A DNA stretch of 50,290 nt from Catajapyx aquilonaris. Lineage: Eukaryota. The notes below the pieces were generated by a model. That model was given only the letters and a program-made list of their open reading frames with translations, did no database searches and had not been told where the DNA came from. Below, piece after piece: positions 1-50,290 of this stretch (position 1 is the first letter of the stretch; every line of letters begins with the position of its first letter). Position numbers and translations under genes: made by a program. Location of the stretch: the NCBI GenBank assembly GCA_000934665.2, contig JYFJ02002821.1, positions 1 through 50,290 on the forward strand, read 5' to 3'.

Positions 1-541
1 TAATAATCGAATCATTCGAATCCACCCGGCAATGACGTCACATTGCTACGCGATAATTGGCCCGGAGCTTTGCTGCGTTGCCGCTTCTATCTGTCACTCG
101 CGTACCAACTGAACGTGTTCCAAATCCGACACAAATGAAGAGCTACAGGCTCCCCTTTCGGAACTAAACTTTTAAAAATGCCATGACAAATTGGAACCTC
201 CTAATTACGACCGAATAAAATCGATTTCCATCAAAAATAACAAATATTAAGCACACCTCCAAATACCATGTTTAAGTTGGCAGCCGTGACAATTGCGCCT
301 GCGCACAAGAACTTGCCGCCGATAATGGGCCCATATTAAATCGAGTTTAAAACGCAGATTCGAATGGAATGCATAGGATTGAACAGCATTTACTGCTGCA
401 TCGGTTGCGTATGTTTCCCTGATTTTAGCCCTTCTTATTAACATTCCAATTCTAGACTCTCATTTGATTAGCAAGTCGCTTCACTTCCACCTTAAACCCC
501 AAATTAATGTCATTTTGCAGTGTTATATCTTATATGTTTAA

Positions 542-921
542 CTAGCATGTTACCCGGCGTTGCCCGGGTGTGTTGGGGTACTGGTAAAGGTAGGGGAATA
601 CATATATACTGTATTTTAGAAAGTTTGTTTGTTTGTTGTTTGTTTAAAATTTGCGTTCCATACACTCCGAAACGCGATATGACTTAAAACAGGCCTTATA
701 AGTTACAATAAGCCAAAGTTTGTCACTATCTGTGATAGATTACCTGCTTCGGTGATAGCGTAGTTGACCCAGATACTGTATGCTGATTGGATGGCTTGCG
801 TAAAAAGAGGAATTCGGATAGAGTTGGCCCAGGAAAAGACTGCACAGCCAGGTGTTTTTTTCCAGAATGTTTGACCCCTTGACCCCCCAAATCCACAAAT
901 AAACTCATTTATTTATATAGA
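542..921 (-). mobile_element. Non-autonomous Helitron (family A, ~380 bp)
   Basis: On the minus strand it starts A|TCTATATAAAT (921) and ends with the hairpin CCCGGGCAACGCCGGG followed by CTAG|T (542), the canonical Helitron termini in an AT target. The 3' ~170 bp and the GAGTTTATTTGTG motif match 44576-45593. Confidence 0.8.
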
Positions 922-1474
922 TTTTCAAAGAAATAATTGTGGGAAAATGTAACTTAATGACTTAAATAAAGAGTGTCAGTGGAGTATTGCATGATCTTTA
1001 ATCACTGTCTAATTGAAAAATGTAAATATACAGCATATAATTATGCTGATTTATGCCAAAAAGTGTTCATCTCATAACTTAGTTAAAATAATGGAACAAT
1101 GTAACATCCTTATACCCATTTCAAATAGAAATAGTGTTTTGATTTCTGTTTTAAACAAGCATAAAGTTGTATTACAAAAACCCACAGAAAAATAGGATCG
1201 GTGACACTAAGTTGTGGTCCTTCCCAGAAAACTTGAAGCTTTATGGTTATGTCCCAGCAACATACAGTAGCAAGTCTGTTATAATTGTATGTTGACCTAT
1301 AATATCAGCATTAATCATGATGGCACTATTGCACATGAATAAAAAAAATGTTGTCATTAATACTTCTTATATATTATACACAATTTGAATTTTGAACCCT
1401 TTCAAGACAGTTTCTTATCACGAGTTACACCATTACTTCTAAAAAAGAAACATTGGTGAATTTCCTTATCTAGG

Positions 1475-3264
1475 CTACTCTTGCTTTCTTTTTGGGGCGT
1501 ATGACTTCTTGCGGCGACAACAAGCCCGAAGTACCCTCACAGTCACGTAGATAGGAATTATTAATGCAGCAAAAAGGAAAAGGTAGACATCTACCAAATA
1601 ATACTGAACCCAGTTCATATCTACAGCAGGCGATTGAAGGTGTTTTCCACCTTTGTGGCGAATGATATTTTCTACCCAGAAAACCGCGTTTTCCATAGGA
1701 TCTGGATTCTGATCTTGAAACACCTTGGACAAGTCTTGCATTTTTGTCCTGTAGCTGTAATAAATAATTACATTCGTGTTAAAAAGGTGATGCACACTAC
1801 AGTCCTACAGGGTATAAGCTCAAAAATGTAATTCCTCACCTTGAGTCATCCAATATTCGCTTAATGGCTGCCAACAATGACTCTGTGGTGATCTTATCAA
1901 GTTTCAGGCGGATACCTTGTCCATCAAGTTCGACACGACGCATGTTCAAATCCTGGTCTCCAAACATCGGAAATCCCACCAGGGGAACACCATGCCATGT
2001 TGCTTCTTGGGTACTCAGCAGACCACCGTGGGTTATAAAAAGGCGGCATTTTGGATGACCTTATCAGTAAGATCCAGTCAGTATCCTCTTAAAAAATAAT
2101 TGGAAACAGCAGGCTACATACCCAGGAGATCCTGCTGAGGTAGCCATTTGGAGAGCTTCACATTAGATGGCACATCGCTGAGTTCGATATCCACCTTCCA
2201 CAAGACACGCTGCTTCAATTTGGAAAATACATCAAGCAACACTTGGCGTTGACTTTCCGGAACCATGTTGAAAGACACTATAGTTCCCATGCTGAACAAT
2301 ATGAAGCCATCGTCTCCAGAACCATCTACAAATTCAGCAAGATCCTGCGCCAGAAATAAATAATTAATTAAATAACTCTACCAATGGAAAACGGATACTC
2401 ATATTATACACTATAAAAATGTCTAACCTGAGACAAAGGTTTTGGAGCCCTGCAGTGAAGTCCACCAACAGGAACAATAGCTGGTGACATTGAACGCGGA
2501 TAATTAATTGCAAAATGGCTGTTGGTTAACATGAGACTAGTGAACTTTTTTTGCAGATTCCAAATGTAGTCTCCGAGGTCCGGATGACTTTCACGAACTG
2601 CATAGTCTATTAATGGCATATAGAAGTAATTATACATCACCATCGTCGCCACATAACTAACAGCGTTGTTCAGACGGTCGCAAAATGACATCTTATTTGG
2701 TAGGTCTTTGAGGATGTTTGGTACGTAGGCAACCTCAGGTGGATTTCCAAATAATGGATTGTGCCAGGGCAAAGGTGCATTGGCAGACAAATGGATGACA
2801 GGAGCTGGAAATTTATCAACGACGCCGAAAGCCATTTCGTTCACTAAGCCATTGATGATAATGAGGTCAAAGTTCTGAGGAGTGCTCAAGAATTTGGAGA
2901 TCTGGTCAGAAGCGTAAAATTGCCGTGCAGTCTCCACGAGCAAAGTCGTTTCTTGGAACATAGGTATGTTGTTTTTGATGATCATTGTGATGCTGTCCTT
3001 GTCAGTGACTGTGCTAAGCAAAGCCTTATCCCAGTCGACAGGTATCACGTGAGAGGTGATATTAGGTGACTCTATACGACATGGATATGGAGATATTAGT
3101 GTGATGTGGTGATTCCGTTCCAGTAGAGCTTCTAGGAGAGGATACGCGAAGTTCATGTGACTCTTGGATGCAAATGGATACAAAACCAAGATCCTGGCTC
3201 CTTCGACGTAATTATGACATCCCAGAAATATTGTTATTGTGGCTGCGGCCCATAATAGGAACAT
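1475..3264 (-). CDS. UDP-glycosyltransferase UGT-1 (UGT2B-like, ~519 aa)
   Basis: Exons 3264-2428, 2344-2122, 2059-1840, 1754-1475 (all GT-AG, 1560 nt in frame). Signal peptide, PFASKSH, signature [34 protein letters not shown], C-terminal TM helix and KRKQE ER-retrieval tail. An acceptor AG at 3270-3269 implies a 5'UTR exon. Confidence 0.95.
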
Positions 3265-3867
3265 TTTTCTGAAAAAGTAAGTTTAAAATAAACAACTGCT
3301 GCTCCAAAAAATTACTTGTATCAGTTTGCATAAGCCACATGATTTTTGAAAAAACTGGGCTGCAGTAAGGCTATACTATACGCATTCGACGTTAATGGTT
3401 TGGTCTGCAACTCTGCATCATTGAAAGCTTATTAACATCAGGCTCCTGACCAAGTTAGCTTTAAAAATAACTGAAGCTTTACATCATCACATTGCACTAT
3501 GATGGGGGTTTTATGACAATTTGTACTTTTTTGTATGAACTATAGCTAAAAAAAATATGACAGCTCTATGTCTATACGCAAAATCCGATGCTCGAATCGC
3601 CTATATTCATCTATACGCATTATATGTTATCTTTCATTCAGACTATGCAATGATGTGGCACGTTTAAGCACTGCGATGTTGTACTAGTCAAGGTTACCTA
3701 AATATACTATGCATGTTTCTACCCAGCTTCTTACGTCATTCTGCCGGCGAGAAGCAGCTTCCCAGTAGGGGCACAGCTTGAACCTGTTCACTCAAGTGTG
3801 AGTATGATGACTGTCTAACTCACGGTCTAACCAGATGGCGGGGTGACAGGAGAGGTGGGGGTCCTTA

Positions 3868-3963
3868 TTATATAAGCCACAGGCGCGGAGATCTCCACAA
3901 TTCTCTGCGAGGTCATTGCATACATACACAGTCAGAGTATCCACATGAGTTGATATATCAGTC
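3868..3963. promoter_or_regulatory. Candidate promoter elements between divergent UGT-1 and UGT-2
   Basis: Palindromic TTATATAA at 3868-3875; ARE-like ATGACCTCGCA on - at 3916-3906; Inr-like ATCAGTC at 3957-3963; candidate UTR splice donors at 3734 (-) and 4096 (+, GTAAGT). Confidence 0.4.
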
Positions 3964-4270
3964 GATGGCTCCGATCCAAAAGATAGGCAACGGCTACACT
4001 GTCTTATCGCATGTGCCTAGTCTGAAGTACTGTACACACGCAGTAGGCTGTCATTGAAAGATCACTTCTGCAAAGTTCCCACCTGATTTAATACAGTAAG
4101 TAGCATTGAGTCCATCGTGGCAACTCTGTTTCGTATTGCTACAGTAGTTATTAGATTGCGAATAGGTAGTATTTCAACATTATGCTTGAAGGAGCCCATA
4201 CAATCAGATGCGGGTAAATTAATAATGACTTTTTCTAATAACTCACATACTCGCTGTCAGATTATTTCAG

Positions 4271-4448
<178 letters not shown>

Positions 4449-5038
4449 AGCACAATATGACATGAAGCATCCATGAAACAACAGGGTGGACCAAAAGTTT
4501 GATCCTCTTCCCTTGTGTTTAGTCTACTTACACGTCGACACTTACCGGAATTTCCGAAAAAACATATATCCATTGGTCAATGTTGAAGCTTCAATATTTT
4601 CCCGTGCAGTGATACAGTACATTATGTAGCTTTTCACTATTATCATACATAAAACTACAATATTATTAGGTTTGTCTAATTTAATTATTTACATGTTAGC
4701 AACAGCCATGCCTTCCAATGGATGAGGGCTACTTACACCCCTTAAATAATTATTCATCGCCGTAGGCAGATGAAAGTTATAAATGAGCTTTTTAGTTTAG
4801 TTAGCTAACAATAACTGCAATACCGGCATCATTAACCCTGACCAAAGGGCACTTGCAAATATTTAGAGCATCTAAATATTGGCAAGTGATAATTCACTTA
4901 GCAGCTAAATGTGTAATTAGCGCTCAGTTTCATTTATGCCAATATATGAATGCATAAATAATAGACTATCAAAATAACTCTAATTACATATACTTCTTAT
5001 AGGGTCATCAGAATTAAAATACCCACTCCCTGATCAAC

Positions 5039-5123
5039 CCTGTTTTTGTGAAATAACTGTGGAGATTTTGAACATATCATAATATTATGTTCCAAATCTC
5101 CACAGTTATTTCACAAAAACAGG
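5039..5123. repeat. Foldback palindrome (~38-bp arms)
   Basis: CCTGTTTTTGTGAAATAACTGTGGAGATTTTGAACATA pairs with TATGTTCCAAATCTCCACAGTTATTTCACAAAAACAGG (1 mismatch) across a short AT loop. Confidence 0.9.
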
Positions 5124-5306
5124 TAAAAGTAAACTTCAGGTAAAAATAATAATAATAATGAGGTAAAAATAATAATAATAATAATAAGGTAAAAATAATA
5201 ATGATACGATGATGTAAAAAAAATACATTACGCGATGCTACATTTAAAAAAAAAAAGGTACTGAAGACTGCACATATGATTGGGAACTGAAATCCCACGT
5301 TTAAGG

Positions 5307-5692
5307 GTGGGATAAAGGGTCCGGCGCTTATGGAGGTTGACATGTTAAATGTCAGGCCTAATAACTCCGTAATTACTGAACAGAATGACATGAAATATTT
5401 GACACAACACGACACAACAACCCTTGTCACGGCTATGTTGAGCGATTTTGCTCATTTGGTCCTTATTCTTCACAGGACATTATTTCCTCACATGCCTTCA
5501 AATTCCTCTCGGTTTCGTGGTTTTCATAATTAACTGAATCCCTAAAACAGGTTTCGCTCAACATAGCCGTGTCAAGGGTTGTTGTGTCGTGTTGTGTCAA
5601 AAATTTCACGTCATTCTGTTCAGTAATTACGTAGTTATTAGGCCCGACATTTAACATGTCAACCTCCATAAGCGCCGGGACCTTTATCCCAC
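5307..5692. mobile_element. Long-TIR foldback/MITE (~138-bp inverted repeats, ~110-bp spacer)
   Basis: 5307-5445 (GTGGGATAAAGG...GTTGAGCGA) is the near-exact reverse complement of 5555-5692; this explains the mirror-image ORFs 5330+ and 5726-. Confidence 0.8.
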
Positions 5693-5694
5693 GG

Positions 5695-5730
5695 AGCCTT
5701 GAGCCATCCAAGCTTGGATGGCTCAAGGCT
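5695..5730. repeat. Perfect 36-bp palindrome flanked by an 11-bp direct repeat
   Basis: AGCCTTGAGCCATCCAAG|CTTGGATGGCTCAAGGCT; CTTTATCCCAC at 5682-5692 and 5738-5748. Confidence 0.9.
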
Positions 5731-5860
5731 ACGCATGCTTTATCCCACAGAATTGACAGAATGACAAGTTCTCTTGTGGAGTAGCAAAATATTATAAAAA
5801 GAAAATACCGGTACTGTACATAATTATTAAATAATTAATTTTTCAAAGATAATCTATATG

Positions 5861-5958
5861 CAGTAGACTCCGGATGTAACACATGAAGGGACCCAGAAAT
5901 CAGTCTGCGATTGCTGAGAGTCTGTTGTAGTCGAGACTGTTATATCCGGAGTCAACTG
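5861..5958. mobile_element. Tc1/pogo (Tigger)-like MITE, degenerate
   Basis: TIRs CAGTAGACTCCGGATGTAACA and TGTTATATCCGGAGTCAACTG; CAGT termini; TA target decayed. Confidence 0.6.
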
Positions 5959-6073
5959 CATACATTAATGAGAATGTGTGACCTTCTGTTCAAGATTTTG
6001 TTGACAAAAGTTTGATCATAATTTACTTTTCCCGCTTTACCTTCTTTACAGGTACTCCCATTAACTCAAGAAA

Positions 6074-7954
6074 ATGATACTGAAACTGCTTACAATCCTG
6101 GTTATTATGAATGGAGCGACTGGTTCCGAAATACTGTTCTTCTTCGGAATAGGCTCACTGAGTCATAAGCACGGAATGATGCCCCTCATAAAGGGCCTGA
6201 AAGAAAGAGGTCACAAAATCACAATTTTATCTCCCTTCAAGCCTTCCCAGCCTGACAATGACATTGTAGAAATAGTGCCCAAACTTCTAGATGAAATAAC
6301 TCAAGATGACCTGTCCTTGAACATGTTTGACAGTAGAATGGCGGGAAATATTTCAAATGTAGCAACAATTTTGCCACTATTTGGAATATGGGCATGCGAA
6401 GCCATCTTGTCCAGTCCGGAAACCAAATATTTTTTCCGCGACTCTGGCCCACGATTACACTTTGACCTCATCTTAGTAGATGGAATGATGAGTGACTGTG
6501 CCTTGGGCTTCGTCCACTATTTCAAGGCACCATTTATCGTGTTTTCCAACACCGGACTCTATACCTGGCTGCACTACTCAGTGGGGGATCCAAATCCAGG
6601 ATTCTGGGGCAGTTTCGACCCCATGTATCCTGTGATAGGCACAGATAATATGTGGAACCGACTAGTGAGCGGCTTAGTTCCGGTCTTTTGGGATTTGTCC
6701 AGGAGATACTACTTATTTCCGAGGCTAGAAAATATGTTAAAACCAGTAGTGGGCGAGGACCTCCCTCCACTAGTAGAACTGGATAGAAACGTTAGTTTAA
6801 TATTGACAAATTCCCACCCCAGCGTTGATATTCCAATTCCGTTGTTGCCAAATGTGGTGCAAGTCGGAGGGATGCATTGTAGAAACGCCAAGCCACTGCC
6901 AAAGGTGATGTACTGTACTTCACGATCAGTGTTGAACAAATGGCACATTAATTTATGACGCAACTTCCACGGACCAACAGGATATGGAGTCATTCGTCTC
7001 TGGTTCTGGTCAACACGGATTCATTGTTTTCAGTTTGGGCTCTGTGGTTCATTCTACCCATATGTCCCAAGCTCACCAGGAAGTGTTTCTTCGTGTTTTC
7101 TCCAAATTACCACAACGTGTGGTATGGAAGTGGGAAAATGACAAGATGGTTAATATTCCTCCAAATGTATTACTTTCAAAATGGTTACCTCAGGCAGACC
7201 TTTTGGGTTAGTTACAACGTACTTTCAACTTTTCATGAAAACAGCACTAATTACTTTTTGTACAGGTCATCCCAAAGCACGTCTGTTTATCTCTCACGGT
7301 GGAAACCTTGGGGTTATGGAATCCGTGTATAACGCCGTTCCTCTGCTCATTATGCCATTCTTTGCCGACCAAGACGGAAATGCTAGGTTGGCCGAAATTC
7401 ATGGGTATGGAATGAAGCTGGATGTAGTGGAACTCTCGGAGGAAAAACTGGATGCTTCACTCAGGCTCCTTCTTCAAGACAAACGGTAATTTTATAAAAA
7501 CCCTACCACACTTTTTATAATTATAGCCTAGTGATCTGATTTAGTGAATATCTGGAACCGGCTATACTTTAGCATTAGTGCATAAAATAAGCACTTTACA
7601 TCACCAGTGGGGGGGGGGGGNGGGGGGGTTGTCAAATCATCCCTTTTTACCAACTTATTTACACGTTGCAGATATGCCGAAAATGCTAAGATTCATTCTC
7701 GCTGGTTGAGAGACCAACCGGTACACCCTTTACAACAAGCCATCTTCTGGACAGAATATGTCCTTCGTCACAAAGGAGCGACTCCATTTGTTTCACACGT
7801 CCGAAATCAACCATTTTATCAGTTTTATCGCTTAGATGCTCTGTTTATAATTGTTGTATTGTTCTCGATGGTAGTTGTGGGGGTTTACTACACGTGTCGC
7901 TTAGTTTGCAAATCTTTTAGAGCCCAAAAACAATCCAAGGTGAAATCTTCTTAA
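6074..7954 (+). CDS. UDP-glycosyltransferase UGT-2 (~519 aa)
   Basis: Exons 6074-6904, 6981-7206, 7266-7485, 7672-7954 (1560 nt). Canonical GSLSH and FDLILVD, signature [27 protein letters not shown], TM helix, KVKSS tail. An acceptor at 6050-6051 implies a 5'UTR exon. Confidence 0.95.
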
Positions 7955-8580
7955 AAACCGAACTTAAAATTGTGCATTTTTTCATCTGCTTTAAGTCCAA
8001 TTATTCATTCAGAGTTGGCTAACATATTCTGTGTGGTATAGGTGCATGGTAGCTAGGCAAGGAATCTATATGGGATAGCCAATAATATTCGCATTTGTAT
8101 CCAACAAGTTGGATGTTGGGATGGAAATAGCTCTTTATACTGTATATACTTCAGGTAAAATAAATTTATACTTTCCTATGAACTAATCACATTTAAGCCA
8201 ATCATGATAAGTTGAATTCAAAGATTTGCAAGTTGAGATATGTGAGAGTAATATTCCAATATATTTTAAAATATATTTAAATATATTCATTTCCAATGGT
8301 GCATCCAATCAACAAAATAATGGCAAATATGTTGCTGTGTGTTACCCGTAACTGTAATGCAGGTCAATTGGCGGTGAAAATGACACGGTTACCTGACAAG
8401 TGGCTCTTCAAACTACAGCAAAGTCAATCAGATAGGCCTACAAGTTACGGTAGTACCTTCTGGCTACAGTGCTAACTTTATCCCAAGATAGCTGCTGGAA
8501 ATATGGCTCTTTTTAAATGCCACGTGTCTTCATCATTGAATTTTATTACAGTAGCACCATCCGGATATATACTGTATACC

Positions 8581-8586
8581 TTGTTT

Positions 8587-8631
<45 letters not shown>
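8581..8631. repeat. (TTG)n microsatellite
   Basis: Directly visible. Confidence 0.95.
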
Positions 8632-8632
<1 letters not shown>

Positions 8633-8816
8633 GAGATACATCAAATGTTATAGTCAGCAAATAAATGAAGGAATAAAATAATAATCTGCATGGCCGAACG
8701 ACAGCTGGATGTTATCAGAGAGTTGTCCGGTTTTTTCTCTTCCGATTTTTTGATCACTTATCTTAAAAGTATTTATATACTTTTAGACAGCTATAACCTT
8801 AAACTTAAGCATTTAA

Positions 8817-9293
8817 AACCGAAGCAGGTTGGCGGAGTGGATATGATGTCCGACTGCTAATCGGAAGGTCCTGGGTTCGAGCCCCGGGACCGGCGATCCT
8901 AACAGTGGTTTTCTGTGGTTTCCTGCGGTCCTTCCAGGAAAATTCCGGGATCGCTTCCTAAATAATAGGTCACAGATGCTTCCTTCCTTTCCTATCCTTG
9001 TCCCATCCATGAGGAGGTGCTGTGTCGGTGGGGATTTCTGACCCGCATAGGGGGTGGTCATCTTGCGAACGGACCCCCTGAGGGACTGCACACGACCCCC
9101 CCACCATGAGACATTACACTTGCACCACTACCCCCCCCCCCTCCTCATTATTCCTTTCTGTCCCCTGCACCGGAGAGAGAGAAGAAAATGCGGAAGAATA
9201 TTCGCATGGAAAATGGAGGTGATCTCCCCCCTACATTGACTAATAAGTTAAGTCTCAAGGGGTACCAAATAAATAAATAAAATAAATATAAAT
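8817..9293 (+). mobile_element. tRNA-derived SINE (family S1, Ser-GCT-like head)
   Basis: A box TGGCGGAGTGG, anticodon-like arm CCGA-CTGCTAA-TCGG, B box GGTTCGAGCCC, (TAAA)n tail, TSD AAAC(T/A)TAAGCATTTAA at 8801-8816 and 9294-9309; homologous to 33663-33955. Confidence 0.85.
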
Positions 9294-10248
9294 AAACATA
9301 AGCATTTAATATTTGATTATGAAAATGCACCAATAACAATAATATTTCATATTCTCTGCATGCATGTAGCACCCAATTTGTTACGCAATCAAAAATATAT
9401 TGCAGATTAATCACTTTGTACTTGAGTGGTTAACAATATCTGAAAAATAGATATCTCTAATATTTCAGCTTGTTAAAATTGACTTAAAACGATCAAAAAA
9501 TCAGAGCTACATTAACTTGTCATGATTATTTTGTATCTTTTAATCAGTTGTTACGTGAACAGTCAATATCTGCTCTCCCATTTCTCATTGGAGATCTTGT
9601 GTGCACTGGGCAATATTTTGACCTGCATGTTAGGTGCAATTGGGCCCAAATCTATAATTTAAAATTGATGTCTTGTTATTATATAGCCAAACGCGACAAT
9701 GCCCGTTTCCTTGTTAGTTACCCTGCGTTTTTTTAAAAAACTGTCCAGCGTTGTATATCGTGCATTTGTTTTTACTGACCTCGCTGGATTATTCACCAAA
9801 CCTCCCTGAAATAAAAATAATATATTCACCACCATAAATTGCATCATAAGAACATGTGAGTGGCATGTGAGTAGTTTACTTCCCCACGTAACCAACCTCC
9901 CATCAGCATGAACTGCGAAAAAATATTGCATAACAATATTATACACACGGTACTGTATTATTTGAAAGTGTATAACACATGAAAACCTGAAATGCAAAAC
10001 GAGTCTTATTCAGGTAGTTGGCCATGGTGTCCCTACAATAGGCTGTAAGAAGTGATCGACCTCATTATTTTGAGCACTGCCCAGACATGACCAATCACAA
10101 AAATGATAAGAAGTCTATCTTACTTCGGCTAGGCTTCCTGAAAGAATCATCTCAGTTACATAAAGGAAACCATTGAGTACGGAGTGTTTTGAGGATTTCT
10201 CCTCATTTTATCACAAGTTCAGCTGGTTTAGAAAGTGACATTGATTCA

Positions 10249-12207
10249 ATGATGATGCATATTTTGTCCGTGACGACGCTCTGCCTGTTTCTGGCCAATG
10301 TGAGATACTGTGACGGTGCTAAAATTTTGGTGTTCATGCCGTTGAGTACTAGGAGTGAAACAATGTATTTTTATCCGCTGAGTCGAGAGCTTGCAGAGAG
10401 GGGTCATGACGTGACTGTGTTGTCTTCTATGCACCCGACAAGTGACATGGGACGAGCAAAAGTCGTAGTTCCACCGGAAGTTCTCCAAGTCAGTGTGGAA
10501 AATGTGGGCAGTGACTTGGTTGAAGCTAGAATCTTAAGAGGTTCCACTGAATATTCAATGATGAAGGTATGTGTTAGCTATATTTTTTGTGTTGGAAACA
10601 ACTGAATGTCATAATAATTATGACATTCAGTTGTTACTTTCCCAAATTGACACTGGACAAATTATTTGTCCAGTGTCAATTTGGGAAAGTAATTTTGAAC
10701 AGCTAAACCAATGACAAAACTTTCCATGTAGTTGTGCGGACAAATGGTCGTTCCCGTCTGTGAAGCAGCCTTAGTCAAAAGCAACGTCGTCAGAGACATG
10801 GTCCGTTCTGGCCAGCGTGTGGATTTAATAATCATCAACGGTTCTCCCAACGACTGCGGCCTGGCTTTGGCACACATACTTAAGGCTCCATTTGTCTATG
10901 TCGAGAGTGCAGGTCTTTATCCCTGGCACACGTGGAATTCCGGAAATGCACTTCCTACCGCATACACGCCCAGTGTCATGTCACCATTTAGCCAAGAAAT
11001 GACTTTCAGGCAACGTGCTGAGAACACCTTGCGATTTGCCCTGTGGCACTATACACGACAAAAGTACGTACTCGAGCCACTGGAAAAGATGCTGAAAACA
11101 TCAGGTTACCTGAAAGATGATTCACCTTCTCTGGTTGAAATAGAGAAAAATGTGAGTTTAATCCTAGTACATCGTGATCCGAGCCTGGAATTTCCTACTC
11201 CTGTTCTATCCAACGTGGTCAAAACTGGTTGTGTGCATTGCCGATTGCCCAAAACACTGCCTCAGGTAATGCTGTACATATTTTACATTTATATTTTTAC
11301 ATTTCACTCGAATTTATAATTTCAAATGTTACGAAAATTAGGAATTGGAAGATTTTATCAGCGGTGCTGGCGACCATGGATTCATTTACTTCAGTCTGGG
11401 ATCCTTATCGACGTTGCAACAAAATCTCCAGTTTTTCAAAACCAATTTTCTGGACGTCTTTTCTGCCTTGCCTCAACGGGTTCTGGTCAAGTGGGACACA
11501 AATGCGACGAATGAGGACATTGGAGTGTCTGAAAATATAAAACTGTTGCAGTGGCTTCCTCAACAAGACGTTCTCGGTACAGTAATTTTGTTTATTCTAT
11601 CATTTTACGACTAAAATATTGACAACAAACTACTGACCATTCAGGGCACCCCAAATGTAAGCTCTTCGTAACCCACGGAGGTCTCTTCAGTACTACTGAA
11701 ACCGTGTATCATGGAGTTCCTACGGTAGTGTTTCCCATGTTCTGGGACCAAGACTACAACGCCGCACTCATGGAATACCTAGGGATTGGTATTAAATTGG
11801 AGATATCTCAAGCTTCTCCAGAAAGCTTGCGAGAAGCCATCAAAGAAGTCACCACCAATCCCAGGTATGTAGGTCGATACTAACAATGCTGTGAATAATT
11901 TTTGTAACTAATAAAATGTTCTTTCAGCTATCGCGAGAAAGTGAAGAATCGGTCAAGGGTACTTCGTGATCAACCTCAACATCCTCTTGCTCTGAACGTA
12001 TTTTGGATCGAATTTGTTCTCAGACACGGTGGACTACCGTATTTGAAGTCTGTTAGTCAAGATATGCCTTGGTATCAGACCAGTTTGTTTGATATATATC
12101 TCTTTCTATTGTCATCAGTAATAGCCATAATTTTCTTGGTAATGTTTAGCATTCGTGCTCTTAAAAAATTGTGCACTAAATCGCAACCCAAACAGAAGAC
12201 GAACTAA
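10249..12207 (+). CDS. UDP-glycosyltransferase UGT-3 (Glu/Asn-type, ~528 aa)
   Basis: Exons 10249-10566, 10732-11265, 11342-11576, 11645-11864, 11928-12207 (1587 nt). Signature [30 protein letters not shown], TM helix, KQKTN tail. PLSTRSE replaces the ..SH motif. Confidence 0.93.
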
Positions 12208-13139
12208 TCGCAAATCTTTTATTGTACACGAGAAAGCTATTCTTATTCCCTATTATTATTTTTCTGGATGGTTCATTGCCTATCTTGACACCTCCATCAA
12301 TGGGGCGTGATAAAACGTGATAGATTACCCGACTCTCACCATTACTACAGGTGCATATGGGAATCTACCTATGGAAATGAGCAAGATGTGCACTTTTGCA
12401 CTACCCCATTGGGGAAGGTGTCACCTTAGGCAGTGAATTACCCTGTGGAGTAATTTATGTAGAACTAGCAGCGGTAGGCCTACCCGTTCTTCGCACGGGG
12501 AAAAAATGGGCGTGGATAATTACACCGAAATCTCGGATCTCAGGCAATATTAAATGCAAAACTGCTCATTCCCTTGCATATTATGTAGGCACTGGAAGGG
12601 TGTAAAAATTCTGGTTTGTTTGCGTAATAAAGAGCCACGCAACTATGGCTATGTGGTTATCAGAATACAAAAAGGTGGGGCAGATGGAGAGAGAAACAAA
12701 GAAGAACAGAAGGAAACACTGGTATCTCTCTTAGCCTGTCTCCTATCCCAAAGGCCTGTCCAACTTGGGCGGCCCTACCAGTAGACGAAACTACCGCCGG
12801 CATAGCTCTTCAGGATCATGGGAAAATGAAAGCCCACCACCACGGCAAGGTGGAGATACATTGGGGGGAGGGGACATAAAAAATTTGGATAAAAAAATTG
12901 GGGGAAGTGCAAAATTTGAAACCATTTACAGGCCTGTTTCTGTGGTAATCACCAACAAAATTCTGTTGCCACAGGCAAACAAATTTTATTTTTTTTGCCT
13001 TACATACGTAGATTATCAAAATATGTTATTTCTTAATTAATTTATAGCAGCAAACCCGTGTGTAGTGTCTGGTACATATGTTGAACTTGGTGTCAGTCAA
13101 CGTACACATAAGTGATTGAAAGCGGAGGGATAATATAAT

Positions 13140-13603
13140 TGGACAGTGTTATGCAATAATGGGTCAACCCACAAAAATGTCAAAATTGAGCCAAGCCCAG
13201 GAACATACACCTAAAGCAGAGGTTCTTAACCTTTTAGGGCCTCCGCACCCCTTTGTAGACAATATATTGGTCCTTGTCGCACCCCCTTTACCAGGGGTGA
13301 TTGATTACATTCATAGTTAGACCAGTTATTAGCTCTTGGTTAGATTAAGTCCAGAGGTGCACCTTGCTCGCACCCCCAGGGAAGCCACCTCGCACCCCCT
13401 GGAGGTGCGGGCTCCCCAGGCTAAGAACCTCTGGCCTAAAGAATCCTACTTAATTCAGTTAAAATAACGCTGGTGAAATAATCTGCATGCTTCTGCCATA
13501 AATGACCGAAAAGAACACTGAATTTCACGGGTATGACCTTCAAAGCCCTTTTTCTCAAAACTGGTCTCGCATGGGTTGACGCATTATCGCATAACACCGT
13601 CCA
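13140..13603. mobile_element. MITE with ~32-bp TIRs, hosting a nested hAT MITE
   Basis: TGGACAGTGTTATGCAATAATGGGTCAACCCA pairs with TGGGTTGACGCATTATCGCATAACACCGTCCA (3 mismatches). Confidence 0.7.
13217..13433. mobile_element. hAT (Charlie-like) MITE
   Basis: TIRs CAGAGGTTCTTAACCT and AGGCTAAGAACCTCTG; 8-bp TSD ACCTAAAG/GCCTAAAG; internal CGCACCCC repeats. Confidence 0.85.
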
Positions 13604-13626
13604 GGTCCAATATTATCAAAATAATA

Positions 13627-13850
13627 CAGTAGGTACCCGTTTTACACCCCCTCCATTTTACGCCGTTCTACATTAACGCCGGTTTGAAAATGACATCATA
13701 AAATTTTTAAATTGAAAAATTGTGATAATGTGGAAATTATGATAGCTTGCTGGTTGTGAAGTGGCCAAGAAAGATTTCCCATGCGGGAAGTACCCGTTTT
13801 ACGCCGCTCCATTTTACGCCGTTTCGCATTAACCCCGGTTTTAAAATTAC
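13627..13850 (+). mobile_element. pogo/Tigger-like transposon left end with duplicated subterminal block
   Basis: TA|CAGTAGGTACCCGTTTTAC...; the ~60-bp block GTACCCGTTTTAC..CCATTTTACGCCG..ATTAAC..CGGTTT recurs at ~13790-13850. No matching right end seen. Confidence 0.5.
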
Positions 13851-14103
13851 CGTACATTTGAAAATTTTGTATCAGATTTTTTTTATATAAATATATGATG
13901 ATAACACAATCTGAACATGAAGGCATCACTCCAACACTTCTGAGACCAAACACACGAACGTATACCTGCTCTTCTTTCCTCTGTGTTTCCTGGTGCCTTG
14001 TGGCAGGTTCTATCGATATATGAACTGTGCAGTACTGTATTGTTCGGTATTGTTGATCTCGGCACTCCCCGAAGTACTCCAACCGTTAATTGTTACGATA
14101 CCC

Positions 14104-14254
14104 TACGTGTCAAGGGGGGTAATCACTCGACTGAAAAGTGTACACTGGAGTACCAAATTCAAGGAGTCCCAAGGAGGTGCCTGAGGCGTACCAGGGAGTA
14201 CCACTCCCAGGTGTACACCGGAGAACCGAAGTGATTACCCCCTTGCTACGTGTA
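14104..14254. mobile_element. Short inverted-repeat element (MITE-like)
   Basis: CAAGGGGGGTAATCACT pairs with AGTGATTACCCCCTTG, with an inner GTGTACAC/GGAGT-ACTCC symmetry. Confidence 0.55.
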
Positions 14255-14329
14255 CTGCAATTATTATTCTTGCCAACCTGCCCGTTGTTCTATTGTTTTC
14301 ATTGTTGAATATGCAATGTTGATTTCATT

Positions 14330-14558
14330 TTAGAACGGGAGTCAGAGAGGCAGATCCATATCCTTTGGGCTTGTTGACAGCCAGGGTTGCTAGGCAATTG
14401 CTTAATCTGCTGAAAACCCCCCTTAGACTCAAAAAGGTTCGGGTTTGAGACTTTTCTCGGGGTCAGTGATATGTAAGACATGGCTCTGCGAAATTTGAGC
14501 GCTCTCCGTGCCCGGGAAGTGGCTTAATTAGGCGTGATAAATAAATAAATAAATAAAT
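14330..14558 (+). mobile_element. Possible 3' fragment of a non-LTR retroelement with (TAAA)n tail
   Basis: A short open frame ends at TAA ~14475, followed by a GC-richer segment and (TAAA)5 at 14537-14558. No TSD found. Confidence 0.3.
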
Positions 14559-15231
14559 ATATGTACAAATTTTGAGCTTTATATATATAGGGATTTTATT
14601 CGTGTAACAATAACACATACCGTATCTTAACCTGAGGAAAATCTATTGAATAAAAATATTAATTAAAGTACCGGTACGCGTAATAATAATAATAATGAAA
14701 AATTGAGTTGGTCGGCGGAAATCGGCCTAACCTTTTACTTCTTGGATTTATTTCAGCCAATCTTCAAATGTTTTTCTCTCTATTTTTTCCTGTGGTTTGA
14801 AATGGTCATTATTTTGTGGATGCAATAAATTGTTTGGTCTAATATTGGAAGACGGATATCTTAGACAATAGTGAAAAGACCATTCAGCCTTGTTTGCGTG
14901 TTTTGTGCTGGACAAAAAAAGGAATACATGCCAATATTTGCATTCAACTTTCACAGATGGAATTTCAGGCGTTTTAGGTGAAAAACCTCTGTTTTGAAGA
15001 TATGTTTGGATACGGCCTTCTTCTTAGTTCTAATAAACAGAGATCAGCAGCAGTTCCCAACATAGAGCCTGGGCGTGATACCTTCAGAAAAACTTTAACA
15101 TCTTTACACTCTGTTATAAACTGGAAGGACAAGGTGCAGATTTGGTGATACAGTACCTACTGCCGACCACAAGAGGGGGCTTCATAGGCTACTTGTAAAG
15201 CGATAGACTGCTGAGATTAACAATGCACTTA

Positions 15232-15358
15232 TGCCTGGTTGCACCAACAAAATTACCGGTCCGATAGCTCCTAACAGACCGATAGCACATGTTAAAAGGT
15301 CTACCTATCTGTCCATTAGGAGCTATCGGACCGGTAATTTTGTTGGTGCAACCAGGCA
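15232..15358. mobile_element. PIF/Harbinger-like MITE
   Basis: ~44-bp perfect TIRs starting TGCCTGGTTGCACCAACAAAATTACCGGTCCGATAGCTCCTAA; TTA TSD at 15229-15231 and 15359-15361. Confidence 0.88.
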
Positions 15359-16715
15359 TTAGAGTAGCAAAAACTTTGTAGCTACCAAACAATACAGTCA
15401 TATAGAGTCTATAGGGTACTATAACACGAGCGATCCACCTATACTTGTTGCATCATAGCTGCTTCAATCAAAATAATCACCTCCCTGTGTGTGATAATTT
15501 CCCGCTGCTTGAAGGATGTACGGTTGATTTATCTGCTCAAGGATCCACGGTGCTATTACGAAATATATGGCTTCGTAAAAACAATTGCGTCCTTGAGCGC
15601 AAACTATCGTAGCCTACGTAAGATCACACTTTTTTTTTTTTTGGATCTGATGTACTGTAACTATATCAGCTGCACGTGTTGCACCAAAAATACGCACAAA
15701 TTTAGACTCGTGTTTTATTATCACTTAAAAATTCAGATATTTTATTTCGTACCCATAATTATTGTGGGTCACGGGGTCATTAATATATGCCGCAGTCCTA
15801 TCCATCAATTGCTTGATTTCAGTTACCGTCATCGACGCAGAGGCTCAACTGTCCTGTTACAGTTGCGAGAGTGGGATCAATTAAAATAGAAAACAGAGCA
15901 TATACTCGTAATATGACAAAAAGATAGAGCCGAAAAAATCTGCCTGAACGGTGGTATCCAATCTATGCGCCAAATAAAATAATGCCAGACTGTCATACTC
16001 AATGTGCAGTGTAGTACAAGAATTCCATTGCATAATACATGTATACACAATAAAATGTACGTCATTATGAGAGATAGTAATGATGCAGTAATTATACAAG
16101 AATGAGCTTGTATTTGCATAAACTATTGTGTGTATGCAGTCGGCTAACAATTATTTATGAAAGCACTCCACTTTTATAAAAATTCATGTGCGTGGAGAGT
16201 ATACAATATGGACATCCTCATGTTGAAGTCGTCACGCGATAATTTGCAATATTCTCAGGTAGTATGTGCAGTATGCTACATCCTTCAGCAGAACTAGGGG
16301 GGAAATCATCTGTTCCTCCTGAAAGCAGCAGGCTCAAAATTAAAGCATTAAAAATTCAGAAAATAAAAATGTAAAAGGATTGTAACCAAGATATTTTGCA
16401 GTCATAGTCCCTTAACTTCTGTAATTCAAGAGGGAAGAGAGAGCAATGGACCCAGCAACATTTCCCTTATGACCTTGCCCCACTATTAAATAAATACTTC
16501 CTGGCAGGGGTGGGGACCTCCTAAATGATAACAAGCTGCAATTATTATTAGCACGTCTACAATACTTAGTCAGAACCATTCGTTGCAGATATGGAAGTAG
16601 TTCGAACCAAATAGTTCAAATTTACTAGCCCATGAACTGGCAAAATGCCAATAGCCAATGTCACGGCCTTGGTAGATCAAGAGAGAACATCAGTCGGGAA
16701 ATAGCGACCGTTGTA

Positions 16716-19700
16716 ATGGAACGTACGATGTGGGTTGTGCTCTGCAAAGTTTGTATTTTGGCTGTACTGGTAGCTGGTGTCAATGGCGCACATATTTTTA
16801 TGTTTTGCGCCCTCACCACGAAGAGCGAGATGGTGGCATTGTACCCCTTTGTTGAAGCCCTGACGCAGAAAGGTCACGAAGTGACAATGCTGACACCCTA
16901 CCTACCCAAAAAGACTATCAAAGGATTGAACATCATCTCGCCTATTGAGCTTCAGCAGAATACAGCTGCAGATACTGCAGCTGATGTCCTCGTGGACAAA
17001 TTCAAAGGAGGACTGGACGAATGGTACATGATTTCAACCATACATAATTACGTGTATCCATTAACAGACCATGCAATGATCCGTTCAAACGAGGTAAGCA
17101 GTTATGTGTTAGTATACTGTCATGTTCAGTAGTAGCTAGTAATACAGTAAAACTCGATATAACGCTCCCGCATATAATGCTTTCCCGCTTTTAACGCCCT
17201 TTGGGCGGTCCCTTGAAGAGCGTTATATCGAGGTTTTACTGTAATTAATTACATTACAACAAGACCCATTAAGTTCCTTTTCTGTGTTACACCACCACCT
17301 GCTTCTTGTTAGATATTACGCCACTGCATTGATGAGTCCTAAGGGCCTCTTGAGTGCAGTGAAGTCACACAAGGGTGCGCTGGTGTTACATAGACTATAT
17401 CAGTTACTCCGAGTATCAAGTCGTGTACAGTGAGGGGTGCAGGATGCTCTTGAAATTGTTGTTAGTGGGTGCCTTGACCATGGCCTCTACCAGGGTCGCG
17501 GATTCAGCGAGCATCGTCATTTTCAGTCCATATACCACCAAGAGTGAGATGATGCTTTTCTTCCCGTTTTGCGAGGCACTGGTCAAAAGGGGTCACGAGG
17601 TCACCATGTTTTCGCCGATTGCAACTAAAAAACCGCCCAAAGGTGTCACATACTTTGCTCCAAAGGAGCTGACTGAAAACAATGATATTGAAGAATTTGG
17701 GAAACACGCTTTAGAATTGAAACGGAAAGAGTTCGATGCAGAATGGGAGATGCTATGGACAGTCCGATATCAGCTGGAGTCTCTTACAACCAAGCTCATG
17801 TTTCAAGCCAAAGAGGTGCTTTTATTCAACCACTATTCAACCACTATTCACACAAGCATGTAATGTGCATGTAACTGTGTTACGCAACCGTCCCCTGCAA
17901 TGACTCAACTCAGAAAGCAAAGAAAACGATTAAGAAATTGGATAGTAATCATGGGCGTAGCCAGGATTTAGGTTGGGGGGGGGGGGGGGCNTCAAGGTCA
18001 CAACCCTTCGTCGCGACCTCAAATGGTGCAAAACGAAAAAGAACCCATAGAACAGTGCAATTTTGCACTGTTCTACAGGGTTTTTGCGCGTTTCCCCCCG
18101 TTTTTCTGCACTTCCCTGAGATTTGGGGGGGGGGGGGCGGCTGCCCCCATGATAGTAATGTCGAATCTGAAACTAAAACTTACGCAGTGTAAAATTACCA
18201 ATGTTTTTGGCATCCTTTGTAAGACCACCATAAGCTTTTAATTATGTTCACCAATATTTTAATGTGCTACATGTGCTTTGATAGGCCCTATCTGATGCAC
18301 ATCGTGGCCTATTGTATAAAACATATTGAAATAGTATGCCTTTACAGTGAATGTCAACTGCATGTGTTTCATTATTAATTATTATTAATTTGTTTTTTAT
18401 GAAAGTCCCCGTAAGTTACTGTCATGTCACTCAGTGTCTACCGATAACTATAACACACTAAAAAGGCATTGCATAAAAACTGGATAGTGTATCAGTAGAG
18501 GGTTACCGACAACATTACAGTGAAGAGCACTGGTTTTTTTTTTCTTCTGAAAATAATACTCGAAGAAAATGTTGTATAGTGCACTCATATAGGCTACACA
18601 TTATTTTGTCCAACCTTGACATTGTTTGGAACTCCATTTTCCTACCGTGCGAATCAAAAGAACAGCACGTAGAAGCAAATAAATTGTAGAGAGTAACTTG
18701 CGTGAATCATCTCCGACATAGATATGAATTACTTTCGTAAATATATTATTATTTTATTTATATTCATTGAACTTCATAAAACTTTCCATTCCAGGTAAAA
18801 GACTTCATCAAATCCGGAAAGAAGGTGGATTTGATGATCATCAATGGAGCCATGAATGATCTAGGACTACCTTTGGTGCACCTCTTCAAGTGTCCCTTTA
18901 TGTATATATCAGGTTCTGGAATTTACCCCTGGATGCTCAGCAGCATTGGAGCCCCATTCTCCGCTGCATATTCTCCCAGTCTCCTTTCTGAGTTTGGAGA
19001 CAGAATGACCTTTTGGGAAAGAGCTTCCAACACCCTCAGGGTACTTGTTTGGCGTTACGTCAGGGAACAGATAATTATCCCAAAAATGGAAGAAATGCTG
19101 AAGCCGTTTTACATCAAGGAGGATACCCCTCCACTGATCGACATTGACAGGAATGTCAGCTTCATCCTCAGTTGCCGAGATCCTAGCTTAGATTATCCCA
19201 GATCATATCCTTCCAACGTCATTTCTATTGGTTGTATTCATTGCCAAGATCCAAAACCTCTACCTAAGGTAAGAAATCCTGCATTCAGATTCATACAATG
19301 TGTTACATTCTGATTAATTATGGTAATATTACTTGTATTACTGCTGATTATCGTTTTTCAGGATTTGGCTGATTATTTAGATGGCTCTGGAGACCATGGA
19401 TTCATCTACTTCAGCTTCGGCACAGTTGTAAAGTTACAAAAGAATGTCGAATTTATACAGAAAACGTTCTTCAAAGCATTTGCGCAACTACCACAACGCA
19501 TATTGGTTAAATGGGATGTAGCTGCCACCAACGAGGAAATTGGAGCTCCTCCTAATGTAAGACTGGGCGAATGGCTTCCGCAACAGGATATATTAGGTAG
19601 GCCATATACTTAAGCATTTGGTTAACATGTCATGTGCAGCCCTAGGGTTCCCATACGATAAGAATCTGCATATATCATAACTTACATAAGGCTGGAGTCG

Positions 19701-20759
19701 ACATAATTCAGTGACAACCTGTTTTCAAAGAAATCCAATGAAAGTTGTATTATTTTTGGTATTCCATATGTACGAGCATACACTATTTTTGTGTGCTGGT
19801 TGTCTTGATTAACGATGTAGTGTGTCTGTCATGTGTGATGCACAATTTTTTTTTCAGATATAAGTTATGGCGAAACAGTATGTGCTGTAGGCCTACTGTA
19901 TACTGCTCCAGCGCAAAGATTTCTCGATAGTGTTGTTTATACTTCTTACTTTTTCTCTTTTTAAGGTCATCCAAAAATTAAAGCCTTCATAACGCATGGC
20001 GGTCTCTTCAGTACGATGGAAACTGTGTATCATGGTGTTCCAGTCCTGTCGTTCCCCTTTTTCTGGGACCAAGACTACAATGCAGGTATTGCAGATCGAG
20101 CTGGATTTGGAATCAAAATGGATATTGTTACAGTGACCGCACCTCAAATACTTGACGCTTTACGAAGACTAACAACAGATCCCAGGTGAGAATATGACTA
20201 ATGCAAACCAGCATGCTAAAAAAATGCCTACAAAAGTATAGAAATCGAACTTTTTTCTTTGGGCTGCCAATTTCAGCCTATCAAAGATGAAAAATTATTT
20301 TCATATTCCGCACTTAGAGCTTTGCACATGTAGAGTAGGTCTACACTCCTCAATTGTAGGGCCGAATACTTTTGTCTAGCTTTTTCAATACTGGATTTTC
20401 AATGCAGTATAGAGATTTGTTGAAAAACAGGCAGTTTTACACCTATTATATGTTTTATTTTTGCTCCTTGCAGCTTCCAAGAAAATGCCAAATACAGATC
20501 CGGAGTTTTCCGGGATCAGCCTAGTCCTCCCATGGAAAGAGCCGTTTTTTGGACCGAATTTGCTATTAAACACAAAGGAGCAGCTCACCTAAGGCCCGTC
20601 TCCCGGGAACTTCCAACATATCAACTCTACCTTCTGGACGTCATATTTGTATTTGCCGCAGCCGCTTTTGTAGTTGTTGGTCTGTTATTCTTAATGTTTC
20701 GATCATTTTTCCGCATGGTGTTGTCCATATTTTTAAAGCCAAAAAGCAAAAAAGAGTAG
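16716..20759 (+). CDS. UGT-4 isoform a (alternative first exon 1a plus shared exons 2-5, ~530 aa)
   Basis: Exon 1a 16716-17093 (signal peptide, ALTTKSE, GHEVTML, donor GAG|GTAAGC, phase 0) joins in frame to 18795-19268, 19362-19596, 19966-20185, 20474-20759. Inr-like ATCAGTC at 16689. The splice to the shared exons is inferred. Confidence 0.75.
17145..17241. mobile_element. Tc1/pogo (Tigger)-like MITE
   Basis: TA|CAGTAAAACTCGATATAACGCT ... AGCGTTATATCGAGGTTTTACTG|TA. Confidence 0.85.
17444..20759 (+). CDS. UGT-4 isoform b (first exon 1b plus shared exons 2-5, ~528 aa)
   Basis: Exon 1b 17444-17815 (signal peptide, PYTTKSE, GHEVTMF, donor GAG|GTGCTT, phase 0), then 18795-19268, 19362-19596, 19966-20185, 20474-20759. 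UGT signature, TM helix, KSKKE tail. Inr-like ATCAGTT at 17399. Confidence 0.85.
17950..18151. mobile_element. hAT (Tip100-like) MITE
   Basis: CATGGGCG...GCCCCCATG termini, perfect 8-bp TSD ATAGTAAT (17942-17949 and 18152-18159), poly-G subterminal tracts. Confidence 0.85.
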
Positions 20760-22432
20760 GCGACTATTGCCAGCGCTATCAGTGCAGAGATAGTTTCGCA
20801 AATGTGGATAATTAGGTTTGGAAATTGTTAACTAGGTTTATTTTCTAATTAATATAAAATGCAATTATTGAACAAGAATGTGATTTTAGATTATGTTTCA
20901 AGTGGAAAGACGCAGAAAATTTACACAAGGTGTGTAGACAAAATAATTCCCCCTGGCGGTGTAACATACAACACACATAATCGAGTAACAGATATATCGT
21001 AAAAATGGTTAGATATAGGAAGGATTCTCTGTTGAGAGCATCCTATATTACCGCATTCCAAAAGTAGTATGCCTACTGCTTATCCCTAATATTTCGTAAA
21101 AATTAATTTGAACGAAATTCAACATAGCCACATGATGGAGCATATCTTCAAATATCACGGTTCAGATCATGGTCAGGACATTTCACCGAGTAACCTGCAC
21201 TTGTTTCTCATCTCCCAGAAAATCTTTAGCAGGTAAGATCCTAAGGAATGAACAAGAGACTATACAGTATACTGTATATAGTAATAGACTTGGCGTCGAA
21301 AGCGTTCGACATAGGCTTACACAATATGGTCAAACGGTTGGAAAAATGCTTCTATCATGCATGGTAGCTAAAGATATGCACCATCATATGACTATATGTT
21401 AATATTTGTAAAAATACTGTCAGTCGGTATTTACTTTTGTAGGCTAATAGTGCGGTAATACTTAAAAGAATGGTTCACTAATTTGGCAAGTTGTGTTCCA
21501 AAAATCATTTTAAAGCGCACTGATTCCATATATGCGGTCAGCTTTTTTTAAAATTGATGACGCACAAAGCGTGTCATAAATCCCTATCCAGTTCAGCAGA
21601 CAGTATTTACACCGTACTTTTACTGCTGCAATGAATATACAGTATAATTGAAATGCAAGCTATGCAGTTGAATAACTATAGAACGTGAAAGAAAGCTTTA
21701 TTTTTTTATAACAAGGAGAATTATTCTCCTCCATTACTGGCCCGTTCAGTTTACCACACAGTTCACTTACGGTATCTTGTGTCAATTTTAGATTATTTCC
21801 GTCCACATATTTGAACTTTTAGCTCACATCCTTTTCCGATAATACTTTGATAATACTAAATAGAAATGCAACCTCATACATGTGCCAGTGTTGACATGAC
21901 TATATATGATGCATGTAACAGTATTGTTTTACATGTAGAAAATGTTAGATCATTACCAGTACTGCAAATTTTATTACAGCTTTAAATTGCTATAATTTAT
22001 TATAGGCCTAAACAGGATACACAGTGGTGTTAATATTAATGCATCTAAAAGAAAGGTTTTTCGGGGAGGATATCAATGATGCAGAATGATACTCATATTG
22101 CGTGAGAGCTATTGTTAACAAATAACAGGGAGTCACTGCATAGCTGACCTTGGTGGAAAGACTATTGTGAATAGCATATAGAACTACTCGTACACTGATA
22201 CAAGGTATAGGTCCCGTATAGGTTCACGACGGGGTTAGGTTGTAGCAATTCAGGGTTGTAAACTGAAAAGTGCTGTTGTAAAACGACGTCTACCTGTAAC
22301 TAGCTATCTATAGGCCCTGCCACAATGCATCACGAAAAATAGAGGAAGTGCCTATTGTGTGTTTGAACTCAGAGGTGCACTTGCAGCGAGCTGCTAATAC
22401 TGCTATTTTTCCCCCCATAATATCAATTGTCA

Positions 22433-22778
22433 GGGAGGTGTAGATGGCCGAGATGGTAACGTCTCGGCTTGCTGAGTGAAATAAGGCCCCAGGTTCGATC
22501 CCCGCCTGGGGAGTTTTCCTTTCACCTGCGTCAGGAGGGTCGCTGACCTGCACCTTGGAGGTGTCTGGCAACCTAACCTCCGGGGGAACAGCACATGACC
22601 CCTTTTCAGACAATGCACTTGCATCTATGTTCCTTCCCCGAAAATCCCTACCCTTACCCAATATCCTTGATTCCTTTCACCGGTGAATAAAGAAAAGTAT
22701 AATATACAAAAAAAACTGATGGTGGTGTGCCAACCCCCTAAAAAGGCTCCGCCTTATTACGGGGTAACGTAAAAAAAA
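22433..22778 (+). mobile_element. tRNA-derived SINE (family S2)
   Basis: A box TGGCCGAGATGG, B box GGTTCGATCCC, A-tail, TSD CAATTG(T/C)CA at 22424-22432 and 22779-22787; homologous to 43346-43714. Confidence 0.85.
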
Positions 22779-23447
22779 CAATTGCCATTTTTGAAGGTCA
22801 TTTTGAAGAGGTTTTCAATGTGAAACGCCATAAAATGGGGCGTCGTAAACAATAAGGCCTGGCTGTACTGATGTATTGAGAAGTATTGCAATAAATGTAT
22901 TTTCTAATTTATGGAAATACGAACATTCTTCATAATATATATATATATATTTAAAAACTCAAGTGTACATTAAAATGGGTCCAACATCTTCATAACATTT
23001 ATCCGATGTCGTGAGTGCAGTCTTTTATCCCCTTGGTAATAGTGTCAGTTCTTCAGTATGAAATATTTTATTTTGAAAATAAACAACTTTTATGCACAAC
23101 ACTAAGTTGTACTGTACGTAACTAAAGCTCTACGTTCATATGTAACTGACTATTTCGGATCGGCAGAGTTGTTAAATAATTGTAGGCTATACACAGATGC
23201 CTCTGACCTTAGGTTTAGTTATCAATCAAGTTCTACAAAAAAATTGCTTTTCTGCTCAGAAGATTACTAGCATCGTATTTAAGATCATGCTAATGATTGA
23301 TGAAATAGTCCATTTAAAAATCACGGTAGCCTGAGCCATTGTCGACACCTGGGGATGTACGAATATAACGACCTGTAAATTGCGTACGGTATCATATTTT
23401 TTTTGGTTACGCTGAGCCTCTCGAATAGTTTAACCTTGACTGATTAT

Positions 23448-23496
23448 TATATAAGAGATTTTACCAAGGTCGCCTTGAACACTGGCGCCCTCAGTT
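23448..23496 (+). promoter_or_regulatory. Putative core promoter of UGT-5 (TATA plus Inr)
   Basis: TATATAA at 23448-23454 and TCAGTT at 23491-23496, upstream of ATG 23535. Spacing is longer than canonical. Confidence 0.45.
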
Positions 23497-23534
23497 CTGA
23501 TTGACTGTGCAGTGTGAGCAGCTGGAAGGACAAC

Positions 23535-25677
23535 ATGCTTACAGAAAGGGCTCCGTGGGTTTTTCTGCTGTTAGCAGTGCCTTGGGCTGTGGAATCCGCT
23601 CATATAGTAGTGATTTCTGCAATAACATCTAAAAGTGAAATGGTGGTCTTCTACCCGTATGCCGAGGCTCTTGCAGAGAAAGGTCATGACGTCACTATAA
23701 TTACGCCTTATCCACCTAAGAAGCCTCTCAGGTCAGGTGTGACTTCTATCCATCCAAAAGTACTAGTTGAGAGTGCATTTATGGATGATACCGGAAGAGA
23801 TCTCGTATATATGAAGCATAATAACATGATGAGTGACAAAGCCATGAGAGAGATGTTCGAGGAATCGGTCATAATGATCACAGACATGGTGATAAACCAG
23901 GACCAAGAGGTAAGGATGAGCATGCAGTAAATAATAATATGCCCCACATTAATTACATTCTCTTGGGCCCTTTATTTAGATCAAACAACTAGTGAATTCT
24001 GGTAAAAAGGTCGACCTGTTAGTCATAAATGGCGTCCTGAATGATTTTGCCTTGCCATTGGTGCACCTGTTCAAGTGCCCTTTCATATACCTGGAAACAC
24101 CCGGAGTCTACTCATGGCACCTTAGCACCATCGGAGCACCGCTGACAACTGCCTACGAACCTGGCGTGGACACCAAATTCGGGGATCGTATGAATTTCAT
24201 GGAAAGAGTTTTCAACACATATTCGGTGCTCAGTTGGCAAAACATGAGAGAAAATTCCGTCATTCCCAAGCTTGAAAAAATGTTAACACCTGAGTACATA
24301 AAGAAGGATACCCCTCCATTGCTAGAAATTGACAGAAATGTTAGTATAATTCTTGCAATTCGAGACATCTCCCTCGACTATCCCAGGTCACTCCCACCTC
24401 AAGTCAAAACCATAGGTTGCCTTCATTGCCAAGCAGCAAAGCCACTGCCCAAGGTAAGTGCGTAACGAAATGAAGCGTTGACTTTCAGAACCATCAGAGT
24501 AATATTTTGGTCGCAATTGAGATAGGCTCGTATTTTCAATGGTCAAGTCAGTTTCCTGCTAGAACAGTTACACTCGACCATAAAGAAACGTTTGATTAAA
24601 AAGATCCGATAAGGATTAATAGATTATGCAACTTCCTAAGTCTCAATTATCTCGAAATCACTAGATTGTAACTCTGATCGTTCTGATTATGGGGTCTTCC
24701 AAGTAGTTGCATGAAAAAATTATTAATGTCATATTAATCAGATGGTATGAATTTTATTACAACAGGATATAGCTGAGTTCGTTGAAGGATCGGGAAAACA
24801 TGGATTCATATATTTAAGTTTCGGAACCGTGGTTCCAATGGATGTCCAGAAGGACTTGATACGGAGGACTTTCTTCAAAGCAATCGCCCAGTTGCCACAA
24901 AGATTCCTGGTCAAGTGGGAAACAGAAGTCACAAACGAAGAAATAGGAGCTCCACCAAATGTTTTGATCAGGCAATGGTATCCACAACAGGATGTACTAG
25001 GTATGGTGACCTATCTGGGTATAATTACTTTCCAAGTGATATTTAAAACATGTATTTTTATATCGTAGGTCATCCGAAAATTAAAGCGTTTATAAGCCAT
25101 GGTGGTCTCTTCAGTACAATGGAAACTGTTTATCATGGCGTTCCTGTCCTTTCCTTCCCATTTTTGTTCGACCAAGATTTTAACGCAGCCCTGGCACAAA
25201 AACATGGATTTGGTATCATGGCTGATATTGTTACAATAACTTCTGATCAAATATTGGATGCACTTCGGAGACTCACAACGGATCCAAGGTATACACCTCT
25301 TCCAATTCTACTAATTGCTATTGCAGTACCATCTATCAAAAAACCTGATCATTGTCATCATAACAACTCACTACTGCAATTTTCATTACAGCTTCCAAAA
25401 GAACGCCAAGCACAGGGCCAACCTTCTTCGAGACCACCCAATCCCTCCTATGGAAAATGCTGTCTACTGGACAGAATTCGTGTTGAGACACGATGGTGCT
25501 GCCCATCTTCGACCTGTCTCAAGAGAACTCCCGTTTTACAAAAGTCACCTCCTGGACATTATGCTGGCAGCAGTAGTTGCAGCTCTAGTCGTTTTGGTGA
25601 TTTCATTTTTAATGTTGAAATGTCTGTTACGTGTATTGTGCTCCTTGTTTTCCGGATCCAAATCAAAGAAAGACTAA
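23535..25677 (+). CDS. UDP-glycosyltransferase UGT-5 (Glu/Asn-type, ~529 aa)
   Basis: Exons 23535-23909, 23980-24453, 24766-25000, 25069-25288, 25392-25677 (1590 nt). AITSKSE, signature [27 protein letters not shown], TM helix, KSKKD tail; AATAAA at 25710. Confidence 0.95.
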
Positions 25678-25979
25678 GAGTGTATGACTCCATGCGAATG
25701 TATGCCCTCAATAAAACCTAATCAATTCAGGGAAATCCATATTATGAATCAATATACTAGGCCAGGGGTTCCAGGGGTACGAGGTGCCCCGAGTGACTCG
25801 GGCAAAAAATGATAACATTCTTGGCTTATCTAACCTTCCTAGACTGTTGTGCAACATGAAGCTCAGAGCAAAAAAAAAATATTCATCCATTTGATGTCAC
25901 TTATTACCCACTCGCTGGCATCAGTCCAGTACAGTAGCCTACAAGTTCTCGCGCCTTACTGATGCTGAACGGCATCATA

Positions 25980-28145
25980 ATGACTGCCAGAGAAACACTC
26001 AGAATAGTCTTCCTAATTGGCCTCACTTCTATTGTGCATTCATCGGACATTTTAGTGGTTTGTGGTTTAACATCCAGAAGTGAAATGAGCGTCTTCTACC
26101 CTTACTCCGAGGCCTTGGCCGAACGAGGTCATCAGGTGACTCTCATCACTCCTTACACACCAAAGAAACCTCTCAGAGCTGGTGTGACTGTCATTGTACC
26201 AAAAGAATTAGCCGAGGAGGCTATTGGTGAAAATGCTGGCCCGGAGATGGTCGAAATGAAATTTACTCGTCCACTTGACGAATGGCTTATGCAAGATCTC
26301 ATGTTCGAATACGCCGAAAGTTTGGCTAACGCTCTCATGATAGAGGCCAAAGAGGTAAGATGCATTATTGTATCGAGGTCTATTATATTTTTAGAACTCA
26401 CTTTGTCCTCAAAAAAATCACATTATTTCTTACTTAATAAGATTACACTAACTTTTTCAGGTAAAGGTGTTAGTGAATTCGGGCAAAAAATTTGATTTGA
26501 TGATCATAAATGGTGCTCTAAATGACTTTGCTCTACCACTTGTGCACCTGTATAAGTGCCCTTTTATTTATGTGGACGGATCTGGTACGTACCCGTGGCA
26601 TCTCCCCAGCACTGGCTCACCACTATCGACGTCATATGCACCAAGTATCATCTCCGATTTTGGTGACACGATGAGTTTCTGGGAACGAGCCTCTAATACA
26701 TACCGAGTGCTCTCTTGGATATATTTAAAAGAAAAAGTCCTATATCCCAAACTGGAAAAAATGCTAAGACCCATTTATATCAAGAAGGACACGCCCCCAT
26801 TAATAGAGATTGACAAAAACGTCAGCCTAGTGCTGTCAGTTCGAGATCTTAGCCTTGAATATCCTCGGTCATACCCACCTAATGTCATTCACATTGGCTG
26901 TGTTCATTGTCGGGAGCCACAGCCAATGCCCAAGGTAATGTCTTCATTTATTTTACTCAGCATAGTATTTTTTTCGTGATATATCTGATAAGTTTCAATG
27001 GTTGTTATTGGTGAATGCATTATTTTGTAGGACTTGATGAATTATCTTGACGGGTCTGGAGAAGAGGGATTCGTTTACTTCAGTTTTGGGTCTGTCGTTA
27101 CAATGGATGTTAAAAAAGAGTTCATTAAGGAGACATTCTTTAAAGCAATCAGCCAATTGCCAAGAGTCAGATTTTTAGTCAAGTGGGAAACAGATGCCAC
27201 AAGGGAAGAAATTGGAGCTCCGCCAAATGTTAAATTGATGAAATGGTGTCCCCAGCAAGATGTGCTAGGTAGTCATATTATATTATATTATATTATATTA
27301 TATTATATTATATTATATTATATTATATTATTATAGTACCGGTATTATACGTAATATATTGATTATTATATACACGGTGTTTCTTTTACAAGTCGAGAAC
27401 CAGCTGCCAGTGGTGGCGGGATCTAAGACTATATACTGTATATAGTAAGAAACATCGCCTGTATAATAATACTGTACTTACATATTTTATATTAGCATTC
27501 TTGATTAATGGAAGTTTAAATTAGCTTTTACACACAAATCGCCAAAAACTAATAAATACTAATTATTTATGTTCCGCAGGCCATCCCAAAATAAAAGCTT
27601 TTATATCTCACAGTGGACTCTTGAGTACATTAGAAACAGTTTACCATGGAGTTCCCGTTTATGCATTTCCATTTTTCTTCGACCAAGAGTACAATGCTGG
27701 TATGGCAGAACAATATGGATATGGTATCAAGGGTGATTTAGTAACCATAACAGCTGAGAAGATTTTGGACGCACTCCATAGACTTCTTAAGGATCCCAGG
27801 TAGGCTACATAGTCACTTTTTTGAGAAAGTGTCCGGTTTATAATTTAGTAATTGGTTAATTTTAATTCCAGCTTTCATAAAAACGCCAAGCACCATTCCC
27901 GAATATTCCGCGACCATCCGCAGCCTCCTATGGAAACGGCCGTGTATTGGGCGGAATTCGTAATGAGACACAATGGTGCTCCTCACCTTCGGCCAGTCTC
28001 GAGATATCTTCCATTTTACAAGATATATCTTTTAGATATAGCCTTAGCAACTGGGATGATTTTTTCCCTCTCTTCGGCTCTATTATTCGTCATCTTGCGC
28101 CATGTTTTCCGTATGATGTTTGCATCCAAATCAAAGAGAGATTAG
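25980..28145 (+). CDS. UDP-glycosyltransferase UGT-6 (Glu/Asn-type, ~526 aa; alternative ATG at 25962)
   Basis: Exons 25980-26354, 26461-26934, 27031-27268, 27580-27799, 27872-28145 (1581 nt). GLTSRSE, WCPQQDVLGHPKIKAFISHSG..PFFFDQ, TM helix, KSKRD tail. Inr-like ATCAGTC at 25920. Confidence 0.95.
27276..27335. repeat. (TATTA)n pentanucleotide microsatellite in a UGT-6 intron
   Basis: Directly visible just after the donor at 27269. Confidence 0.95.
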
Positions 28146-28706
28146 ATAGGCCTATTCCAGCTGTAACCCACTTTAGTCCGTAAAAAGCTAAGATGACATA
28201 ACTGTTGACAAAATCAACATTCCAACTTGTGATATATCAAGACGGTTATTAATTCCTGCTAATGTATTCTGTCTCATTCTTTTACTGATCAGTTTTTTCC
28301 CATACTGGGTGTGAATAACGTACTCAGGCTTACGCGTATAAGTTCGATTATGCAATGTCATCGGATCCTCGGCAACGCAATCATCCAGTGACCCTGAACG
28401 CTTGTTAGTGTTAGACATGTCAAACTTCAGTTACAGAGAATACATAATTATGTATACACACAGTGATACAGCAATATGCAATAAATATACTGTATAGTAC
28501 GTATGCCGTGGTGACTGGGGCTATGGGCTTTATCCGCACTCACGTCAACGTTGTGCCTGTGGCATCCTGATAAATAGTGTGCTTTTACTTCCAGATGCTA
28601 ATATACGGACTTGCCGAGGCTCAGGTCACACTGTGAGTTGTCATATCGCCTTATTCGTAGAGTAATGAGACTTTGAAGGCAGGCGTTGCAGTGGTCGTCA
28701 ATCCTG

Positions 28707-28883
28707 ATGAACTTACAGTATAGGCAAGACGAAGAAGACGAAGCGGATGATATCGGGGATCAAAGTAGTTCTAGGCTCCATACGACGAATGGATCAAGCA
28801 ACCAAATATGCAGAAATCTTAACTTAAATGGGGCAGTGATGAGTAAGTCAAAAAAGGTTCTCGTTTCATTACTCATATTAATG
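28707..28883 (+). CDS. Possible upstream (coding or UTR) exon of the GMC gene
   Basis: Open frame MNLQYRQDEEDEADD...KKVLVSLLILM ends at a consensus donor ATG|GTAAGT; splicing to the acceptor TTCTAG|30678 is in frame with ATG 30699. Confidence 0.4.
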
Positions 28884-29363
28884 GTAAGTTTCTAGAAATT
28901 TCTATGTTTCAGATCAAAGAGCTCTTGGAATCTGAAGAGAGGGTGGTTTATTATTGGAACCATGAATAACTTCGCATTGCCCAGATGCATTCACAGTATC
29001 ATCCGGTTGTCGTTGTCGAGAGCATCCTCGCCTTTCTTCTGGTGAAATGTCTGAATATCTTTAATTCGCAAATTAAACTTTACCCTTCTGAAATGATGGA
29101 CAAAGCCATATGTCTCTTTTCAGCAGACTTCGATTTTTAAGATACCACCTGATAGGCCATTCGTTCCGCAATGTGATTTGGGAACTATTGGTGCATTTAT
29201 AAACCATTTTAAAAAACTTCAGACGCCTTGAAAATGAACCCTCTGACCATCGCAAGGTAGAGCCAATCATTTTCTATACCTTCTCCTCATCAAATGCCCC
29301 TTCAAATCATTCCTAATCCCGAGTTCTTGGCATGTCCTTCTAAATTCAAAAACTGCAAGTACT

Positions 29364-29520
29364 GTACTGTACCATCAGTCCAAAAAGAACTTTCCCAGTC
29401 ATCCTGATGTGTGTGCTGCCCGCTCGACACACACCATGTAACTTACATGGTGTGTGTCAAGCGGCCTGCCCACACGTCAGGATGACTGGGAAAGTTCTTT
29501 TTGCACTGTTGATACCAGTA
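29364..29520. repeat. Foldback hairpin element (~70-bp arms)
   Basis: AAAAAGAACTTTCCCAGTCATCCTGA...GACACACACCATGTAA C TTACATGGTGTGTGTC...TCAGGATGACTGGGAAAGTTCTTTTT. Confidence 0.85.
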
Positions 29521-30550
29521 CATGGACAGCTTCCTATTTTCCTTCCCCTCTACACAGAGTAACAATTTTACAGTTGAAAAAGACGGCAGAATTGCAATAA
29601 TGATTTACTGAATATCATCGGGATTGACCTCACGAACATACAGTATCTGCAAGCAATATATTATTTTTATAATCGAATGCGCAAAATCAAACTTTAAGAC
29701 TGCGGTATGTTATCACTTACGAGTATATGTCACCCCGATGTCATTCACCGACCGTGTCCTATCCCCTTTTAGCAATACAAAAATATAATATTTTCGTTCT
29801 CTCACACGAAAGGTCTCGTACAGTAACCTACAGAAATATCCCCAGTTGCATTCCAGAGAGGATTACATAGTCGGGAAGGAGAGGCCTCATTATCGGAAGG
29901 ACCTCTTGTTGCTATACTGCACCAGAAGCGCACTACCATTTAACTTTTTATCTTTTATGGCATTTGAAACAGGTATGTGAAATAAGATATACAGTATAAC
30001 ATTCTTATAGGAGACAGTCAGTGGACAATTGCCTAATGCCAAAGAATTTCGCGGTATGGGCGGGAGAATAAGATGTTCCTTGTGTTGCAATTATTTTGAT
30101 GATGGACATGTGAACCATCATTTTTAAGCGTTAAGCAGCAACATTAATCTAGGCCTGTAATCCTTACTACATGGAAAGAGTAGCTTGACGTATGGTAGTG
30201 TACGTCGATAATTATTGTGATATGTCTGGAACAAATTATTGCATATGTAAAAAAAAGTTTTTGACACATTGAAAATCATATATGCGGCGAAAAATGCACA
30301 TCAGTACACCCTTCAAAAGGTTTCTGGATTATTTTATCCACTTGTTACTTGCTCTTATGCCCGAGGCGGGTCAGATATTGGTCACACTTATCGGCTGTCC
30401 TCCTACTTAATTTGGTCATGCCAAATTTAAAATCATTGGAAAAACAACAACAGTATATGACTTATCATTAATTTAACATTAAGTAACATTCTCACAAGCA
30501 CGTTGGCACACACAGTTCCCAGAAAATCTAGTTTACGTCCCACAAGTCAA

Positions 30551-30563
30551 GGGTCAGTGCACT
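30551..30563 (+). promoter_or_regulatory. Candidate ecdysone response element (IR-1)
   Basis: GGGTCAGTGCACT resembles the hsp27-type EcRE (GGTTCAATGCACT); ~135 bp upstream of the GMC ATG. Confidence 0.3.
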
Positions 30564-30698
30564 AAAAGCAGAATTGACAGGTGACATTCCAGAGTTAAAA
30601 GCAGGTTTTCCCTCCAACTGGTGGGTTTTCCTCCACCTTCCAAAAATCAGAATTCCACTACAGTTCTCTGCTTCTAGTTTCCAGAAGTGCCAGCGAAA

Positions 30699-33607
30699 AT
30701 GAGGCTTCCGGATCTCCTGGTGTCCACATTGCTGTCGTTCTTTTCCTCCTTCGTAGTCTCATACTTGTACGTGGTGCTGGACAAACCTTCCCTGGATCGC
30801 ACAAGCAACTTGCTTCCGGAGTACGACTTTATCGTGGGTAATAAATCTCAAATATACCATTTGGCTAGCAAAATCTTTGTCTTGTGAAATGTCCCCAAAC
30901 TGAAGTTCCAAGTTCCAACTTATCATTACTTCACCTTCACAGAATAATGTGGAATGAGGTTTCATTGTTTCGGAACTTTTTAACGTTACATTTTTATATA
31001 GCTCATTAGCCCATTAATAACATTTAACCTTTAACAAGACATACTTATAACAGTGTAATTCTCCCCAACTACTGTTGCTCGTTCAGTTGGTGCTGGTTCG
31101 GCAGGTGCAGTGGTTGCCACACGCTTATCGGAGGATCCATCCGCTACAGTGTTGCTGGTGGAAGATGGAGGAGATGACCCTGCAGAAGTGGCTGTTCCTT
31201 GGTTTCACATCTTTCTGTCTGGATCCGACCTGGATTGGCAACATGTGACTGAGCCTCAACGGGATGCCCTTTTGGCATATGAAGATCAGGTTCGTAAACA
31301 CTTTTACCATAAGTTGACTTTTTAAAAAATAATAACCCTGACTGGAATTAAATAAGGAATAATAAAGAGTACAAAATGAAAAGGCCACTTCCACATGTTG
31401 CAGGCCTATTAAAGTTCACATTTTATTACATGTAAAAATACAATTTTAGGGAAAAAATACCGGTGACTTCTTGTTCATGAAGCTTTTCTTTTCCATTGCC
31501 TCTAGTGTAATATTACAACAACCACATTGGTCAGAGAAGGTCTAATAAATTATGAGTCACAGCTTTTTTTATTGTCTCTCAGATAATTTTCCTATGCATT
31601 TGATTTTAGAGAAGTAGATGGCCTCAAGGAAGAGTGGTTGGAGGAACCAGTGCCATTAATTCCATGTTGTACATCAGAGGAAATAAATGCGATTTTGATT
31701 CTTGGGAGCAAGCAGGAAATCCTGGATGGTCATATGAAGAGCTTCTTCCACTTTTTAAAAAAGCAGAGATGCAGACCAACACATCTTTGGCTGCTGACAG
31801 TGAGCACCATGGTCATGACGGTCCCCTGACAGTGTCTGACAGAAGCTACTACTCACCTATTACCTATATTTTTATGGAAATATCCAAGAAACTGGGATAT
31901 CAAATTGGGGATCCCAATGCTGATATTCAAACAGGTTGACCGAATCCTATCAGTTTATGTATATGTGTGATTTATAATTACAGCCATCATTTCAGGCTTC
32001 TCCCGATACCAGGTGACTATCAAGGATGGACAAAGATGCTCCACTGGACGGTGTTATCTCCATCCAGTGTCAAGTCGATTGAACTTGCACGTGTCACTTA
32101 AAAGTCGAGTCCTCAAAGTTTTGGTCAAAAATGACACAGCAATAGGGGTCCTAATGATTAAAGGGGGCAAGGAAATTGAGATTAGTGCCCGTAAAGAAGT
32201 CATCTTGTCAGGTGGAACACTAGGTTCAGCCAAAATCCTTCTTCTCTCTGGCATAGGACCTGAGGACCATCTTCATGATATTGGGGTATATAGTCATTTA
32301 CTCTTGCATGTAGGAGTAACAATTTATGAGTATTTATATTACAGATTCCAATAGTGAAGAACCTTCCTGTAGGACTCAACCTGCAAGATCATGTGGCAGC
32401 ATATGGTCTTTCCTGGCTTGCAAATTCAGAATTGGTGTACAACCCTTTTATGCAGTCCACTGCAAACAGCATTCTAGAATATGCCAAGGGAAAGACAGGT
32501 GTCCTAGCAGCACCACATGGACTGGAGGCAACAGGTTTTTTGAATTCTGGAAAACACAATGACAGTTGCTTCAGTAGACATCCATGGCCTGACATTCAGT
32601 TGTCCTTCCTTTCACTAACCCTGGCAGTAGATGGAGGAGCAGTGTACAGGAGGTTCCTTGGTTTCAATGCTGCCGTATGTATTTAATGTAACTGTTAATA
32701 AATAATTTCAGTAACCCCATGAATCAACTTAGGTTTTTTTTAATTTTAGATATGGGATTCATACTTCAGTCCCATCCAATTCAAGAATGGTTTCTCAATA
32801 ATTCCTATTCTGTTACGTCCTAATTCAAGAGGTTATGTACAGTTGCGATCATTTGACCCTTTTGACACTTTAATAATACAACCTAACTACCTTGAAGAGA
32901 GAAGTGATGTCGAGACGCTCATTGAAGGTCAGATCATCCATGAACCTGTCACTTTTATTAGTGAAACCACATGCTACTACTATTATTAAAGGGTTAAATC
33001 TCACTTTCTTGCACTAAGGGCCAGTTGCATAAATGAGGTAATAGATGAAGAACAAGTGGTTGATCGGATAGATCCCAATCTCCCAACTGTTAAAAATGAT
33101 GACTGCAATATTGCATATAAATGGCTGTTACATTTGTTTAAACGAATTTCATATTTGACTTCTACATTTCAGGCATAAAATTGGCATTACAGATGGGAAA
33201 TGATGACCTTTTAAAAAAAGGAGGAGCAATGTTTCATGACTTACCTCTGGCAACATGCTCTCAGTATGAGGTGTTTTCTGACTCATACTGGGAATGTTAC
33301 ATTCGACACATGGCCCAGACTGACCATCACCCAGCAGGAACTTGCAAAATGGGACCAAGTACAGATGCAACAGCAGTGGTAGACAATGCTCTCAGGTACA
33401 TATTACTTGTAAATATAGTTTTCCATAAGCCAAATCATTACGGTACTAATCATTGCACACATTTTCAGAGTGCATGGAATCAGAAGCCTGCGAGTGGCTG
33501 ATGCATCGATCATGCCAAATCTGGTTTCAGGAAACCCAAACGCTGCAGTAATTATGATAGGGGAAAAGGCATCCCAACTCATCAAGAACTATTGGTCAAT
33601 GAAATAA
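30699..33607 (+). CDS. GMC oxidoreductase (glucose dehydrogenase [FAD]-like, ~608 aa)
   Basis: Exons 30699-30837, 31087-31289, 31610-31934, 31996-32285, 32345-32674, 32750-32927, 33173-33395, 33469-33607 (1827 nt). Motifs [58 protein letters not shown] and [15 protein letters not shown] (catalytic His/Asn intact); N-terminal hydrophobic segment. Confidence 0.95.
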
Positions 33608-33662
33608 AATGTAGGTCATTGAAAAATATATGATCTACTCTTTATCATTAATTCACCCATTA

Positions 33663-33955
33663 TTTTATTTATTTATTTATTTATATTAACCCTGTTGGGA
33701 GAATCGGCGCTCCATTAGGGGGGTGGAATACCACCATTTTACCATTCAATTTTTCTGAACTTTCTCTTCACACATGGGTGGGGCCAAGGATAGGGAAGGA
33801 AGGAAGCGTCTGTGACCTATTATACGGAAGCGACCCAGGAATAATCCTGGGGGGACCGTGGAAAACCACGTTCAGGGTCACCCGCCCCAGGATTCGAACC
33901 CAGGACCTCCCGATTAGCAGTCGGACTCCTTAACCACTACACCAACCTGCTTCGG
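33663..33955 (-). mobile_element. tRNA-derived SINE (family S1) 55 bp downstream of the GMC stop
   Basis: Reverse complement of the S1 head, B box GGTTCGAATCC, (TAAA)n tail, perfect 15-bp TSD TTAATTCACCCATTA at 33648-33662 and 33956-33970. Confidence 0.9.
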
Positions 33956-34384
33956 TTAATTCACCCATTACAACTAGTACATTTGGTCGTCATCACCTAA
34001 TGCTTGGATCTATACTGTCTATCCATCATTTTTATGTGGGTGCTTGGTGTGGAAACTTGTGCATAGAAGAAATATACCACCACATAGATCTACATATGCT
34101 TACTGCCACAACCTCAACCTCAAGCCCATACATGCTACCTTATGCTCCTTCCCTTCCATTCCCTCAATGCAAGAATCAACTTGCCAGCACCAAGTTAGAG
34201 TGACATGGAGAATACTTTCAACCCATAAATGCATCCTGGAAAGATAGTAGCCTACCATATAATCCACCGGTCACAATATTCCTTTATCATGCACTGAACA
34301 TGTCTTAATATTTATGACATTATTGGATAGAAACCCCCTTTTGGAAATGTAACTTAGCTATAGTATACTGAAAAAACAAAATAA

Positions 34385-34510
34385 CCTCCTGAGACCCCTG
34401 GTACAGTATACTGTACCTTTGTTTTTTCCAGCACCTTCTGACTAACTCAAACGCGTAAAAAAAACAAAAATAACAAAGGTGATTGAAAGGTGTACTAGGG
34501 GTCTCAGGAG
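34385..34510. mobile_element. Short MITE (piggyBac-like, decayed)
   Basis: CCTCCTGAGACCCCT pairs with AGGGGTCTCAGGAGG; ATAA on both flanks (TTAA-like). Confidence 0.55.
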
Positions 34511-37233
34511 GATAAGACTACATGGGGAATTACGTAAAAACTCAAGGTACGGTATCATACTTACACTTATTTACCATGACCCTGACATCGCAAAATGTAC
34601 TGCATCTATAATGCTGCTACTAAGAAATGTGAACTACAACATAGTAGGGTCTGTTCAAGGTGACCCGAGAAGAAAGCTCACACTAGGATATCTGTCTCTG
34701 GAGGAAAAAAGAATACATCATAGACACTTTTAAAAGGTATTAATACACCCTGTTGAAGTATCCAGGAATTAATTTATTCTCTACCTTGATATGCAGGATG
34801 GTAAATTATTGCACATGTCCCCAGTCCAATGATGGAGGTGGAGGAAGAAAAAAAAATCCCTAGCAACCTGTTGGAAGCAATGATCAGAGTAAAATTCCAC
34901 TTGCAGCGATTGTTGCGTCTTTTTAAATTGGCTGCTGGAGTCAACAATCAATAACATTTCTCCAATCGCACTTGGAATGTGGATTTGACAGTGTCCCACC
35001 CGGTCGATCTGTCCGGACTGAGCTGATAACTGTCCCATGAAATTATTACTGTAGAATATCAATTTCCATTTGATTTAGGTCATATAAAGTTTGTTAGCTC
35101 TAGCTCCTTATTCAAAATTACTTTTCTCAAAGACATGCTTTGCTTACAAGTTATGAGAATTGTCCTATTAGTCTCACATATATCACCGGGCCCCACATTG
35201 GCACAGGTAAAACATCACCATCATCAGCGCAACATTCCCTATGAGAGGAGTAGTCAGCAATGAAGGAGATGCATGTTAACGAGCTTAAGATGACACATTC
35301 CATTATGGTAAAACAGATATCAGTAATTTTGGGGTACAAGGTCAGTCTTCAGGCAAATAATTTCTGTGCGAGGAGTCAAATGTATTCTTGCTCCTCCCAC
35401 ACAAAAAATCAGCATCACTGAAGTGACAAAAAGTCAATTGGATTGAAAATGATCCATTCACAAAGACTTAGTAAGAACCAGCAATTTTAAAAATTATCAA
35501 TATGTAACAACGAATCTAGGCTCTACGCTGGAAGAAGTCCTACGAAATGCAAATGTTCAAGTATGATCAACTTTAATATTTCAAGTGATAAACCACAATT
35601 ACAGCACATCTTACAAATAGTAACACTTATTTACAAATATTGGAAATAAGTACACAACTGGTACTTGAGTGCACTCTCTTATATTGGAAAAATTGTGTTA
35701 ATTAAAGCACAAACAAAGCACGGCAACCTAATATCCAAGTGCATTCAAAATAATTGCAAAATAGTAGACATTGAGGATTTACATGGAATCCTTTTTTGCA
35801 ATAACTTTGTTTCACATAGGCATTTGACAGGCCTATTATGCTGCAAAAGTTGAGATAACGAAACATTGATCAAAGCAATGACACTTGAAAGCCATAGTTA
35901 CTTATATTACTTCAATATGCACAATGTGGATGTAGAAGTGCAGTATTTGCCCATTACTTAACAGTGTTAAGGCCCATTCATACAAATACTTTTTGCCAAG
36001 ATTTACAGTCTCATATTAACAATTAAATTCCAATTAAAAAGGAGTTCTTAAAACTTTGTAGGAAAAATAAATAGGCTGTGTGAGTGGACCTTTAGGACTT
36101 GAACCTTCCATTGTTTCAATGAAAGCTAAATCACTAGGAACCATGGCATGGGTTAAATCGACTTGTGCTTAACAATTTCCACAATATTCCCGAGTACACT
36201 ACTTCAGTTAACTTCAGTTGCTGCCATATTCATAGTCTTTGTAACAAATATTATCACAGCTCTAGAAATTGAAGGGTGTGCAAGCCTAAATATTTTTCTC
36301 AGCTTTAATGTTATCATGATGCACTGTAATTCACAGCTTTGAGAGAGTGGATGATTTGAGAGTGCAGTGTGTGAATTATTATCATCATCATCATCATCTT
36401 TCAGTTAAACCAAAATATTGTGTACAAAGCTAGTAAATGATCTTTTGGCACATACTGAAATAAGAGGGGCAGAACACCATTATCATCCCTCTTCTCCCCA
36501 CCTCTATGGTGAGAGGCCATACAGCATGTCCTACATTAGGTTGCTGCTGGCCAGAACTCCCGCTGAGTCCCCATTTATATAGAAATGCACTGACTCAATA
36601 AGGCTTCATTGTACACATCATACCATTGGAAAGAAGGAAATTTTTGTGCGGCATGTACAGACTGAAATCCAGTCATTTCAGCATAACGCATACTAAAAAA
36701 TGGTGAAACAGCCTATAATTTGCTTCTCACAAGTAAGACAAAAAATTCCTTTCATGGTTTGCAAAATATTATGCACAAGATCACATATCACAACTAAGTT
36801 AACTTTGGTTTCATGAAATAGCCCAGGGTAACTCACTTGTAAGCATTTTATATCTCATTTCTCTCTCAGGCATTAAAAATATATAATTATATGCCACGAG
36901 GGTCTTTTGCTGGTATTGTGCTCTCACACTTCGATTTCAGTTTTGCTGAAAATAGGTCATTTTTACTGGCTCACCCTTCAATTTTGTTTTGCCCACGAAT
37001 TAAGGCCCACGAAGCATGTTATGGTAGTTAGTGAGGAAGACACTTTGATATCACTTTAATCATTGCAGCACTCCTGCCACCGATGTTATCCAATTGCACT
37101 CTGGTATTATGTTTTTAACACTACAATGTCCAGAAAATGTACTACAATGACTAGGATATGAACTAGTTGAGATTCAAAACATGATAACTTTCCTGGCCCA
37201 CTAATACTTTTTTCCCTTCCAAACATGAGGTTT

Positions 37234-40200
37234 TCAACTGGTCCCATACTTTGTGCTGTCAAACATACCCTTTTGAAAGAAAGGCGAGAGAGCATAAAGA
37301 GCTTGCTTGGTTGGTCGCTCTGCACAGTCGTACAAGGGGCACCCTTTGATCTGGCAGCAAACTTCCAGCAACTGAGAGAGGTATGCCTGGAAAAATACAT
37401 GAACTGATGTTATAATATGCACAGTTCAAAACAGACACACAACACTTCATTGATATAAATTCTTAACTTGTGTCTAGGCACTAATGGCTTTCTTCAACAA
37501 ATATTAGGCTGACCAAGTTAGCATTCCTTTATGACCCCTATGCCATAAGCAATTTAGTCCACTCATGGTCTGTTTACACAGCCACTTATCTGAAAAATTC
37601 ACTTCTGCTGGCCCACTTCAGACCTGGTGCAGCAGACATCCACTGTTTTTTGAATTCTTGGGTGATCAGAAATGCTTGCAGCGAAAGTGTACTTTCAGTA
37701 GAAAAAATAAGTGCCAGCAATCTCCAACAGCCAATCCCATTGAGTTGATTGATGATTGAATTCTATAAATATCAGGGCTGCAAAACTAAACTAAAATAAA
37801 GAGAAGTTTCGGTCCAATGGAAGACAAACACTGTTAGTATACAATTTCGGTTCGGAAACGAAGACCACGTTCTCTTTCGTTACGGAAACAAAACGATCTT
37901 TAGGAACTGAACCGGTGGTTCAAAAAGAATCTCCTTCTTGTTCTGTTTTCGTTTCGTTCCGCAGGATAAAGCTAATCGTTTCAGGAACCAAACATATCGG
38001 AACCTGGGTAAGTGGTTTCATTTCGGGTATGGAAACCGTTGCTCTGTCGCTTACATAGAGGCATCGCACTGGTATGGTGTGTTGCCAGTTTGCCGCAGTT
38101 TGAGAAACCCTGGCCTAGAGTACAGGCCATACTGGACAGTTGGCAGTACGGAATATTATCATTTCCCCCCTGTATAGAGACAGGGGGAAAATAAATATGA
38201 ATGAATATGAATATGAATATGAATATGAATATTATCATTAGCGTTGTCATGCGTGCGAGGGGCACCTTGGTCTCATTTGACTACCTACATCCTGCTGGTG
38301 ACGAGACTAGGCTGCATCGAATCTATGACCGCAACCCGCAACTGGTAGGGGCCTCGTGGAACACCCAGTTAATCAGTTTCAGAAAGGCTTACTTTGTTTC
38401 TGGAATCCTTGATTACAATTAACACAAAGCACATGAGACACTTTCATGGTATGAACATTCATTCATATACAAACAACGAACCCACATGTACAACAAGAAT
38501 CAGCATTCAGCACAAACCCATCCGAACTCCAAACAGTGAAGCCTGTGACACGTGACACGCCAGGAGAACAGAAATAAATAACAAGGCGAGAACATGCGCA
38601 TGAGAGTCGACCCCCTTCACCATAGGCAGCCAACACCGCAGGCACATCCCAACTCGGCCGCAATGGAATGGCACGCTGGTTACAGCTACGTCATAGTTCA
38701 TTTCACAGACGAACGAAAAGAAATGTTCATCAGTCCAAGCTTGGACTGAAACCAAATCGATTCAGTAACCATGTCAGTGGAACGTAAATCACTTTCGATT
38801 CCCGAATCGTTTCGTTCCGAGAACCCTGAGTATTGTTTCATTGACTTTCGTTTCCAGCATTTCGTTCCTGCCTTTCATTCCTGCATTTCGTTTCGGTTCC
38901 AGAAATCGTTTCTGTGAACAGACGCTAGCGAGAAATGCAGGCGATACGGTTCTTTCACTTTAGTTTAGTTTAGTTTTGGAGCCCCAATAAATATCAATTC
39001 GCATCTCACTTCTCGAATCTTCTAATTTTTCAGCCAAACTTGGCCACCTCAATGTGCAAATTTTAGCCAGCAAGAGAACCCTTTATTTAAGGTGTATCTA
39101 TTTTATTTGTATTTTAAAATTGTAAAGAACCCTATAAATGGCCTGGGTAGGATGGCTGGAGCCAAAAGATGGCCACTAGAATCTGTGGCAAAAGTTTGTT
39201 GAATAAGTAGCAACATGGAATGCTACCATTGATTCCCGTGTGTCTTTTGCTAACACACAGCTGCTGCCCCAAGGTAAAACGCCCTAACTTGAAAACTACT
39301 CAGGGTGAAAGTCACATGCATGCTCTGCACTAATCCCCCCTGACTCAGAGGGGATCAGTGCAGGGCTTGCATGCGACCTTCACCCTTACTAGTTTTCAAG
39401 TTAGGGTGTTTTACCCTGGGAAGGCAGACCGGGTGTCTGCCATTCACTGGCAACAAATAAAGACTGTGAGAACAGACCATTAGGCTGAGTCATGCTAAAC
39501 TATGACAAACCTAATTTTCCCTGCTGCAAGTGAACACAGGTTTTCCAATGTAATTTAATCAAAATCTGACAGGAGAATATACCATAGTCAGGAAAAAAGT
39601 AGCATTGGCAATGTGTGCTTGGAGAAAAACTCTGGTCAAATAAAAAGACAGATACCACAACTGCTGTCCCAAGGGGGAATGCCTTATGTACAAAACCAAC
39701 AAGGACAAAAGTCGTGTTATGCCCTGCACCTATCCCTCCTGGCCCAGGGGGGATGAGTGAAGGGCCTGCATGCGACTTTTGTCCGTACTGGTTTTAGACA
39801 CCAGGTGTTTCTCCTTGGGACAGCAGACAAGGCTTTTAAAATATAGCATGCTATGAACAGCTGTGAATATTAAGACTGTTCATTTCTGCCTTGAAAGGAG
39901 GCACTGGCAATATAATGGCCAGTAAGGACATACTCAAATGGGTTTCACATCATCAGTTAACCCTTAACCACCAAATTTGGACCCACAATGTAGTTAATAC
40001 CATAGCGATTAATAATTTGGTATGAAATGAAAAATGGCAGGGCTATATTCCTCACACATACTTTCTTCCATCCAATGAAAAACTTGGACATCAGTAGATT
40101 TTTTTTTTTTGCTGAGTTACTTTTATGCTGCTAAGCGTCCCTGCTGGGGTCCAGATATACCCCACGTCATAGCCAATGTACATAATATTTTAGAGAACAC

Positions 40201-43200
40201 TTCACAGCCCATCACAGCAAATTGTATTTGATAAAGTGTGAGTGTTGTCATCCAGCAATAAATATTACTCGGAACTAAAATCTTGCTTTCCAGCTGGGGT
40301 ACCTGCAGCTGGGGGAATGTTTACGTTATAAGCCATTACTTACGGCATCGAGCTGGAAGGCTACAAAGCTGCGATAACGAAGTCTCAAGTCCCTTATGGC
40401 TCAACTAATGGTTGCAGGAGATCGATTTTTTTTACACAAACAGATGAGAATACAAGCCGAATTTGGCGAGAAAGAATGGCTTTAGTGCTATTAAATCAAA
40501 TTTTTTTAAAAAATAATCAAAACTGCGTGGGGTCCTTAAAGACCCCATGTCGTAGCCAATGTATGGGAGATTCACGTTGGTGGTTAAGGGTTAAAGCCAG
40601 TGTCTTGGAATAAACAACCAGTTAAAAAACTCATTACTAGGCCTACATCAAATGCAAGTCATGACTGGCGTGTGAGATACACAGTATGGGCTATGATGGG
40701 TATGAACTCCGAGCCAATATGTTGAGTTCATGACATGTTGTCCTTGAGTAATAAATCACTTAAAATTAATACTTGCCTCCAACAACTCTCTCCTTTCCCT
40801 AGCCAGGGTTTCTGATTTCTTGCCAAACAACCTTCTTGGGGGAAAGTTTAAGCGTGCCACCTGCAAGTAATACTTCACTTACACAACATGGTCAAGTAAT
40901 TGTGAATAATCATAAACATGATGAACACACTTGCCTTCTGTCCATAAAGATACTTCATATATTGGTGAAGTTCCCTGAAGCGACGGTACCTCCTGAGAAT
41001 AGTCCATTTCTCACCTTGAACAACTACATGAACCTCATACTCAAAATGAGAATTTGAGCCACTTCCCCTGAACACAAATGATGGGACTTTAACTGACAGG
41101 CCTTCATCCCCAACAGCTATGCTGCCACTGTGCAGTGAATTCAGGTAAGAAGCCATGGAATGACTGAGTGGCAGGTTGACTGAACAAGGTGACAGTGATG
41201 AAGACTCCTCTTCCTGACTCTAAGCACAATAATTACTCTGTTAGAGTTAATCTTATCAAAGCTAAAAGATTAGATTATGTACCTCACTTGATGATGCACA
41301 GGTGTTCAAGCCAGGCATGCTTGTTGCACTCATAATGGTCCTAAGGGGAAGAAAAAAAAAAAACGAAAATTTTAGACAGTGTTTATTGCAGAACACTTTA
41401 CCATTGGTCCCAATCTAACCTATCTAACCTAATGTACAGGAAGGGATGCACACACCACTTAACAAGTCACATAATACTAATGCAGTGGTATTCATCGTTG
41501 CAACTCATAAACCGAACCTGTACTGATGTTTGAATATTAAATAATAATTGATCCCCAAAAACATACCGTGATTTATGCTTGCGACGTGCATGGCAATCAC
41601 AATGATGAAATTCTAATGAAGACTTCATTACATCAGTATCTCTTGAATTCCTGCAATAAGGGCATTATCCTTGCTATGAAAAATCTCTGCAACATTGCAA
41701 CACATGAAACTCACTTCTCTTCACATTCCGTACTGGATCTACAGTCTGATTCGCATTCCTTGGCTTCAGTCTTTGACAATGCCTCTCTATTGATGCAGTG
41801 GCGTTCAATGTTGTTGTCTTGAACCTGTAACAAATACCATTTTCGGGTGAGAAAGGTGTCTCATTTTCTATGTGCCAATTATATTTAATTACTACAGTAT
41901 AACTGTAGTGACCAATTAAAATGCAATATTCGCCACAAAATTTTAAATTGAACTCATGTGGAAGCACCTTCTTGAGGCTGAGGTGCAGCAGACTAAAAAG
42001 ATGTGATAGTCCTACGAACATGTTTCCCTGAGAAATTTTGAAAATCATAAAACTCCCATTTTCATTTCAAATTCAAACTGCAAAATCTGCCTACATTATA
42101 CCAGATCAAAAGCAGGGGCGGATCCAGGGGGGGGGGGGGGGGGNTCATGGGGGTCATGACCCCGCCCCCAAACCGTGGAAAGTGAAATCTTTTCTAAATT
42201 TTAATCTGCAAATTAGGATGATTTTTTGGAAAAAGCGCTACCAATTTCATCAAATACTGTCCACACCCATTCAAATCTCCCACATTCACCTAAGCTCGTG
42301 TGACCTTGAACAAAAGGCAACATCCACCAAGCCGCCACAAGCCCACAAAATCATATTGTATGAGGACCATTCCAAAATGATTTATTATTTATTTATTTTT
42401 GCTACAAAAATACAGGGCCCATGAAGGTTGGCAGATAAGCACACATTAAACTAGGGAACAAAATTGAACTTTTTTTTTGGCCCATATACATGAATGTGTG
42501 ATTCCTATTGTATTTTTTGCGCTGATTTCAAATATGTTAACCAAAATCTTCTATCACCCACAGTTTTTGAGTAATCAGCATTTTATGGTAGCAATGAACT
42601 TCCTTCAATGTATAATATGTAGCACTGATCGACAAAATTGCAATTATTTTGGCGCAAGTACATGAATGTACAGTTCCTATTTCCCATTTCTACGTGTTGG
42701 CTGTACTTTGGTCAGTGTTTTGTACTCACATTGGCTGCATACGTTGTTCCATTTATAAGTTTACACACTGTTACCTTGGTTACGAGAATGTTATTGGTGT
42801 AATTATAGGTAATAACTAGCAGGATACCCGGCGTTGCTCGGGTTATGAAATACTTTTCCTTGTAGGTGTAAGTCATTGATTTGGTAGTAACCTTTGAAAT
42901 AATTATGGCTATACAATGTTGGCATACCTGTAATATGGAGCATATTGCATGTGCATGAAGTCCAAACATCAAACTGCGGATGTCAGATTGTAAGAGAGTA
43001 CACAATACGCCTTAAAAATCCAGCAACAGTATGTAATGAAAAATTGAAGGCTGTGCAGTAAATGTACGTAGAATAGCATTGAAAGACTGGCACCTCTCTT
43101 AGTCATTCCCCAACCCCATAACGGCCAATCTGGCCTGGATGACTGTGCCAGCAGGCAGCTATGGGGTCGCTGGAGAACTCAAGGCCCACCACCACGTTCA

Positions 43201-46200
43201 GGTTAAGGCGGTGCATTAGTAAAAATACGGTAGGTGCATTTTTGAGGGAATTTTAAATTTTTGTGGCGAAACGCACCGTTAATCGGAAAAATCACGAAGG
43301 TGCCCTGCGTAAAGGTTTGGCCTTTACTATATGGTACCATACTCGTTTTTTTATATATATATATTTTTTTATTTACTTTACCCCGTGATGACCCTTACGG
43401 GTGCTATAGGGGGGTGGCATTCTGGCATACCACCATCAGTTTTCTGTATATATTTTCTGTTTCATTCACCGGTGCAAGGAAACAGGGACAATGGGAAAGG
43501 ATAGGGATTTTTGGGGAGGGAACATGGGTGCAAGGTGCAATGTCGTAACTATGGGTCATGTGCTGTTCCCCAGGAGGTTAGGTTGCCAGACACCTCCTTG
43601 GTGCAGGTCAGAAACCCTCCTGAAGCAGGTGAAAGTTCCCCAGGCGGGGATCGAACCTGGGGCCTTTCACTCTGCAAGCCGAGACGTTACTATCTCGGCC
43701 ATCTACACCTCCCCACCATACTCGATATGATTGAATTAAAATTGTGGACATACGGGCGGAGAAGCGTTCCCGACTTTGTCGCGTTTCTCCCCGCCATGTT
43801 ATTCAAATGGGCTTTTGGGGAATGCCATTTTCCTTTCACTTGAACTCGACGAAAAGGTCACTTCTAGCCCGAAAATGGCAAAATGACTACGAAGGTGCCC
43901 TGCGCCAGATCATGTCCTATTTTTTGGTGTCATTTCTGTGTCCATTGCACCATTTTTGAGCCCGTACGGCCGCAGAAGCGTAGACATGTCGAATCCCCAT
44001 ATGCTGCCCATGCATAAGCGAGTTTGTTTAGGTCGTCGTCCAGGGCTTCATTGTTGCCGAATTTTTTTGCTAATGCGCCGCTGTAGGAACTGCTTGTTGA
44101 CCGCGATGGAACGTCGTTGCCGTGGGAACGTTTTTTTTTGTTGTGTTTGTAATGTAATGAAATATTGAAAGTTAAATGTTGATTATTACGGAACGGGGAT
44201 GGGGGGGGGGGGTAGTGGGAGGGTGGGTGCATGGGACAGGATTGGGGGAGGCAGTGAGGGGGGGGGGGCGATTCATGGACTTGTGCATTAAGTGGTTGCC
44301 GCGGTAACCCAATTGGGTTACCGCGGCAACCACCTGCCAGGTGCAGGTGATGTTTACAGCCAATTGCTCATTATTAGAAGAGTGTTCCAAAGTCCTTTTC
44401 GCCTCCTGGGGCTAAGGATGACCTCGGAGGTCAATTCCAATGTGCTTATGTTACTCCCGGTAAAAAACTACCCCTAATCAATCCCCTCGGGAGTATGTCG
44501 GGGCCTCCGTACGGATTTGCATAGCGGACAGACAGACAGACATAGGTCTTGAAATATGTATTAGATAGGTCTTAATCTATATTTTAGTTCGTTTGTGAGT
44601 TTATTTGTGAGTTTGAGAGTTTGTTTGTCCCTTACAGAAATTCAGGGGAAGGTCCCTACACCGCCTTAAATTAGGATATCGGGGGTTACTTTTTCCAAGG
44701 TATCTAACGCCGCATGTTTCAGCTTCCGAAAATGTACCTAACTCCCACAACATGCATATTCCCGAATCTTCTCACTTCTCGAACCATAACAATTAACTTC
44801 CATCAATAACAATATATCAATTTGCATTCCCATGGAAATGCAAATTTAAAAATATGGCTATTTACCTCCCTGGATCGTACCGCAGGGAGGGGACCTTTAT
44901 TTCGTCTTGATGGAACCTTTTTGACGTAGCGCCCGGGCCCACGGGCAGGGTGACTAAGGTGCAAGTGCAATTCTCAAAGGGTTCATTTTGTGAACTCCCC
45001 CGGGTGGATTAGTCTGAGGAGATTCCACCCGAAACGAAGCCAGAGACGACCCAACTCTGCACAAGATGAAGGGGGGAACCCCGGCCTGGGATCGAACCCG
45101 GGACCTTAACATCCGTGGGCACATTTCCGCAGCGCCACTTCGTCTCCCCTACGAAATGCCCTTATGCAACAATACCTAGCAAGTTAAACCATCGCCGTAA
45201 ATTCAACGCATCCACCAATTACGCTAATTGGCCACCTCATGTGAGTTAGTATCTTATGGTAATTCCGGGATTTTGTGGGATTTTAAAGTAGACTTCCAGA
45301 CAAAAGTAAATACAATAAAAGAATACAGTATTTACAAATATTATTCTGTGCTGAAAACAAAATTTTCCACCATGCATCTGTACGTACATTTCTCAAGTTC
45401 TTTAGAGAAAACATATGGAAGGAGGTGGGGGTGTTATTGAAACTTATAAGGCTTATTTTAAGACATACCGAGTTTCGAGTGTATGGAAGGGAAATTTTTA
45501 CAAACAAACACACTTCCTAATATACTGTATATGTACCCCAGGTACCTTTACCAGCACCCCAACATACCCAGGCAACGCCGGGTAACCTGCTAGTAATCCA
45601 ATAAAAGGCACACATCTCCATAATAAAAAATTAGTAGAGCTCATGTACTCAGGAAAACCATTTCTTCCATATTTCAGAGGTTAATAAAAGATGCTCACCC
45701 CAATGTGAGTTTGAATCTCCTCTTTCTCCTCAGCATTCAAGTCCCTGGAAGGGATAAAAGGCTGTTCATCAGGCTTCTCTGTAGTTTCTACCATTTCCTC
45801 TGTAGCAGCATCTGGAACTTGATTTCCAAATCCTAGCTTCCAACCATCAGAAACTGAAGTTGCACTTTCATAGGCCTCAGTACTTGGGCTCGACTCATCA
45901 GATGAGTGGTTGCTGAAAGTGCCACTGTCCCTATTCTTGGCAGCAGCAAAGCCTTCTGTTTTGTCCTGCTGCAATGCAGCCCTACTTGATCCTTCTAGTG
46001 TGGCCAGTTCCAACTCAAGTTGGCCTATTTTGCTCTGGCGCTCTGAGAGTGCCTTCAATTTGGACTGTATCTCACTCTCCAGGTGTTGAATAGCTTCATT
46101 CTGCTTCATGGCTAGCTCCTTGGTCTCCAACACTGCCTGACGCTTCTCCTCAAGTTCGGCAATGTTTTGTTTGTACACCTCTTCAAAGGCATCCCTCTCA

Positions 46201-47651
46201 ACCATCTCTTGCTAACACAACACAAAACAATCAATTCAACATTCTCTCAAGTCAATATATTGTATTGAAAAGTGATAAAACATAAAAAATAAGCATGCTA
46301 ATTACCATTTCTCGGCTCTCTTTGTCCTGTATAGCATTGAGCAACTCCTGTCTCAAATACTGACTTTCTGTGCTACTATTATTAACAAGCACCCTAAGGT
46401 TTCCCCTAAGCTGCTCTATAATGGCCCTTTCTCTGTCAACCTACACAAACAAAACAACATAAAAGGGGTGCACACAGAAACAAAAAATAAACCAGGCATC
46501 ATGCACAGTGAAGCAGTGCATATTGAACTCACCAAAGCCTTTTCCTGCTCCAACTCCTGCACAAGTTCCTCCTTTCGCTTTGCCAACTCTTGTTCTTTAA
46601 GCTGAAATCGAGCCATAGTTTCTTTTTCCTTACTTCCTACATTTTGCAATTCTTCTGCCAATTTCTTCCTCTGTGCGGCAAACACACCTTGCATTTGTTT
46701 GCGTTCCTGTAATATAGTCAAGGTTCCTTATTGATTCACTAGGATTACGTTTGTCTCCCCAAAATAAGTATTTCCCTCTTTTGCATCAAAACAATTTCTT
46801 TCACGTAGTGTCTGTAAGACTACTGTATCATATTTGGATGTATCTTGTGGTAAGGTTTGTGTTACACACGACTGCTGCTAGCAAAACACGTGCAGTCCTT
46901 CAATTAGTGTGATGATGAGCCTGCCATGTCTTGCTGCTTGCATGCTGCGATGGGACAGTATTGACACTTATTGGCAGGCCACGCTTATATTTTTCTAGCA
47001 GTAGCCTCATGTACAGTACATGAGATACTTTAGGCTGCCCTTTGTGAGTTGTTCTTTATTTTTTAAATCTCCAGCTTCGTCACTGGTTGCCGATTGCCAG
47101 GGAATTGTCATGGTGGTAGTGAGGATATAATGATGATTATGTTTCAAAAAAAATAATTAAACAAACTAACACCACAACCCTTCTTTCATGATCTTCTCAG
47201 GTCCAAGAAATTTACTAGCACACTTGAATATTAAAGCACCCCTACAACTAACCTCCTGCAGATTACGCATGGCTTCCTGTAATGCTTTCCTCTCCAAAGC
47301 ACATTGCTCTTGTTCTTTCTTCTGTGCCTCCCTTTCCTTCTTCTGTGCCTCCCTTTCCTTCTGCAGTGCGGCCTTCTCTGCTTCTAACTGTTCTTCCACC
47401 TTGCTGCCCAACCCAATCAGAAAGGGCACAACTGTTAATAATAACTCAGAAGCAATGTTATCTACTTCCTCTTCCTTACCTGGTAACATGAATGTTTTCA
47501 CATGACCATGCAAGATCTGTTGCAGACATGCTGAGCAAGGAGAGTCTGGAGAGGTTCATCTGAGATCTACTGCCAACTTTTCTCAACTGGGCTACTTCTG
47601 CTGGGTCATTGTAGCGAAACATGTTGGTGCGACCAAGCAGGATATTGCAAC
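37234..47651 (-). CDS. KIF16B: Kinesin-3 family motor KIF16B/Klp98A, 3' part (motor domain lies beyond the window)
   Basis: Exons 47651-47480 (GCNILLGRTNMFRYNDP, FHA end; LSLLSMSATDL), 47403-47253, 46706-46533, 46440-46306, 46211-45699 (coiled coil), 41824-41715, 41650-41567, 41340-41283, 41219-40935, 40860-40777, 37386-37234. The PX domain HFEYEV..WTILRRYRRFRELH..FPPRRLFG and the C-terminus SPFFQKGMFDSTKYGTS match KIF16B. Three small middle exons are less certain. Confidence 0.9.
37773..38986. mobile_element. Non-autonomous hAT element (~1.2 kb) in the last KIF16B intron
   Basis: TIRs CAGGGCTGCAAAACTAAACTAAA and TTTAGTTTAGTTTTGGAGCCCCA; 8-bp TSD ATAAATAT (37765-37772 and 38987-38994); many subterminal GAAAC/GTTTC motifs; internal (ATATGA)n. 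Confidence 0.85.
39261..39427. mobile_element. Palindromic MITE, CTGCTG termini (copy 1)
   Basis: The whole element folds back (AAGGTAAAACGCCCTAACTTGAAAACTA pairs with TAGTTTTCAAGTTAGGGTGTTTTACCCT); flanks ACAG/ACCG. Confidence 0.75.
39661..39826. mobile_element. Palindromic MITE, CTGCTG termini (copy 2)
   Basis: CTGCTGTCCCAAGG pairs with CCTTGGGACAGCAG; 4-bp TSD ACAA; same length and core as 39261-39427. Confidence 0.8.
39961..40590. mobile_element. Non-autonomous piggyBac element
   Basis: TTAA|CCCTTAACCACCAA ... TTGGTGGTTAAGGG|TTAA; internal repeats CCCCAYGTCRTAGCCAATGTA. Confidence 0.88.
42113..42180 (+). mobile_element. hAT (Tip100-like) left end
   Basis: CAGGGGCGGATCCAGGGGGG...GACCCCGCCCCC; no partner end found. 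Confidence 0.45.
43346..43714 (-). mobile_element. tRNA-derived SINE (family S2) nested in a Helitron
   Basis: Homologous to 22433-22778; perfect 10-bp TSD ACCATACTCG at 43336-43345 and 43715-43724. Confidence 0.9.
44292..44333. repeat. Perfect 42-bp palindrome inside a Helitron
   Basis: GTGGTTGCCGCGGTAACCCAA|TTGGGTTACCGCGGCAACCAC. Confidence 0.95.
44576..45593 (+). mobile_element. Non-autonomous Helitron (family A, ~1.0 kb)
   Basis: A|TCTATATTTT 5' end; 3' CCCAGGCAACGCCGGG followed by CTAG|T; ends homologous to 542-921. Confidence 0.8.
44860..45150 (-). mobile_element. tRNA-derived SINE (family S3) inside a Helitron
   Basis: Reverse complement aligns with 49593-49880 (CGAAGTGGCGCTGCGG..GGTTCGATCCC..CCACCCGGGGGAG.TCACAAAATGA..AATAAAGGTCC). 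Boundaries approximate; no clear TSD. Confidence 0.75.
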
Positions 47652-48731
47652 CTGTTTAATGTCAGTCATTAATTAATATGGGCTATTCTGCCTCGGTTTC
47701 AATTTGGAACAAAATCCATGTGTATCAAAACTGAGCTCACATTTGTAACAGTGGAAACGACTCCTGCATCCAGGTGCCATGAACATGTATGAATGTACCC
47801 ACCAAGTAGGAGCTGGGCAGAAAAGTGAAGGCACACACTACCATGTGTACAGTATCTCTCCTCTCTTGGTGTCAGAGGCACCAGCATGACTTTCGGCATA
47901 CACTGTACTCACGATTATCTGTGCTAATGAATGCACAGGTATGCCCAGAAAATCAGAAAACACTAATAATCAGGCAATGGTCCTAGATAGCATAAAAATG
48001 AGCTATTCAGAGGTTTTTAATGAGCTACTGTACATAGTGTATGCTGCTTTAAATCAGGTTTCATCAAAATAATATAATTTCCAATAGATTTAGAGTTTGA
48101 CATCTGGGAAAAGTCTGTTTGATTTCTTGTTAGCAAGATATACTTATATTCAAATCAACTTTTATTTCTAACCTTTTTTTGCCAAGGCACGAATAATCTG
48201 CATCCAGATAATTGGGGGTTCAGTGTATGTGATATTTCCACTGATATGAATGTGAGTTCAATTCTGTTAAATGTGGTATAGAGCAGTGTGGGGCAGTATG
48301 CCCTACTCCTAAAAAACACATTTATTTATTTGGGGTGAAATTTTTGCAGTTGACAGGTGTTACTTTACAGTCATCTGATACGTGAAATCATAGTTTTAGC
48401 CTTTTTCCTGCATGCTAACCCTGCTCCATGAAGTTAGTGTTGGTCCTTTCTGCCTCTAAATTTAAAGGAACCCTAAGGTGATTCCCCTTCAAATGTCCCC
48501 GAGTGGCCATCGATTTGGTATTTTAAAATGTGACTAATGTTTGACTGATGTAAAAGTGCAGCTATTATTTGAGTTTAGAATACATCAGGTGGAGTAAATG
48601 TTCAAAGGTGAACTGCACTACATGCACTTTTGTGAAGTCAATAAATCTGTGAATCTTAATTCAGATCTCAAATTGCACACAGAAATTCTGATTGTATATT
48701 GACTCCAAATGGCAAAAAGAGCACCCACCCG

Positions 48732-48822
48732 CTCCCACCCGCCCGCGTGCTTGGCGAGAGGGGATCTCAAGGCAATAGTTGCCTTGAGATCCCCTCTCGC
48801 CAAGCACGCGGGTGGGTGGGAG
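48732..48822. repeat. GC-rich hairpin, 44-bp arms, 3-nt loop
   Basis: CTCCCACCCGCCCGCGTGCTTGGCGAGAGGGGATCTCAAGGCAA-TAG-TTGCCTTGAGATCCCCTCTCGCCAAGCACGCGGGTGGGTGGGAG (1 mismatch). Confidence 0.95.
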
Positions 48823-49106
48823 AGGGATGGGATCGCCACCGCCTATCTGCAGGAGTCTTCGGCACTATGCAGACTCAGATTAAAAAATTCTTGGATGCTG
48901 GAGGGGACCACTTTTGGTAAATTCTTTAGTCAGACCTTCTTTGGCATGATACAAGGTAAGTACATGTCCATTTTCATCGGGAACCATACCATAGTTAAAA
49001 AGTTATTGAGGAATGTTTGGGTTTCCATTCGAGAGAATGACCCTGTATATACATTTTACATATGTATATGTTAGGCTCAAACCCCGAAAACGGCCTTTGG
49101 GCGAAA

Positions 49107-49347
49107 AAAACGTCCATACTGCAGAATGCTCTCTGCCAAACCATCCATTCTGCAGAATGGATGGAGCTTTCTGCAGAATGCCCCATGTCAAACCCCCCCC
49201 CCCATTCTGCAGAATGCTCCTTGTCCAGCCATCCATTCTGCCGAATGGACGGTTTGACATGGAGCATTCTGCAGTCTGGAAGTTTTAAACCGTCCATTCT
49301 GCAGAATGCTCGTTTTCAAACCATCCATTCTGCAGAATGGACGTTTT
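49107..49347. repeat. ~31-bp minisatellite built on the palindrome CATTCTGCAGAATG (8 copies)
   Basis: Cores at 49115, 49146, 49167, 49203, 49234, 49265, 49295 and 49326; the array is bounded by the inverted pair AAAACGTCCA/TGGACGTTTT. Confidence 0.9.
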
Positions 49348-49592
49348 AATGAAACAGCCAGACCTCGAAATGCTATTTTTAAAAAGGCCAGAACACTTTC
49401 CTGGGCTAAACTTAAATGTCAGGATGCCAATTTCGTGTTGGGATGGCTGGTTTAGAAGACGCCCATAACTCGTTGTGGCAGTTTCCTCTTTCCCACTATG
49501 CCATGTAGATGCTGGAAATAAATGACCCTATTGTTGTTTGGCAAATGGTTGAAATACTTAACATTTGATGATAGTGTTTATTTTCCAGGAAC

Positions 49593-49917
49593 AGGGAAAG
49601 GCGAAGTGGCGCTGCGGTAACGTATGCGCCCATGGTTAGAAGGGTCCCGGGTTCGATACCAAGCCCGGGCATTATCCGCTTTCATCTCGTGCGGAGTTTG
49701 GGGTCGTCTCCGGCTTTGTCTAGGGTGGGATTTCCGATAGACGAACCACCCGGGGGAGCTCACAAAATGACCATATCGCCGACATTGCACTGCATACTGC
49801 ACATCCCCTCCCAGTCACCCTGCCCTCGGACCAGGGCTCTTCATTGTCCAAATCAATGTACATCTTGGCAATAAAGGTCCGTGTCAAAACCCCAGTGGGG
49901 GTACGGCACTATACCCA

Positions 49918-49972
<55 letters not shown>
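49593..49972 (+). mobile_element. tRNA-derived SINE (family S3) with (ATT)n tail
   Basis: A box TGGCGCTGCGG, B box GGTTCGATACC, (ATT)n tail at 49918-49975, 15-bp TSD TTATTTTCCAGGAAC at 49578-49592 and 49973-49987. Confidence 0.88.
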
Positions 49973-49977
<5 letters not shown>

Positions 49978-50192
49978 TTCCAGGAACTATTACCTTCATC
50001 ATAAGAGGAGGGATTCCAATGTCCCCTAGGTCCATTTGTGTCCTTTTGAGATTTGAGTTTTTGTTGTCATAAAGTATATTATGAACTTATATGTCTTTGG
50101 AAAAATCCTCCGATTTCCGTGATTGGACCTCGATACATTTGGTGTATTCTGACCTCAGGAGGAGGTGGGGAGTACCATAAGCTACCAATCAA

Positions 50193-50290
50193 CAGCGCCG
50201 GATTTACCCCCCCAGCCGCCCTTAGGCACTTGAGATACGCCCCCGCCCCCCCTGACGTTTAAAAATTCAAATTTTTTTATTGTGTTCTCT
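50193..50290 (+). mobile_element. Probable hAT MITE left end, truncated by the window edge
   Basis: CAGCGCCGGATTTACCCCCC..GCCGCCCTTAGGCA..GCCCCCGCCCCCC resembles Tip100-type MITE ends. Confidence 0.4.

What the first reader, a model, noticed from the sequence alone, without database searches (positions are those of the whole stretch)
16689..20759. UGT1A-like exon sharing: two alternative first exons feed one UGT body
Seen: two complete, diverged first exons (16716-17093 and 17444-17815) each have an Inr-like ATCAGT, an ATG, a signal peptide, the KSE motif and a phase-0 donor at the homologous codon. Only one set of exons 2-5 follows. Exon 1b has no good polypyrimidine acceptor, and splicing 1a into its nearest AG (17441-17442) shifts frame, so the exons look mutually exclusive. 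Established: vertebrate UGT1A diversifies aglycone specificity through variable first exons spliced to constant exons. Inference: this is an independent invertebrate version, with the variable part covering only the first ~125 aa of the acceptor-binding domain.
Basis: partly seen in the sequence, partly recalled or inferred. Interest (0 to 1): 0.8.

Follow-up and report, generated by a model that had tools for sequence, protein, structure and literature searches.

The report
Two first exons, one UGT body
One gene in a tandem cluster of sugar-transferring detoxification enzymes has two intact, long-conserved starting exons ahead of a single shared body, much like human UGT1A or UGT2A1/2A2, but it is not yet shown that both starts are used.

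Summary
The anatomy is real. The window holds six tandem UGT genes and seven N-terminal coding pieces. The extra piece belongs to the gene at 16716-20759.

**What holds up**
- Exon 1a (16716-17093) and exon 1b (17444-17815) each join in frame to exons 2-5, giving 530 and 528 aa.
- They are only 35% identical, about as far apart as the first exons of neighbouring paralogues.
- Synonymous sites are saturated, while non-synonymous change is held down equally in both. Neither evolves faster than the other.
- Both have coding-like composition and a TCAGT initiator motif, as do the other three genes of this subfamily.
- No remnant of a second body was found.
- One public run with spliced contigs confirms junctions 2-3, 3-4 and 4-5, and covers the 5' part of 1a. 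Its body contig starts three letters before exon 2, and the first of these does not match the intron.

**What is missing**
- Neither the 1a>2 nor the 1b>2 junction was seen.
- The 1b donor is the weakest of 11 donors scored.
- No relatives or genome were available for comparison.

**Verdict:** alternative promoter/first-exon use is the best reading, at about 0.5. It is a new variant of a known kind, of moderate interest.

**Side finding:** this subfamily has Glu where GT1 enzymes carry the catalytic His.

The parts
16689..16694 (+). Inr-like ATCAGT upstream of exon 1a. The putative +1 A is at 16692, 24 nt before the ATG.
   Evidence: TCAGT lies within 100 nt upstream of the ATG in 5 of 5 genes or exons of the split-N-domain subfamily (C, 1a, 1b, E, F) and in 0 of 2 of the others (A, B). 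The window-wide rate is 79 per 50290 nt on the + strand. A contig of run X1 begins at 16703.
16716..17093 (+). Exon 1a coding part: 126 codons with ATG, hydrophobic leader, TTKSEM and donor GAG|gtaagc.
   Evidence: The donor matches the consensus at 7/9 positions, with duplex dG -9.6. A contig of X1 covers 16703-16957 with 0 differing letters.
17094..17443 (+). Spacer between 1a and 1b. It would be intron for 1a transcripts and promoter for 1b. It holds a palindromic MITE-like repeat at 17140-17262 and a cryptic out-of-frame acceptor AG at 17311-17312.
   Evidence: (inverted repeat I2: 19-nt arms, 95% complementary). One search shows loose ends of several contigs at 17200-17244, so this is a repeat family. 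There is no UGT body remnant here.
17399..17404 (+). Inr-like ATCAGT upstream of exon 1b. TCAGT starts 44 nt before the ATG, the same distance as in gene E (-44) and close to gene F (-41).
17444..17815 (+). Exon 1b coding part: 124 codons with ATG, hydrophobic leader, TTKSEM and weak donor GAG|gtgctt.
   Evidence: The donor matches the consensus at 5/9 positions with dG -5.4, the weakest of the 11 scored. GC3 is 0.556, which is coding-like.
17816..18794 (+). Intron between 1b and exon 2, 979 nt. The homologous introns of C, E and F are 165, 70 and 106 nt. It holds G-run-flanked hairpin repeats and a single N at 17991.
   Evidence: I1, D4. In one search, all three Ns of the window follow a G homopolymer of 12 or more bases, so they are base-call ambiguities and not scaffold gaps.
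18795..19268 (+). Constant exon 2, 158 codons. This is the second half of the acceptor-binding domain.
   Evidence: Pfam UDPGT PF00201 profile positions 124-263, E = 1.4e-10. Contig of X1.
19362..19596 (+). Constant exon 3.
   Evidence: Pfam UDPGT profile positions 265-336. The junction 19268>19362 is joined in a contig of X1 with GT..AG ends.
19966..20185 (+). Constant exon 4, which carries the UDP-sugar signature region.
   Evidence: Pfam UDPGT profile positions 338-409, E = 2.4e-16. The junction 19596>19966 is joined in a contig.
20474..20759 (+). Constant exon 5 coding part: transmembrane segment, C-terminal KSKKE and stop.
   Evidence: Pfam UDPGT profile positions 412-492, E = 5.5e-19. 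The junction 20185>20474 is joined in a contig.

Best explanation
The gene at 16689-20759 is a UDP-glycosyltransferase gene with two alternative promoter/first-exon units feeding one set of constant exons 2-5.

**Proposed mechanism**
- Transcription from the initiator near 16692 yields exon 1a. Its strong donor is joined to the first good in-frame acceptor, at 18795. Exon 1b has no usable acceptor of its own, so it is removed as part of a 1701-nt intron.
- Transcription from the initiator near 17402 yields exon 1b, which is joined to the same acceptor across a 979-nt intron.

**Products**
- The result is two ER-membrane enzymes of 530 and 528 aa. They share the second half of the acceptor domain, the whole sugar-donor domain and the membrane anchor.
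- They differ (35% identity) in the signal peptide and in the first ~100 mature residues. These include the loop that carries the catalytic base (here Glu) and the first helices lining the acceptor pocket.

**What is shown and what is inferred**
- Shown: the anatomy, the equal long-term constraint on both exons, the splicing of exons 2-5, and the presence of 1a in RNA-derived contigs.
- Inferred: both exon 1>2 junctions, the activity of the 1b promoter, and any difference in substrate range.
For: - **Open reading frames.** Both spliced models are open from ATG to one terminal stop.
- **Age of the duplication.** 1a and 1b are 35% identical. That equals 1a-E1 (35%), 1a-F1 (34%), 1b-E1 (32%) and 1b-F1 (37%), whereas exon 2 of D, E and F is 61-66% identical. 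The duplication is therefore about as old as the gene split.
- **Constraint.** Synonymous differences are saturated (pS 0.73-0.83 overall). pN is 0.43 for 1a-1b and 0.42-0.44 for 1a or 1b against E1 or F1. In the core, pN is 0.29 for 1a-1b.
- **Equal rates.** Unique changes in 1a against 1b are 14 vs 16 (outgroup E1), 18 vs 15 (F1) and 13 vs 9 (C1), all with chi2 below 1.
- **Family-conserved columns.** Agreement is 20 of 33 for 1a and 20 of 32 for 1b, against 22 of 30 (E1) and 22 of 31 (F1).
- **Composition.** GC3 is 0.51 and 0.56, like the other coding exons (0.44-0.50). Introns have GC 0.29-0.39.
- **Open frames by chance.** Shuffles stay open in 11 and 13 of 20000.
- **Initiator motif.** TCAGT lies upstream of the ATG in 5 of 5 members of this subfamily. 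For 1b it starts at -44, as in E (-44), and F is at -41. The background rate is 0.16 per 100 nt.
- **True first exons.** No pyrimidine-tract acceptor precedes either ATG. Genes A and B do have one.
- **No second body** was found. The single N in the intron is a homopolymer ambiguity.
- **RNA-derived contigs.** Contigs of run X1 join 19268>19362, 19596>19966 and 20185>20474 with GT..AG ends. One contig covers 16703-16957 of 1a with no differing letter.
- **Weak hint of a fork.** The body contig's second letter lies on 18793, so it starts 3 letters before exon 2, and its first letter does not match the intron. The letters GAG are shared by the ends of 1a and 1b, which differ at the fourth letter back (C against A). 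A fork in the assembly graph between two spliced forms would end a contig exactly there (inference).
Against: - No read or contig was seen to join either first exon to exon 2.
- The 1b donor GAG|gtgctt is the weakest of the 11 donors scored: 5/9 consensus matches and dG -5.4, against -6.8 to -11.7 for the others.
- The presumed 1b promoter is only 350 nt long and is interrupted by a MITE-like palindrome.
- The 1b intron is 6 to 14 times longer than its homologues.
- A well-formed cryptic acceptor at 17311-17312 could divert 1a transcripts into a frame-shifted product.
- Only one small run (32 million letters, kind not on record) was available. Contigs cannot show transcript starts.
- No related species, no whole genome and no annotation could be consulted. 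Conservation of the arrangement is therefore untested.
- The contig-start argument could also arise from a coverage drop or from a heterozygous site at that position.
Confidence: 0.5

Rival explanations
1. Exon replacement. The gene now uses only exon 1a, and exon 1b is a recently silenced relic that is always removed with the intron.
For: - The 1b donor is the weakest of the 11 scored and differs from the GTAAG of 1a, E1 and F1 at three positions.
- A MITE-like insertion lies in the 350-nt spacer that would have to serve as the 1b promoter.
- The intron after 1b has expanded to 979 nt.
- 1a is the first exon that contigs of X1 cover.
Against: - 1b has an intact 124-codon frame (13 of 20000 shuffles stay open). 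It has coding-like GC3 of 0.556, the same non-synonymous constraint as 1a and no rate acceleration.
- It keeps a TCAGT at the family-typical distance.
- Three donor substitutions alongside an untouched reading frame fit a working non-consensus donor better than long decay. Only very recent silencing would fit the data.
Confidence: 0.23
2. Orphan upstream exon. 1a is the surviving first exon and promoter of a neighbouring UGT gene whose body was deleted. It is transcribed, but its transcripts are unproductive (spliced to the cryptic acceptor at 17313, or unspliced). The functional enzyme uses 1b only.
For: - A pyrimidine-rich cryptic acceptor at 17311-17312 gives a stop at residue 135.
- 1a is no closer to 1b than to E1 or F1, as expected if it once headed a separate gene.
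- The tree of first exons is unresolved (one search gives no junction).
Against: - 1a has the strongest type of donor, GAG|gtaagc.
- Its frame is intact and it is under the same constraint as 1b.
- The body contig of X1 starts with letters that fit an exon ending in GAG.
- No trace of a deleted body remains.
- Even under this origin, the default splice of 1a to exon 2 would give a full-length enzyme.
Confidence: 0.1
3. Assembly artefact. Two paralogous genes or two haplotypes were collapsed, or a gene body is missing between the first exons, so the one-body picture is false.
For: - The locus is a tandem array of paralogues with repeats in the introns.
- There is an N at 17991.
- No genomic reads could be laid.
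Against: - The 1a-1b spacer has no N.
- The N at 17991, like the other two in the window, directly follows a G homopolymer of 12 or more bases, so it is not a scaffold gap.
- 1a and 1b are 35% identical, far too diverged to be haplotypes or to be collapsed.
- Exons 2-5 are collinear with a spliced contig that has no differing letter.
Confidence: 0.06
4. Tandem inclusion. 1a and 1b are both kept in one mRNA through an in-frame AG (17412 or 17433), giving a protein with a duplicated N-terminal segment.
For: 2 of the 27 AGs between the 1a donor and the 1b ATG keep the frame open.
Against: - Neither AG has a pyrimidine tract.
- The product would carry an internal signal peptide and a duplicated half-domain.
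- 1b keeps its own ATG, leader and TCAGT.
Confidence: 0.02

Closest known systems
Vertebrate UGT1 (UGT1A) locus: tandem variable first exons, each with its own promoter, spliced to common exons 2-5. Sources: passages read in PMC9209448 and PMC2819257; search listing and abstract only for PMC1885805 and PMC3325998.
   Same: - Homologous first exons lie in tandem. Each has its own ATG and leader, and apparently its own core promoter.
- None has an acceptor.
- One constant set of exons encodes the sugar-donor domain and the membrane anchor.
- The first exon is the fast-evolving part: 32-41% identity against 61-66% for exon 2.
   Different: [quoted passage not shown]
- The variable exon covers ~125 residues and ends near UDPGT profile position 124. 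It does not cover the whole acceptor domain, so half of that domain is constant.
- The catalytic-base position is Glu, not His.
- Splicing of either first exon to exon 2 is not yet shown.
- Orthology to UGT1 was not tested and is not expected.
Human UGT2A1/UGT2A2: two alternative first exons sharing the downstream exons. The pair is recalled from memory. PMC9209448 (passage read) says only that UGT2 enzymes include products of alternative first or second exon use.
   Same: Exactly two first exons ahead of one shared body, inside a cluster of otherwise independent paralogues. This is the closest match in scale.
   Different: - As for UGT1A, the vertebrate first exon encodes the whole acceptor domain.
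- The two exons here are much more diverged (35%).
Zebrafish Ugt1 and Ugt2 clusters, with variable and constant regions confirmed by cDNA cloning (PMC2819257, passages read).
   Same: Variable/constant organisation within the UGT family, with relic and pseudogene variable exons occurring alongside working ones.
   Different: - That organisation is shown there by cloned cDNAs. Here it is inferred.
- In the same paper, Ugt5 genes share 5' non-coding exons, which is a different kind of sharing.
Clustered protocadherins and other genes with multiple variable first exons. This is a mechanistic analogue recalled from memory and named in the abstract of PMC1885805.
   Same: Promoter choice decides which first exon is cap-proximal. 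That exon's donor is joined to the first constant acceptor, and downstream first exons are removed as intron.
   Different: It is an unrelated protein family with far larger arrays.

Membership tests
UDP-glycosyltransferase, GT1 family (Pfam UDPGT PF00201) | Significant match to the family profile. | tested here: met
   Exons 2, 3, 4 and 5 match PF00201 at profile positions 124-263, 265-336, 338-409 and 412-492, with E from 1.4e-10 to 5.5e-19. All scores are above the curated cut-off of 19.5 bits.
UDP-glycosyltransferase, GT1 family (Pfam UDPGT PF00201) | N-terminal acceptor-domain start (first strand, catalytic-base loop, first helix) encoded by the first exons. | tested here: inconclusive
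   Neither 1a nor 1b alone matches any Pfam family at E <= 0.01. A profile of the seven N-terminal pieces matches the GT1 glycosyltransferase 2yjn_A at residues 23-92 with E = 0.0056. Both exons align with the single-exon N domains of paralogues A and B.
UDP-glycosyltransferase, GT1 family (Pfam UDPGT PF00201) | Catalytic His after the conserved Ser near the N-terminus, with an Asp partner. | tested here: not met
   1a, 1b, C, E and F have Ser-Glu. A and B have Ser-His. The Glu column aligns with the His of SKSH in 2yjn_A. At the column where B has Asp (VDG), the other five genes have Asn (ING). That this His and Asp form the catalytic dyad is established knowledge of GT1 enzymes; PMC2819257 (passage read) calls them essential.
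UDP-glycosyltransferase, GT1 family (Pfam UDPGT PF00201) | Animal ER-type topology: signal peptide, C-terminal transmembrane segment and dilysine tail. | tested here: met
   Read by eye from the translations. There are hydrophobic leaders in 1a and 1b, a hydrophobic stretch near the C-terminus, and the ending KSKKE. No predictor was run.
UGT1A-type variable-first-exon / constant-exon gene | Two or more tandem homologous first exons, each with its own start codon and leader. | tested here: met
UGT1A-type variable-first-exon / constant-exon gene | [quoted passage not shown] | tested here: met
   Six bodies against seven N-terminal pieces. No remnant scores better than E = 0.6 in the four flanking and intervening stretches. 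This holds within this assembly only.
UGT1A-type variable-first-exon / constant-exon gene | Each first exon has its own promoter. | tested here: inconclusive
   TCAGT lies upstream of both exons at family-typical distances. A contig begins at 16703, 11 nt after the 1a motif, but contigs cannot show transcript starts. Nothing bears on the activity of the 1b promoter.
UGT1A-type variable-first-exon / constant-exon gene | Each first exon is spliced to the first constant exon in mature mRNA. | tested here: inconclusive
   Neither junction was seen. The body contig starts 3 letters before exon 2 with a first letter that does not match the intron. That fits either first exon.
UGT1A-type variable-first-exon / constant-exon gene | Downstream first exons lack a 3' splice site, so they are mutually exclusive. 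| tested here: met
   No pyrimidine tract precedes the AGs next to the 1b ATG. 25 of the 27 upstream AGs give a stop. Caveat: the cryptic acceptor at 17311-17312 is well formed but out of frame.
UGT1A-type variable-first-exon / constant-exon gene | The variable exon encodes the whole acceptor-binding domain. | tested here: not met
   The first exons end at about profile position 124 of 499. Exon 2, which is constant, covers positions 124-263.

The most novel reading that the evidence does not exclude
A non-vertebrate UGT cluster has independently arrived at the UGT1A/UGT2A1-2 solution in its minimal form. Two promoter/first-exon units have been held under selection for as long as the neighbouring paralogues have existed. 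They swap only the catalytic-base loop and the first ~100 mature residues of the acceptor pocket onto a constant half-domain. This occurs in a subfamily that has replaced the canonical His-Asp dyad by Glu and Asn.
Probability: 0.45. Interest if true: 0.5.

Novelty: new variant of a known kind. Interest (0 to 1): 0.37.

Why it matters
- **Convergent evolution.** If both first exons are used, exon sharing in UGTs is not a vertebrate peculiarity. It would be a solution that arises repeatedly in tandem detoxification-gene clusters.
- **An early stage of the architecture.** The locus would be a two-exon stage from which larger variable arrays could grow.
- **A natural domain swap.** The two isoforms share everything after residue ~125. 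Any difference in acceptor range would therefore map to the catalytic-base loop and the first helices.
- **An untested catalytic variant.** The Glu-for-His change in five of the seven N-terminal pieces points to a catalytic variant of animal UGTs that has not been assayed. It is cheap to test.
- **Literature.** Six full-text searches found no report of UGT first-exon sharing outside vertebrates. Passages read in a Drosophila family survey (PMC8010143) describe only two minor splice variants. Subscription papers, such as the 2012 insect UGT comparison (not held), could not be checked.

Tried and rejected
- **Sequencing runs.** No RNA holder was listed by the look-up of sequencing runs. One run (X1, kind not on record) held 0.33 of the words.
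- **Parts without contig cover.** In X1, exon 1b (17387-17820) and the 3' part of exon 1a (about 16958-17093) had no contig cover. This is a blank in one small run of contigs and counts neither for nor against.
- **Contig depths.** The depths of the 1a and body contigs were not used to rank the parts, as the tool advises.
- **Whole genome.** None is held.
- **The search for homologous proteins.** Exon 1a (longer proteins) and exon 2 (longer proteins) each returned no hit at E <= 0.001. The third search was not used.
- **The search of protein representatives with 1b.** It returned 25 hits with E <= 0.001. The best real ones have 27-41% identity. One (P0003) is a low-complexity repeat. No near relative and no isoform pair were found.
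- **Metagenome scan with the exon-2 alignment.** It found 2 loci at 33-34% identity. L001 is a distant UGT tandem with single-exon N domains and gives no help on this arrangement.
- **Earlier findings of this scan.** Nothing was found by place, sequence or words.
- **Tree of the seven N-terminal pieces.** All four inner branches are unsupported. It cannot tell whether 1a and 1b are sisters, or whether one came from a lost gene.
- **dS.** It could not be estimated because synonymous sites are saturated.
- **DNA similarity of flanks.** 1a and 1b share only a 75-nt core patch at 68% identity.
- **Promoter motifs.** Among the five upstream regions, no shared motif other than the TCAGT core was found in three or more.
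- **Rfam.** No match at gathering thresholds in 15000-22000.
- **Poly(A) signals.** No AATAAA or ATTAAA in 20760-22600.
- **Literature on the catalytic His.** One search gave nothing usable. My recollection that human UGT1A4 and UGT2B10 lack the His is unverified.

Full report
**Setting.** The window is eukaryotic DNA with spliceosomal introns. No whole genome is held for it, and no call named the organism. Six-frame ORFs and tblastn with the two gene models show a tandem cluster of six UDP-glycosyltransferase genes:
- A, on the minus strand, about 3264 down to 1478.
- B, 6074-7954.
- C, 10249-12207.
- D, the finding.
- E, 23535-25677.
- F, 25962-28145.

A GMC-oxidoreductase gene follows at 31059-33501. 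A gene with a weak PX-domain match and long open frames lies on the minus strand at 40875-47555.

A and B encode the N-terminal domain in one exon. Each has a pyrimidine tract plus AG just before the ATG, so a non-coding exon probably lies upstream. C, D, E and F split the N domain into a first exon of 106-131 codons and a second of 158-178 codons.

**The observation.** It holds at the stated coordinates.
- Exon 1a (16716-17093) and exon 1b (17444-17815) translate without stops to 126 and 124 residues.
- The exact body exons are 18795-19268, 19362-19596, 19966-20185 and 20474-20759.
- Either first exon joined to the body gives one open frame, of 530 or 528 residues.
- Both first exons end in GAG|gt at the same alignment column as E1 and F1.
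- There are seven N-terminal pieces for six bodies.
- A permissive tblastn (word size 2, E up to 50) found nothing better than E = 0.6 for body sequence upstream of 1a, between 1a and 1b, in the 1b-exon 2 intron, or downstream of the gene.
- Exons 2-5 match Pfam UDPGT over profile positions 124-492. The first exons alone match no Pfam family at E <= 0.01. A profile of the seven N-terminal pieces finds the GT1 enzyme 2yjn_A at E = 0.0056.

- The AG at 17441 does shift the frame. But 2 of the 27 AGs between the 1a donor and the 1b ATG (17412 and 17433) keep it open, though neither has a pyrimidine tract.
- A well-formed acceptor exists at 17311-17312. It would give a stop at residue 135.

**Are both exons alive?** 1a and 1b are 35% identical. 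That is the same distance as either has to E1 or F1 (32-37%), while exon 2 of D, E and F is 61-66% identical. The duplication is therefore as old as the genes themselves, and the first exon is the fast-evolving part of the family. Several measures show that both exons are still constrained:
- Synonymous differences are saturated (pS 0.73-0.83). Non-synonymous differences are 0.43 for 1a-1b and 0.42-0.44 for each against E1 and F1. In the conserved core the 1a-1b value is 0.29.
- Relative-rate counts show no acceleration in either exon: 14 vs 16, 18 vs 15 and 13 vs 9 unique changes with three outgroups.
- Both agree with family-majority residues equally often, 20 of 33 and 20 of 32.
- Both have coding-like composition, with GC3 of 0.51 and 0.56. 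Introns have GC 0.29-0.39.
- Shuffled versions stay open in only 11 and 13 of 20000 trials.

An exon left unused since the duplication would not look like this. An exon silenced recently cannot be excluded.

**Promoter and splice signals.**
- TCAGT lies within 100 nt upstream of the ATG in all five of C (-97), 1a (-26), 1b (-44), E (-44) and F (-41), and in neither A nor B.
- The motif occurs 79 times on the + strand of the 50290-nt window. That gives about a 0.14 chance per 100-nt stretch, by my arithmetic.
- No other shared upstream motif was found.
- Donor strength differs. 1a has GAG|gtaagc (7/9 consensus matches, dG -9.6). 1b has GAG|gtgctt (5/9, dG -5.4), the weakest of the 11 donors scored. 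It differs from the GTAAG of 1a, E1 and F1 at three positions.
- The 350-nt spacer that would serve as the 1b promoter holds a 123-nt palindromic MITE-like repeat.
- The intron after 1b is 979 nt, against 165, 70 and 106 nt in C, E and F. It contains G-run-flanked hairpin repeats.
- The single N at 17991, like the two others in the window, directly follows a G homopolymer of 12 or more bases. It is not a scaffold gap.

**RNA evidence.** One public run (X1, 32 million letters, kept as contigs, kind not on record) held a third of the sampled words. When laid on 15000-21500, it gave the following:
- One 1124-letter contig joins 19268>19362, 19596>19966 and 20185>20474 with GT..AG ends and no differing letter. 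The run is therefore RNA-derived, and the body model is right.
- A 255-letter contig covers 16703-16957, the start of exon 1a, beginning 11 nt after the initiator-like A.
- The second letter of the body contig lies on 18793. The contig thus starts three letters before exon 2, and its first letter does not match the intron.

Both first exons end in GAG and differ at the fourth letter back. A fork between 1a-spliced and 1b-spliced RNA would end a graph contig at exactly this point. A coverage drop or a heterozygous site could do the same. I count this only as a weak hint. No contig joined either first exon to exon 2. Parts without cover are listed under Tried and rejected, as the tool prescribes.

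**Mechanism proposed.** This is promoter choice with default splicing.
- A transcript starting at ~16692 carries the strong 1a donor. That donor pairs with the first competent in-frame acceptor, at 18795. Exon 1b has no acceptor, so it is removed with the intron.
- A transcript starting at ~17402 carries only the 1b donor.

The two enzymes would share residues from ~125 onward. They would differ in the leader, the first strand, the loop with the catalytic-base position and the first helices. This is the region that aligns with residues 23-92 of 2yjn_A. The cap-proximal-donor logic is established for UGT1A and the clustered protocadherins (recalled). Its operation here is inferred.

**Origin.** There are two routes: duplication of a ~730-nt promoter-plus-exon unit, or loss of the body of an upstream paralogue. 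The tree of first exons is a star with no supported branch. No flank similarity survives. The order of events is therefore open.

**Comparison with what is known.** The closest systems are:
- vertebrate UGT1 (passages in PMC9209448 and PMC2819257; abstracts of PMC1885805 and PMC3325998);
- the human UGT2A1/2A2 pair (recalled), which is closest in scale.

The differences here are:
- there are only two first exons;
- the variable exon covers about 125 residues, not the whole acceptor domain;
- Glu sits at the catalytic-base position;
- use of the junctions is unproven.

Six full-text searches found no report of first-exon sharing in a non-vertebrate UGT. Passages read in the Drosophila family survey PMC8010143 describe only an internal alternative start and a 9-nt donor shift. 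The editorial PMC8450408 contains none of the searched words. The 2012 comparative insect paper is not held, so prior description there cannot be excluded.

**What could not be done.** No relatives were reachable.
- Two word-index protein searches were blank.
- The HMMER search of 1.84 billion representatives with 1b gave 25 hits, the best real ones at 27-41% identity.
- The metagenome scan gave only a distant UGT tandem.

Conservation of the two-exon arrangement is therefore untested.

**Verdict.** I put about 0.5 on true alternative first-exon use, 0.23 on 1b being a recently silenced relic, 0.1 on 1a being an unproductive orphan, and under 0.1 on assembly error. It is a new variant of a known kind, of moderate interest. 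Junction reads would settle it.

Noticed in passing
16827-16829 (1a), 17546-17548 (1b); the same column in C, E and F; compare A and B: Five of the seven N-terminal pieces (C, 1a, 1b, E, F) have Ser-Glu where A and B have Ser-His. That column aligns with the His of SKSH in the GT1 enzyme 2yjn_A. At the column where B has Asp (VDG), the other five genes, including A, have Asn (ING). Of the 24 UGT-like hits to 1b, read by eye, 19 have His, 5 have Gln, Met, Val or Ile, and none has Glu.
   Followed up: partly
17140-17262: A palindromic MITE-like element lies in the 1a-1b spacer, with 19-nt arms that are 95% complementary. Several contigs of run X1 match it and then run on into unrelated sequence, so it belongs to a dispersed repeat family that is also found in RNA-derived contigs.
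   Followed up: partly
7621, 17991, 42144: All three Ns of the window sit directly after a G homopolymer of 12 or more bases. They look like base-call ambiguities at homopolymers.
   Followed up: yes
10566/10732 (gene C) against 17093, 17815, 23909, 26354: The first intron of gene C lies about 19-20 codons upstream of the shared position in D, E and F. C's first exon is 106 codons and its second is 178. This is either intron sliding or an independent intron.
   Followed up: no
20662-21500 and beyond: An 1800-letter contig of X1, with a different depth figure, abuts the body contig inside exon 5 with a 4-letter overlap at 20662-20665. It runs unspliced past 21500. No AATAAA or ATTAAA occurs in 20760-22600. 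It could be a long 3' UTR or a separate or antisense transcript.
   Followed up: no
22308-22676 (-) and 43410-43730 (+): Two ORFs share a near-identical peptide stretch (…HSASRDVTISAIYTS…), as seen in the ORF list. They match no Pfam family. They are probably copies of one repeat family.
   Followed up: no
31059-33501 (+): A multi-exon GMC oxidoreductase gene, with GMC_oxred_N and GMC_oxred_C matches, lies next to the UGT cluster.
   Followed up: partly
4087-4576: A long trinucleotide repeat reads as poly-Asn/poly-His, poly-Ile or poly-Asp/poly-Tyr, depending on frame and strand.
   Followed up: no
protein P0012 (library hit, unnamed source): This is a 545-residue predicted protein made of two near-identical UGT N-terminal domains in tandem, with no C-terminal domain between them. 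Each domain ends in the same read-through letters. It may reflect tandem N-domain exons in another organism. Its genomic context could not be fetched.
   Followed up: no
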